Of a stretch of DNA of 64,000 bases, positions 1 to 64,000 are shown piece after piece. The position numbers and the translations under genes were made by a program. Source of the DNA: Thalia democratica (taxonomy: Eukaryota). The DNA lies in contig OZ241827.1 in NCBI GenBank assembly GCA_965202585.1, positions 63,054,001 to 63,118,000 on the forward strand. Reading direction: 5' to 3'. Within the stretch, counting starts at the first letter, position 1, and the number at the start of each line of letters is the position of its first letter. The notes under the pieces are model-generated. The model worked only from the letters and a program-made list of their open reading frames with translations. It was not told where the DNA came from and made no database searches.

Positions 1-1172
1 TTACAATAATACTAAGTTATAAAAGTAGGTTTTATAGGACCTTAGAATATCTTACATTAATTTTATTGAAGAAAACTACATATTTTAAAACTTGTTTAGT
101 AAACTTTATTTTATATAAACTGAAATTATTTTTATTTTTTATGTTTTATTTTTGTAAAAATTATTTAAAGTTAAGATTTAAAGATACCTCAGGATTAGTT
201 AAAAAATCAAGGAATGCTGCACATTAAGTACAATGTTTATCGCAGCTTTACTGTTGTCATGTTCAATTTTGAATTTTGAGTAAATGTTATCACTCAGTAT
301 AGCTTGTTTCACTTTTTCATTTGCATGATAGATAAATATAATATTAAACAAGACTAATCTTTACGATTATGTTGGATTCTTTATTATAGTTATTTCTTTG
401 TGGATCGAAACCAGCAGTAGGACTAAACAAATTTCTTCTAGTTAAATACACTTATTTCTAATGATTAAGTTAGTTTTTTTTTTTTTTTATAAGTTCAGCT
501 TGTGATTTTGTGCTAATTAGATTAAACTGGTTAAAATAGAGTCAAAGACAAAACTAATATAAACAAGTTAGTTTTTTTTAACCAATAAACACAAGCCATA
601 AGTATGAATCTTTTGACAGGAGGTCTTGAAAAAATTAAAACTTTTTAAACGAGTCATCTTATAATCTTATTAAACTTAAAGCTTAGTGGATAAAAAAATT
701 TACTTTCAAAAAAAGCAATTTCACCTACTATTAAAATTCAAAAACAAAGTTTATCAAGTTAAAACTTGATCATTTAGAAATATATTTAATAAATTGAGAA
801 ATATAAAAAACATATAAATAAAACACAAAGTTTAACTATAGCAATATCTTAAAATGAGAAATAAAATAAAACTTTTTCATATTATAACTTATAAATTTAT
901 TTTACTTTAAATTTAGAATGTTTCACCGTGACTATAACTTCTGGAATATGAATGGAAATCATGAAGTTTAACAACTTAAGTCAAAAATTACAAAAATATT
1001 TTCATATGTGAATTTATTTAGTATCGTTTAACTTTAAAAGTTTTATTTTAAAAGAATGACAAGTTTAAAATTCATAACTAATGAGTGTGTTACTTAATTA
1101 AATACAAGATTATTAAACTATATATGATAAATTTTAGGTATACAGTTTTGTTTTAAATATAGTTTAACAAAG

Positions 1173-4084
1173 ATGCATATACTTGTGGAAAACATGTCTG
1201 AAGAAGATAAAACTTTCAAGCTTATTGTTGAACCAAATGATACAAATGCTACTGTAAAAGCTAAAATTCAAAACCAAGAAGGTAGGCTTTTATTTTTTTT
1301 TAATAAAGACAAAGACTTTAAAAGTATAAAATATTAACAATAAATGAGTAAATTTTAGTCTATTGTAACAATGTGATGTAGAATCTTAAACATTTGTTAA
1401 AGGCCAAGGTTTTAATAAAGTAAGTAATAAAACTTTAGATTTTTCATTGTTTGAGAAAAATTGTGTTCTGAAAGTTTTTGAAACATATTAAGATTGAATT
1501 TTAGTTACGTTTGGAAAACTTAATATGTGCTTAATTTATATTTAAAAGTTTTATAACGAAGAACATTTATAGTCTTATAATATTTATAATCTCGTTATTT
1601 ATAATAACGATTATTAAACGTATTAAGATAAGTTTTAAGTATAAACCTAGTTAAAATATTTTAAAATGATTCTTACTTCATTAATATAAAAACTTAAATC
1701 ATCCTTAAGCACACTTTTCTATGTCGACTAACTAAAATACTTAAGACTATATAACTATGGGCAAGATGATACCAAGTAAGTTTATTAAAGTTTAAATAAA
1801 TCTTTTAATGAAAACTTTCCAAATAAAAATACCAGGTATTACTTTTGACCAATAGCGGTTGATATTCAACGGAAAACGATTGGAAGACGGAAAAAATTTA
1901 TTTGACTACAACATCCAGAATAAGTCAATCCTTCAACTAGTACTTAAAATAAATATTATTGTGCGTAAAAGTTGCGGTGATGCTTTTGAATTGGAAGTTT
2001 GCCCGACAGACACAATTACAGTTGTTAAAGCGAGAATTCAAAATAAAAAAGGTAAACAAGTAAACTTTTTAAAACATATAAATGAGTATGAATAAGTGTT
2101 GTCAAGTAAAAAACTTATTATAAAAATGATTGATAATAATTATTTATTTGGATTAAACTTAACAGTTGATTAATTTGTTTAAACTTTAGTAACTTAATCA
2201 TAAGTTTTAATTACTTTAGTAAATCTACAAATTTTTGTGTTTCTGAAAAAGTTAAAAAAAGGGATATTTAAAAATTTTATTGATATTAATGAAAACTGTT
2301 TAAAAAATATGGATTAAAGTTCACACGAAGAGATTTTTCAATTTAAGTTGAATTTTATATAATTATGCGTTATCAAAATATAAGTTCTATCTAGTTTATC
2401 TAAGTAGATATTTCAAAAAATTGACCATCTACAACATCTAGATAATAAAAAAAAAAATTTTAGGAATATCTTTTAACCACCAACGCTTGCTTATTGACGA
2501 AAAAGAACTAGAAGATGGAAAGACCTTGATTGAATATAGCATACAAGAAAAATCAACTGTTAATTTGATATGTAAAATACAGATATTTTTTAGAGGTTTA
2601 AAATGTGGAATTTTAAGCTTAGATTTCTTTCACACAGATACCATAGAACATGTCAAAACCAAAATTGAATCAAAAACAGGTATTTAATATTGTGAACTAA
2701 CAATAATATAATTTCTATTGTGGTATTAGAAACATAATTATTCACGAAAAAGTTTTACAATAAAAAACAATCTTTTAATCGTTATATACAATATCTTGAG
2801 TTCAACTAATAAGATACCAAGTAAACGTTACTTTATAACATTGAAATATGAATTTACCCGAACGAATTCTAAAAATACTTCATATCATCATAATAAATGA
2901 ATTAAAATAACTGAAATAAGGAAAACTAAACATTTTCTTACTGATTTGATTGAGAAATACCTATTTATAAAATATTACATATAGTTTAACCTATTAGCAG
3001 TTTATTATTTTAAACCTAGTATCTTTCTAACATCTTTACTATTTATCCTTAAGTTTTTAATTTATAAAAAATAAAACGTGATATATAACAAGAATTGAAC
3101 CATAAAATAAAACAACTAGTTAATTAAAAAGCTTACTAAGAAATACGGTTTTATGTTGTTATTTTGATTTCGAAGTCAATTTAGATGCTGAATTAGTCTT
3201 TATAGTTTCATATGCTAAATTAAAAAGTACCATACATTTAAAGCTATAATTAAAAGGCCAATACAACTATAGTTAAAAGCTATAAAATCAGCAAACTGTA
3301 TTTTCAAGTTAACGTACATTGTAATAAAACACAGTTAGCTGTAGTGAAAACGTATAATGTTTTTGTAATTATTTTCATTTTTTTTAAAACAAGACATACA
3401 TACTCGTAAGTACAAGGTATAATGTTTTTGCTGTTAGTACCGTTATTTTATAAAATGCATATTAATGTTAGAAGAAGGTATGTGGTATATACATGACTAA
3501 ACTAGTTCCAATATTCTTGTTGAGATTTCAGATTATACAAAAAGTTTAACTAAATAGTTTTTTCTGTAATATTAACTACGTATGTGTCTTACTAAAGTAT
3601 AAATTAATTATTTTCTTGTCCATACACTATATTTACTAAATAAGTAAGTATACATTATGGACTATGTTTACAGGTGTAAAGAAAAGTTATGTTTACAACT
3701 TACTAAGTTTGTTTAAATTAAAGTATTATATTAAAGAAATTGGTTTCAAAGTTAAACTTTGTATATTAATCTTTTTAAAAGGTGTACATTGAAATGTTTA
3801 GACATTATATACTGTTTTAAAATTAAGTTCTAAAGAATGTTCAAAACAAAGCACAAAAGTGTTTAATGCAAAAGTAAAAGAGAGATTCTAAATAAACTAG
3901 AATTCAACCAAACAATTTACATTTAGTTTTTCTATTTCAAATGCCAAATATTTTTATTTTAGGTCTTCTAGTAGACGAGCAACTTATATTTTTTGGAAAA
4001 ATACAATTGGAAGATGGTATGACTTTGGCCGACTGCAACATACAGAATCAATCTACTCTTCATGTGTTTGTAAGACTTATGTGA
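1173..4084 (+). pseudogene. Four-exon gene for three tandem ubiquitin-like domains, disrupted by in-frame stops
   Basis: Exons 1173-1281, 1836-2051, 2464-2679 and 3963-4084 are joined by GT-AG introns, all phase 1 and all in the codon equivalent to ubiquitin Gly35. Spliced translation: [225 protein letters not shown]. Each repeat aligns by eye to ubiquitin. TAG at 1853-1855 sits where ubiquitin has Gln41, and TGA at 4082-4084 comes just before CGG. Confidence 0.8.
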
Positions 4085-4877
4085 TGTGGTGGAATGCAGT
4101 TTTAGTTTTTGTATTTCATTCAGATGTGTGCAATTACAGTCATCAATTAGACAAAAAAATGTTTACTAATAAAAATGTTTATACGTGGTGTTTTATGATA
4201 AGATATTTATTGTTTGTCTTGTATAAAAGTTTGTTGCGAAAAGTAATGATTATTTGTATTTTTAATGTATTTTGTTTTTATGTGTAATGTTCTAAGTTAG
4301 CGAGTTGTTTTTGGTTTGTTTATCGTACTAAATAAATTTTTTTGTTATTTTTTGTATTATTGTGTTTAAATGTAAAAGGCTTTTAATGGATAAACAGCTG
4401 AAAATATTAAGTTATAACAAATTGGTGACTTATTATTAACTAAGTACATACAGTATCTATTCTAATTTTTTTATAGTTCTTTTTTTATATTAATATCACC
4501 TATCCTCTTTTCCTAATAATTTATATAATGATATATTTTTCCTAAATTTCGTATACAGAAAAAGTTTTTCGGCGATTTTACTGATTTTCGCTCGAAAGAA
4601 AACATTTATACAAATGTTTAAAACCTTAGATTCTAATATTAAACGCTATGTTTTCTTCATTAAAAAAAACAAAGTTTATTTGAAATTGCCCTTTAAATTA
4701 AACGTTTGTTTAGTTCTATCGAACTTATAGTTTAAGATTTTATTGTTAAGTAATATAATTAAATACTGCTAAAATTAATGACTATTAACACTGCTTAAGT
4801 TCAAAATTAAAAAACATATGTTTGTAAAACTCTACTAAACTTATTACAAGAATTTTCTCTGTTTTAAGATTTTTCAG

Positions 4878-4940
4878 CGGTCTCAGTAAATCAAGCAAAA
4901 CATCAGATTGCCCAAATAGGTACGCTACGCTCCTTAGCAG
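4878..4940 (+). other. Isolated exon candidate (63 nt)
   Basis: Strong splice signals (ttttcag| ... |gtaagt) around a locally GC-richer stretch that is open in two frames (VSVNQAKHQIAQIGTLRSLA or GLSKSSKTSDCPNRYATLLS). No partner exons could be securely linked. Confidence 0.25.
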
Positions 4941-7900
4941 GTAAGTAAATACGTAAGTTAATACAAAATCTAAAAAGTAAGTCTAGTATGAATAAATTAT
5001 CTAAGTTAATTACATTATTATTAATTCATAGAAGTTATTAAAAAGTTTTATTTGTAACTTTTTGCTGAGTGCAACTTTTTTTATTAGTCTTTTACATTTT
5101 TAAGTATTTGTTTATAAGCATTGAATTAACATTGAGTTTGTTTTATTTATTTTGATATATAGTTAAAAATGTAGTTAAGCGCTACTATTAAAATTAAATG
5201 TACTATTGTATTAACAAGAAAAAAGTTTAAACAAACTATTAAATCAACAAACTAAATATTTAAAAACACTTATTAAAATTAATTTATAACAGTGATAATT
5301 ACTTAATTTTATTAATAAGTTGTTTAATTAAAATTTTCACAGATATAAAGGATTATAGGTTGTTGTTTTGCATAATTTTCAGTAATAATAGCATTATTTT
5401 ATTGTTTGTATAATACTTTTTTCAAGTTATAAAGCACGTTCGATCAAAAATGTACGCAACTTATTTTTTCCACACAAAAATAAGAAACATTTAATAAAGC
5501 TTTGTAAAGAATTGTAATGAAGAGTTCTTGAAACTTAAATGATTAAGAGTAAACTTTATCAGGTGTAACAGCTTGTTTTATATTATCAAGAACTTAAAAT
5601 ACGCTTTTTGATAAAAGTAAAACAATTGCTACACTAAACCAACTTTTGTGACGCAATGATAAGAATGATAAATTGTGCGTAATGCTTTTATATTAAAAAG
5701 TTCAACTATATTTTGTCATTTTCTTTAAGATAGAATAACCAATGTAGAATCTTAAAAACGTGTTTGGCTTGAAACACTTTCAATAACCTTTATACCTAAA
5801 CAGTATTCCATAATGTATTCGTTTAATATGGAATTTAATTTGTAGCGCGCGGTCATAAAGTTTAGTATACAAAGTAAAAATTTAAGTTATCTATTTGAAA
5901 TATAAATTTAATAATGATATTGGTAGTATAACTATAAATATATTTAATATTTAAAATTCTTGGTCATTTTTACAGTACGAGTCAACATTTTTAAGTATTA
6001 CAATACTTATAAAGATAATTTGTTTTCTTTGGATTTCGTTGATTTTTATTATGAACTAGTAAAAAATTAATTTCATAGAATTATATGATAGTTCAAAAAT
6101 ATTCATCTTCGCTAAATGTTTAAACTATCTAGTTGTTTTAAAAACAATTTGAACACTATGAAAGGTCAAAAGTTATAGTTTTATTTTTACAACATGCATT
6201 AAAGTATTAAAGTTTTAAGCCGGTATACGAACAAAAACCTTTTTTTTTAACTAGTAATAAAACATGTCAATTACAATATTTTTGTTATTTACTTAAAACA
6301 TTTTTGTGCTAAAATATTTTTTTCTGTAGAAATACTTTTAAACCTTTTTAAGATACAAAAAGAAAGTAAGTATTCAGATAATTTCACTTTATTTAGGCTT
6401 GGTTTTGAATTAGTTATTATTTAAAGGCTATAAAATACTTGAAGTTATTATAAAACTATAACTATTAAAGTTATTATGAAGATCGTTAAAATATAGCAGC
6501 CAAAACAAGTTAATTAAAAAAAATGACACCTCTGTGTTTTTGTGACGTAATAATGATGAAAGTAGCTAGAAAAGCAAATAAGTTTTACATAAAACTATTT
6601 TGTTTTCATCAATAATTACTCTCAGTTTTTTGAAAATTAAATTGATATTTTGAAGTCAGCAAGCTGGCTATAAAATCGTTTATAATACGTTAATAGTTTA
6701 TAAATTTTTAACTTTTGTATTTTGAATAATTGAAAAATGGAAACATAAATTAAAAGTGATTTACACGTATTTCAAGAACAAATAATAGGTAATTAAAAAT
6801 ACAATATAAGTTTCAAATATTTTTAAAAAAAAAGTTATGTAAGGAAAAATATCAACACATGATATACATATAAAACAAAATATTATACTTTTTTAAAAAA
6901 GCATTAGATTTTTAAAATACTGTTTAATACTTATCTTAGTATCTTTAAATAATGAGAACATTTTATGCTTACAAAAAAATTTTTTTTTTTGTTAAGTACT
7001 AATAAGTTTTTCAATCCTAAAATAGAATAAACGTTAATTTAAGTAATATTTTTTTTTAATATTTGTGAACACTTTCTTAATAAATTTATTTAGTAAGTCA
7101 TTATAAAAATGTATCCATTTTATAGTTTAGCTCGAAATATACAATAACTTACACAAACTATTTATGTAGTAGTTTATAAAGTATAACTATTAGTGTTTGC
7201 TAAATGAATTTAAGCCAAGCTTATTTTTAAAATATAAACATTTTTTATATAGAACATGCTTTAAATATACAATATATCATTTTAAGTAATATAAAACTGA
7301 ACTTTATAAATGATTAAATTACAAGTAAAGTTTGTAAGAGCTTAACATATTTTTTAATAATTAAACTATAAAATGAAATTAAGATTTTAACTAACGTTTT
7401 TTTTTTTAAATTGCATTTACTTTTTTATTATTCTTTAATCAATAACAACAAATGATATTAAAACTAAATTGTTAAAATTGACAGTTTTATAATAAATTTT
7501 GAATTTAAATTATTAGTGAACATCAAAACTTTAAATATAAAACATTCCTAGCTTTTGTCCGAAACAATTTCTGCAATGTTTAATAAAAAACAGTTCAATT
7601 GTTTAAGTTTGACCGCTTTTTAATTAAATTGTATGTTTATTTTTTACTCTCTGAAACATATTTGAAACATTTATTTTAGTTTTTTCAGGTTTTAATAACT
7701 TTATATTATGCGTGACTTACCAATAATAGCAAAAATTTAATGAATTCTTACTATAAAAAATGTTAAAAAAAGTTAAAAATACCTAAATACTTAAATCATT
7801 AAGTCAATGAACTTTTGTTTATAACAGTTTGCTATGTTAAAAGAGTTTCAGAGTTCATAGTAAAACCAAACAATTGTCTAATAAGACTGAATTTTTATTT

Positions 7901-8329
7901 TATTGATCAATCACTTTTGAATAAATAAACTTTGCAGTTGTTAACACAGTTAATGTACATACAGAATTTTACACAATTTGCAACAACTACTTATTTAAAA
8001 AATGGCAGATGTTTTCGTCTTTTAATTAAAAAACAAATGTAAGCTTAATTTAGAGTTAAGAAAATTACGTATTGTTAACCCATACTATAATGAGGACGTA
8101 AAAAAGAACAAAGTTAAAAAGAAAACTCGGCTAAATATTAACTGATATTAAAAGAAAGTTGTTTCTCTGAAACATAATTCAGAGCTAAGTATTTTTCTAT
8201 GTTTTTAAATAATGTAGTGGTTTAATATATGAAATAGATTGTTAATTTTAATCTGTTAAGTTTTATAAAGTTTATTTTTCATAATTTTGCTTAGTTATTA
8301 GCTGCCATTTTTCTATTTTTTTTAAATAT

Positions 8330-8852
8330 TTTAAAAATTTTATATGAGCATAAACTTAGCTTGACAGCGGTTTTTAGAAATTTTTGAAAAATTCCAAACT
8401 TTAGACCCAATTATTTTCTTACCTTATTAGCTAGTTTAAAACCTTTCTTTTTTATTCTAGAGAACGGTCCTTGTCTTTAATTTATAAAAAATCCATTAGA
8501 TTGAATTTTGACTTTTTGAGTGGTTCCCCTTTAAAAATTTTGAGTTTGTTAAATTTGTTTTTTAGACAAGCTTTTCTCCAAAAATAATATTATTTTCAAT
8601 TTTTTTTTATACCATAAACCTGAATAAATTTTTCAGACAAAATCTAACTTTGCACGATTTTTTAAGATATACAGCTTTTTATGCAAAAATGAAATACTTT
8701 TTATTTTTACAGACTTGTATAGTTATGTTTTATGATGTTGTGATGTTTTTTTTTTTCTAAGTTTATTATTGATTTTAAAGTTTATGACCCATACAAGTTT
8801 TACCAAAATTCTTAGCAACGCAATTTGAGGGAAATCTTGCTCAAATGCTAGC
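8330..8852. repeat. Single arm plus spacer of the foldback element family also found at 24503-25660
   Basis: Shares colinear blocks with the arms at 24.5-25.7 kb (for example aacttagcttga, ttccaaact..agacccaatt, ttgcacgat, agacttgtatagttatgttttatgatgttg, catacaagttttacc). Its end matches the reverse complement of that element's central spacer (gagcaaga..ccct.aaat). Confidence 0.65.
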
Positions 8853-11800
8853 AGTTTATTAGCGCCCTTAGAATTCATAGTCTTTAATTTAAAATCATTG
8901 TTTCCTTACAAATATTTTAAGATAACTTAAGTAAGATACTTAGTTTATAAAAATAAATGAAAATGTATGCATTTTTGAGTTTCGTATACGCATAATTAAC
9001 ACAATAAATATTTATACGAGTCGAGTACAGACGTAATCATAAAATTTATTTAGTATATGCTTGAAACTATCAAAAAAATGCTATCGTATTGTATCTGTTG
9101 TTTTTAATTTAAAGTTAGAAATGTTCCACACAAATGTTTATTGACAAATCAACGTTTTAAAGAACATTAAGAACTCAAAAAAAATTTTTTTGAAAATTAA
9201 AATATAAAAAAGTTTGTTATTTCTTTCAATAATTAGTAAATAGCTTAGACCAAAATAACCATCTGAAATAAAAATTTAATGTTTACTTTGCAAAAAGTAT
9301 AAAAGTAGATTGCATTAGTTTTAATTTGCGTATATTTAAAAATAGCTAAAAATCAATAATTATAAAAAAATTGTATTTTATAAAACGGTTTATTTTTGTA
9401 AGTTTTTGTATTTTTGTTTTTTTTATAAGAACATAAACTGCAAAAAGTTATTACTAATTTTATACGTTTTGTTACTTTTATTGACATAAATATTAAAATA
9501 TTTATATGAAACTTTAAGGTTTAGCTATTTACCATTTTAATCTAACTGAATTTAAAATTGAACTATTCGTTGCATTATATTGTAGATGGTTAATAGATAC
9601 ATTTATTTTAACCACCTTAGCTATAAGATGTGTTTTATTTTTCTTTTTCGTTTAATTAAAAAACAAAGTTTAGAAATGTATAGTTATGATTATATACTTT
9701 CATAAAAACTTATATTATTATGCAAAAATACAACTTAAGTATCTATGCCATTTTTATTTGATTTAGGATTTTTTGTTAGTTTTTAAAAAGGTATTAAGTT
9801 TTTTTTATAGTTTTCATAAAATTTCAAAAGACAAACATTATAATAGGAAAAACAACCTTAAAATAAATGCACAATTGATTAATAAAAATATTTCGAGTGA
9901 AGTATTTGCACTACACTAGTCTTGGGACGTAACAACTAAAAATATTTTATAAGCAATGAAAAACTTTGCACATAGAAGTATAGCTTTTTTTGTAGTGTTG
10001 CATCATATTGTTTGAGTATTTTGTTTATTTAAATTCAGTTAACTAGCTCTAAATAGTTTAAATATTTTTAAACTTATTTCTTATTTTATTTAACTATTTT
10101 ATGATTATATACTTTACTAAATTATATTTTAATAGGAAAAGCAAAATGTTTAAAAAAATTTAACAAACTGATGATGTAGTAAAAACTTTAAAACTTAGTT
10201 GTGTTTAAAATAGATTAATTTAACCATTGTATGTCAATAAAAAAGAAACTTTTTACAGTACTATTTTTGGAAAACTGGAAAGAAGTTTTACAAAATAGGT
10301 TCATTTTAAATAATGGTTACTAACTTTGTTATTTTACATTTTCTAAATTATACTGAAACTTAATATTAATTAAAGCTCATCAAAAAATATTTCATTTTTA
10401 ACGTAGGGTTTAACTTTTCAAGCTTAGTTTTTGTAAAAGTGACTTATAAGTTAACTTTAGCATATTAATAAGAATTATAAGTATTGATACTTATTAAAAT
10501 TTGTATTTTGACTTGTTTATCACTTTAAAATGTTTTGTAGAATTTTTCATTGTAGAACTTATTTACGTCAAACTTTAAACTCTTTATGCTGGTAAAAAAT
10601 AATAATGCAGACAATTTTTCCATGCTTAATTCATAAAATATAATTTAAACTTTTTTTGTAACTCTTTGACTTAAATTTTTATAGATTTTTTTATGAAAAT
10701 AAGACAAAACAAATAGCTTAATTCAAACTTCAGCAGCTTTGAGACGTAAAAATTTTTAAATGTTAAAATCAGCAAAAACTTTTGCTCGAGGTTGATATTG
10801 CTTTTCTTTATATATTGATAATATTTACTTTATCTAAGTTTTTTTATGTAAACTGTCTGGATAAGTTATTTTGAAATATACATAAAATATTACAATTTAA
10901 GTATATAAATTCTTCTGAAATGTTTTATTTTAGATGATTATATAATACATTTATAAAAATTAAAGTTTTACGACAGCTTAAAATAATTGTAAAAACAATG
11001 AGTAAGTCACTACAATACAGTAAATTTTATATTAGTAGAAAGTGCACAAACTTTTCATTATTTTTTTTAAACAAATTTCAGAAAAAAAAAAACTAATTTA
11101 AACATGCAAAGGATTTTTTAATACTCAATAATATTAATTATAGTACATTTCGACACCAAGTATGTTGCATGTATGTACTTAAAGACGTAAAAGCTTCCTT
11201 CTAAAATATTATACTGTTAAACAGGATATAGTGGCGCATTTGAAGTTTTTAACAGCTTTAGTAATTTAATATATAGTTATTTACAATAATATACTACTTA
11301 AGTTAAACAGCAGAGTGATCTTATCAAAAATTATGATGCATTATAGTATAAACAATGCCAAAAACATATAAGAAAAACTTTGTGACTGATACTTTGTAGG
11401 TAATTATTGTTTAACGGTTATTTTAAAGAAATAACTCTAGCTTTCTCTCAATTATACAAAAATAATAAAATAAACTTAGCGAAATTATCTGTATTGAAAG
11501 CAAGTGACTGCAGTTTACAAAACTATTGCTTATAAATTTTCACATTCTATAAGTACAAACTATGAAACTTAAAAATTGTTTGGTTTTTTGACAACGTTTT
11601 ATTTAAGCATCACTAAATTGATTTCTAGTTCGTATGTATGTTTTAATAATTTGTCGCACTTAGTTTAAAACTAAATTATAACATAACTTTGAACAGATAA
11701 ATAGAAATATCTTAAATCTAACAACTTTAACGTTTTTAGACAAAAAAAAAATTAACAACATTTCAAGTGTTCTAGTTTAAGCAAACTGTATTATATTTAA

Positions 11801-12789
11801 CTAAAACTATAATAAACTATTTTTTTAATCACAAAAGCATTTTTAACTTTAAGTTATTTAGTTAAATTTTTTATTTCACTTTATTCTATTTTGAGCGTAG
11901 TTTATTGGTATACGACACTTAAGAAACTAAGAAAGCATGTTCAAATTAATTATTTGCAGAGTATAACATATCTCTTGCCTAGATTATTAACAAGTTAATG
12001 CTTTTAAAGCTATCGTTGTTTATACTTTAATGTTTCCTTAGATTTAAAAATTTTAAATGTTACTTAAACAATTAACAAGTTTAGTATTACTTTTGAAGTT
12101 TTTTTTTAAATTCATACAATTAATAAATAAAATAAAAATATAATTTAATTACTTTATGACAACTTTGTGTTTTTTAAACTTTCATTGTCTTTAAGCTTAA
12201 AAGTAGTTAGTGCAGTGTTTGCTTGTAGTACTGTATTTAATAAAAAAGTGTATTATTTAAAATTTACTTAAGTTTGTTTTTAAAGTCTTAATTTGAGACA
12301 AAAAAAAAGTATAAAATGATGTAAAATAACTTCTAAAAATGCAATTAACGTACAAAATACTTACACACAAAACTCTTGTCGCGCCACGGTAGTTAAGTGA
12401 CGTAAGAATAGAAAAGATTAGATAAAAATCAAAAGTTTTACATCAAATTAGTTTTGTAAACTATACAGAAATTGGTTGTAAAAGTAAAAATTTGTACGTT
12501 TCAATTTAAAGTCAGTTAACTGGCTAAGTATTGTTTTTTTCTTGATCTTATAATTATTTTGCTTCCATATAAAGCCTGTTAAACCTTATGGCGTTGTTTT
12601 TTTTTATGTAAATAAATATTTTAAAGACTTTAGAAAAAAAAACTCTTGTCCACTTGTAGCCTTAATTTTATTATAATGTAGATTTACTAAAACAAACTAA
12701 GCATTTCATACATTATTTTTATTCCTATTTAGTAATTAAAATAAATATACTTGTTATACTAGTTACCAAAAGTGAACATAAAGTGTTTT

Positions 12790-13300
12790 TTAAAACAATA
12801 ATAATTACTAGCATAATAACTTTAGAAACATAAACTAATAAAATATATTCATTTGCCTTAGATAAGTACTCTGAAACCGATTAAAATTTGTATTTTGAAA
12901 CCATTTATTTAGGAAGTTGTTCATTAGTATTTCGAAAAAGATCTGTATTTGAAAAACACGATGTGAAAAAATTACTCGCAAACATCACTAAGAAAGTTTC
13001 TGAAAATATCAAAACTAAAAGCTTATGTTCTAAACTAATTGATTCGAATGTCATATATAAATATACCTGGTTTGTAGACCAAAGCATCTCCTGTATTAGG
13101 GAGACATCGCTTTAAGTTTTTAGACGAGCTGCTGACCACAATGAAAAGAACAAACGCTGTGCTTTCTTTGAACATTTGCACTATTGTAGACAGGGTTAAA
13201 ACTCCAATATAAAAAAAGCCATTTATTAAGTCCTTAAAATGTGTGCCCGAAAGCTTTATAGTTTGCAATGTTGTAGAAATGAAAAGATAGCACTACTAAC
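12790..13300 (+). mobile_element. Degenerate Penelope-like retroelement 3' fragment (linker plus GIY-YIG endonuclease)
   Basis: Translation ...YLGSCSLVFRKR...KTKSLCSKLIDSNVIYKYTWFVDQSISCIRETSL*VFRRAADHNEKNKRCAFFEHLHYC follows the PLE pattern PYxG..., SNVVYKFTC...YIGxTxRxLxxRxxEH...SAxxxHxxxC. It contains stops. The match was recognised by eye only. Confidence 0.6.
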
Positions 13301-16300
13301 AGTATACTAACACTAATATCATTATTATTTTTGTTTTTCTAGTATGTTTTTTATAACTTTGTACAACTACATTGTAGCTAATTTAAACTTTTATATAAAT
13401 AGTTCAAACTGTTTTACAACTCATTTAACTTTTGAAAAGAATTAAAGTAGGATCGAAAAGCTTTAAATTTTACAAACTTTTGAAAATTAAAATGTATTCT
13501 TGTTAATTTACAATTTGTGTTTAAACATTTTATAGTTTTTAGTCTGAATGGTTATGTTTAAATACATTTTTTGTCGAAATTTCAAAAGAACAACTTAAAA
13601 AGTTAGATAAAATAGAAATAAAAAGTATTAAAAATGTTATTGCACTATACCAGTTTTGTAATCTATCTTTGTATTCTATCTTTAGATGCAAATTAAAAAC
13701 ATTGCTTAAGAAAATTTTAAGTCTGTAAACTAGCTAAACATAGTTTAAATGTTTTTGAAGCAAAACGTGTTTTGAAATTATAGTTGGATACAAATTAAAA
13801 AACATTTAAACATTTTACAGATTGTAAAAGAAACTGTATAAGAATATAATATTATAGTTTATGTTTAAATGTTAAAATAAAAGTATTTTCAAAGAAGTTT
13901 TTCAATATCCGCAAAGTAGCAATTTAATCTAGTAAAATCTTGTTAGATAAAGAATTAAATATTTTTTTAGAATTCAATTTAAATTTATTAAATGTTAAAT
14001 AAATTGATAGTTTTTTTTCACTACTAAAAATATTCAAAGTAAGTTTTTTATATAGAAATCACAGTTTATTTTTCAATTCTAATTTCTTAAGAAGTGAATT
14101 TTTTTAACATGTTAGGAAATGCTAAAAATGTTTATTTATTGTTTTTTTTAATTTAGCTACATTATTTTGATATTTATCACTTATAGAAGTTTTTCAAGTT
14201 CTCCAAAAAAAAAATCAAATACATAATATTACAAACTATTTTACATTTTTAGAAAACAGTTTTTAATCAGATTAGTATTCGAACTATAATTTGCTTAATA
14301 AATTAGTAAAACTTCGATCTTTATAAGTAAATAGACTGATGGTTTATTTTTTGAAGTAAACTATCTGGCTACACAACATTTTAGATATTTATAAAAAAAT
14401 GATATGTCACTGTATCAAATCATATAAATTGTTTTCTTTTAATAATTAGTTTGTATAATAACTAAATGCAACTGAAACTAATTATAAAAACTATGAATAA
14501 AAATTTAAGAACTATAAATATGTTTGTCTATTGCTAGTTTATATGTTACGTAGGAAGAAAAATATTTTATTTTTTTTATGTTAGACAGTACAAATTCTTT
14601 AAGCTAACTGAAATATGCAATCGTTTTTTATTAATGTGTTTCCGTAATTTTAGTTTATTTTATAAATAAATATTCTTTACGCGTGTACTTATATACACAC
14701 AAATATTTTTTAAAAAACTATTTGACATTATTCTAATTTAAATTAATAAAACAGAGTTTTTATATTTTCAGTATACTAAATTTATTTTTTTAATTTAAGT
14801 GTTAGTTAAGTGTCAACAAATCAAGTATATTCTTGACATTGATTTATTTTTTTTTAAACAGAACATTCTTGCAAACTAATTGTTCAAAATATATCTATCT
14901 AAATTCGATATTTTTTTTTACTTTAAAATATAGTATTAAGATACATAGTTGCTTTTATTACGTATTTATTTAAGTATTTTTAACTGCAAAACAAAACCTT
15001 AAGAAAAATATTTCTTTTACTAGTTGTTTAATTAGTATTTTCTTAACTTTACCGTAACTACTTACAACTTCTGTATTCTTATTAAATACTTATACAAAAG
15101 TAACAATGCAATATGTAGTGTTTTGTATAACTAGTTTGGAAAATATAAATTTGACTTCATTTTTATTTATTACAAAGTACGGTACAAACGGGCTGTTTAA
15201 GTTTTTTATGAACGTTATTTAAACAACAAACTTTTGAAGTAGTCATAGTTTTAAAACTGTTTTACACGCTTACTGCTACTAACAAAACTTCTGGCATTAA
15301 ATTAATCATAACTTTTAAAACAACAAGTTAAACTGTACTTCTTTCAGCGGTAGTGAGATAAACAGCTGTTATTTCGCAACATGTAAAATTCTGCTTTCAT
15401 GTTTAATAGTGACGTTATTATGTTTGTAGGTAATTAAAATGTGTAAGCCTTCTTAGCGTTTATTGTCAACTGCTTTTCAGATAAACACGATGATCACTTT
15501 AGTTTAGTTAAAAAGATTTGTTTATTAACGTTTATGTGTTAGTTGTTACCTTCAATTATTTTTCCCTTCTTTTCATTTGAAAAAACACTTTTTTATTATC
15601 GCAGACTTGATTTGTATTTAAACAGTAGTTTAAGTTATGCATAAAGCACTTAGTAAGTTTTTAGTAAACCTGTTTGATTAAATAACGAACGTAGTTCAGA
15701 AACAAACTAGAGATTTTATATTTTATAAGATAAAGCGCAAACCGTAATGTAAACCGATATAATTAAATAAGTAAGCATATTACCTCGTTAGCTATAAAAT
15801 TGTAAATTTTAATAGCAATATTTATTTTGTTATGATGCTCTGAAAACTTAATATTGTAAATTGCAATGTTTTACTTAATTGTTAATTTACAGTAACCTGC
15901 CACCTAGGTACGCACTTCATAGGTATAAACTGCTGGTATGGTACGAAATTTTTAGCCGAAAAACACTTTATTCAAAATGCTTATTTTTTACTTTGAAACT
16001 CTAAAACAATTCTAAAATTAGTAAAACAAATATTTTTTATTCAAAAATGAACTATAGTAATGAAATTTTAATTAAAGGAAGAAAGATATAAGTTATGAAC
16101 AGTTTGTATATCAAATCAAATATTTAAAACATAGATGCGAAAGTTTATTTATTTAACGAAAATAACAAACAGTGCAACTTACATACCCAATGATTGCAAC
16201 ATAAATGTAAACACTGGATACAAAAGCATTATCTACGAAAATAAAGAACACTGCAACTGACATTTACAAAGCTTATGATTTAAGTGTATATTTTTAAATC

Positions 16301-17423
16301 AAATCATAAGGCAATGCTAATGGAGATAAAGAACATTGCAGTTGAAATTTATTAAATACTAGATGACTCAGTTCATAAAAAAAACTATGCACACAATATA
16401 AACTAAAACTCGAATTTTTGTAGAGAAGAAAGTGTTTTACATTTAAACTGTTAAGAAATAAATTCAATTCAGTAACCCAGACATAATTTACTAATATTTT
16501 CACTTCATTAAAAAGATTGTGAAAGAAATAAGAAAACCTTTAGTATATTTCCAACTTTAATTTAACTATATTTCTAAAATGCCTAACAAAAGTCATTTAA
16601 AATAGAAAACTAAACTAAGGTAAAATTGTGTGCAAAGGTATGTACTTTTGAAGTATAAAAAACGAATATGTTTAAAACTTAATAACATGTCTGTAGGTTA
16701 ATTAAATGCACTTCAAATTTAATCTAAACATTTAGCAAGCTTCAATAATTAGTATGAATGTTCTTGAAATTTTTTTGAGCTAAAAAAATCTCAAACTTTC
16801 AAAAAAAATTATCAAAACTGCAGCAATTTTCCTTAAATTAAGTTTTTCTAGTTATTTTTTTCTTAGTACAGGCCTGTTAATATTTTAAATAGAGATAGCT
16901 TGATATTTTCTAAAATTTTTGTTAACATGAAAATTGGCAACTGTACTATTTTGTAGTAAAACTAAAATCAGGTGAAAGAATTTGAACTGTAAAGTGCAGA
17001 ATCTTATTAAACGTATTTGAGATTTATTTGTTTTCCCTTGTTTACTATAACAACTAAATTATGGATTTTAAGAACGCTTCAATAAAATAAACTTAGATAA
17101 AATGCAAGATAAACAATTTAGAGAAATAAAACCATTATTATGTTAATAAGAAGCACTTTACCTATTGAAATTACTTAATCACAATACATTAAATACTGAA
17201 ATACAATAACTTTAATAACAATATATTATTCAATATCCTAAAAATATAAAAACTCTAAGCAGTTTTAAGTTAGTTTTAGTCAAAAACTATTTTATTATGA
17301 TTACCTTTTAAAAATAAACCTAAAAGTAACCAAATAAAAAGTTAGTCACTACAAACTAGCACTCCTAAAAATTATCTACACAAAGAATTATTCTATTTGA
17401 ACTTCGTTATAAGTTGTTTTCTA

Positions 17424-17548
17424 CTACGATTGACCAAGCGTCGCTTCTTTACTTTTTCTTTCGTGGATGCGGCTTTTGAGGTGCCTTTTGAAGTCGCACT
17501 TCTGGGTAAATCTCTTTTTGCATATGTCGCAGGGATACGGCTTTTCTC
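17424..17548 (-). CDS. Terminal exon of the zinc-finger gene (TGEKPY linker plus third C2H2 finger)
   Basis: Acceptor tttgtcag| followed by G-EKPYPCDICKKRFTQKCDFKRHLKSRIHERKSKEATLGQS*. The ORF track shows a different, wrong frame here (17393-17581). An AATAAA on the minus strand lies near 17291-17296. Confidence 0.85.
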
Positions 17549-20500
17549 CTGACAAAATATCAAAACTGTCAGTAATCGCACTTTGATTTTTCAAAGTATC
17601 TCGACAAAGAGAACCCGACTTGGTGTCTAATATCTTATTAAGAGAAGTTATTAGGGTAATAGGGAATAGTGGAATGTATAGCAGATTAGTACAACAATCA
17701 AAACAACACTTTTCTTTTATTTACATAAACGAAAGAAAAACAAAGATACATCATAACTACGTCACATTATACTAAAACTACAGTTAAATACAAATGATAT
17801 TAAAATACTATTAAGTATCTTATAACTTAATCAAGAAAACATCTTAAATTTAACGTGTTTGTAATGCATTATACTTTTGCACACCATTTACCAACCGATA
17901 CTGCGAGTAAATGCAAGTAAGATTCCGTTTTATAAGCACTAAAACAATGGTAACTCCTTTACTGTTTTAAGAAAAATGTTTTAAGAGTTATAAAAATTGT
18001 TTTGGAAAAGCTTGTTTTGAGAATAATGAAAATTGTTTTGGGAAAGCTTTTTGAGAAAACTTATCAAATGCTTTTATATTATAAAAAAATATATATTTAT
18101 TCAAACGCTTTAAAATGTTAAAATGAAATGTTTATATCATTACAAAAGTGACAGCAGAGTAAGTAAAAAGTAAACGGAGATAAGAATTAAAAAATACATT
18201 GAGTAGTTACGCAACAACATTAAAATATTGTTTAATTTTTAGATCATACTAAACTGCTTTGTACTCAGATTTCTTAAAAAAACGAATATTTACTTGTAAT
18301 AGTTTAAATGCTTATAAATACTAATGCTATTTCTCGTTTAATTCAATATTTTTTGTGAACAAAAAATTCATTGTAATTAATTTTTATGTAGACTTTAAAA
18401 AATTTTAAGTACGTTTATTTTCTCACTGCACATTTTATAACATTTTTTTCAATCAGTAAAACAGTATTGCACATAAAAGTAAAATTACCCAATTTAAATG
18501 AGAAACTATTTAAAACATGACATTTTTTAAACATTCTTTAATGAATTAAATTTTTTGAATTTAGGTAGTAGTGCACCAATAAGTAAGATACAACCATAGA
18601 AAGATCTACTAGTAGGATGCAAAAGATAACAGACTTTCATTTTACACTTACAATTTATTTAAGCACATATTGTTTTAAAGAACAGGCGCTATTTAAAATA
18701 AAAATTACAATAAACAAAACTACTAAACTTTTAGGATTACTACTAAGACAAAAAATTATCAAAGACCACTGATTAATTTAAAACTTATTGTTGATTTTTT
18801 TTTGTGATTAAAATTTAGATTTGAGTTTGGTATTTTCTCACTAATATCCGGATCTTGCCGGATCGTTATTTAAAAAAAGACTCGGATCCAGTAAATCGCT
18901 ACTAAAGAACCATTTTGGGATAGATGAAAATAGCAAGGTTAATACCGATGGCAACAACCTGTTGTGTAGGCTGTGCTTGAATAAGGGTTTGCCAAACTTT
19001 TTTTATAAGGTCCCCTTTAAAATATAAAAAAGCTATACACCTCTTCGACAATAATTCTTAAAAATCTAACTTTAAATACGCCTAACAACTCTTATTTTTC
19101 TTTTGCCTCATCAACTCTAGAATATCTAGCGTAAGTTTCAAATTATAACTTCATAGCCCCCAAAAATTATGTTAGTGCCCAATTTGGGAAACCCTGGCTT
19201 TTACGAAGCTGCAGCAGTAAATTTAAGAGGTTTGCTTAATCAAGAAAAAAAAAGGGGTCTCTTGCTGACATGTACAAACAATACTCTTGAAGTTAAGCAG
19301 AATTTAAATTTTATGGTCATTTATAAAAGAATTTTTGATTTTATTTATGAGTGAGTTTTATTTCTTTGCATAAATACTTCCTGAACAAAACTCAAAACTA
19401 CGCCGTAACGTTTTTTCTTTTTGCATGGTTTTTACTCCAGTCTTGTACTGTAAATTTAATTTTTTTTTTCTTCAAATTTTCTGTTAACGTAAACAATATT
19501 TAAAACTAATGCCAGATATGAATTTGTACGTACAAAACTATCTAGTAATAAAAAGTAGCATTTTTTCTTCAAATTACCAGTATGAGTCCTGTAATGTCTT
19601 TTCATATGGTGTTAGTACAGATAACCCTTGAAGTAACAAATGTTAAAAAAGATATTTAACAACGTATACTCAAGTTACGAGTATCAGTCATGTTGTACCT
19701 CTCCAAGTAATCTTTATATAAACAAATACACATTATTCACTATAACACTATAGCTTTAAGTTAAGTACAAATATATAATAAAATTACCAGTATGAGTCCT
19801 GTTGTGTCTTTCCAGGTGGTTCGCGGTGCTGAAAACATTACTGCAAACGGGGCACTTGTGACCCTTGCCCTTGTGTTCTCTGTCAATGTGCTTCTTCAGG
19901 TAGGCCTTGGACGCGTAAGATTTTTCGCAGTGAGGGCATTGATGACTGCTGCTGTCTGTTATAAAAAAGTGTTTTATTGAAACAATTATATTAAACAGCG
20001 GTCTGAATATTATAAAAGTTATGTAGTAAGTATGAAAAAGCTACATAATTGTTTGTTGAAGTAACAGAAATAGAAAAATATTAATAATGCATAAGTTATA
20101 TAATAGCAATATAAGTGAAATAGTTCAGAATAAAAATGGATATGAATAAAGTGGTGTGAATAAAAACATCAGCCCAGAAATTTACTCAGCAAGAGTTGAG
20201 TAAGATTAATGCATTAGCTTAAAACAAATTTTCCCAATCTTATTTTCATAAACTGCTAATCGAAAGAAATTTAGTAATTTACTGCCCCCCTATACTAGTT
20301 TATTACTTCTTTAATTTATAGCTCCCATAATAATTATTGCTCCTGATGGCATAAGTCAACCCTAAGGCAATACTGTATATTAAAAACAAACCCTGATTTA
20401 CTATATATAAAACTGTAATCAAAGAACATAATAAATGACGTGGAAAGAATCGATATTAAAATGGAAAGACATTATTTTTCATATTTTAACATTATATCAT

Positions 20501-23500
20501 TTATTTTTATATACCATAACTAATTTTTACAAGTAAAAACTTAAATTTTTTAAAAAAAATATATATAGACAAAAAACAAACTTATTTAAATCTGATTTGT
20601 AATTAAAACTTTGTTAAAATTTAAATATTTAACCAATTAATTAAAGGTCTAACTTTTTTTTTGCAAACTGCTCACACTGTAATTTTCTCCTGTTTTTTTA
20701 ATTTTCAATTTCGGTGCTTTTTTAACGGTCGGCTCTAGATAAAAATGAATAAATTAAATTTTTTAATGATTGAATTTTACTGTCACTTTTTAAATATTAA
20801 TGTTTAAAAAAAGTAAAGCTAAATAGTAAGTTTGATTAAATAAGCCCTTAGCTTTAGAGTAAATTACGTAACATTTTTCAGTTAAGACAAACAAATATAT
20901 CAAAAGTTAAGTTAAAATTAACTTCATTATTTATAAAACGTTTAATCGAAAATTATACAATTTAATTATAACATGAAATAAATTAAATTGTTTGCATATG
21001 TTTCAGTTAAGATAGTTCATTTGAACTTTAAAAAAAATAGGAAAAGTTTAACGTGATCAAAAATTTGAGTTAATAAGAAAACTAAAAAAAACTTTAAATA
21101 AATTCAAAACTTTACAATCTACTTTACCTAAACTGTTCCTTTTACGTTTTTTATTACTGTTTGAACACTTATTATCTTCATTGAAACCACCATCATTTTC
21201 TTCATCTTCGAGTTGCTTCTTCTTTAACGTTGGAAATCTTTTACGCGCTGTAAGTTATGTACAAAAATAATGACATAAAAATTTATTTCTTTACGAACTT
21301 ATCTGAACTTTAATTATTCATTCACTATGTCAATAAAATTAATAAGATCCTGAATTACAATAAAGCTTTTATTTAAATTTAATTATAATTTTTATAGTAA
21401 ACTACTTTATAATGTAAAACGTTCACTAAACACAACCTAGGTTAAAAAATATTAACAATGTACTGATAAATTCGAAAAAATAATTTCAATTAAATTTTTT
21501 TAATTGTTACCAGTTTAAGACTGTTGTTTGTTTTATAAAAACTTCTTATTTTGTGCTTTACAATGAGTGTAATAAAAAAATGTTGAAAAAAAAATTAACA
21601 GGTTATTGTTTTTATTAACACACAAAGTGTTGGCTTCAATTGCTATATGTATTGTTGAAAAAACTAAGATTTGTTGATAAGTAAATGCAGCTTAAAACGT
21701 TTAGTGTTATCTTAAAACTTACCAAGCATCAACTTATGTTTTCATCAACAAACTTCAGCTTCATAGATAAAATATAAAAGCAACACATGTTTTGACTATA
21801 GTGATCCATCAATTAACCCAAAAAGTCCTTAAATTATGTTTATAAAAATTTTCAAAAAGTAATTTAAAATATTAAACTAACTTGATCTTCTGAGATTCGA
21901 ACCAGTATCCCCTGTGCCGTTAGCAGAAGTAGGAACCAATGAACTGCTTCGGTTTGCTTCAGATGAATTCGAAGGTACTACTTCATTGGTTGTACTTGCT
22001 ATGAACGAGTTAGAAGGCATTACTTCATCGCTTGTATTCTCTTCAAATGAATTGGATAGCACTATTACGTCGTTACCTTGTTTTGCTGTATAATTAGAAC
22101 AGTTTAATGCTTTTTTACAGCTTACAAAATCAGGATTGCCACTTATCGAGCTGAAAAAATCAGAATTTTTTAAGTAAAACTCTTTTTTAAAACCGTCTAA
22201 AAAATTATAAGCAAATAGTTGAAAACTTTAGTTTATTTCAAAAATACAATCAAATCCATTAAAAAAAATATGAATTGCAAGAGCAAAATTATGCAATTTT
22301 CATGATTTTTTGAAATTAAATATGACTTAAAATTCCAAAGTTTTACAAATACAGTCACCTCTTGTGAATCTATGCACTCGTTTGGTTACGCACTCTTGTT
22401 TAATTACGAAGTTTATTAAAAAACTACAAAATACAAAATTAAAAGAAAAAAAATAGTTTTATGTAGTTTAATTTTATAATCTGTATTTAATTAACAATAT
22501 ATTTGAACTTTTTTACACTAAGTTCTAAATGCAAACTCATCTATTTATATTTTTACACTATGTTAAATTATGTTCCTTGACTGAAGATAAACATTTAATT
22601 GTGCCTTGGTGTACCATAAATTTTAATAGTTAATAATAACTTCAATTAATTTGGATAAGAATCATTATAGCTTGACTAATAGTAAATTGTTCATAACAGA
22701 AAAATATCATAAAGTGTTCTTGCTTTATGTATCAGGGTTGCCAAATGTTTTTGCCAAAATTTCCTCCAAATTTATAAAAGTACATATTTCTGGTCAATTT
22801 TTAGTTTGATGATAACAAAAATGTTTTTATCTATATGATAGATCTTTTGAGTTAAATCAAAATTTTTTTACTTCACTATTAAATTCTATTAAAAATTTTA
22901 GATTTTTCCATATTTTTTTTTTCAAAATTTTTTTGGCAACTCTGTATGTATAAATAATCATTTAAGGAACTACCTCAAATGAAATTTTCTTGCCGTATTA
23001 TTATAGTTAGGTTTCATTACCCCCTTTTATACCTTTGAATCCAACATTTCATAATGTTAATTCCTCACAATATTTATGTCATAAAATCTCATTTCAACTC
23101 AATAAATATCTAATTTTTAGCTAATTTACTCCCTGCCCACCTATGTTTAAACTTGTCTTGCATGGTATCAGAGAAAGAGCTTTCAAAGTATACACATAAA
23201 CAAATTTTATTGAAAGCTTGAAATTATGAACAACTTGTATACAAAAAACGTAGTTAATCATATGCATTTTAAGATAACATCTAATATAGTATGTATATTT
23301 ACTTCTTCTCGTTTATTTACGCACTTTTGCTATGGACACAATGTTAGTAGATTCGCGAGAAATGAGTGTGGCATCAAATTTGACTACTTCTAAAAATTCT
23401 AATCAAAAAATTTTCAAACTTTATGATTAGGCTTACCTGAATGAAAAGGTACAAACCTTAAGACATTAAACTTAATAAATCAAATAAATAAAATTTTTAC

Positions 23501-26500
23501 ACTAACTTTCGTTGCAGTCTGCAAACAACTCCAAAGTACTATCCACAAATGAATCGTTTAAAAGCTCCAAATCATCACCAACTAAATCCGAATCGTTGAA
23601 ATCGGTCACAGTTCTTTCCACGTTTGAATCGTTCAAAGTTCTTTCCACGTTTGAATCGTTCAAAGTTCTTTCCACGTTTGAATCGTTCAAAGTTCTTTCC
23701 ACGTTTAAATCATCCAAAGTTTTCTCCAAGTTCAAATCGTTTATTAACACCAAGTATTCATCGTTCAAATTTTTTAAATCGTTGAAATCGTTCAAATTCT
23801 CTAAATCGTTGAAACTGTTCAAAAACTCCAAGCTGTTCAAATGCTCATAGTCAATAAAATCAGAATCTAAATAGTTGAAACCGTTCAAATTTTCCGAGCT
23901 ATTTCCAACGGAATTCACACTTACATCGGGTTTTTTGTAGTTTTCTTTTATAAAACTGCCTAAATTAAAATTAAATTTACACCCTGTCGTTTTATATTTT
24001 ATTTTTACTTATTCTTATAACTTTTCGCATAGTTTGCCATTGAAAAATTTAAAAAAATATGTATTTAATTATTTTATTTTTATTTATTTTCATTTTAATA
24101 ATTATGTATTATATTAAAACATCAACGAAATAATCCCGCAATTTACAAAAAGGCTACGGACCCCGTTGATAAAACAAATTTATTTTGTGAAACATCCGAT
24201 TGTCAAGTTTAATTTTAATATTTGTAACGAGTAAAACAGTGTATTAAGTTCACATTTAAGTTTTTAATCTCAATTATTACAAAGTTATTGTTTTTTAAAT
24301 ATATTTTTAGGTAAACAAACAACAAGCGTTAATCAAGTTTTCAGGAAACAAATACTTTTAAAGCGTAGTGTAAAAAAATCATCAACATTTACGTCGACCA
24401 AGTTGTCTGTTTTGGCAAACTGTTCAGGCTGGAATTTTTTGTTGAGTTCAGCAACGGTGTTACCTACATTTCCAGGAGTTTCTGTAAAAAACAAAAAGTT
24501 TAACCTGAATTTCTAAATTTTAGAACGAGCGTGAACTTAGCTTGAAAGCGTTTTATGGGAATTTTATAAAAATTTCCAAACTCAAGACCCAATTATGTCC
24601 TTAATTTAATAGGTAATTAAAAAACTGTTTTATTGTTAAGAACAGTTCTTTGTCTTTTATTCAAAAAAAATTCATTGAACTGGGGTTAGAACTTTTAAAT
24701 GGGGTCCCTTTAATTTTTTTTTTCTAGTTTTTATTTATACAACCTTTTCTCAAGTTTTTTTTTCAAATTTTTTTTCTTAAACACATTTATTTTAATGAGT
24801 TTAATGATGCTATTATTTGTTTTTAAAATTTTTTTTTTAATTTTTTTTTATACTATAAGCCTAAATAAACTTCTTAAAAAAATTCCAATTTTGCACGATA
24901 TTCGTTTTTCAGATATCCAACCTTCTATACAAAAATTAAACATATTTTAATGATTTCTATTTTTAATAGACTTGTATAGTTATGTTTTATGATGTTGCGA
25001 TACTTTTACCCAGCTTATTATGGCTTTTAAAATATATGACTCATACAAGTTTTACCTAAACCGATAGCACTTGAGCAAGAAATCCCTTAAATAGAACTGC
25101 TAAGAATTTAGGTAAAACTTGTATGGTTCATATACTTTAAAAGCAATAATAAACTGGCAAAATATCACAACATCATAAAATATAAATATAAAATCTGTTA
25201 AAAATAAAAATTACTAAATAATATTTTAATTTTGCATAAAAGGTTGTATATATGAAAAACAAAAATCGTGCAAAATTGGTATTTTTTTTTGAAACGTTTG
25301 TTCAGGCTCATGGTATAAAAAAAAACTGAAAAAGAAACTTTGTAGCACCACTAAACTTATTTTAAAAAGTAAGTTTAAGAAAAAAAATTAAAAATAAACA
25401 ATTATTTTTTAAGAATTAGTTTTTCAAATTAAAAATCAGAAAAAAACACAAAATTTTTAATCAGGCCCCATACAAAAATTCAAACCCCAATTCAATGGAC
25501 TTTTTTTTATTTAATTACAAAGGACCGTTCTTTAGAATAAAAAAAAGTTTCTATATAGCTTTTCAGATAAGGAGATATTTGGGTCTTAAGTTTGGAAGTT
25601 TTTACAAAATTACTAAAAAAAGCTTTCAAGGGTTCATGCCGGTAATTTTAAAGTTCTGCGAAAACAAGCAGATACGTAACACAATTTCCACTCAAATAGT
25701 TGTCGAAATGTTTTTTTTATTTGCCTGAAGTTTGTACAAATCCAATTTTTTGCAAAAGCATTTTTTAAAGCTAAGTTTTAAATGCAAAACAACATCACAT
25801 TATATAAACAGCTTTATGTATGGAGTAAATTATGAAAGTCATTCTACTTGCATCCTTAATTTTAAACATATAATTAAACCACGATTAAAAACATTTATTT
25901 TTTATTAAAACTTAAACGTAAGCAGTTTAAATTCACAAACAAATCTCACCAGAGTAACTGAGAAACAAAGTATTGTTTAAGAATTCAACAGAAGGCGTAA
26001 TTACACCAGTCAAGCCAATCTTGTTTGTGTGAACTGAAGTGGAAAAGTCAATTGTCTTTGAACTGTTAATTAAATTATTAGTTTATTGTATACCTTTTAA
26101 GTAATATTATGCAATTTTTTGTAATTAAAGGCTGGATCGATCAGTTTTTATAAATTTAAAACTTAGTTAGTTTTTTTTAATCTATATCATTTTTTTCATG
26201 CAAAAAACTACTATAGTTTGGAAAAAAGTATCAATTGCTATTATGTAAAAAATTACTAATTTATAGGATTTTAATTGAACTAGTTGACAATTCAAATTAA
26301 AAAACTTCAAATTACTAAAAAAATTGTTTAAATGGCTACAACTCAAAAAGTAATATATATTTAAAAAAATAAAAAATGCGCATGTTGGTCTAGTTAAAAA
26401 ATACATAAACTTTTTTATTAAAAAAAAATATTAAAAAAGATCTCTAAGATTTACTAAAAATACTTTACTTTGAAACTTGATTTACCAATATTTCAGAAAC

Positions 26501-29500
26501 TAGAACAAATAAATAAGGGTTGCTAAATGTTCTTGCAAATTTTCTCCAGATTTTTAAATTACACGTTTTAGGATCTATTTTATGTTTAAAATTAAGTTTA
26601 AGGTAAAAAACTGTGGTAAATAGTGTAATGACATTGATAAGATATCTTACAGCTTGAAAAAAAAACAAATGATGAAAATTTTTATTTCATCTATATGCTA
26701 AATTTTTTGTGTTAAACCGAAATTTTACTACTTAACATGTAAAAATCATAAAAATTCCAAGTTTCTTAGTGATTTTTGTTTAAAATTCTAGATTATTTAT
26801 TAATTTCTCAAATTCCAGGTTTTTTGCCTAAATTTTCAAATCCTAGGTTTATTCAGGATTTAAGTTTTTATCGAAACCCTGTTATAATGTACTATTAATG
26901 TACGTATTAATTAAACATATACACACTTTTGTCTTTTCCAAAAGTAAGTTGCTTTTTTGGTAGTGGCCATATAAAAACTATGTTATAAATTTGAATTTAC
27001 CAAATTCGAATAGTTGTGCACTATGTACTATATGCAAAATCTAGGTTTTTAATAAAAAAAAAAACAAAGTGAAAGAGCTATCAAAGTGCATCATTAAAAC
27101 AATTCTTATCTAATAATTTTTACATAGTTTGATCACAGCAAGTTGATCATCAGACCACAAGCCTTCAGTAGACTGAAATAAGTTTCATCCTTATTAGGAT
27201 TCCTCAACTGAATTGTAAACATTATAGAGCTTGTCTCATTGCAAACGAAAATAAAGGCTTCGGCTATGTAGATTTTTACCAATGTTTTCGTTGATCTCAT
27301 AGGTTTTGATCAACTGTTTTAAAAATGATAGCTTGAAAAAACAAATGTAATTTGAAGTTATTTTCAAGTATTTTTCAATGAATATATGAAAACTTGTATA
27401 AAATTTAAATATAATAATTATATGATTTTAATATAAATTTTGTTTCTGTAATTTAATTCCTCCTAAATTATTTTTTCTAGCATAATTTGTTTTCAACCTT
27501 GTAACAAAACTTACTTTTAAACACATTTAATAAATCAAAACACAAAGGAGAATATTTACACGGAAACACGGAGCACCAAAGCACTTTTGCACAGAGGGGC
27601 ATTTTTGCACTAGGATAAAAAATAATAATAATAAATTTTCAAATAAAATGAAGAAAAGAGTTAAGTTACCAACCAAGGGTAAGGATTAGGGACAACATTT
27701 GTGGTAAAAATTAGACTAACAAAAAAATAAAACATATATCAAAAAAAAAAATCAACTCGTGTAAAAGTGACTTCATGCAAAAGCGACCCTTTATACATAT
27801 TTGACTCCTACCCATATACACGTACCTGTCTGCTTCAACGCTCAGTATCTGTTCATATTGATGCATCTTAGCCCTCAACATTTGGTTCTCGTTTCTAACT
27901 TTTCGTTTTTCCTTTTCAACATTGTTTTCTCTCAGCTTGAGACGAGCGTTTTCTGTGCTCTCCTTGTCAATCTTCTTCTTCGGCTGAGATAAAAGCTGTG
28001 AGGCTGTGTTTGAGGCATAGGCTCTATCTGCGTGAATTTAAAAATTTTGATGTCCATGTAAAAACTATGATAATCTCAATCTTAAACTTGTGCTGTATAT
28101 GCATAAAGTCAGAAGACTTTTAGTTTAATTTCAACTTTTGAGTTCGCTTTTTAACACTGTTAAGCAATTTTCTGGTTCTAAACCAAATAGTAAAATTTAG
28201 ATTTAAAGGAAAATAAACGTTTCTTTTGTGTTTAACATTTGATTCAAAAATTTCTATACTAAAATTTACTGAAGTGATTTTTACACTTGGAATAAGCGAA
28301 AAGCAAAAATCTATTTAAATAATAGAAATCTTGATGGATAAGAAAAATTATTAATAAATAAGCACCATACTTATAAAAGAATGGATATTCAGTTATGTTA
28401 GACAAAAATAATTACGAGCTATAGAACATATAATAAGAAAAATTAGATTTAGCAAACAAGTTCTATGCAGTACAAACAGTTTTATAGAATTATTTTAAAA
28501 AGAGTAAGTTTAAAAAAAACAATAATTAATTAATCATTTTTTCCTAAAAGATAAACTACCTTCCTGTTTCAGGTCTACTCCTAAGCTTTCCATTATAAGA
28601 TATTTACTTCTAAACTTGTCTAGAAAAGTTAGAAAATTAGAGTATATAACGTATTATTGTTATATTAATTATTTACCTTATAGTTAAAACAAAGAGAAAT
28701 ATATGGTAAAACACAAAAGGTTTTCAGTACTAAAACAGATTTAGGTAATTAAAGTTTTAATGGACTTTAAGATAATTTAACAAGGTTCCAACTAAAGCTT
28801 TGAAAAATCATTGTGGTGAAAAGTAATACTTTGGTGTATACTGTTCCATTAAAACTAAAAACTACTTATTAGAAGGTACTGTTTAATAATAATTAAATAT
28901 TTTTAATCAGCTTCTTCTTACAGCCAATGTGCACACTAGGATGTATTTACTAACTAGTTCACAGCGTACATAAACTTGAATGAGCTTTTAAACTACTAAT
29001 TTAGTTAAAGAGATTTTTTTTCATATGTCTTTGAAACCATGTTTATGATAGTTTTTAATATTGCCTTCAAGTTTTTTGCTGATTTTTTTGTTCGTCTAGC
29101 AATCTTTGCAAAAACACATTCTAAATTTTCAGACGATCTGAAATAAATTACATGGAAACATTTTTAGATTTTCTGTTAACTTATTATACTTTAAAGTTTT
29201 TTGGGAAAGACAAAAAGTGTCTGTATGAAACTTTCTTTAATTCGTCTGAAAATGTGTAGAACGTGTTTTTGTAAAGATTGCTACTTATACAAACTCTAAA
29301 ACCTGTAGAAACCACTTTGGGAAAGCCTGCTTCAGAGGCTGTTGACCCATCAATTAAACTAAGGGTTGGCAACTCTTAAAATATACAGAATAGTTGTTTC
29401 ATAATATCTAACTTTTTACTTTAAATATCAAATATAATTTTTTCAAGTAACATATGGGTGTCAAAGGGTGGTACAGACAGTTAGAAACAGATTTTTTAAA

Positions 29501-32500
29501 GTTCTGAGGTTGTAAATATAAAAGCTTGAGTTTGGCTATAAAACAAAACTATGTTTATCTAAAGCTAGTGATTTGAAAAAATTGTTCTAACTTTCTAAGC
29601 AGAGCTCCCCAGTATACTTTTTTTAGTTGTTTTTTTTTCAGAAAATTAAAAATGATCCCTTACTTATTATAAAACCAAAAATATATACTGTACATGTCAA
29701 AATTTTGTAAATGTACATAAGACCTTTTTGTTTTTTTTTACAAACCTAAGAAAAACTAAAGCAGTAACCTTCACATTAATTGAGATCAGAGCACCAGAAA
29801 CTGGAAAACCTGTGCAACACAAACACAAATATTTTTTTTGTTTTACATTTCAAACCCAAGTGCAAGATAGTGCTTAGTTATTGTCCAAAATTTCAAAATT
29901 CTCTCTTTTACCCTCAACCTTAAATACCCATAAAGGATCAATATTGCTACATTAAAAAAATTCAGTTTAGTACACTCCTTGTAAACCAATATGTCCAAAA
30001 AAAATATTTTTCTTAATCTTTCTAGAGAATTGTAGCCAAAAAAATTTTAAGTTCAACCCAATTATTAGAAATTTTTCTTACTGTTACTTTAACTAGAGTA
30101 AACTGCAGCACACAAGCAAATGGGGTTCACAAATAAATTGTTAAGGGAAAATGCTTTTTAGCTAAAGATTACTGTAGAAGAAGCAACTTTAATCCTATTC
30201 ATAAAAAAAATGAGTGTGCAATTTTTTTTTGCTATAGAGTAACTGGACTGTATGCTTTTTTATACTCATTACATTTCTATATGAACTTATTATTGTAATA
30301 GTTGAAAAGACTGCCATATAACAATTTTGTACTTGTTTTTGTTTAGAAACTGAAAATATCAATTGAACTGTTAGCACTTATAATATTAGTGTGTGACTTT
30401 TTAATATCTTTGTAACCTATGGATGTAGGTAACTTAATTAAACTTAATTTGTACTAAATGATGATACTCAACTAAATAAAGATGGTTACTCAATATAAAG
30501 CATGACATGAACAAAAATATTTTATTTAAGATCAATTGCAAACACTTAGAAATATATAAAGCTCCTCATACTTTAGAAAATACTTGGAATGTCAAAACTT
30601 TCAAACAAGAATTAATTTAACAGGAATGTACTTTAAAAATGTATATAACAAATTAAGATTTAACTATCTAGGAATTAAAAAGATTTAATATAAAAAGTGA
30701 CATTAGTAGAAAAATACTTAAAATAATACAAAAAAACAATATAAATGTATTTTATAAAATAAAATGTTTACAAGAGCAGGCTATGGTTAGAATCTTCCAC
30801 CATTTTCTGTCACTAGTCTATATAGCAACGTTCTTAACTTTATGCAGCATTACATCAGAAATTTCTTGTCTGCTTTTTATTTTCTCCTCATCTTAACTGT
30901 AATAATCTTGCATCAGTAAAACACATGACCTTGAGAGCTTTCTCTTAAGCGCTAGAATGAACAATGATTTAAGCTCAAATATAAACAGTAATCAAGTGCA
31001 ACTTGATATTCTGTTATATCTTTCTTAAAATGTCATTTTGACATAAAACTATGCTAATTAATCATAAGTAAAACAAGACTTTTTTTCAGTCAAACTAAAA
31101 ATTATTACGTTACTAAATTACAATTAAGATTTTACAGTATATAAGAACGTATCGTAATTGTATTAAAGAAAGTAAAATAACAAATAAATATTAAAAGCAT
31201 TACATAAGATAATTATTGTCTTGAGTTTGTACCTTAAATAAAGCCGGATTTAAAACGGGGAGTTTGGTCTCAAGTAACTGTAACCGATTTTTTCTCACAA
31301 AACGGCTAACTTCAATATCGTAAAAGTCTATAGTATTATAAAAAAAATATAGAATTTTCCAAGACATAAAAAAAATTTATTAAAGTTATTATTTCTGTTG
31401 AATTAGTTAAGGATGTAAAGTATAGCATCAAGTCTTTGTTTTTCGAAATGAAAGTTCATTAAATAGAAGTGAAAGCTGCTGTTAGTAAGAATTGTGGAAA
31501 GTTTAATCTGGATTTTAGTATCTTTTAAAATGTTTTGAAGCCATTTATTTGAACTATATCTTCCAGACTTAAAATACAATGTGCTAATAGAAACGTGTTT
31601 TTATAACCATCTAGTAGAGAGAAATGTTTACAGTTTGTCATTTTGTTTTTATATTATTTATTTAACATCTGCATCAAAACAGTTTTTAAAATAATACTTT
31701 ATTTATAAATGATACTAATGTAACTTAAATTGTAAAATTTAAATTTAAAAAAATTAAATTCTAATAAAGGCTTCTTAAATAATTTTGCATAAAACTAATT
31801 TTGAGTCTATTTAATTTAAACTGAACCGTTTTCTTTAATGTCTTATTTTTACGGCATCTCTATTAATAATTCAAAATGTTAATTTTAGTTTTTGGTTCAA
31901 TTTTTTAATTAGGAAAATCAATTGTTTTTTTAATACTTGTTCAGTAATACATTTTTTAAAATTGAATCAAAGAAACAGGTTTTTGCATTTTAACTATGAC
32001 GTTTTTTTAAGAAAAAAATAAAAATAATAAGATATAAAAGTTTTTCAAAAGTTAAAAATAAGTTATTTTATTTAAGTTTTAAACTTCCTTTAGAAATTAG
32101 AAATAAAAACTTAATCTAAAGTAGTATTGTTTTTCTTATATTAATGATATTTTATCAAGTACAAGCATATCAGTTTTTAAATTTTGCTCTTTAACTTGCA
32201 CTTGATAACTTACAATTCAGAAGTACTTAAAATTCTTAAAACTAATTAAAAACAACAAGAACAGAGAAATAAGGCAAAATTTAACTGGCTAGATTACTGC
32301 AGTTTGTTTGCAGTAACGTAGTATATAGTGTCTTGTATGACGTAATAATTTAATATGCTGCTTGTAATATGAAACGGCAGAAGAAGAAATAGTTTTGGTA
32401 ATTATTTTCATTTTAAATGAAAAAACAAACGGTTGATGAAGCATTAGGTAAGTAAAGTAGTAACTTATAAAAAATCCAGTAGAAGATCTGCTCAGGCAGC

Positions 32501-33141
32501 TAGTTAACAACTGCAAAAAGCTACATATTTTAGTAGAGGAAACTGCAGAAGTAAACTAGTTTTGTTGCATTTTATCGGTTGCTTCTGTAGTAAGGACAAC
32601 ATAAAACGAAAACAGAAATAAATTTTGATACCTTTTTTTGATCAAATCAAATAAAAGTTAAAAGTCACGATTATGTGTTTTATAGTATGTAAAAACTCTG
32701 AATAAAGAAGGTTTGTAGTAAATGGTTTAAACTTTTTGTAAAGAAAGTACAGACTCCAAAAATTCTAGTCAACACACGACCATGAAGTGGCTACGTTTAT
32801 TTCAAAAGTAATCATTTAAAAAATTCGAATGTCAACTACTTTGATCATTAAGCAACTTTAAACTTATATTAGATCATAAGGAAACACGTTCACTTCGGCT
32901 AAATATATGGTGAGGGAAGAAAATGATGAGACATTAATCTATGACAGCTAAGTTGGATATATTTTAATGAATTAAAAAGATTAAAATACCTGCTCTTTAT
33001 AATTTAATCGAGATCAGTATATTTAACAATTTTTATATTATTTTTTTTAATTGTCCATTTAACAGTTTGTAATAAAAACCATTTAACCTTATTTGTAATA
33101 CAAAATTTACCTCTTTGCTTAGTTGTTCTATAAAGCGACAT
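17424..33141 (-). CDS. Multi-exon C2H2 zinc-finger protein (three C-terminal fingers, N-terminal coiled-coil/zipper-like segment, acidic repeat region)
   Basis: Phase-compatible GT-AG exons on the minus strand: 33141-33111 (MSLYRTTKQR, tentative start), 29374-29303 (tentative), 28027-27826, 26062-25950, 24481-24356, 23959-23507, 23389-23321/23325, [22423-22359 problematic], 22150 or 22085-21882, 21247-21128, 19955-19788 and 17548-17424. The last two exons encode [53 protein letters not shown] and PCDICKKRFTQKCDFKRHLKSRIH. The junctions from 28027 to 23507 and from 21882 to 17424 are clean; the 23.3-22.1 kb junctions are unresolved. Confidence 0.7.
18840..19400 (+). mobile_element. hAT-type transposon 5' remnant with BED-finger-like fragment, interrupted by a MITE
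   Basis: Repeated ATCCGG/CCGGAT subterminal-like motifs at 18846-18890, then LKNHFGIDENSKVNTDGNNLLCRLCLN (BED-like HFG...CxxC), cut by the 18983-19196 insertion. Confidence 0.4.
18983..19196. mobile_element. MITE with hAT/Charlie-like terminal inverted repeats
   Basis: Left end aagggtttgccaaac, right end tttgggaaaccctg (reverse complement cagggtttcccaaa), length 214 bp. The flanking 8-mers gcttgaat and gcttttac match only partly. Confidence 0.55.
19578..19644 (-). pseudogene. Decayed tandem duplicate of the second zinc-finger exon end
   Basis: An identical 22-mer aaattaccagtatgagtcctgt occurs at 19571-19592 and 19781-19802, including the splice donor. It translates NICYFKGYLY*HHMKRHYRTHTG versus [21 protein letters not shown] in the intact exon. 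Confidence 0.6.
19788..19955 (-). CDS. Exon encoding C2H2 fingers 1 and 2
   Basis: ataacag| ... |gtaatt, 168 nt, phase 1-1, with two canonical C-x2-C-x12-H-x3/4-H motifs. The plus-strand ORF 19792-19980 is its antisense shadow. Confidence 0.9.
22733..22944. mobile_element. MITE with CAGGGTTGCCAAA inverted termini and a 7-bp target-site duplication (P-superfamily-like)
   Basis: Termini cagggttgccaaa (22733) and tttggcaactctg (ending 22944), flanked on both sides by tatgtat. Length 212 bp. Confidence 0.75.
23611..23735 (-). repeat. 27-bp coding tandem repeat (LNDSNVERT) x about 4.5
   Basis: gttctttccacgtttgaatcgttcaaa occurs exactly at 23611, 23638 and 23665 and in degenerate form at 23692 and 23719, inside exon 23959-23507. 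Confidence 0.9.
24503..25660. mobile_element. About 1.15-kb foldback element (long inverted arms, short spacer) in an intron
   Basis: The left arm (about 24503-25065) and right arm (about 25105-25660) are reverse-complement related along their length. Examples: cttgaaagc..ttccaaact.aagaccc at both ends, and catacaagttttacctaaa / tttaggtaaaacttgtatg flanking the centre. No coding capacity was seen. Confidence 0.75.
27575..27790. mobile_element. Small MITE-like element with (a/c)ttttgcac subterminal repeats
   Basis: gcacttttgcac..catttttgcac at the left end and gtgtaaaagtgac..tgcaaaagcgaccc at the right end are in inverted orientation. Internal agggtaaggattaggg. Confidence 0.4.
29097..29284. 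repeat. Inverted repeat/MITE of about 190 bp
   Basis: tagcaatctttgcaaaaacacattcta..ttttcagacga (29097-29136) matches the reverse complement of 29240-29284 (tagcaatctttacaaaaacacgttcta..ttttcagacga). Confidence 0.6.
32380..32560 (-). pseudogene. Possible decayed rhodopsin-class GPCR TM6-TM7 fragment
   Basis: One frame reads LFAVVN*LPEQIFYWIFYKLLLYLPNASSTVCFFI*NENNYQNYF, resembling FxxCWLP...LxYxNSxxNxxIY...NxNF with stops at the W and Y positions. The resemblance is by eye only. Confidence 0.3.
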
Positions 33142-36100
33142 ATGTTTGTACAGTTGAGTTCTTTAGTTTTGCTAGCTTTAAACAAGCTTTCATTAGAATT
33201 TTAAGACGGTATAAAATCAGTTTATTTAAACACCTGATTTCAAAAGAACTAATTTGATTTAGATAAGGGCATAAGGAAGATTCTACTAAAAAACATTGGC
33301 CCTTATATGAAAGCTTAAAATACAAACTACAAACCAGTTTTTTTAGAATTAAATAGTATTTTCTTCTAAATTTTTGAGATGTCGTAATTTTTGTAAAAAG
33401 TTTCTGATACAAACATACGGATCGCAAATTTTTGACGTCAATTTTGTTGGAAAATTTTTTGGATAAAATCGCTAAAAATCTATCTTTTCCTTCTTTTTTT
33501 TTTTAAACTAGAGACCGCAATTTTTTAGAAAATTACCCCTACATTTTAATAAAATGTTTAACTTTTAAATGTTAGTTATCTAAAACTAAATTTGACAAAC
33601 ATAAAAAAGTATATGAAAAGAATTACTCGAAACTTTTTAAAGTCCTAAGTCATGTTTCCTTATTTTATAAAGATAAGACTGTTATAGTTAAAAGAAAATG
33701 GCTTTAAAAATCTAGAAGAAGATAGATTTTAAATGAAATAGACTTTTATCGCTGTTTTCGTTTTCCATTCCCATTAGGAACCTATTATAAGGCCCGACTT
33801 TGATCAGTCATTACTCAAAACCTTTTTCGTATTTATTTTAACAGTAAAAAGCAACTTAAAGCTTAGTAGTAATTCTATTCTATTCTTACTAGTAATAACA
33901 AGATCAACTTGTAAAAAAACGTGGCTTACCCCTAGAGCATACAGTTGTGAGAATTTGTAAATTTAGTTTTTGTATGAAGTGAAAACTAACCAGCAAGTAT
34001 GATAAAATTGCATTTAACGTATTTAAAAATATGCAATAAAATATATGATAAACAATATAAAATATAGTAATGTATATATAAACGTCTTTGGTGACTGCTA
34101 TTAAAACGTAAAATATCTAAAACGGAAATATTTTTATTTCATATTAAACGATGCTTTAACAATTTTAACTTTTAAAATGACTAAATTACTTATTTCAAGC
34201 CGTAGTAGTTGTGGTTTATAAATTACAACTTAAGTATTAAACAAACAATTTATTTTTTAATAGTTAAAACACATTAATTGTTTTTTAAACGTTCTTAGTT
34301 AATAATCACTAGTTTTACGTCTAATTATGTTTTGAACGTAAAAATTAGTTTATTAAATTTAAAGGTATTAGTCAAAACTTTAAAAGAATTCAAGTAAAGC
34401 TTGTGTTCAATCAAAAAACATTTAAAATTTAACTAATACTTGTAAACATAACTTTATAAAAAAAACCTATTTAAAAAGTTTAAATTGCAGCTAAAGACTG
34501 ATTAGTTTTGTATTCACTATTAACTTGTTTTATTTAAGTGGTTTATAACTATATGCATATTATAAACTGGTCTACACTTTTACTTCACCTCTGAGTATAG
34601 TTCAAAAGTAAAATTCACTATACTAGTTAAAATATTAGTACTTCTCACTAAACATACTTTAACATACTTACAAAAGTGTAAAATAATGTTTAAAACTGTC
34701 AAAAAAACTTATTTAGAAACTTCTGCTACATTTTATTTTTGTTTAAGTATCAAGAGTGGTAAGCTCAAGTTATTGTAGATAAAAACAATTTAAAACAATT
34801 TTATCATAATTAATAAGCATTTGCATTTTAGTTGTATATAAAAACATTTATTTATGTCTAAACTTAAAATTTTTAAATAGTTGTTGAGTCATGCTATTTC
34901 TTAAACAATTTTTAAAGTTAATTTTTGATTTGTAATTCGTAAGTTTAGCTGTCTGATAATTTATTTAATAAAACTTTATATTTAGTTACCAACATTCAAT
35001 GTTTGAAAAAGTACCTAGTTCAATTTTTTATAAAATATGCAACGTTTTAAGAGTTTTTTTATACTGTTAGTCGTACGTTTTTAAGTATTCTTTGTCTTTC
35101 AAAATGCAACAGCTTTTTTATTAAAATGTAAAAAAAGCGAAAAAAAAAGATCAAATTTAGTTACAACTTTTTTTACAAAAAAATGGTTGAAAGGCTGGCT
35201 TTACAGCATTAAACTTATATATACAAGTGAGTGCTAACAGTATTATACAGTAGTCTACTATGTACCCTTTGTATTGTATAGAACATAGATTAGATATAAA
35301 ATGTGGTGTAAATTAACTTAAAACTAATTAATTTATTAATCTTTTAAACAAGATAGCATATAATTGTTGAAATTTACTTAAGCTAGGTAAATTTTATCAG
35401 TTTATTTTTTACTAAACATTAATATGTAGGTAAAACAAACCTTATCGCAAAAAAATAAAATATGTAAAATAAAAAGTGTAAAAAAATTTAAAGTATGTTA
35501 GATAAACTGAAAAGAAAACTAGTCTTACTTAAGAGGTATAAATTATTTTAGTACCTGAAAAAGTAAATAGTTACAAAAATTTACAACTCTAAAAAAATCT
35601 AAACAAGTTAACAACATGTTTGATTGGTATTTATAAAACTTAAAAACATGTTTCTAATGTTAATAGAATACAAATACAACGGTGCTTCAGTGTTCAATTA
35701 TTAATAAAAATACGAATCATACCTCTTAAAGATTATTTGAAAAATAACAGATTATTAAATTGTTTAACTTCAATATTGTTAAATTGAACTGCAAACTTTT
35801 TTTAACTGTTTCAATAAAACGACAAATCAATATATTATTAAACATTATAAACTTTTACTTTGCTTATACGTATAAAACAAAAAATATATAAACTCTTGAA
35901 ATTGTTTCAAAACTAAATATAGTATACATTAATAAACAATTTCTAGAAGGTTGTTTACCTTATGTTTGTTAAATTATACTACCTAAAATTTTTATAAAAA
36001 GTAGTTAAATGTAGGTTTTTATGTACTTCTTAAAGAAAACAATACATGCTAAAACAACTGCACTTTTACGTATTTTTATTGTTTTTATTAAGTGCTTAGT

Positions 36101-37095
36101 TTCGGTGTTATTTATGTATTTTCAAAATATAGTCTCCTTATTTCTAATATACTATTATACATGGTTTAAAATAGCTATTGTAATTATTAATATTATTACT
36201 TTTACTACGTTGAAATTTGAAATAACTAACATGCTAAAAGAAGTTGGTTATTGTATAGGTAGTTTTTATTATAGATTATAAATGGAAAATATTTTAAAAC
36301 TAAGATAATAAATAAAATTCTGAATGAAAACTTTATACTAGTAAAAAAAATAATTCATTTTAATACTTAGAAACATTGTCACTTTAACAAACATCATCAC
36401 TTTAGAGTAATATAAGTTAAAGTTAAGTTTTGATTAGCTAGATATTTTTATAGTTATGAAGAAGATTCTTTTTTTTTGAGATAATATTTGTATTGTTAAA
36501 TGTAAAAAAATTATATTAGTTAAGCTTGTAACCTTCTAGGTCTTAACACTTTTTTTCTATTATTGTTGAAAAGTTTTTGAATATTTTTAACTGCTAAAAT
36601 ATCAGTGAAACCCTCTGCTTAAAAAAATAATTTAAAAAAGTTATGAACTTATAAAACTAATCATGTTAAACAATATTTACCTAAACATTTGTTAATTAAA
36701 TTTTTTTTTATATATTTTCAACTTCAAGAAATTTTTATTGTTAGTTAAGTATATTAGTTAATATTTTTTCAAACTAATTTTTTATGCATTATATACGTAA
36801 AACTAGTAATGTTATTGCAGTTTTATAAGTTTTTAAGTTGTGGTTTGACCAAATATTAAAGTCTTAAACGGTTAGTGTAAAAACTAACTAAAACTAACTA
36901 ATAAAATATATTTATGTATTTATTAAAATATATGTTATATAAAAGCATCATTTAATCTTTCTAAATATAACTTTGCAAAATATAACACTATTTTTACGCC
37001 TATTTGTCAATTAACATTTTCAAAACTTCTATAATTTTTGAGGTTAAATGGAGTTGTTTTTGTCAAGTTCAGAACTAAAATAAACAATGCAATAA

Positions 37096-37995
37096 AGAAA
37101 TCGTTTTGATTTTCCACCAAAAGATTTATATGAAAATAGATATTGCAACCAAGATGATTTCAGTGTTCTAGTTTGTGGAGGAAAGAATAAACTTTATAAA
37201 AATTGGAAAAGTATTTTCAAACTTAATGGTACCGAACTTGAATATAAACATTATGCTCTAATGCCATATGCACGTAATGAATGTAAAGCGGCAGTTATTA
37301 ATTCTGAACTACTTATATTTGGTGGATATTCAAAAAATAATAAACATGAAAAGTCTATTAGTAAATTCTGTAATAAAAATAAAACTTGGTCGTGCAATAC
37401 ACAAATGTATCTAAATGACAAAAAATTTTGTTTGTGTTTTTTCAAGAAAAACTTGTATGTTATTTATGGAACTAGTTTTTGCTTATACAATTTGAAAAAT
37501 GACCGATGGATTCAAAAAACTAAAATGAATCAAACTAGAGATTTTGCAGCTTGTACAGTTTTTGAAGGAAAAATTGTTGTTACTGGAGGTTTAGTATTAA
37601 ATACAGTTGAAGCATATGATTACTATGAAAACAAGTGGACTTATTTACCTGATATGATTGAAAGTAGATATAAACATTCTTCGATTAACATGGGTAACAA
37701 AATGTTTGTTATTAGTGGAGGATACACTGACGGATTAGGTTGTGAAGTATTTGACATTTTTTCCAGAAAGTTTACTTATATTAGTTCTACCACAATAAAA
37801 AATTTTGATTCATCTAACTCTGAAGCTGTGTGTATTGGTGATAAAATTATAGTGCTTAGTAAGTCTAATTATTGGAAATCAAAACATACAAAAATATTTG
37901 TTTATGATGTTACTAATGACCGCTGGTTGGAAAAGAAGATTGATATTGTCAGTAATTTGACTGGTTCAAATTTTATTAAGTACAGTTCAGTTTAA
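37096..37995 (+). CDS. Kelch-repeat beta-propeller (KLHL-type kelch domain); BTB/BACK head not intact in the flank
   Basis: The frame is open for 299 codons, starting 55 codons upstream of the listed ORF (RNRFDFPPKDLYENRYCNQDDFSVLVCGG...). It has about six blades with GG motifs (VCGG, IFGG, VTGG, ISGG) and Y/W motifs (YNLKNDRW, YDYYENKW, YDVTNDRW). The 5' junction is either a weak AG at 37096-97 or a frameshift. Confidence 0.8.
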   Translation, partial: RNRFDFPPKDLYENRYCNQDDFSVLVCGGKNKLYKNWKSIFKLNGTELEYKHYALMPYARNECKAAVINSELLIFGGYSKNNKHEKSISKFCNKNKTWSCNTQMYLNDKKFCLCFFKKNLYVIYGTSFCLYNLKNDRWIQKTKMNQTRDFAACTVFEGKIVVTGGLVLNTVEAYDYYENKWTYLPDMIESRYKHSSINMGNKMFVISGGYTDGLGCEVFDIFSRKFTYISSTTIKNFDSSNSEAVCIGDKIIVLSKSNYWKSKHTKIFVYDVTNDRWLEKKIDIVSNLTGSNFIKYSSV

Positions 37996-38464
37996 AGTTG
38001 AGTAAAGTGCTTCTCTATTTGTGAAATTCATAACTTTTGTTGCGTTTTTACTGTTGTGTTCAGACTGTGTTTACTTTTAAGAAAAATATGTTAGCTGTAT
38101 AATTTATTACTTATTTTCAATTACTGTAATAAATATCACGCCTGTACCATGTTATATTCTTAGAAGTTACTTTAAAAGTTCATGTAATGAGAAGTTTTAG
38201 TCCTTAGTTTATACGTATAAAAGATATTTAAAAAAATTTACGAGAAATGTAGTACCAAACTTTTGAATTATAAAGTAGAAGTATTAAAGTATTTTTATTC
38301 ATTTTCACAGTTGTATTAATTTTAAAACTCATAATTTAACAAAATGCTCAGCAACATGATTGAAAAATTTTTTACTCGTTTCAGCTATAAATATTTCAAA
38401 AGCATAAAATAAAGCGTTATGTACAGTATATAAATTTTCTTAGTGAACTTAACATTTCATTCCT

Positions 38465-38740
38465 CGTGGGCCACATAGGCACGCTCGCTGTTTGCACGTT
38501 TACACTTCATTGCTCGCTGTTTGCCGACCTTTGAGTTAGACCTTAATAAAACTTGAAATTGAATCTAAAGGTAACAGTCTACGTATTTTGCTTATTAAAT
38601 AGCCTAGAGTTATAGTCTTAGTTGATCTCCACACTAGCAAAGTACTTTTACTTTAAACAATTATACTCTAGTCCAGGGATGGCAGGAAATTTGTGCTCGC
38701 GGGCAATTTTCCAAGTTTCCGAAATTCGTGGGCCACAATT
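38465..38740. mobile_element. Fragments of hAT/Charlie-type MITE ends
   Basis: A right-end-like gtgggccaca..tttgccgacctttg (38465-38533) and a left-end-like cagggatggcag..ctcgcgggc..gtgggccaca (38673-38740), in non-paired order. Confidence 0.35.
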
Positions 38741-41324
38741 TGGTCACGTTTTAATACCCTTTTAGTTTTAATCACAATCAATAGAACATTGCTTTATTTT
38801 TATTCAAAGTATTTCTTTTATTAACTTTATTAATTTCAATGATATTTATATACATAAAAATATGTTTTATATTTTACATATGTAATGAACTAATATTAGT
38901 AACAATTAATACTACGTGGAAACCATAAGACAAAGTATTAATTCTTTACTAACAGAAAAAAGACATAAGCATGATTTGTTTTAAACTCCTGATAACCAAT
39001 CATTTAAAAACTGATTTTGTTAAGTTCATTTAAGTAAAAATAGTAAAACAGCCAGAGTTTTTCAATAAAAACTTCAAACTAGTATAAGCTAGCTTGATTT
39101 TTACAAAATTTGACGAATTCTGAGAATTTCTAAGTTTAAAGCAACACTAAAATGTATTATTTTACACTAAACATTTTAAACAGTTAAACTAAACAAAAGT
39201 CACATTTACATACAAAAAACAAAAAAAATATACTTTATATAAAATGTATTAGTTTTAACCATAGAAATAAATAGCTTGTTTTTAATATTTCATCATATTT
39301 TTTTTACTAGTTTAATTGATTAACAACTGGTGGTTTAACAAACGTATAAAATGTTAAAGAAAAAATTTAAAAGATTCAAAATTTTACATAAGCTTTTATT
39401 TGTAGCCTTTTAACAAAAATAAAGACAAGTAAACGTTATAAATCTTTAAATACTTAAAATAAGTGTTTACTGTATGATTTTAAGCAACTTTTTAAACAAA
39501 TTTTTAATATAGTTTATTTTCTTTTAACTTATGTGTAAAATACATGGTCATATGTAAAGACAAATTAGTAATAGTTTCTGTTTAAATTTTTAAATGTTGA
39601 AACTATTTTTAAAAAATCGTTATTTCTTCTTATAATTTTATATCGACAAGAAAATGTTTTTTGCTTGTCGACATATTTTTTAGCAATTATTTTGTTTGCT
39701 TAAGTAACTAAACAAACACAGTACTTACCATTTTTTAACAGTGTAATCTATATTGTAATATTATTTGATTAAAAACTATATTTTAAAGTTTGAAAACGAA
39801 ACGTTTTGAGAACCAATTTGGATAAAAAATACATAAAGTTGTGAATTCTTTATCGCTAGGTATACTTTAAAGAGTTTAATTTTGCAAGTAAAATAAAAAA
39901 ATATAATACGTTCCAACTATTCTTTATTATCATTAATCTTTACTATTATTAATATTTACTTGATTATTGTTAATCTTATCAAGTTATACTGAAATTCGAT
40001 ATAAATACTAATTTTAGTAAGCTTCGTTAAAAAACAAGCATCTTTTTACTAAGATAATTACTAATTTTTAGCACTTCCTTACGTTAAAACTTCCTTGTGG
40101 CAATTATATATACATATATATAGCAACAAATATTTCAAATAGATATACCATAAATACCTTACTAAAAGTATGTGTATATCAAAAGATAATAATAATAGTA
40201 TTTGAATTCTTAATGTTTTTAGTTATTTATGTTTTGTCAGATACTTATGTGATATGTTTTAATTTTAATTTTAGTTTAAGATGCATTGTTTCGATTGAAA
40301 TGTACTTTAATAATAAAACTAAATAAAATTTCAATTTATTGAATTTTGTAAACATTAAAAAGCATAAAACCTGTTATTCACAATTCTCAGATCTAGAGCA
40401 TAAAAACTTTTAATAGTGTAAAAAATGAAATATATTTTAAATTTAATGGATTTATTATGCTTAAACTCTTATTCAATCATTTTTTTAAGTGACTCATATT
40501 CACAAGTTGCAGTTTCTTTTGTATTTGTGCAGATTCGAACATTTTTTGTTTATAACTGGTTGCAGTGTTAGACGTAGACTATGTCGGTACACCATCTATA
40601 TGTAAGTTTACACTAAAAGTTGCAATATATAATGATAAAAATAGTCATAAATAAATGTATGATCTGGAAGAGTTTCCAGAAGCAAATTTATCTCAATAAT
40701 CAGTGTTTATTTTTTTTCATATTTTAAGATAAATTTGTTATTCATTAACAGCTTTTAAAGCCAAACGGATTTCAAATGGCAACTTTGCAGCTTAGTAAAA
40801 GTTAAGTGTTTATCGTATAAGTATTTGCTTTATTCACATTTTAATACAAAAGCTTAATAGTTTTCCTTTTTCAATTAAAGTTTTTCATTTTTAATTAAAG
40901 AATTTATCATGTGTTTCTGCTAAAAAAACTAAGCTAGTTTTTGCAACTTAGTCTACTTCAGATTAAACAATTTATAAGTTAACTAATCTACTTGCATTGT
41001 TTCAAATGATCATCGCTATTTGTTTTAAGAAAAAGTAAAAAAATAAAGTACTAATTAGTTTTGGAAATACATTATAAGAAAAGAATTATTTGTTTAGTTT
41101 CTTTTTACTCAATTTTGCCTTGTTTAAGTAAATACAAAGGTGATACAAGTGAAGTATAAAAGAATGTTAAGTCTAAAATTTAAAACGTTTGAACAAGTGA
41201 TAATTTTTATTAATAAAACATATGATGAGATAACATTATTAAGATATTTATATATATTAATTCAAGTTTTATCAGTTTTATCATAAACATTAATTTTAAA
41301 GAGTATTTTATAATTTACTGAAAA

Positions 41325-41531
41325 AAGAATCCACTTATGACCATTAACTCGAGTCATTTAAATGACTATGACGCCATTTGTACGCAGAATTAAGACGACT
41401 GCTTGCCACAAAACTCCATGAATCACCACAACCATTTAGTAATGAATCAAATACAACCTGATTTAGATAATTACGATTATCAGCAAGCTTATAGGGACCA
41501 GGTGCAGCCAAGTCACCTTTCACTAGGTCAT
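41325..41531 (+). pseudogene. Truncated 5' fragment of the homeobox gene (start of exon 1 only)
   Basis: Homologous to 42872-43070. The ATG is replaced (tttactgaaaaaagaatcc vs tttactgaaaatgaatcc) and there is an in-frame TAA where the intact copy has TGT. Homology ends abruptly and is followed by a second copy of the upstream region. Confidence 0.8.
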
Positions 41532-42871
41532 TTATCTATTCTTTAGAAAATTATTAAGTTTCAATTACATTAGTCATTACTAATCTTACCAAGTTATACT
41601 GAAATTCGATATAAATACTAATTTCAGTAAGCTTTATAGGAAACATGCATCATTTTACTAAGATAATTACCAATTTTAAACACTTCCTCATGTTAAAATT
41701 TGCTTGTGACTTTACATATATATCTATGTTTAAAATTTTATACCATAAATACCTCACTTGCAGTATGTGTATATCAAAATATATAAATAATAGTTTTTTT
41801 AATTTCTAATTTTATAATTAACTATACTTTGTCAGATAGTTATGTGATATGTTGTTATGTTTATTTTATTATAAGATGCATTGTTTGGATTAAAATGCAC
41901 TTTAGTAATTGAGTATGTTGGTACATAAAACTAATTAAAATTTCAATTTTATTCAATTTCATAAACATTTAAAAGTATAAAACCTGTTGTTTACAATTCT
42001 CAGATCTGGAGCTTAAAAATTCTTGACAGCGTATAAAAAAAATATCTTTTTGACATTTGATTAATGTTTTAAACTTAAATTTTTGTTCTTACATTTTTGG
42101 TTCAAGTAACTCAAATCAGAAATGAGCATTTTTTTTTAATTTTTGCAGATTTAATTGACTTTTGCTCATAACTGGTTGCCGTGTTAGACGTAGACTATGT
42201 CGGATACCAACTGTAAGTAAATCTATACTTAAAGTTGCAATAATTATTTGTAAAAACAGTCATAAAATAGTATATGACTTAAAAGAGTTTTCAGAAGTAA
42301 ACAATTTTCAACACTGAGTATTTTATATTTCTAATTTATTATTTATGTTAAAGTTGATATTCTTTCATAGCTAATTTGATTCGAAATGGCAATTACGCAG
42401 CTTAATAATAACTAAATGTTTATCATATTACTATATTTACTTTCATAAAACTTTGACACCAAAGCTTATAAGTTTTACAACCAATTTTACATAAAGTTAA
42501 GTAATGTATTTAAAGTAAATTAATTTACTTGCATTGTTTTAAATGATTATTGATCTTTGTGAATTGAAAAGGTTTAAAAATTAGAACTGAGTAATTTTAA
42601 AAATACTATATAAGAAAAGAAATGTTGGTGCTTATAATTTTTTTTTTTTTTTAATTAGATTTTATTTAATTTAATTTGATAAAAAGGTGATAAAAACTTA
42701 GTAATAAAAGAATGTAAAAACTAAACGTTGAAACGTTCGAACAAGTGATATTTTTTATTAATAAATTATATGATTAGATAACAGTATTAAAATAATTATA
42801 CATATTTATTTAAGTTCTTTCAGTTTTATTAAAAACATCAATCTTACAGAGGTTTTTATAATTTACTGAAA

Positions 42872-44427
42872 ATGAATCCAGTTACGACCATTGACCCGAG
42901 TCAACTTAATGATTATGACGTCAAATGTACGCGGAATTGTGACGACAGCTTGTCACAAAACTCCATGAATCATCGAAACCGACAACCTGATTTAAACTGT
43001 TATGACTACCAACAAGCTTATATGAACCAGGTGCAACCAAATCAGCTTCAAACAGGTCATTACCCGACCAATGCTCAGTTCACAGATCAGATTGTTAACA
43101 ACACTCGAAAAGATGACGGTTGTTTTTTTCAACAGCAATCTTGTGATTCTGAATGGCAAGATTTTAGCTTTCAAAATGATGATCAGTATAGCAGAAAAGA
43201 TACGTCTTTTCAAAATAACGGTCAGTGTGTCAAGCAAGATATGTATCCACAGGACAGTTACAACATTCATGACCAGCAGCTGTATAATCCTTTACAACTT
43301 GATAGCAGTCAACTTATTCGCCAGCAACAAATTTCTACAAATAGTTTTGCAAATCCACAACAACTTGATAGCAGTAAGCTTATTTGCCAGCAATTAATAA
43401 ATACAAATAATTATTATTGTTACGATTCACATAAAAGTTACATGCCAACAGGTATATATTTTTTTGATGACAAACATGTAACTTTTAACAAAAAATAGTT
43501 TTAATATATATGATAGGATATACTAGTGGACGAAGTAACACGGTGGTTCATTCTGCAAATTATTCTACAAATTATGTAAGTAGAAAACACTTGCTAAACT
43601 TTAGTAAATTTAGTCTCAAGTTCAGAGTAATGTTTTTTAAACTTTAAAGATTGTTTTATATTACTTTAAATATCAACTAATCTCTAACACTAAATATTTT
43701 CAGGGATTTCAGAAGCCTATGGAGAGCCAAAATAATTTCTCATCAGTTAGAAAACTTTCTAAGCTAAGAAAGTGAGTTAAATAATTGATTAAAATTTCTT
43801 CTCCCTATTTTTGTTATAAAATACTTAGAAATTTTTAGTAACTTTATAGCATTAAAACTACAGGTCTTTTAAAATGTAAAAACATATAGAAAAAGAATAA
43901 CTATGACCTCCGATCAACTGTATCATATGGAGAATTGTTTTTACAACATAACTGCTTATCCATCAGTGTATAAAGCGAATGAACTTGCACAAATAACTCA
44001 TCTTTCGTTCAAAGAACTCACGGTTAGTGTTATCTCAATAGTTATTAGAATAAATCAGTTGAATTAACTTTCGTTAATTTTGCGTTCTTTCGAAGCACAT
44101 AATCAATTGCAGCTTTTTTTTCTGTATGAAAACTAACTTTGACATATTTCTCTAATTAATATTTGTTTTAAATGTTTTATTATATTACATATTTACTATG
44201 ATGTCTTTGTTTAGAATTTTTTATACTTTTATTTTGTTTCTAGGTAACCGAATTTAACGAGTTTTTGCTGTTCAATGAGTTAATTTACTCTGAAGATTAC
44301 GATGTTAATTTTACTAAGTCTTTATTTTTACCTTATCTGTTATTTAATATCTATACATTTTTTTCAGACCTGGTTTAAGAATAGACGCACAAGAGATCGT
44401 AAACTTGGATTGGAATTAAAAAGATGA
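42872..44427 (+). CDS. Divergent PRD-class K50 homeobox protein, copy A (299 aa)
   Basis: Exons 42872-43451, 43517-43575, 43704-43771, 43890-44022 and 44368-44427; all GT-AG and phase-consistent (900 nt). C-terminal homeodomain LRKKRITMTSDQLYHMENCFYNITAYPSVYKANELAQITHLSFKELT/TWFKNRRTRDRK with R5, L13, F20, W48, F49, K50, N51 and R53, and an intron between codons 46 and 47. Confidence 0.9.
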
Positions 44428-45419
44428 CAATTTAGATATCTAACTTTGTTTTTCGATAATTTATTTTATTTTTTTTTTCGCATAATGAAAAGGTTTACTA
44501 ATGCTTTTAATCTACTGAATGTAGATTAAGGAAATTGCAAACGTGGATTGGAAACTAGAAGATAATGAATATGAATTTAAACATTTTCCTTTAGATAAAT
44601 GTACTATATAAAAACGTACTATTAAACTATACAAGGTATAACAGTTTTAGTAAATAAAGAAAGTGCACTTATGTGTTTGGTTTAATTAATATGAAAGCTT
44701 TGCTAAATCATATCCATTAGCTAATGTTAATCTAACAATAATGTTCGATTACACGTTGTTAAATTAAGCCATTTTAGTGATTTTTTTGACTTTTATTTCT
44801 GTTTATTACCATGTTGATTGGTCTGTTACTGCTAACTTAAAATTGATTGTTTTTGGAATGTAGAAAAACAATATATGCTAAAAAGTATATTTTTTATTAA
44901 ATTATACAGTTGTACTAATGAAAATTGTCAATACGTTTTGTTTCAATAAAACTTTGTTGTTTAAGTTTTATTTATACTATTTTGTTTGATTATAAAATAT
45001 GCAGTTTAATAAATTTTATTTTCCATCAGTTGTAGTCAAATATTACTAATGATAAGAATAAGTAAAAATTTTATATTATTATTTAAGAAAAAAACATCAT
45101 TTACTAATCCTACAATGTTAAAATATTCAACAGTTTTATTACTTATTTTATTTAATTAGTCATTTGGTGTATCAAGACAATAGATTATAATAACTTATTT
45201 AAATTTTAGAAAAAAATTAAAGCTTCTATGAAGATTTTTGTTTTTTAAAATAAATTAAAATATTAACATAGGATAAAAAAGTTTATTAAACAGCAAGTTT
45301 TAAATCAAAATCGGTAGATGTCAAGCTTGATAAAATAAAAAAAAATCAGAGACTCGGGTTACAAATTAAGCAATTCAGACAAAATGAAACATATTGGGCT
45401 GGCTAGCGTTGGTATAATA

Positions 45420-45712
45420 TTAAAAAGCTCGCTATTAACCGGCATTGGCTACGCGTAATTGTGCATAGAGAATAAAAATAAATTATAAAAACAAGTTAAA
45501 AAGCATAGTAAAGCAGAAAATAATACAAACAGATAATAGATAAAAATACAAATAACTAAAACTCCGGTTTCTTAAAGTATTATTTATCCCTATCTTCAAG
45601 TCTTCTGTTTACAAAAGATTTCCATTAGGCTCGGTCATTTGCAAGCAACTCTAACTCATCATATATTATATTCAAGCTCTTTAGATCGCGCTTACATAGG
45701 CGAATATAAACT
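45420..45712 (-). mobile_element. RTE-clade LINE 3' fragment
   Basis: KLVYIRLCKRDLKSLNIIYDELELLANDRA*WKSFVNRRL matches the RTE C-terminal pattern KLRYKDVCKRDLK..I....WE.LA.DR..W. A paralogous copy lies at 62750-63030. Confidence 0.65.
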
Positions 45713-45728
45713 AATTTTATGACAAACT

Positions 45729-47848
45729 TAATTAAATATATCTTTTTTGGTTGAGTTTACTCACAAACTAATTACAAGAATGATAAAGTCTGTAATACAA
45801 AACATAACTAAAATTAGGTAAATACTTCTACATCTCTCCTAAGATTTTATCTACTAAAGAGATAAAACTATAAATTTACCTAGCAAAACAATTTTTTTAT
45901 TAAACAATTTGTTACAACTTAAACACTTTTTTCAGGTCTAAAATTCAACGAAATTTAACTCAAAAAGGCAAAAACATTTCAAAAATTACGATTAACTTAG
46001 TTCACTAATAAATGATTTGTTAAAACAAACTACAACTTAAACAAACAAACTGTAACAAAAAATTTGAGACTTAATTTTTACTTTTCTTCACTCAGTTGCT
46101 GAACACAAGCATTTAAAAACTTAATTGCTTCACCGATTTGAACTTTTCAGCTTTGAAGAACGAAACTACACGTCATTCATCTAACCACCTTGAAACTTCA
46201 CTTATTTTGCTAATAAACATCTTTATCATATTTTCGACTTTAAACAAAGTAGAAGGTGCATTACTGATAGCATTAAACACTGACGAAATACTGCTACACT
46301 TATTTTCCAAATACTCGATACCAACCAACAGTTCGAGTTTTTGAAAGTCAATCTCTGCGTCCTTATCCAAGATTACTTTGAACAGATGGCTGTTAGACTA
46401 GTCTGCTGCAAAGTCAACTAAAAACTTTAGGACGTCACCATTGGACTGAAACTCATTTATTAGACCATATATAAAACAATAATTTACAGTGAATATTCAA
46501 ACTTGACAATAAATGAATATCAGCAACATCGGTGGCACGAAACTTATGAAAATCATCGTAAAGTTTTACACGGAAACGGTGCAAATAATCCGATAATTTC
46601 ACACACTCATCCCGAACACATTGTTGTTCGCAGTAAACTTTGGCTGTCTGTTTGCTCTCTGTAAAAAATATAAGTCAAGAAAATATAGATCGAAGCAAAT
46701 CCGAGCCATTCCAGTTCTGCATCAATTTCGAAGAAAACCATTAGTACAGAAGGAAATTACACAATGCTTCACAAAAAGAATCTTCCTTATATAAAAACTT
46801 AGAACATTAAAACTTTTCTTGACATCTTTTTCTCAACCTTACAGAAAAGACAAACTTTTACAGTGGTATGTTTGCCTTTCTCAGATAAGGGATACTACTT
46901 AGAGAATTGCAAACAGGAGGGGTAAATCTTCTCAGAAACTTACGATTTTGAGCAGTTAAGCGACCTGATCCATCAACTTTGACAACACATTGATGGCAGT
47001 CCTTCACTTCCACCACCACTTCACTATTCCCCCAGTTGCTAGGAAAGTTACCTGTTCGATTTAGTATCACGACATGATCACCGCAATTCAGTGGTGGCAA
47101 CGATTTTGTGTTCTCACTTATATTTTCCAGAGACTTAACAAAACAGATACTGAGAGATTCTTCCTTTTTATTCCAAACGTCACGCCACATTTTTGAGATC
47201 TGCGGGTTATTGTAGGTCATAACACTCTTTCTGACGTAAGGTAATGACTTCTTTAAATTTCGTCGCGATCCAGTGTGTAAAAGTACGTTTTTCTGTCCCT
47301 GTACCTCCTTTTTCTTCTTCGCGTTTTTCCGCTCGAACAAATTTTTTCTACAACCTCGGCTGCAAAGGCCATCACAGTTTTGTGTATACAATCCACCAAC
47401 TAGAAATGCATTTGACTCATCAGCATAATTTTGATGACTTTGATAAACTTTTTTACGGGACTTTATCCAGCATTTTTTAAAGGCAAAACACTCAATATAC
47501 CTCATATTTTTACTGCTCCAAACAAATTTATCAGTTGATTTATTACGTATGCTACAAGTTGTTTTACCACTTGGTTTTTGTGTGGTTTTCCTTAAGGATT
47601 TGCATACATTTGCTGAGTACATTGTTGTGAATGATAAGCAAAGAGGCAACTACAGAAGCATCGACGTCTGGTGTTTCATATGTGCAACTCTCAAGAGGGC
47701 ATTTATCACAGGCATTGTTGATTCAATTCAGCTTGACTTTATCATAAATAAATATATCTTTCTTGGTTGAGTTTATTCACAAACTAATTACAAGAATGAT
47801 AAAGTCTGTAATACAAAACATAACTAAAATTAGGTAAATACTTCTACT
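45729..47848 (-). mobile_element. Older internally deleted Ty3/Gypsy LTR retrotransposon with about 104-bp LTRs
   Basis: Direct repeats 45729-45832 and 47745-47848 (offset 2016, about 4 mismatches), with a PPT-like AGGAGAGA directly before TGTAGAAG of the 3' LTR. The frameshifted gag start MPV(I)..CPLESCTYETPDVDASVVASLLIIHNNV at about 47715 is fused to an integrase C-terminus (WRDVWNKKEESL..LPPLNCGDHVVILNRTGNFPSNW..VVEV...VVKVDGSGRLTAQNRKFLRRF, 47200-46930). No RT is present. The element is absent from the paralogous site near 63030. Confidence 0.75.
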
Positions 47849-47949
47849 AAAAGTTAATATAACTAAATACTAAAAGTTAAAATTTTATTTATTTTAAGAG
47901 ACATAATTACACTGTTTCACCGCAATGTGGATTTTCAAATTGTTAACCT

Positions 47950-48456
47950 TGTGACGATCGCTCGGCCCTTCGGTACTTTCCCTAAACGGAGCCGGCGGTC
48001 GAGACTTCTCTGTTTCGCTAACAACGGGTTCAGGCGCGTTGGCTGACTCAGAGCGAGTAGTCATTTTGGCCAATTTTTTGGCAACTTGTTTGGAATTCAT
48101 ATCGCGCTACTTATCGATTAATATACCGCGAATGAATGGTCAAGTAGTATAAGTTAAAACACCAAAAACGTATAAACACAATTATTTATTAAAAGAACTC
48201 ACAACATAAAATATAAAACACCAAATACACTCTATAATCGTAAGTAAATGAACACAAATATAATATAATACTAAACTAGCAAAAAGTAAACACTGACTTT
48301 TGTCTATTCGTCTATGCGATCAAGAAGCGCATGCGATAAAAAGCATGCGATACAAAAGCGACGTAATCGTTCATGCGTAGTATATATAGTGCTTTAACAA
48401 TCCCTTTTTCCCAATTCTCTCAATTTATAACAGAGCATGTCTGTTAGACTGCTACA
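47950..48456 (-). repeat. 3' LTR
   Basis: Identical to 53226-53732 except 48099 (a) vs 53375 (t). On the minus strand, a TATATATA lies near 48380-48387 and an AATAAA near 48185-48190. Confidence 0.95.
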
Positions 48457-51166
48457 CTCCGTCTAGCCCGAAGAAGAAATGACTGTGGAGGCTTAGGGAT
48501 TTCAATAACGCATTTTCCGTGCGCTCCCCTTCCCCCACTCCAGTCATTTTTTTTTGAATTAAATGAGAGTATGGAAATTGTAAGGATGTTATTATCACTT
48601 ATACCACGAAATTCGATTACGTGCAATACTAAACAAGTTTTTAATACACAAAGCATAAAGCTTAAAATAACGTTGATGTAGTGTTTACTTGTAATGTAAG
48701 CTAAAAGAAAAAATTGTATGTACGAAAAAATTTGATGTAATTTAAAAGCGACAAAACATAAAAAATAAATACGAAGAAGTAAAAACTTAACGCTTAAGAT
48801 TCCTTCTTTTAGAAAACATGCTAATAATTTGTTGATATTGTAAAGTATGCAACAATACTTAAAAAAATGACAATGTAAATCAAAAGTAGCAATTAGCAAT
48901 ATCACACTAATACTTAATAAAACATATCAAAGAAGTTTTCACTCTTTTGTTTTATAATTTCATTTTTGTTTTTAAGGTATTAAAATTTTGTTTTAGATGT
49001 GCCATAAAATTAAAGAAACAATGATTTGAATTCAAAAAATAAAATATATAATAAAATAAACAAGCTTTAAAATTTTAATTAAAAAATTCAAAAGTTTACA
49101 CAATCCTAGAATTATGTTACTCAATCCCTAAAAAAGTTTACTGTTTGTTGGTTCTTAGCAACTTGAAACAGTTCTATAGTCTGTAGCCAATGTTTTTCTC
49201 CACTTCTCGTTGAGATAAAATGGGTGGTTCCCGCAATGAATATCACAGTTGTAATAAAACAACTAGATGCTAAAACGGTTAAGCATTTCCACTGAGTGGC
49301 TGTGACTGCTAGCGAAGTCTCTTCCACATCGTGATATTCGTGAAACAATGACGTGTCAGCGATTACCAGTGCTTCATCTTTTTTTCACGAATTTTGTACA
49401 GTAAACGTGTGAATCTCCATTTGCAACCAAGTAGGACTCATTGTGACAAATTAGGTCTCCTAAAGACTCTTTATGGCGTCAATACTTCCATCCATTGTGA
49501 TTGTTTATTTAAAAAACATATGTAATATAAAATACAATGTTAAATATAGCGTAAACATTAAAATAGTTTAATAAAATCGTCTAGTTTATTAACTAAACAT
49601 TGTATTTATAATGATATTTACTATTTTCACGTTAACGTAAAATATAAAGTAAGCCCTGATGTCAATCAATAACTGAAAGAATGCTTCAACCGGCCGATAT
49701 AATTTTAAAACAATTAAATCGCAGACTTTTTGTTTTTTGAAAAAACTTAGTTTTATTTTATTTTTATAGTTATTTGAAAATGACAACGATAATTAGCTTT
49801 CAATTTGCTTAACGAGGTATAATGTTTATTTAACAATAGCTATAATCATTGCTACACGTCGTAAAAACCAATCCGCTGAAGCATTCTCGCAATGTTACAA
49901 TTATACAAGAAAAGATGACATTTACGGACAAAAAAGGTTAACGATTTACAACTCATTTCCCTTACTTTGAACTGAAACAGAAAAAAACTCTAACTGGTTT
50001 TTAAAGACCTTAACAATTAAGAAAAGTCATTTGTTACAAAAAAGTTTAAACACTGTGTTTTAGTAAAAAACACTGCTCCTAATTAACTCAGTCAGAATTC
50101 TCATCGATCGCAGTTCAGAATTATTGTTGCATAATTTCACTACAACAATGCAAATTAAATTTTTTGACTTAACTTATTAAGTTTCAAATAGGCTTCATTA
50201 CATATTTCATAGTGCGTTTAAATTTTAATTTTTTTCCTTTAATAAGAAGTAAAACAACAATTGAGAAATAAATTGTCAAAAGAACATATCAGTGTATATA
50301 AAATGTGGGAGTTAAAATCAAAGCAATCGTTCTGCATTAATTTTAAAACAAGTACAGGAAATAAGTTGTTTTGAAACGATAAATCAACAACAACTCCTAT
50401 TTATTTAAGAATATATCAAAAGTAAACATTCGATATTTTAAAACAAAAAATCATATATATACTTGTTTACTTACGTAATAGATTGATCATATACTCCTTA
50501 AACATTACTTGTTTAACAATTTTTATTCTATGTTATTAGTATGAAAATCAAATAATAACAAAATTTGCTAATTCAAGGTAAAGAAGAATTCTTAGTTACT
50601 ACGTTTGAAAATTGTAACAATTTCAAACCTATTTAAAGCTTAATTCTATGTTAAAAAGTGTATCACGAATAAAAAATAACTTATTACGTTTAAACGAAAA
50701 GAAATATAAAAAATACTAATATTTAAGAAAATAGAAAAAAATTAACACAAACAATAAACAAAACTGACATTAATCGAAATTAATTTTTAAACTTTGCAAG
50801 CATTTTAAACGAAAACAACTAATTTTTAAAGAATGTAGATCAAAATACAAACAAAGAAAATAACAAACATGTATTCAACATTTTCTTAAAACTTGACCCT
50901 TCATTCAAGAAGAAAAAAATATGTTAATTTTGCTAAAAGACTAAACTTGTTAGTAACGCTTCTTTTTATGAAGAAAAACATCAACGCGTGTTTGATAAAT
51001 CGCAAGTTTAAAATACACGACCTTTTAACGTGAGCTTTTTCTTTTTTGCTGCGCAAAGCTAAACAAAAACTAAATTAGTTTTATTGCTAAACGCTAAAAC
51101 TCAAGTGCCGCTGATAATAATTTAATTGCTTTGTAGAATTAGTCATCGCTCGGTTCGTCAGCGTAA

Positions 51167-51826
51167 TTAATCGTGAACTTGTATTTTACGCAACTTATAA
51201 GGTTGGCTTATTTTATTTACTGGCTCATTGTAAATAATGTTTCGCTGCTGATATCGCTTAAGATGACGTATATTTTTAAATGGTTTACTTGTGGACGAAT
51301 TATTGTTTACAAGTAATGAACTTGAATTGTAATTATTTTTAGAAGGATTGATACAATCTGTATTGTCAATAACTTCAGAATTTTGATACGGTTCCTTGGG
51401 ACGTTGTTTTTTTTGCTCGTTATTGACTATATGCGTTTCTGCACTTGTCATATTAACGGATTTTACGGTCGGCACGGGTAGCCTTTCCACAGTCGAAGGC
51501 TGCTTTGTTATGACGTCACAATAGGCTTCTGCGCTATTAACCTCGTTACTATCTTCAACCGGCGCGAAAGACGTCGACTGTTGTTCAGCATCAACCTGAA
51601 CATCATCTGTCTTGCTAAAATTTTCTGACTCTGTTGACTCGTTTCCCGATTTAAAAGAAGTCTTAAGGTTACTAATATCGCCGCTAAGGTGCTTTAACGC
51701 GGTTGATTCTGAGTCGAAATCAGTTTGCTCAGATGTTTTAAACACACAGCCGACTGTCTTAGCAAGAGGTGGCTCTCCCCTCTCCTCCCTACCTCTTACT
51801 GTCGGGAGGAGGGGTGCCCGTTTTTT
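51167..51826 (-). CDS. -1 frame ORF2 fused to Gag by programmed frameshifting; about 217 aa, low complexity, no Pol catalytic motifs
   Basis: The frame opens just upstream of the slippery site and runs KKRAPLLPTVRGREERGEPPLAKTVGCVFKTSEQ...NIRHLKRY...PYKLRKIQVHD*. It is S/T/E/N/K-rich and has no DS/TG protease, YxDD or D,D35E motif. Confidence 0.6.
   Translation of the reverse strand, partial: KKRAPLLPTVRGREERGEPPLAKTVGCVFKTSEQTDFDSESTALKHLSGDISNLKTSFKSGNESTESENFSKTDDVQVDAEQQSTSFAPVEDSNEVNSAEAYCDVITKQPSTVERLPVPTVKSVNMTSAETHIVNNEQKKQRPKEPYQNSEVIDNTDCINPSKNNYNSSSLLVNNNSSTSKPFKNIRHLKRYQQRNIIYNEPVNKISQPYKLRKIQVHD
51761..51826 (-). promoter_or_regulatory. -1 programmed ribosomal frameshift signal (slippery heptamer plus H-type pseudoknot)
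   Basis: A_AAA_AAC in the Gag frame (51826-51820), then a 5-nt spacer. Stem 1 is CCCCUCCUCCC (51814-51804) paired with GGGAGGAGAGGGG (51789-51777). Loop AGUAAGAGGU (51800-51791) is complementary to downstream ACCUCUUGCU (51770-51761). Confidence 0.8.
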
Positions 51827-53340
51827 TGATTAAAGGGGCCCTGCCGGTTATGAAAATTTTGGTTGTTTGGGGAATGCCCTTGACTATGAAAACTTTGATT
51901 GAATGGAGGCCCTTGACTTTGGAAGTTACTTGGACCTTGGGTATACCCTGAATTATTATATCTATTGTTAACCTGAACGGGGTTCTGGTTAAAAACTTGG
52001 CCGTTTGGTGGCATTATATTCTGATACTGCATGTGGTTCGGCTGAACGTTGCCGAACCCCATGTTATTGTTCGCTACGTTCTGATAGTTTACATTACTGT
52101 CGTAACGCGTGTTTTGATTATTATAATCGTTTTGTTGATCGTATTCAACTTGATTACTTTGATTATGTCTATAAGGGCGACGCGAAGATTGCTGTACATG
52201 CGAATTTTTATTATTATTTTGTTTCTTTTTATAAAAATTCTGCGATCTTTGCTCATAACGAAATTCTTGAGCTTTTTCTAGAATCTCCGAGTGAGATCCA
52301 GAATATATCTGTTCAATTTTCACTAAAAAATCGTCTAATTTAAGCGTAAAAGCTTCTTCAACTTTCTTTTTTAGTTCGATTGGACATATAGCTGACATAA
52401 AATACTTTATCATACTTCCCTTATCAGCTTTAGACAACTTTTCAGCTAGGCACTTATCTGACTGGAAAGACGCCTGCCCTAAGGTACTCTGTTTAAATCG
52501 AAGTATGTGTGGCAAACTAGATTTTTTGCCAATAAGATAAGTTTTTAAATTAGGGTAGTTAAAATGACACTCGCTATTAGTTTCGCGAAAATCAATTATG
52601 TCATCTCGAGGCCAAATATGAATTAATAACTCAAGTTTCTCACGATCGCTATCGATATGAAACGACTTACAGCGCGACTCGAATAATTCGAGTTCCGCGC
52701 GAGGTTCCGAAATATTTCGAAGTTGTCTAAATAACTTCGCATTTTCGATTATCTTACGGCGCAATCGATCTTGTTCAGTTTCAAAACATCGAGCGCCGTT
52801 TTCTAAGTTATAAACATTGTTATTATCTGACAATGATTCTGTCATTAGCGCACGTAACTTGCTTCGTAAAGCGTTCGTGCGACGATTTTCTTTTATTGTC
52901 TTAATCCTTAGCTCTAATTCGCTTAGGCTAAGATTTTCTATATCGTCCTGCCTATTACTAAGGTGCGGACTAACTTGTACAATTTCAGCAGCGTTTCTTT
53001 GATAAATCGAAGAGGGCGAATTTTCTACGCTCGCTGTATACAAATCGTGCGTATTTTGTGGACGCAAAGAGGCGTTATAGTCCCCCTTTGCTTCTGGTAC
53101 GCTATTAATATTTTGTTGGTATGCGGAGGCATCTGTGCTCTGCATACCCGCTTCGCAATTCTGTCTTCTCGATAAGGTTTGCTTTTTGGTTATAAAAACG
53201 GGTTCGGACCCGGGGAGGACGCCACTGTGACGATCGCTCGGCCCTTCGGTACTTTCCCTAAACGGAGCCGGCGGTCGAGACTTCTCTGTTTCGCTAACAA
53301 CGGGTTCAGGCGCGTTGGCTGACTCAGAGCGAGTAGTCAT
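51796..53340 (-). CDS. gag: Gag-like protein (514 aa from the first ATG) with a capsid-like core and an N/Q-rich C-terminus
   Basis: Intact ORF in the gag position. The core ELFESRCKSFHIDSDREKLELLIHIWPRD...YPNLKTYLI...IKYFMSAICPIELKKKV resembles Gypsy capsid helices by eye. There is no CCHC knuckle. The track start at 53349 is a TTG; the first ATG is at 53340. Confidence 0.8.
   Translation of the reverse strand: MTTRSESANAPEPVVSETEKSRPPAPFRESTEGPSDRHSGVLPGSEPVFITKKQTLSRRQNCEAGMQSTDASAYQQNINSVPEAKGDYNASLRPQNTHDLYTASVENSPSSIYQRNAAEIVQVSPHLSNRQDDIENLSLSELELRIKTIKENRRTNALRSKLRALMTESLSDNNNVYNLENGARCFETEQDRLRRKIIENAKLFRQLRNISEPRAELELFESRCKSFHIDSDREKLELLIHIWPRDDIIDFRETNSECHFNYPNLKTYLIGKKSSLPHILRFKQSTLGQASFQSDKCLAEKLSKADKGSMIKYFMSAICPIELKKKVEEAFTLKLDDFLVKIEQIYSGSHSEILEKAQEFRYEQRSQNFYKKKQNNNKNSHVQQSSRRPYRHNQSNQVEYDQQNDYNNQNTRYDSNVNYQNVANNNMGFGNVQPNHMQYQNIMPPNGQVFNQNPVQVNNRYNNSGYTQGPSNFQSQGPPFNQSFHSQGHSPNNQNFHNRQGPFNQKNGHPSSRQ
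53207..53224 (-). promoter_or_regulatory. tRNA primer-binding site
   Basis: TGGCGTCCTCCCCGGGTC begins 1 nt after the 5' LTR and is complementary to a tRNA 3' end ...GAGGACGCCA. The isotype was not assigned. Confidence 0.75.
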
Positions 53341-53732
53341 TTTGGCCAATTTTTTGGCAACTTGTTTGGAATTCTTATCGCGCTACTTATCGATTAATAT
53401 ACCGCGAATGAATGGTCAAGTAGTATAAGTTAAAACACCAAAAACGTATAAACACAATTATTTATTAAAAGAACTCACAACATAAAATATAAAACACCAA
53501 ATACACTCTATAATCGTAAGTAAATGAACACAAATATAATATAATACTAAACTAGCAAAAAGTAAACACTGACTTTTGTCTATTCGTCTATGCGATCAAG
53601 AAGCGCATGCGATAAAAAGCATGCGATACAAAAGCGACGTAATCGTTCATGCGTAGTATATATAGTGCTTTAACAATCCCTTTTTCCCAATTCTCTCAAT
53701 TTATAACAGAGCATGTCTGTTAGACTGCTACA
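53226..53732 (-). repeat. 5' LTR
   Basis: 507 bp, TGTAGC...GTCACA on the minus strand. It contains the Gag start codon. Confidence 0.95.
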
Positions 53733-56700
53733 ACCTTATGAAAACATAACCTTTTTATTTGAATAAAAGTTACAGTTTAAAAGTCCGCTTTGCGGTGAAA
53801 CAGTGTAATTATGTTTCTTAAAATTATAAAATTTTAATTTTCAGTCTCCTTTTTGGATAGATTACTCTGTTAAAAATTTAGAGTTAAACTAAAATTTATA
53901 CATAATTAAAATTAAATAATATCACATTTATAATTTTCAAAGTTTAATTCCTAAAATTATTCTAAATTTCATTGAGAATTTAGGTAGTTTAAAATTAGGC
54001 CAACTTTTGCCTTTTTCGAAGTTAAAAACTTTTATAATTTTACCTAAAAGTAAGAACATGTTTAAGTTTTGTTTATTTTTTTTTATTTGATATTTATTTA
54101 GATATCTTATTCACTTTATAAATACTGATAAAAAACTTTTTCTGCTTTTTTACAATTTCAAATGCTATGGAAAAAATAACTACTATTTTCATACAATCTG
54201 CTTTATGAAACTACTTAATTAAATTTTCAAAAATGGCAGAAATTATTTTCTGAACTTACACAGAACTCACAACAAATTAATTTATTGTTTAAATAAGGTT
54301 TAAATTGCAAAAATTTTGTAAGTTTTGTTTATAAGTTTAGTTTAACTTGTTCTATATCATCTAAATGTTTTTCTAGCTTTTATCACAGATAGTCGAAAGA
54401 ATTGCAGTGTCTTAAAGTTACTTTAAAAAAGGTAAATATTGAGATATTTTATTGTTAGTTTCAACATATGAATGAGTTTAAGCATTTTTAAAAGTAATTC
54501 GGTACTAAATTGTGAAGTTTAGAATCTAAGTTTTGAAGTTTGTTTCTACATCTTTTTAGTTCTAGTTCATTTTTTATTACATAGTTTAACCTAACACATG
54601 TCATTATAATTGAAAATAATTCTAGTAATTTTAGCTTGAAATATTTTAAAGTTTTAAAAAAAAAACTGCAGTTTTTATTCTAATTAGTTATTTCTTTTAA
54701 GTAAAAATAAAAAATTTTTGAATGATATAAACAAGGAGCTAAACATTGGTTTAAAATAAAGCAATTATTTTAAACCTTAGTTGCTGAAGGTGTCAAAAAA
54801 AGACGTCAAAAAAAAACCTTTCCTTAAAAAAATAAAAATAGTTTTTATTATCAAATTATAAATTTAATCTATTTTTAATCGTCTATTTTTGATTTAAAAA
54901 GTAAACAGACATTTCAAAATTCAAACATTTTTATATTTTAAAAATAATAAGTAAGGAATTAATTTTATATATCATGCCTATACCATCAGATACTAAACCT
55001 TGTTTAATTTTTTAAGAAATCCTTCTTAAATTTTTCCTCAAACTTAGATAGTAAGACACGTTGCGTAGAACAAATTCAGAACTTTTAACTTTTCGAAAGT
55101 TAGTTTTGGATTAGTACTCTTGATATTTAAAGTTTAAGTAGCAAGTGTTTGAGGCTAGTGGTTCTAGATAAAATATTAAGGTGCAATGTAAAACAATAAA
55201 AATGTATATATTTCACTAAACTTTTTCTTGTTTTTATGCCTAACAAGATTACTTAACCAGTTTTTAACAAAAGTTTATTTTTTGACACGAGTATTCTAAC
55301 TATTAAAGTTTAAGTAGCAATGTTTAAAGGTGTAGAGGTTAAAGGTTATTAATTGTAAAATATTAAGGTATAATGAAATCAAAGTAAAATAAATGTCAAT
55401 TTTTCACTATTGTTGTTCTTGTTTATATATTTTTTAAGCTTCATAATTAATTTTCAGTATAAGTTAAACAAAAAAACCATGCTTTGAAAAACTAGCTCTA
55501 TTTTATCGTACCAAAACAAAACATAATTTTAGTAAAAAAACTTTCAATGTTTTAATAGTTTTATTTAATATTTTTTTTAAACTAAACAATTCACTGACTT
55601 TTGTCTTACTCAGTACGTCGTTTAGATAAAGATCTAGAAGACATACATCTGAAACTTTAATCCATTAACATCTTAATTAAACTTAAAACATTACCTTATA
55701 AAAACAGCTATTACACTGAGAATAGATAATTGAAAAGAAAGCTCTGAGATTCAATATAAAAAGACGAGGTAAAGTAAGTATAACTGTACGCGGAAAAAAA
55801 GGAGAAACTTTTTTTTTGTAAATTATTTGAAAGTACATAAATAAAATATATGTTTTTTAAATTTAAAACGCCCGACATAAAAAAGTATTTTTTTTCATTT
55901 AATATTCACTTTTGTAAAACAAACGTTAATTTCAATAAAAATTTGAATGAATATTTTATCTGAACTTATATAAATTACTTTTTGTTTTATTTATATGTTT
56001 TTTTAAACTGAAGAACTTGATATCGAAGATGTAAAATTTACGAAATGTTTAAAGCTCTGGTAAAGTCTAAAAAAAACCATCAAAAATAGTTAATTTACTT
56101 GTGATTATTGGGAAAACATAAAAAAGTTGTAAAGTAACAAACTTTATAAAGCTTTTGGTGTAGACTTATTTATATTGGCTTTATTATGTAGCCCTCTGTA
56201 TATTTGGTAGTTACATTTGTATTAAATATAGTATTTTCATAGTTTTTTTAGTGTATAATTTACCATTATGTAATGGAGTAATACTAATTTATGTGAACAA
56301 TAATTTAAGTAAAATCATACCAATGTATTTAAAGACTTGTTTTTGAGTCTGGTGGGCTAGTTAATTTTTAAAATTGCTTTAACTGAAATGTAAGCTTACT
56401 TATCTATAAAAGTGAATTTTTTGGTAATATATATTTCATGTAAAGCTAAAGTAATATATTGCAAAACAAGTTCACTAAAGTTAATGCAAATTAACTACAT
56501 TTCACAAAATATATGTATTACATCTATTAATGACGATTAAACAGCTACTTTGTTTGTAAGCTACTTATGTTTTAGTTATAAGTTACAAATATGTTTTTTT
56601 ATTTCATAAACAAAAATAAAAGATTAAACTATTTAATAATAAGTCAAAGTTTAATTAACATATCACATGCTTTTAAAAATACTAACTAAAAAATCTAAAC

Positions 56701-57670
56701 AATATACATAAAATATATGTTTATATTCTTTTGCCTTTTAATAATAATCAAGCCAAGTAAACGTTATAGATATTTTAATGTTTACAATAATCGATATATG
56801 TGTAATTTTAAGCATTTTCAGATACAATTTTTTAACATTATTTATTTTATATTTAGCTTCAGTGAAGAGATACATGATCATAAACAGAGATAAATAAATA
56901 AATGTTTCAGTTTTTCTTGACATTAAAACTCAATAAAAAGTATTTAGTTTTATAAACAACTTTTATAAGATACACAATTTATTTTGCTTAAGTAACTAAA
57001 CAAACACAGTACTTACCAGTATAATAGTGTAATCTATATTTTAAACTTTAGTAAGAACAATATATTAAACTTTATAAACACAAAACACTTTAATACTTTA
57101 TTTGGGTCAATAACTAAATAATGTTGTGAATTTTTAGAAGGTAGGTTTGCAAGCAAAAACAAATATTATAGTACGTTCAAATCATCTTTGAGAAAATTAT
57201 TAAGTTACTATTTCATCAGTTTAAGTAATCTTATAAAGTAGTACATACTGAAAAATGATATAAATACTAATTTTAATAAGCTTCAGAAAAAAAAATGCTT
57301 ATTTTTACTAAGATAATTACTAATTTTAAGCACTTCTTTATGCTTAAACTTCCTTATGACTACTATATATATATAGATATATATAGCTATATTTGAAATT
57401 AACTATATCATAAATATCTTACTTGAAGTATGTGTATATCAAAAGATATTAATAATAGTTTTTTTTTTCTTTTATAGTTGAGTATATGTTGCAACTTTTT
57501 CTTAGTTTAGAAGACTTTGTTTAGCCTTAAAAATGCTTTAACAATTGAATCTGTTAGTACATAAAACGAATTCCAATTTCAGTAGGCTTCATTAAAAAAC
57601 ATGCATCGTTTTACTAAGATAATTACTAATTTTAAGCACTTCCTTGAGTTAAAATTTCCTTTTGACTTAA

Positions 57671-57674
<4 letters not shown>

Positions 57675-57714
<40 letters not shown>
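57675..57714. repeat. (AT)20 microsatellite
   Basis: Direct reading. The paralogous positions (about 40105, 41717 and 57363) carry only short AT runs. Confidence 0.95.
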
Positions 57715-57718
<4 letters not shown>

Positions 57719-59990
57719 CGAGCAATGTTTAAAAAAGCTATGTCGTAAATACCTCACTTGAGGTATGTCAAATGAGTATATCGAAAAATATTAATACTAG
57801 TTTTATTGTTGATTCTTTAGGTTATTTATTTGTTGGCAGATAGTTTATGAGATATGTTTTAATGTTTGTCTTAGTTTCAGATGCCATGTTTAGATTGAAA
57901 TGTACTTTAACAATTGAATCTGTAAGTAATAATAACTAATTCCAATTTAGTTTTTCTCGATTTAAGTAAAAACAAAAGTGTATAAAACCTGTCGTTCGCA
58001 ATTCTTAGATTTAGTGCTTCAAAATTGTTAATAGTCTACAGTTATTAGAACTTTATTGGTTACTACAACTTTATTTTAGCATTAATAAATTTACTCTTTT
58101 TATGTATGGTTCAAAAACTATAGCAGTACAAATATATCTATTGAATTGAAATAACTTTAAACAGTCATTTGGACTGAAATACTTAAAAGCATTATTCCAG
58201 ATACCTCTCTATATATGATGTCATAAAGAAAATCCAACTAACTAAAACATCAACATCATTTGACTCGTATATATACGAGCTTTGTTGAATTACACATTGA
58301 ACGAATAAGTTATTAACTGCAAAAAATAATTGTCAACTGATAACCCCCCCCCCTTATTTTGCTACAAAATATTTGTATTGTAAATATTTTTACACTCTTC
58401 TAAAACATTTTCTGAGGCAGTGGTCGTCAAGCTGATAAAATTCTGTGCACACTAAACTGCAAGAATAAATTTTGAGTTTTCTAAACTACGCCGCAAGTGG
58501 TAGGAACACGTAATCAACTTATATTTCTATACAAGGATACTGCAGAAATTTCTGCGCTTTGTTGTTAGAATCTAGCTAGTTTGTTTTAAAAACAAATTTA
58601 CTCAAAGTTACGGACTTCTTTATGTTCTTAATAAAAGTTGTTTCATTAATCTTGTTTTTACTACAATATTATTATTTGTATTGCTCAATACTTACTTTAA
58701 GAGTCACATAGAAAATGATCATTCTTAAAATACTTACAGAATTTAAGTGGAATTCGTTCCGCGAGAGGTAAAACTCACATTATATATTCTAGAAATTAAA
58801 ATGTGTATGAAAAAGATATAAACAAAAGTTTTTCTTATTTAATTTTTTTTGCTATTTATATGTTGTAACTTCTTTAAGTTTAAGATATTTTGTTTGGTTT
58901 AAAAAATACTTAAACAATTGCGTCTCTTAGTACATAAAACTATTTCAAATTTAATTTTTATTGAAATTAGTAAACATTAAAGTGTATAAAACCTGTTGTT
59001 TACATATCTCAGATCTAGAGCCTAAAAAAATCTTAACAGTGTAAAAAAGGTATATCTTTATCACTTAATGAATATATTGTGGTTAATTTTCTTTTAATAT
59101 TTTTGTTTAAAGTGACGCAAATCATAGGTGAGCAAGTTATTTTGTATTAGTGCAGATTCGAACAACTTTTGTTGATAAATGGTCGCAGTTTTAGTCGTGG
59201 GCTACGTCAGAACACTGTTTTTATTTAAATGTATAGTTAAAATATCAATATTTAATTCACAATAGTGGTTATAAATGAAGATTACGACTTTCATTAGTTT
59301 CCAGAAGTAAGTATTTCTCAAAACTCAGAAACTAATAATTTTTCTCGTATATTTAAATATAAAGTTATTACCCTTTAATAGCTTTTAGAGCCAAACAAAT
59401 TTGAAATGGGAACTCTGCAGATTAGTAATAACTAAAAGTTTATCATATTAGTATTTATACTTGATTTCATGAATTTTGATACCAAATCTTAGTAGTCTTT
59501 CATTCTTAGTTTTAGCTTGTTTGCTTGTTTTTGTTCAATATACCAAGTAAATTTTTGCAACTAAGTTTACTTGAGATTAAGTAATGTATTTCAAACAATT
59601 TAATCCATTTTCATTATTTTTAATGATTATTGCTATTTGTAATTGAAAAAGTATTAGAATTAGAACTGAATAGTTTTGAAAATATTCAATAAGAAAAGAT
59701 ATATTTTTGCTTACAAAGTTTGTAATTAAATTTCTTTTAAGTGAATTTTATTTAATTTAACTTGATTAAAAAGTGTATATTATTTAGATAAAGAAAATAG
59801 TAAAAGCTCAACCTAAAAACATCTCAACAAAATAATATGCAACTTTAATGATATTTTTTAATAATACAAATATATGATAAGATCACAGCATCAAATTATT
59901 TAGTACATATTTAATCATTTTTTCTCACTAGTTAAGAGGTATAACGTAAACAAAGTTGATTCTACAGTCTATTTTAAAGTTTACTGAAAA

Positions 59991-61932
59991 ATGAACTTTA
60001 CAAATTCTACAAATCCAAAAACTCATCAAGATGCACAACAAACTGATCCACTTGTGATCATTGATCCGAGTCAACTTTATGATTATGACGTCATATGTAA
60101 GCGGAATTGTGACGTAAGCTCGTCAAAAAACTCAATGAAGCACCAAAACCATTTAGTTATAAATCAAAGGCATCCTGATTTAAATTTTTACGACCATCAG
60201 CAAGCTTATATGGACCAGATGCCACCAAGTCAGCTTCAAACAGGTCATTACTCGACCAATGCTCAGTTCACAGATCATATTATTAACAATAAAGCTGATG
60301 GTCGTTCAGAATATCAACAACCATCGTATGATTCTGGAAGGCAAGAATTTTGCTTTCAAAATGATGATCAGTATAGCAAGAATGATACTTCTTTTCAAAA
60401 TAACGGTCAGTGTGTCAGTCAAGATATAAATCCCCAGGACAACTACAACATTCATGACCAGCAGCAACACTTTGAAAACCCACAACAACTTGATAGCAGT
60501 AAACTTATTAGGCAACAACAATACTACACAAACAGTTTATCAAATCCACAACAACTTAATAGCAGTAAGCTTAAATACCAGCGACAAAAATCTACAAGTG
60601 GTTTTGCAAATCCACAACAACTAGATAGCAGTAAGATTAACTACAAGCGACAAACTTCTAAAAACAATTTTGCAAATCCACAACAACTCGATAGCAGTAA
60701 ACTTATTCGTCAGCAACTAAGTTCTACAAATAATTTTTCAAACCGAACTTCTACAAATACTTCTGCAAATCCACAACAACTTGATAGCAGTAAACTTATG
60801 CGCAAGCAACTAAGTTCTACAAAGAATTTTTCAAACCAAACTTCTACAAACAGTTCTGCAAATCCACAACAACTTGATAGTAGTAAACTTCTGCGCCAGC
60901 AAAAATTTTCACCGAGTAAGTATGATTGTTACCAGGCACAAGAAAATTACATGCCGACGGGTAAGTGTTTATTGTTTTTTGCAAATGATAAACATTAACT
61001 TTTAGAATGAATATAATTTTAAAATTTATGACAGGATATACTAATGGACAGTGTAATACAGCAGTTCATTCTACAGATTATGTGAGTAGAAAGTAATTTT
61101 TAAACTTTAGTATATTTAGTCGCAAATTCAGATTTTTTTTAAGTTAAATATTAAATTTTGTTTTATTACACTTTGTATTTTAAGTAATCTCTAAAACATA
61201 AATTTTACAGCGACTTCAAAAGCATATGGAAAATCAAAATAACTTTCCATTAGTTAGAAAACTTTCTAAGCCAAGAAAGTGAGTTATTCTAATGATTAAC
61301 ATTTCTTATTATTATTTTCGTTACTGTATACTTCAAATTTTTTGTCACTTGAAAGCATTATAACTACCGTTCTACAAAAATAAAATTAAAAACCTATTTT
61401 ATAGAAAAAGAATAACTATGACGTTCGATCAACTGTATCATATGGAGAATTGTTTTTACAACATAACTGCTTATCCATCGGTGTATAAAGCGAATGAACT
61501 TGCACAAATAACTCATCTTACATTTAAAGAACTCACGGTTAGTATTATAAGAATAGTTTATGAGAACAAACCTGTACAATACACTTTCCTTAAGTTTACG
61601 TTCTTTCGAAGCAAGTTATCAAGTGCAATATTTTTCTGTATGAAAACTAACTTTTACTTAATTTCTATTTAATACTTTTTAAAATATTTTATTTTATTAA
61701 ATAATTATTATGATGCCTTTGTTTAGATTTTTTCATACTATATTTTGTTTCCTACTAACCGATTTTCATAAATTAATTACTCGAAGTATTTTGATATTAA
61801 ACTTACTTATCTTTTATTGTAACCTTAAATGTTATTAGATATTAACGTGTTTAGAGAGTTTTATTTTTTCAGACCTGGTTTAAGAATAGACGCACAAGAG
61901 ATCGTAAACTTGGATTGGAATTAAAAAGATGA
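59991..61932 (+). CDS. Divergent PRD-class K50 homeobox protein, copy B (425 aa)
   Basis: Exons 59991-60960, 61035-61081, 61211-61278, 61405-61537 and 61873-61932; all GT-AG with the same phases as copy A (1278 nt). Homeodomain PRKKRITMTFDQLYHMENCFYNITAYPSVYKANELAQITHLTFKELT/TWFKNRRTRDRK. Confidence 0.9.
60477..60900 (+). repeat. Coding tandem repeat NPQQLDSSKL x6 (units of 22, 22, 22, 31 and 31 aa)
   Basis: aatccacaacaact(t/a/c)gatagcagtaa recurs six times in exon 1 of copy B. Only two units are present in copy A (about 43285-43400). Confidence 0.9.
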
Positions 61933-62749
61933 AAAACTGGATTTTTAATTTTGTTTTTTGATATTTAATTTTTATTATAGCATGTTTAAAAAGTGTAGTA
62001 ATGTTTTTAATCTACTTATTGTAGATTAAAAGATTGCAAAGATGGATTTGAGCTAAAAGATAATAATTATAAATCTTGATATTTTCATTTCTTTAGACAT
62101 ACTATATGAAAAAACATTAAAAAGTTATACAAGCTATAACAGTTTCACCAAATTAAGAAAGTGTACTTATGTGTTTTGCTAAAATTAAATGGAAGCTATG
62201 CCTTATTATATTTATAAACTAATGTTATGTAAACGATAGAGTTCAATTATACAATTTTTTAATAAAGCCATTTTGATTGTATTCTAAAAAATAGTTTTGT
62301 TACTTATTTTGTTGATTAATTGTCTACTTTTGGGTTCAATTTGATAATTTTTTGAATGTAGTTAAACAAGTATATGTCTAGTTTTTTGTTTCTTATTGCA
62401 ATTGTAAAGTTGTTTTAATGAAAATTTTAAAAATGTATTTGCTTTGAATAAAACTTTGCTGCTTCATGTTTTATTTAAACTAATTTGTTTGATTAAAAAA
62501 AAAGTTTATTAAATTTTGTTTTCATCACTTGTTTTCAAAGGTTTCTAAAGAGAAAAATATCTAAAAGTTTGAAGAATCACAAATATTTGATTAATTTTAT
62601 AAGGTTAAAATATTGAAGAGATTTTTTTATAATCTACCTTAGTAGTTGTCACACTTCTAAAAATTTTTTTCAACAATCACAGACTAAGGTTATAAATTAA
62701 GCAATTGAGTCAAAATAACACAAAATAGGCTAGCACAGAATTAAAAGAA

Positions 62750-63030
62750 AAAGCCCTCTATCAGCCGGGATAGACTATGCGTAATTGTGCAAAGAGAATA
62801 AAAATAAATGATAGTAGTAAATTAAAAAGCAAAGTGATGCAGTTAATAAAACAAACAGATAATAGATTTGTTTTCCTTCGGTTTCTATAAATTTTTTTCA
62901 TTCCGTTCTTCAAGTCTTCTGTGTACAATAGATCTTTTTTTGGTCCGGTCATTCGCTAGCAACTATAACTCATCAGATTTATATTCAAGCTCTTCAGGTC
63001 GCACTTGCATAAACGGATAATGACTGATTT
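62750..63030 (-). mobile_element. RTE-clade LINE 3' fragment, paralog of 45420-45712
   Basis: RLCKCDLKSLNIN(frameshift)DEL*LLANDRTKKRSIVHRRLEE, in the same position relative to the homeobox gene. Confidence 0.6.
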
Positions 63031-63065
63031 TATGACTATATAGAAATTAAAACTTTATTGATTTA

Positions 63066-63175
63066 GTAAACACAACTACACTTTTCACCGCAAATCGGAT
63101 TTTCAAATTGTAAACATTACTAAGACATAATCTTTTTATATTTAAATAAGAATTACAAATTAAAAGCCTGGTTTG
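63066..63175. repeat. Imperfect hairpin (about 45-bp arms); empty paralogous site of the young LTR insertion
   Basis: aaacacaactacacttttcaccgcaaa ... tttgcgttgaaatagtgtagttgtgtt. Homologous to 47891-47949 joined to 53737-53824. Confidence 0.7.
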
Positions 63176-64000
63176 CGTTGAAATAGTGTAGTTGTGTTCT
63201 TAAATCATAAAATTTAATTACAATATCGTTTTCGGACATATTACTCTGTTAAAATTGTTTTTAATTTATAGTTAAACTAAAATTTATACATAGTTCAATA
63301 GATATAAATTCCTTTTATTTTTTTAATAAAAGATTCTAAATGAATTTAAGAAGTTAGGTAGATTAAATTTAGGCCAATTTTTTATTTTTTTTGGATGTTA
63401 AAAAAATCTTCCACAATTTTATTTATAAGTTTAAATTTAAACCATTTTAAAAACTTATGATTTTTTTTTTTGCTTGTTACAATTTCAAATAACATTAGAA
63501 ACACAACTAATACTTTCATACACACTATTTACTTTACTTTTTTTAAGGCAAAAATTGTTTACTAAACGTTCACTAAATTTATATTTAGTGTATTTAATAT
63601 TTAAATAGAATTTAAATCGCAACAATTTTGTAAGTTTTTGTAAACTAAATTGTTCGGATCTTCGATGTATGTTTAACTTGACTCGTTATACATCATTTGG
63701 ATATATTTTCTGGCCTTTATTTACACCTAGTTACAAGAATAATAGTCTAAACATTTATTACAAGCTATTTTTTTTTTATAATTTGTGGTCAATCTCGTTT
63801 TGTTAGCTATCATTTCATATTGACTTTATTAATTGTTTTTAAGAATGAAGGGTTTTTTTGAATGAAAATTTTTAAAAACTGTAAATACTAATTGTCAATA
63901 CTAAGTTTTAAACTCTGTAACTAACTACAGTTAACTAGGTTCGAAAATATATATATGATAAAACAAAACTTAGGTATTGATTGTAACCACTTTATTAAAA

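Follow-up and report, generated by a model that had tools for sequence, protein, structure and literature searches.

Two complete, five-exon homeobox genes, here called gene A and gene B, lie on the plus strand of the window (the whole 64-kb stretch of DNA analyzed), together with a truncated third copy and an LTR retroelement (Table 1). At the predicted junctions, every intron of both genes runs from GT to AG, phases match, and there are zero internal stops; the claim of the earlier note that two intact genes are present thus agrees with canonical introns, consistent phases, and open frames of 299 and 425 aa. Its statement that these genes are invisible among open reading frames holds for the homeodomain exons, which are hidden; the first exons, however, can be seen among the ordinary ORFs, at 208 and 335 aa. 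Similarly, the description of a tandem pair is correct in that the genes are neighbors in head-to-tail order on the same strand, but they stand 15.5 kb apart, because the intervening DNA includes the LTR element and further insertions, and they are accompanied by a broken third copy. Six-frame translation of the window returns just two occurrences of WFKNRR, at 44371–44388 and 61876–61893, both on the plus strand and one in each gene, as expected from the Lys50 reported earlier. The start-codon context is common to gene A, gene B, and the metagenome homolog P0001.

Table 1. Features of the homeobox locus, in window coordinates
Feature	Position	Strand	Basis or remarks
Duplicated segment 1: truncated copy, gene A, flanks	39348..45723	+	Self-blastn; collinear with 56676–63036, 67–79% identity
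Truncated third copy: ~360 nt of 5' flank and first ~190 nt of exon 1	40970..41532	+	Pseudogene fragment
Gene A, complete CDS, 5 exons, 299 aa	42872..44427	+	Predicted; exon sum 900 nt
Gene A, exons 1–5	42872–43451, 43517–43575, 43704–43771, 43890–44022, 44368–44427	+	
Gene A, exon 4: N-terminal arm, helix 1, loop 1 with extra residue, helix 2, start of helix 3 (positions 3–46)	43890..44022	+	Pfam and PDB alignments
Gene A, exon 5: positions 47–60 (T47, W48, F49, K50, N51, R53, T54), five tail residues, stop	44368..44427	+	
LTR retroelement in the A–B spacer, separate from the genes	47950..53732	-	Paired LTRs, termini, target duplication
Duplicated segment 2: gene B and flanks	56676..63036	+	Self-blastn
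Gene B, complete CDS, 5 exons, 425 aa	59991..61932	+	Predicted; exon sum 1278 nt
Gene B, exons 1–5	59991–60960, 61035–61081, 61211–61278, 61405–61537, 61873–61932	+	
In-frame tandem repeats (66- and 93-nt periods) within exon 1 of gene B, six NPQQLDSSKL-type copies	60471..60902	+	Tandem Repeats Finder, motif count, self-alignment
Gene B, exon 4: homeodomain positions 3–46	61405..61537	+	
Gene B, exon 5: homeodomain positions 47–60, tail, stop	61873..61932	+	

Beyond the two collinear duplicated segments, self-blastn homology picks up again at 63113–63638, which matches 53732–54326. The third copy is 75% identical to 42508–43061 (blastn), retains 56–60% identity by tblastn, and its conserved NCD motif is interrupted by an in-frame stop. 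The LTR element has 507-bp LTRs that are 99.8% identical, TG...CA termini, a 4-bp target duplication (ACCT), and a TGGCG-type primer-binding site adjoining the right LTR on the minus strand; its internal ORFs had no Pfam match. The element is judged to be young and to have inserted after the genes duplicated. The family would have grown by tandem segmental duplication, with the truncated copy, gene A, and gene B arranged head to tail and later spread apart by the LTR insertion. No tRNA or Rfam matches were found in the 64-kb window. The window also contains a kelch ORF with 291 homologs; among the 120 listed, all are ENA metagenome proteins. Neither the product of this ORF nor that of gene A exon 1 had an exact database match. 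Hydra genomes are comparable in GC content (24.7–25.4%), but Hydra itself is not supported as the source, since the homologs are marine.

The spliced C-terminal 68 aa match the Pfam Homeodomain profile (PF00046) over positions 1–57 of 57 with 55.4 bits (E = 5.5e-15), as compared with a curated cut-off of 22.9 bits and a secondary match of 28.9 bits to Homeobox_KN, and this match identifies the predicted C-terminal fold as a homeodomain. The contact and core residues R5, W48, F49, K50, N51, and R53 are present when the spliced translation is aligned to Paired and Pax3. In these HMMER alignments, both Paired and Pax3 must be gapped by one residue between F20 and Y25-P26, which gives the domain its length of 61 and places an extra residue between helices 1 and 2, where the earlier note had seen it; the loop signature C-F-Y-N-I/V-T-A-Y-P is invariant across the family. 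The unusual residues listed in that note (M8, M16, A31, T47, T54) were all correctly read on Pax3 numbering, and M8 and M16, in place of F8 and L16, are invariant across 11 family members. Its placement of an intron between codons 46 and 47 was also accurate: in both genes the donor comes directly after the T46 codon and exon 5 resumes with T47-W48-F49-K50, and the same arrangement recurs in metagenome loci. As it likewise stated, the homeodomain sits at the extreme C-terminus, with only five residues beyond position 60. An AlphaFold model of the 44-residue fragment encoded by gene A exon 4 reached a pLDDT of 78.7 with three helical segments; a Foldseek search using this model gave no significant match, the fragment being too short.

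The long N-terminus is rich in Gln and Asn, as previously described (26% Gln+Asn and 11% Ser in the N-terminal part of gene A), and is predicted to be low-complexity and disordered. Structure prediction from an alignment of four sequences gave this region a mean pLDDT of 38.5 and almost no secondary structure. The NPQQLDSSKL-type motif occurs in two copies in gene A (43286–43415), as compared with six in gene B, and the N-terminal motifs and start codon are kept in P0001 and P0002 at 49% identity. With its conserved short motifs and variable repeat number, the region could serve in activation or interaction. No Pfam match to a PAX domain was found in exon 1 of either gene, nor to OAR, TF_Otx, or SIX domains in the gene A and B products, and a motif search of both proteins returned no EH1-like or octapeptide-like pattern; such accessory EH1/octapeptide or OAR motifs occur in many PRD-LIKE families, though not in every one.

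Divergence between the copies is distributed unevenly. Genes A and B are 95.5% identical in exon 4 and 100% in exon 5, with introns at 68–78%, and their dN/dS is 0.33 overall, 0.18 in the homeodomain, and 0.32 in the N-terminal part. Across ten family loci, exon 4 has a dN/dS of ~0.12 at a dS of ~0.54; the genes are therefore under constraint, and these ratios demonstrate strong purifying selection on the predicted homeodomain. Between A and B, dS is 0.11 in the homeodomain exons as compared with 0.47 in exon 1. Recent gene conversion as a source of the low homeodomain dS is not favored, since introns 3 and 4 have diverged like the other introns.

Neither protein collection searched, including one of 1.84 billion representative proteins, contained an annotated relative, which upholds the earlier view of a novel family; no paper turned up when the full-text literature was queried with three family peptides, and JGI metagenome contigs, scanned with the exon-4 profile, yielded no relative. 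Marine metagenomes, chiefly those of Tara Oceans, supply exon fragments of at least 12 further members, which share the exon structure, the loop insertion, and K50. On a 9.3-kb Tara contig, there was no informative neighbor. The splice donor after codon 46 is kept in L002–L007 and L009; WFKNRR is present in L002, L003, and L004, and wherever exon 5 is present in these metagenome loci, TWFKNRR is kept and the stop falls five residues past the domain. In the divergent relative L008, the exon-5 region is degenerate. Pairwise identity among family loci, with introns and flanks included, is ~70–82% and follows a star-like pattern, and downstream flanks can be aligned over at least 800 nt in L002 and L003. 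These further members, together with the segmental tandem duplication and the truncated third copy, substantiate the local expansion proposed earlier. The term "lineage-specific" is apt only in the narrow sense that members turned up in this genome and in AT-rich contigs from marine metagenomes, and nowhere else among the collections searched. The family is newly described; the kind of fast-evolving paired-like cluster to which it belongs is already known.

Sequence comparisons support the assignment of this homeodomain as paired-like (PRD-LIKE), with the PRD signature at positions 16–26 failing. By HMMER, PRD or PRD-like domains take all of the top 19 places among PDB sequences, ahead of any other class and with identity of ~43%; they include Paired, Pax3, DUX4, ALX4, Gsc, CRX, Aristaless, PHOX2B, PRRX2, and ceh-37. 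Paired (1fjl), identical at 26 of 60 residues, scores highest (40.6 bits), followed by Pax3 (3cmy) at 38.9 and ALX4 at 36.6. Among the K50 families, Gsc scores 36.4 bits, CRX 33.5, ceh-37 29.8, Pitx2 29.6, and OTX2 27.4; outside them, Hox13 and Nanog reach ~29 bits and SIX1 25.4. Dmbx, which lacks a solved structure, was compared solely through a helix 1–2 profile search of the 1.84 billion representative proteins; this profile reached no Otx, Gsc, Pitx, or Dmbx at E ≤ 1e-3, and its sole canonical match was a Pax3/7-like protein (P0023). An intron between homeodomain codons 46 and 47 is typical of most PRD homeodomains (PMC2959044). The PRD signature pattern given for positions 16–26 in the same source is violated by M16, C19, Y21, and the extra residue before Y-P. 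The paired-like affinity suggested in the earlier note is thus supported by the intron, the 19 best PDB sequences, and the single canonical profile match. Its exclusion of orthology to Otx, Gsc, Pitx, or Six is also consistent with the scores (25–36 bits vs. 40.6 for Paired): the K50 families fall below Paired and Pax3, and identity is ~43%, and the genes are therefore not orthologs of a known family.

These data suggest, with a probability of roughly 75%, that genes A and B are functional and belong to a lineage-restricted and recently amplified PRD-LIKE family that grew in tandem and combines a disordered N-terminus with a C-terminal 61-residue homeodomain. It is unlikely that they are instead co-orthologs of Otx, Gsc, Pitx, or Dmbx (canonical K50 families) that diverged to an extreme as their lineage evolved rapidly. 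Such an origin would account for the shared K50, 46/47 intron, and general PRD-like similarity, and for Goosecoid as the seventh-best PDB sequence at 36.4 bits; however, S50 and Q50 domains (Paired, Pax3, and ALX4, as above) match at least as well as the K50 families, the helix 1–2 profile reached none of the four families, and Otx-tail, OAR, and EH1 are absent from genes that are many in copy and carry a derived insertion. Bicoid, which derived from Hox3, is a K50 homeodomain of different ancestry, and A and B might similarly descend from another class, such as SIX/SO, having gained the 46/47 intron and paired-like residues by convergence. The failed signature, a top identity of just ~43%, the proximity of Hox13 and Nanog, and the secondary Homeobox_KN match are consistent with this; yet the exclusively PRD or PRD-like composition of the 19 best PDB sequences, and the fit of Y25-P26, R5, and the intron position to PRD-like domains, make it rather improbable. 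TALE homeodomains have three extra residues, whereas the domain here has one, and Homeobox_KN is only its secondary match. SIX/SO proteins combine a SIX domain with S, T, or V at homeodomain position 5 (PMC4901127); A and B have R at that position and no SIX domain.

Two further readings concern the copies themselves rather than their class. If the homeobox gene were carried by a large mobile element, this would account for its numerous copies and their alignable flanks, the comparable identity of all loci across introns and flanks, the star-like pattern, and the long downstream alignments in L002 and L003. Such carriage is nevertheless very improbable, as adjacent head-to-tail copies with a truncated unit abutting the next are a signature of unequal crossing-over, Pfam detected no transposase, reverse-transcriptase, or integrase domain in the units, and the LTR element, which is the sole clear transposon, went in separately and later. 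The suggestion that A and B yield no expressed product, being either pseudogenes in decay or open stretches assembled by chance, draws on the clearly dead neighboring copy and on the degenerate exon-5 region of L008. This is barely credible, given 299 and 425 open codons across four canonical introns each, dN/dS values of 0.12–0.33, homeodomain exons far better conserved than introns, and the same exon structure and stop position in independent metagenome loci.

Among known systems, the closest parallels to this amplified PRD-LIKE family are in its mode of evolution. Newly evolving mammalian PRD-LIKE clusters (Rhox, Obox, Dux) show low similarity to conserved families and are lineage-restricted (PMC4901127; see also PMC8208926 and PMC4904359). 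Like these and the ETCHbox genes (Tprx, Leutx, Argfx, Dprx), A and B are marked by tandem duplication, pseudogene debris, and fast divergence outside the homeodomain, and they share K50 with Tprx and Obox. However, there is no orthology, the mammalian genes being derivatives of Crx and others; expression of the mammalian genes is documented in the germline or preimplantation embryos; and A and B differ in their 61-residue, extreme C-terminal domain and repeat-bearing, Gln/Asn/Ser-rich N-terminus. With Otx/Crx, Goosecoid, Pitx, and Dmbx, they share Lys50, the WFKNRR helix 3, R5, the 46/47 intron, Y25-P26, and an expected TAATCC-type recognition, but they are distinguished by the extra loop-1 residue, M8, M16, A31, T47, T54, and many copies, and by the absence of EH1/GEH, OAR, and Otx-tail motifs. 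Paired and Pax3/7 provide the best sequence matches to the homeodomain, but A and B have no paired domain, K50 rather than S50, 61 rather than 60 residues, and an unrelated N-terminus. A single extra residue between helices 1 and 2 also occurs in C. elegans UNC-39; that protein, however, is of another class (SIX/SO), whereas the insertion in A and B is family-wide, invariant, and set in a paired-like domain. One-residue insertions in loop 1 have arisen many times independently (PMC4901127).

As for function, A and B proteins would act as sequence-specific regulators preferring TAATCC-type sites, as predicted from known homeodomain biochemistry. In Bicoid, Otx, Gsc, and Pitx, Lys50 contacts the two bases 3' of TAAT, and by analogy a TAATCC-type preference as a sequence-specific transcription factor is most likely here as well. 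At the base-contacting positions 47 and 54, threonine is unusual and may modify this preference, which is not assured. TAATCC/GGATTA occurs at 17 sites in the window, as compared with ~41 expected from base composition, and is not enriched near the genes; there is thus no hint of autoregulation. A role in the early embryo or germline is suggested only by analogy with other young PRD-LIKE clusters. A more specific and doubtful extension of that analogy would see in the family a large, recently exploded K50 array of an AT-rich marine animal lineage, whose fast-evolving, multicopy genes switch on the first zygotic or germline program, a part that Dux, Obox, and ETCHbox play in mammals, Siamois in frogs, and Dharma in fish; its 61-residue domain with T47 and T54 would bind unlike Otx, Gsc, and Pitx, and so would not interfere with them.

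The A/B family leaves the general understanding of how homeodomains work unchanged. It does show that annotated protein databases still lack entire families of transcription factors from abundant marine animals; the only trace of these families is in exon-sized ORFs of plankton metagenomes. Additionally, the invariant insertion and the unusual base-contacting residues beside Lys50 constitute a natural experiment on how specificity shifts after duplication. Lineage-specific, multicopy paired-like genes have repeatedly been recruited to earliest development and the germline, and the A/B family provides an independent case, outside vertebrates, in which the generality of that recruitment may be tested.

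Genes A and B, the tandem pair of K50 paired-like homeobox genes in the window, were modeled from the DNA read around both WFKNRR sites together with assembled open stretches; a six-frame translation of the window contains this motif exactly twice. The window is gap-free and very AT-rich, with a GC content of 20-36% per 2 kb; Hydra genomes, at 24.7-25.4% GC, have a similar composition (PMC7642931). All eight introns of A and B are GT...AG with pyrimidine-rich acceptors, intron phases are 1, 0, 2, 0 in both genes alike, neither predicted coding frame contains an internal stop, and the start-codon context is common to A, B, and one metagenome homolog. A and B are complete genes, and the coordinates and five-exon structure given in the earlier note are correct, as judged by the assembled models, GT-AG introns, and consistent phases. 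Its description of the genes as invisible in the ORF track holds for the homeodomain exons, which are hidden, but not for the first exons, which show up plainly as 208- and 335-aa ORFs.

Positions of the homeobox genes and neighboring features in the window
Feature	Coordinates	Strand	Detail
Gene A, exons 1-5	42872-43451, 43517-43575, 43704-43771, 43890-44022, 44368-44427	+	299 aa
Gene B, exons 1-5	59991-60960, 61035-61081, 61211-61278, 61405-61537, 61873-61932	+	425 aa
WFKNRR sites	44371-44388, 61876-61893	+	
Collinear segments	39348-45723, 56676-63036		67-79% identity
Resumed match	53732-54326, 63113-63638		
Third partial unit	40970-41532		upstream of gene A; ~360 nt 5' flank + first ~190 nt of exon 1
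LTR retroelement	47950-53732	- (PBS/ORF strand)	5.8 kb; 507-bp LTRs, 99.8% identical (one mismatch)
GC-richer stretch	46000-47950		immediately left of LTR element
ORF in GC-richer stretch	46858-47649	-	263 aa
Kelch-repeat ORF	37096-37992	+	single exon; Kelch_1, E 4.9e-17
Ubiquitin family matches	1856-2092, 3896-4081	+	E 1.6e-14, 1.3e-7
C2H2 zinc fingers	17427-17720, 19759-20040	-	TGEKP-type linkers
27-bp tandem repeat	23502-23918		about 5 + 2.4 copies, 89-90% matches
Dispersed repeat	8335-8858, 24515-25630	both orientations	~250-280 bp, 72-77% identity

The spliced C-terminal 68 residues match the Pfam Homeodomain profile at 55.4 bits (cut-off 22.9; E 5.5e-15). With residue numbering set by alignment to solved structures, the expected R5, Y25-P26, W48, F49, K50, N51, and R53 are in place, together with unusual residues at M8, M16, A31, T47, and T54. 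The HMMER alignment forces a one-residue gap in Paired and Pax3 between F20 and Y25, so the homeodomain comprises 61 residues, the additional one sitting either in loop 1 or where helix 1 ends. An intron falls exactly between homeodomain codons 46 and 47, and just five residues follow position 60. These data bear out what had been read from the sequence beforehand: Lys50 and the five unusual residues, an extra residue between helices 1 and 2, the 46/47 intron, a homeodomain at the extreme C-terminus, and a Gln/Asn-rich N-terminus (in gene A, Gln+Asn make up 26% and Ser 11%). For exon 4 by itself, AlphaFold predicted a structure (pLDDT 78.7; 11-sequence alignment) in which helix 1 continues across the inserted position and is followed by helix 2 and the beginning of helix 3; no significant match came from a fold search with this short 44-residue fragment.

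The N-terminal region contains no Pfam domain and is predicted to be unstructured (mean pLDDT 38.5, from a shallow alignment). Its motifs are conserved among four proteins at 49-70% identity, and an NPQQLDSSKL-type repeat unit varies in copy number, occurring twice in A and six times in B. These features suggest a disordered region for activation or interaction, which may evolve via repeat gain and loss.

Querying with exon 1 identified two protein matches at 49% identity, and the homeodomain query returned nine exon-4 ORFs at 84-98% identity; all derive from ENA marine metagenome assemblies, mostly Tara Oceans project PRJEB4352. The contigs carrying these relatives (L001-L009; GC 22-33%) match A and B in exon content, exon order, and approximate intron length, and their splice donor likewise follows codon 46; exon 5, where present, encodes TWFKNRRTR... 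with a stop five residues past the domain. Introns included, the metagenome loci are ~70-82% identical to A and B, comparable to A versus B. The tree built from exon 2 through intron 4 has a star-like shape, supports only the pairs L002+L007 and near-identical L004/L009, and does not resolve A and B as sisters. Counted as distinct sequences, from one or several species, the family comprises A, B, and at least 12 further members; this count and the tandem segmental duplication in the window agree with the earlier proposal of an expanding family. No named homologs appeared among the matches listed in protein searches with exon 1, the homeodomain, or a helix 1-2 profile, and a full-text literature search found no paper containing the family's peptides. 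The contig L008 (ENA ERZ27291622) carries a much more divergent member, in pieces at 743-928 and about 1530-1615, that retains the C-Y-Y-N-V-T-A-Y-P insertion motif and the donor after codon 46. Its expected exon-5 region is out of frame, without W48, R52, and R53, and apparently degenerate, so this member may be a pseudogene.

Identity between A and B is 95.5% in exon 4 and 100% in exon 5, as compared with 79-82% in exons 1-3 and 68-78% in introns. Their dN/dS is 0.33 overall, 0.32 before the homeodomain, and 0.18 within it; across ten family loci, exon-4 dN/dS is ~0.12 at dS ~0.54. This ratio, together with an insertion motif and two core methionines that are invariant in the family alignment, rules out chance assembly or decay of A and B. 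Both genes are intact and under constraint, and the homeodomain they encode has Lys50 and the canonical DNA-contact residues. Separately, A-B dS falls fourfold from exon 1 (0.47) to the homeodomain exons (4-5; 0.11), despite which the introns flanking the homeodomain exons have diverged as much as the others.

The 19 best PDB sequences for the homeodomain, at ~43% identity for the best matches, are all PRD or PRD-LIKE. Scores descend from Paired (40.6 bits, S50) and Pax3 (38.9, S50) through DUX4 (~37), ALX4 (36.6), Goosecoid (36.4, K50), CRX (33.5, K50), Aristaless (33.2), PHOX2B (32.9), PRRX2 (31.5), and ceh-37 (29.8, K50) to ~29 bits for Hox13, Pitx2, and Nanog, the level where the first non-PRD sequences enter. 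A helix 1-2 profile, searched against 1.84 billion representative proteins, gave 12 matches at E<=1e-3; six matched only in short multiple stretches, and the following identifications cover the six inspected. Three of these are family fragments (P0012, P0013, and the divergent P0015); the others are a Pax3/7-like protein (P0023, E 2e-4), an uninformative 230-aa protein (P0017), and an unrelated multi-homeodomain protein (P0016), matched only because of its NIT-x-YP motif. P0016 (584 aa) carries at least six tandem atypical homeodomain-like repeats (F-N/D-I-T-K/H-Y-P ... W-F-x-x-R-R). As an intron at 46/47 is typical of most PRD-class homeodomains (PMC2959044), this position, the PDB ranking, and the profile matches indicate that the domain is best regarded as a divergent K50 homeodomain of PRD-LIKE type.

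At positions 16-26, the family homeodomain departs from the published residue signature (PMC2959044); Pfam searches found no paired, SIX, OAR, or Otx-tail domains in the A and B proteins, and a motif search no EH1-like motifs; and TALE proteins have three extra loop residues, whereas A and B have one. The family thus lies outside every named family tested. K50 families also score no higher than S50 or Q50 families among PDB homeodomains, in keeping with the dissimilarity to canonical Otx, Gsc, and Pitx remarked on earlier. Single-residue loop 1 insertions have arisen repeatedly (PMC4901127).

Self-comparison of the window recovers two long collinear segments followed by a resumed match; the A/B arrangement is therefore a tandem segmental duplication. 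A third partial unit, with an in-frame stop within a conserved motif, directly adjoins the beginning of unit A, an arrangement that unequal crossing-over would be expected to leave. A and B came to lie 15.5 kb apart secondarily, their spacer being occupied by an LTR element and GC-richer DNA (46-47.9 kb). The element is young; it ends in TG...CA, is flanked by a 4-bp target duplication (ACCT), and has a TGGCG-type primer-binding site adjoining its right LTR. Its GC content (30-36%) exceeds that of the host DNA, and so does its CpG o/e, at 1.29 versus about 0.8. Its ORFs (517, 192, and 153 aa, the longest beginning within an LTR) had no Pfam match, and neither reverse transcriptase nor integrase was found, so the element is probably non-autonomous. 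The GC-richer stretch, whose ORF had no convincing Pfam match, may represent part of a different mobile element.

Elsewhere in the window, the kelch-repeat ORF has 291 homologs at E<=1e-8. The 120 of these listed include no named homologs; all are ENA marine metagenome proteins at 33-75% identity, a BACK domain being present in some. The homologs point to a kelch family that has expanded very greatly in what would be the same lineage. The ubiquitin-matching stretches resemble exons of a gene encoding multiple divergent ubiquitin-like domains, and the C2H2 stretches are probably exons of one zinc-finger gene. The 27-bp repeat region is open on both strands (ORFs of 138 and 112 aa, without Pfam matches), and the dispersed repeat probably represents a small transposable element family.

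Bicoid, Otx, Gsc, and Pitx are established by biochemistry to prefer TAATCC-type sites, and on this basis the A and B proteins would be sequence-specific regulators preferring such sites. T47 and T54 may alter this preference, and TAATCC is not enriched in the window. A role in the early embryo or germline would be by analogy only. PRD-LIKE genes make newly evolving clusters, as in Rhox, Obox, and Dux (PMC4901127), and the A/B family is a fresh example of the same known phenomenon: the mechanism is not new, and for homeobox specialists the family is a well-supported gene family discovery.

Follow-up and report, generated by a model that had tools for sequence, protein, structure and literature searches.

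We found that a 5783-bp LTR retrotransposon (47950-53732, minus strand) in the 64,000-nt stretch of DNA that was analysed (the window) houses an A_AAA_AAC frameshift signal at the end of its Gag frame, followed by an open -1 frame, ORF2. Our preferred reading, to which we give a probability of about one half, is that a Gag-only element inherited a gag-to-pol -1 signal, that its ORF2 is a pol-side frame from which the protease was deleted, and that the resulting Gag fusion and a basic motif near its end have been retained. The signal is real, its origin is mostly ordinary, and the conserved tail is a testable question.

A young, multi-copy retrotransposon without enzymes

The element is bounded by two 507-bp LTRs (5' LTR, TG..CA, 53226-53732; 3' LTR, 47950-48456; both on the minus strand) that are identical at 506/507 positions, with one mismatch, and by 4-bp target site duplications beside the 5' LTR (53733-53736) and the 3' LTR (47946-47949). 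One base after the 5' LTR lies a PBS-like stretch that begins with TGG (53207-53224, minus), a candidate primer site for which the window holds no tRNA gene to compare, and a weak polypurine tract (48457-48470, minus) adjoins the 3' LTR. The Gag ORF (51796-53340, minus; 514 aa from the first ATG), whose frame starts in the 5' LTR, is followed by ORF2 (51167-51826, minus) and by an AT-rich 2.7-kb stretch without recognisable genes (48471-51166, minus) that is common to the copies of the family.

Neither RT nor integrase was found in the element or in any relative that we recovered, and tblastn with P0011, a protease-bearing relative, detected no protease in the window. Pfam matched none of nine short ORFs of the element (eight of them from the non-coding part, the ninth antisense to Gag), and Rfam returned 0 matches at E<=1 over 47700-54000. 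Contigs from four read runs covered 30, 30, 30 and 29 of 30 element bins with many variant copies, and the element is therefore a multi-copy family. The named runs that contain this family are mostly marine metagenomes, and the host is presumably a marine animal; two RNA runs had small word shares (0.05-0.06), which are not evidence of expression. Near-identical LTRs, a target duplication and many copies set the element apart from an immobile host gene of the PNMA type. It is a young, multi-copy, enzyme-less retrotransposon, and its Gag, its protease type and the 4-bp duplication point to Ty3/gypsy.

Two long contigs (X1 and X3) match the end of ORF2 as far as 51083 and then show no match for more than 1 kb, which suggests sister subfamilies with a different non-coding part. 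The element is enclosed by 64-nt inverted repeat arms (84%; 47880-47943 and 53772-53835) and adjoins a very-high-depth repeat at 47700-47910, and it was probably inserted into a small palindromic element.

A capsid-like Gag

Pfam had no family for Gag, and Foldseek with the Gag model gave no match at E<=0.001. By language-model features, the conserved core lies nearest to Retrotrans_gag clusters (Atlas 0.93), which we treat as a lead only. Structural comparison, which rests on a low-confidence model, points to a capsid-like lobe confined to Gag residues 189-278 (52507-52776, minus), where 8 of the 50 best matches, all of them retroelement capsids, scored Z 4.8-6.5 (the tool's bar is 8); the best was a Copia capsid (Z 6.5, rmsd 3.1, 81 aligned), and Arc, PEG10 and MLV CA gave Z 4.8-5.6. 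The last 150 residues are 40% N+Q, and there is no zinc knuckle in the Gag end because Gag 361-514 contains no cysteine. This N/Q-rich end (52248-51799, minus) is prion-like by composition. A 13-residue unit in Gag differs in copy number among relatives.

The Gag frame opens inside the 5' LTR and crosses the primer site (53382-53207, minus), and it likewise runs from the LTR through the primer site in P0001, P0002, P0030 and P0032; P0031 leaves the LTR end into unrelated sequence. The sole mismatch between the LTRs falls within the codon at 53376-53374, which is the starting point of P0030 and P0032, and the first in-frame Gag ATG of the window's copy lies 12 codons past it. Gag residues 39-115 (about 53190-53000) are only 53-57% identical to P0001, P0030 and P0032, the flanks of this block are 97-100% identical in P0030 and P0032, and a joint seen in 3/4 runs is consistent with this. 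It looks like a swapped block directly after the primer site.

A frameshift signal with a predicted pseudoknot

The original prediction described an A_AAA_AAC heptamer in the Gag frame with a 5-nt spacer, and we located the heptamer at 51826-51820 (minus strand, Gag codons 505-507) and the spacer, between heptamer and stem 1, at 51819-51815. Downstream, a predicted H-type pseudoknot (51761-51814, minus) encloses the Gag stop. In stem 1, 51814-51804 pairs with 51789-51777; the 11 bp proposed for it were borne out, but the 2-nt bulge was not, since 8 + 3 bp with a 1-nt bulge is more stable (-22.0 vs -19.6). Stem 2 pairs 51800-51791 with 51770-51761, and its coordinates agree with the 10 bp, single G-U and internal Gag UAA (51798-51796) that had been described. 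Loop 1 is 3 nt long, one base is unpaired between the stems, and the further loop is 6-7 nt.

The summed stacking of the two crossing stems (-37.5 kcal/mol) ranked first among 2523 heptamer positions counted over the two strands of the window, where the next independent heptamer site reached -23.5, and it was attained by 0/1000 dinucleotide shuffles (best shuffle, -37.1). The nested fold of the region is unremarkable (z -1.64; 15/200 shuffles equally good), which is what one would expect of a signal that resides in the crossing stem. The -1 frame extends without a stop from 51829 to 51167, and the 217 codons and ~724-aa product first proposed are recovered when the trans-frame product is counted from the ATG at 53340 (507 + 217 = 724 aa). 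A zero-frame X_XXY_YYZ heptamer, a spacer within 5-8 nt, a downstream structure and an overlapping open -1 frame, the marks of frameshifting that we took from the available text of PMC11299033 and PMC5009743, were all found here. Among the 40 sibling differences listed of 606, none falls in the signal. Ribosomes are predicted to shift at this site and to make a minor 724-residue Gag fusion.

ORF2 and the deleted protease

As originally noted, ORF2 lacks protease and RT motifs (Pfam gave 0 families at E<=1); it also has no sequence match in the PDB, and its composition suggests disorder. Homologue searches returned 5 and 6 matches and cluster look-ups more, with 15 of the 17 members of the largest cluster listed. 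ORF2 had been taken for a non-Pol ORF, which these relatives contradict: both of its halves align to P0011, at ORF2 31-105 (32%) and 109-212 (57%), and between the two blocks P0011 carries Asp_protease_2 (32.8 bits vs a 24.3 cut-off; DTG at 124), so that the window is 176 codons shorter at 51511-51499 (minus). P0004, a 147-residue fragment, is 80% identical over its residues 1-81 to ORF2 29-109, the acidic pre-protease linker (51512-51745, minus), and then enters the same protease with its DTG; the linker is 32% identical to P0011 1-77. The P0011 and P0004 alignments identify ORF2 as the pol-side frame without its protease, and we are highly confident, for the deletion origin alone, that it arose by an in-frame loss of that domain.

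The suggestion that a pol core was excised in frame thus stands for the protease (P0011, P0004), and for RT and integrase the loss is presumed. P0011 stops where ORF2 stops, with no RT in frame; RT, RNase H and integrase would have been lost earlier, before the protease. P0011 may represent an earlier Gag-protease-tail stage, a stage that we only infer, given its short contig and the fruitless search for an autonomous parent. In its AlphaFold model (mean pLDDT 32.9) the protease is mostly unfolded, and the model is therefore uninformative on disorder of the tail.

These alignments also bear on the proposal of a repurposed switch that gives Gag a novel, non-Pol acidic tail, which we regard as very improbable. 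Such an origin would accord with an ORF2 that has no Pfam or PDB match, and PNMA3 and PNMA5, as described in the text available to us, show that such tails exist; however, P0011, which carries a protease, aligns with each half of ORF2, and the long acidic tail does not hold up, as ORF2 has a net charge of +1 (pI 7.8), with only its first half acidic (residues 29-109 net -11, residues 110-219 net +8). P0011 and P0004 appear largely to refute a new origin.

The window's junction and open frame are common to 15/15 full-length ORF2 records of the family, and in the more distant P0005, P0007 and P0034 the junction is likewise in frame and 8 residues longer; a single loss with later trimming would fit, and so would repeated losses. 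The junction is bridged by 4 among the 28 contig records listed (~85, 87, 88 and 98% identity), and a further 75-nt in-frame skip in ORF2 occurs in 2/4 runs. A search with P0011 among 2913 candidate proteins of 637-2000 aa found no autonomous parent, which is weak evidence, and the 6 matches among 50%-cluster representatives are all <=186 aa. DNA of relatives was found neither in JGI metagenomes with Gag or P0011 as queries, nor in viral contigs, nor in prokaryote genomes scanned with the signal pattern. The element presumably borrows its enzymes from a helper.

The terminal half of ORF2 and the integrase question

A resemblance of the ORF2 end to integrase tails had been proposed from PYKLRK and, in an adjacent frame, INYADEPSDD, and no search supports it. 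Among 34 protein records, 23 reach the terminal motif; 20/23 end two to four residues after YK and 3/23 have the window's longer ending. PYKLRK therefore marks the rarer ending and lacks conservation, and neither ending type brings INYADEPSDD into frame. ORF2 110-219 matched no integrase end in Pfam or among PDB sequences, and hhalign of the tail with a neighbouring ORF (46858-47649) gave a probability of 0.1. A one-base length difference at 51191, present in most of the depth of all four runs, matches the two ending types; we considered it as a break in the window's copy and rejected this, both endings occurring in open records and the shorter being commoner.

The neighbouring ORF (minus strand) lies in a 2-kb piece at 45734-47847 flanked by ~100-bp direct repeats and has no Pfam match below E 0.07; its end resembles a gypsy integrase tail by motif, and the ORF is unrelated to ORF2.

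The second half of ORF2 could be where a separate pro frame natively ended and not an integrase end, in which case the parent had pol in another frame or pol was never in the lineage. We hold this possible but doubtful. P0011 and ORF2 run colinear for 104 residues and terminate at the same point, no search by any method matched an integrase tail, and no long relative was found (weak evidence); pulling the other way, a P-Y motif ~40 residues upstream of the conserved block bears a loose likeness to the integrase GPY/F motif (consensus WxnGPyxV in the text available of PMC1224870; also PMC2577118), although its glycine is missing in every record.

Is the tail retained for function?

A basic 28-residue motif near the end of ORF2 (51197-51280, minus) is better conserved than the 75 residues upstream of it, with 24/28 vs 34/75 identical between ORF2 and P0011 and 23/28 vs 40/75 between ORF2 and P0034. 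Across three lineages, the motif is the better conserved stretch in 6/6 pairs among ORF2, P0003, P0011 and P0034 (Fisher p 0.0003-0.02, with a motif boundary chosen after viewing the alignment and pairs that are not independent). The conserved 28 residues hint at a retained role; RNA constraint or recent recombination could also be the cause. We judge the odds that the ORF2 tail has kept a role as protein to be even.

The open frame itself points both ways. In favour of retention, the neutral chance of meeting no stop in 102 post-junction codons at 54% identity is ~0.07 (substitutions only). Against it, an unselected ORF2 would be stop-free at 5-10% divergence with a probability of 0.10-0.29, and the count of open frames is biased because protein records exist only for open frames. 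Four records start at an internal Met, the end of P0007 is shifted, and neither P0005 nor P0008 reaches the tail. Among the 7 ORF2 differences listed (from 40 of 606), 4/7 are non-synonymous.

A rival reading takes ORF2 for a passenger remnant, in which the protease was deleted recently in each lineage, the signal and the open frame were inherited and have no present role, and only Gag and the cis signals matter. We consider this a serious possibility, though not a probable one. The linker is 56/61 identical to protease-bearing P0004 and shares 4 residues with it against 15/15 siblings, and the window's intact pseudoknot may thus be a recent inheritance from a protease-bearing element. The mosaic blocks in Gag and ORF2, the appreciable chance of the frame staying open at such divergence, a post-junction ORF2 identity to siblings (82-94%) below that of the Gag core (94-98%), and the free variation of the last ORF2 residues fit the same picture. 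It sits less well with the same junction in contigs 12-15% diverged, with two junction types and a further skip that are all in frame, and with a tail motif kept between two protease-less frames, ORF2 and P0034.

Conservation of the motif was seen at the protein level only, and we also considered a constraint at the level of RNA or translation, with the peptide incidental: the 84 nt could be a packaging or dimerisation signal, or passage of ribosomes past the Gag stop could stabilise an RNA whose last 3 kb are untranslated. The 2.7-kb non-coding stretch downstream of ORF2 would suit the latter, and the title of an IAP paper cited in PMC7411935 names translation of a non-autonomous element as a determinant of its transposition. 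On the other side, there is no Rfam match, and the two listed differences near the motif, one synonymous and one just outside it, are too few to decide. We think this account improbable.

Under our preferred reading, in which the fusion and its motif are retained, the element would be transcribed from its LTR and most ribosomes would make Gag, with a minority shifting and adding 217 residues. Particles would assemble with enzymes from a helper and take up the fusion via its Gag part, and the basic motif of the tail may give an advantage to the element's own RNA or promote entry into the nucleus; the frame would then likely have been kept open for these 28 basic residues. A more tentative extension, which we think unlikely as a whole, is that a parasite shed RT, integrase and then the protease (perhaps repeatedly), each in frame, as the motif of the fusion gave its RNA an edge in shared particles. 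If true, PNMA3/5 would have in this element a counterpart that still moves, with intermediate stages alive in one family, and the role of frameshift tails of the PNMA3/5 kind would become testable.

Relation to known systems

Each ingredient is already known, from TR-GAGs, Sabrina/WHAM, PNMA3/5 and IAP 1-delta-1, and the signal itself is textbook. TR-GAGs are non-autonomous LTR elements that encode Gag only (PMC4350172, PMC9784723). Like them, the element has LTRs and a target duplication around an intact Gag, together with a candidate PBS and a weak purine tract, has no protease, RT, RNase H or integrase, and is multi-copy and apparently mobile in trans (PMC4350172). Unlike them, it is 5.8 kb long (vs <4 kb), has two ORFs joined by a -1 signal (vs a single ORF) and a 4-bp duplication (vs 5-bp), and is not from a plant; the word frameshift is absent from the main text of PMC4350172. 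The element works like a TR-GAG but is outside its definition on length and ORF number.

The wheat elements RLG_Sabrina_SA and RLG_WHAM are semi-autonomous Gag-protease Gypsy elements (PMC9744471). An intact protease after Gag of this kind is not in the window and is present in P0011 and P0004, and P0011, whose frame includes neither RT nor integrase, fits the same Gag-protease stage. In both cases there are also co-existing derivatives that code for less (PMC9744471); however, as far as that text describes them, Sabrina derivatives replace the Gag-Pro region, whereas the window's lineage keeps Gag and deletes the protease with the frame left open.

A retained frameshift without pol had been called unusual, yet PNMA3 and PNMA5 provide a precedent, a Gypsy-derived Gag with a -1 shift into a disordered frame that holds no Pol domain (PMC11299033, PMC5009743), whose products have no known function according to the text available of PMC11299033. 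The heptamer, the H-type pseudoknot and the -1 shift are alike, the pseudoknot and the shift being predictions here; PNMA3/5 are genes fixed in the host in which no similarity to Pol can be recognised, whereas ours is a mobile LTR element with a deletion history legible from its relatives. IAP 1-delta-1 encodes a fusion that arose by deletion and benefits its own RNA (PMC7411935). As in our element, it is non-autonomous, an internal deletion yields a Gag-Pol remnant fusion, and a helper is needed (a presumed one here); in IAP 1-delta-1, however, gag is fused directly to pol and Gag is supplied in trans, whereas our element has a complete Gag, and its fusion would be a minor product of frameshifting.

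In CsRn1-like Ty3/gypsy elements, gag and pol overlap by a -1 frameshift in 9 AgCR elements (PMC2582038), and the 4-bp duplication and the -1 gag/pol overlap are shared with ours. Unlike CsRn1, our element is missing the CX2HX9CX3C (CHCC) motif, with no cysteine in Gag 361-514, and has no RT by which to place it. Helenus and Ajax, considered as relatives, encode no protein and were set aside as not applicable (PMC10886601, in the text available).

In the literature covered, mostly open-access main texts and few repeat databases, we found no mobile element with a -1 signal into a protease-deleted frame. What is noteworthy here is one family whose protease-bearing and protease-less members all share a single conserved terminal motif. 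Should selection on it persist after the enzymes are gone, frameshifting in retroelements would have a use beyond setting the dose of Pol, and the family would illustrate how genes like PNMA3/5 can arise; if not, the element is an ordinary deletion derivative.

Other features of the window

Elsewhere in the window, an intron-less Kelch-repeat ORF of 299 aa lies at 37096-37995 (plus strand). Diverged duplicated units of about 1.55-1.6 kb occupy 40000-44050 and 57250-61560, and these units carry Q/N-rich ORFs with internal repeats (42833-43498 and 59988-60998).
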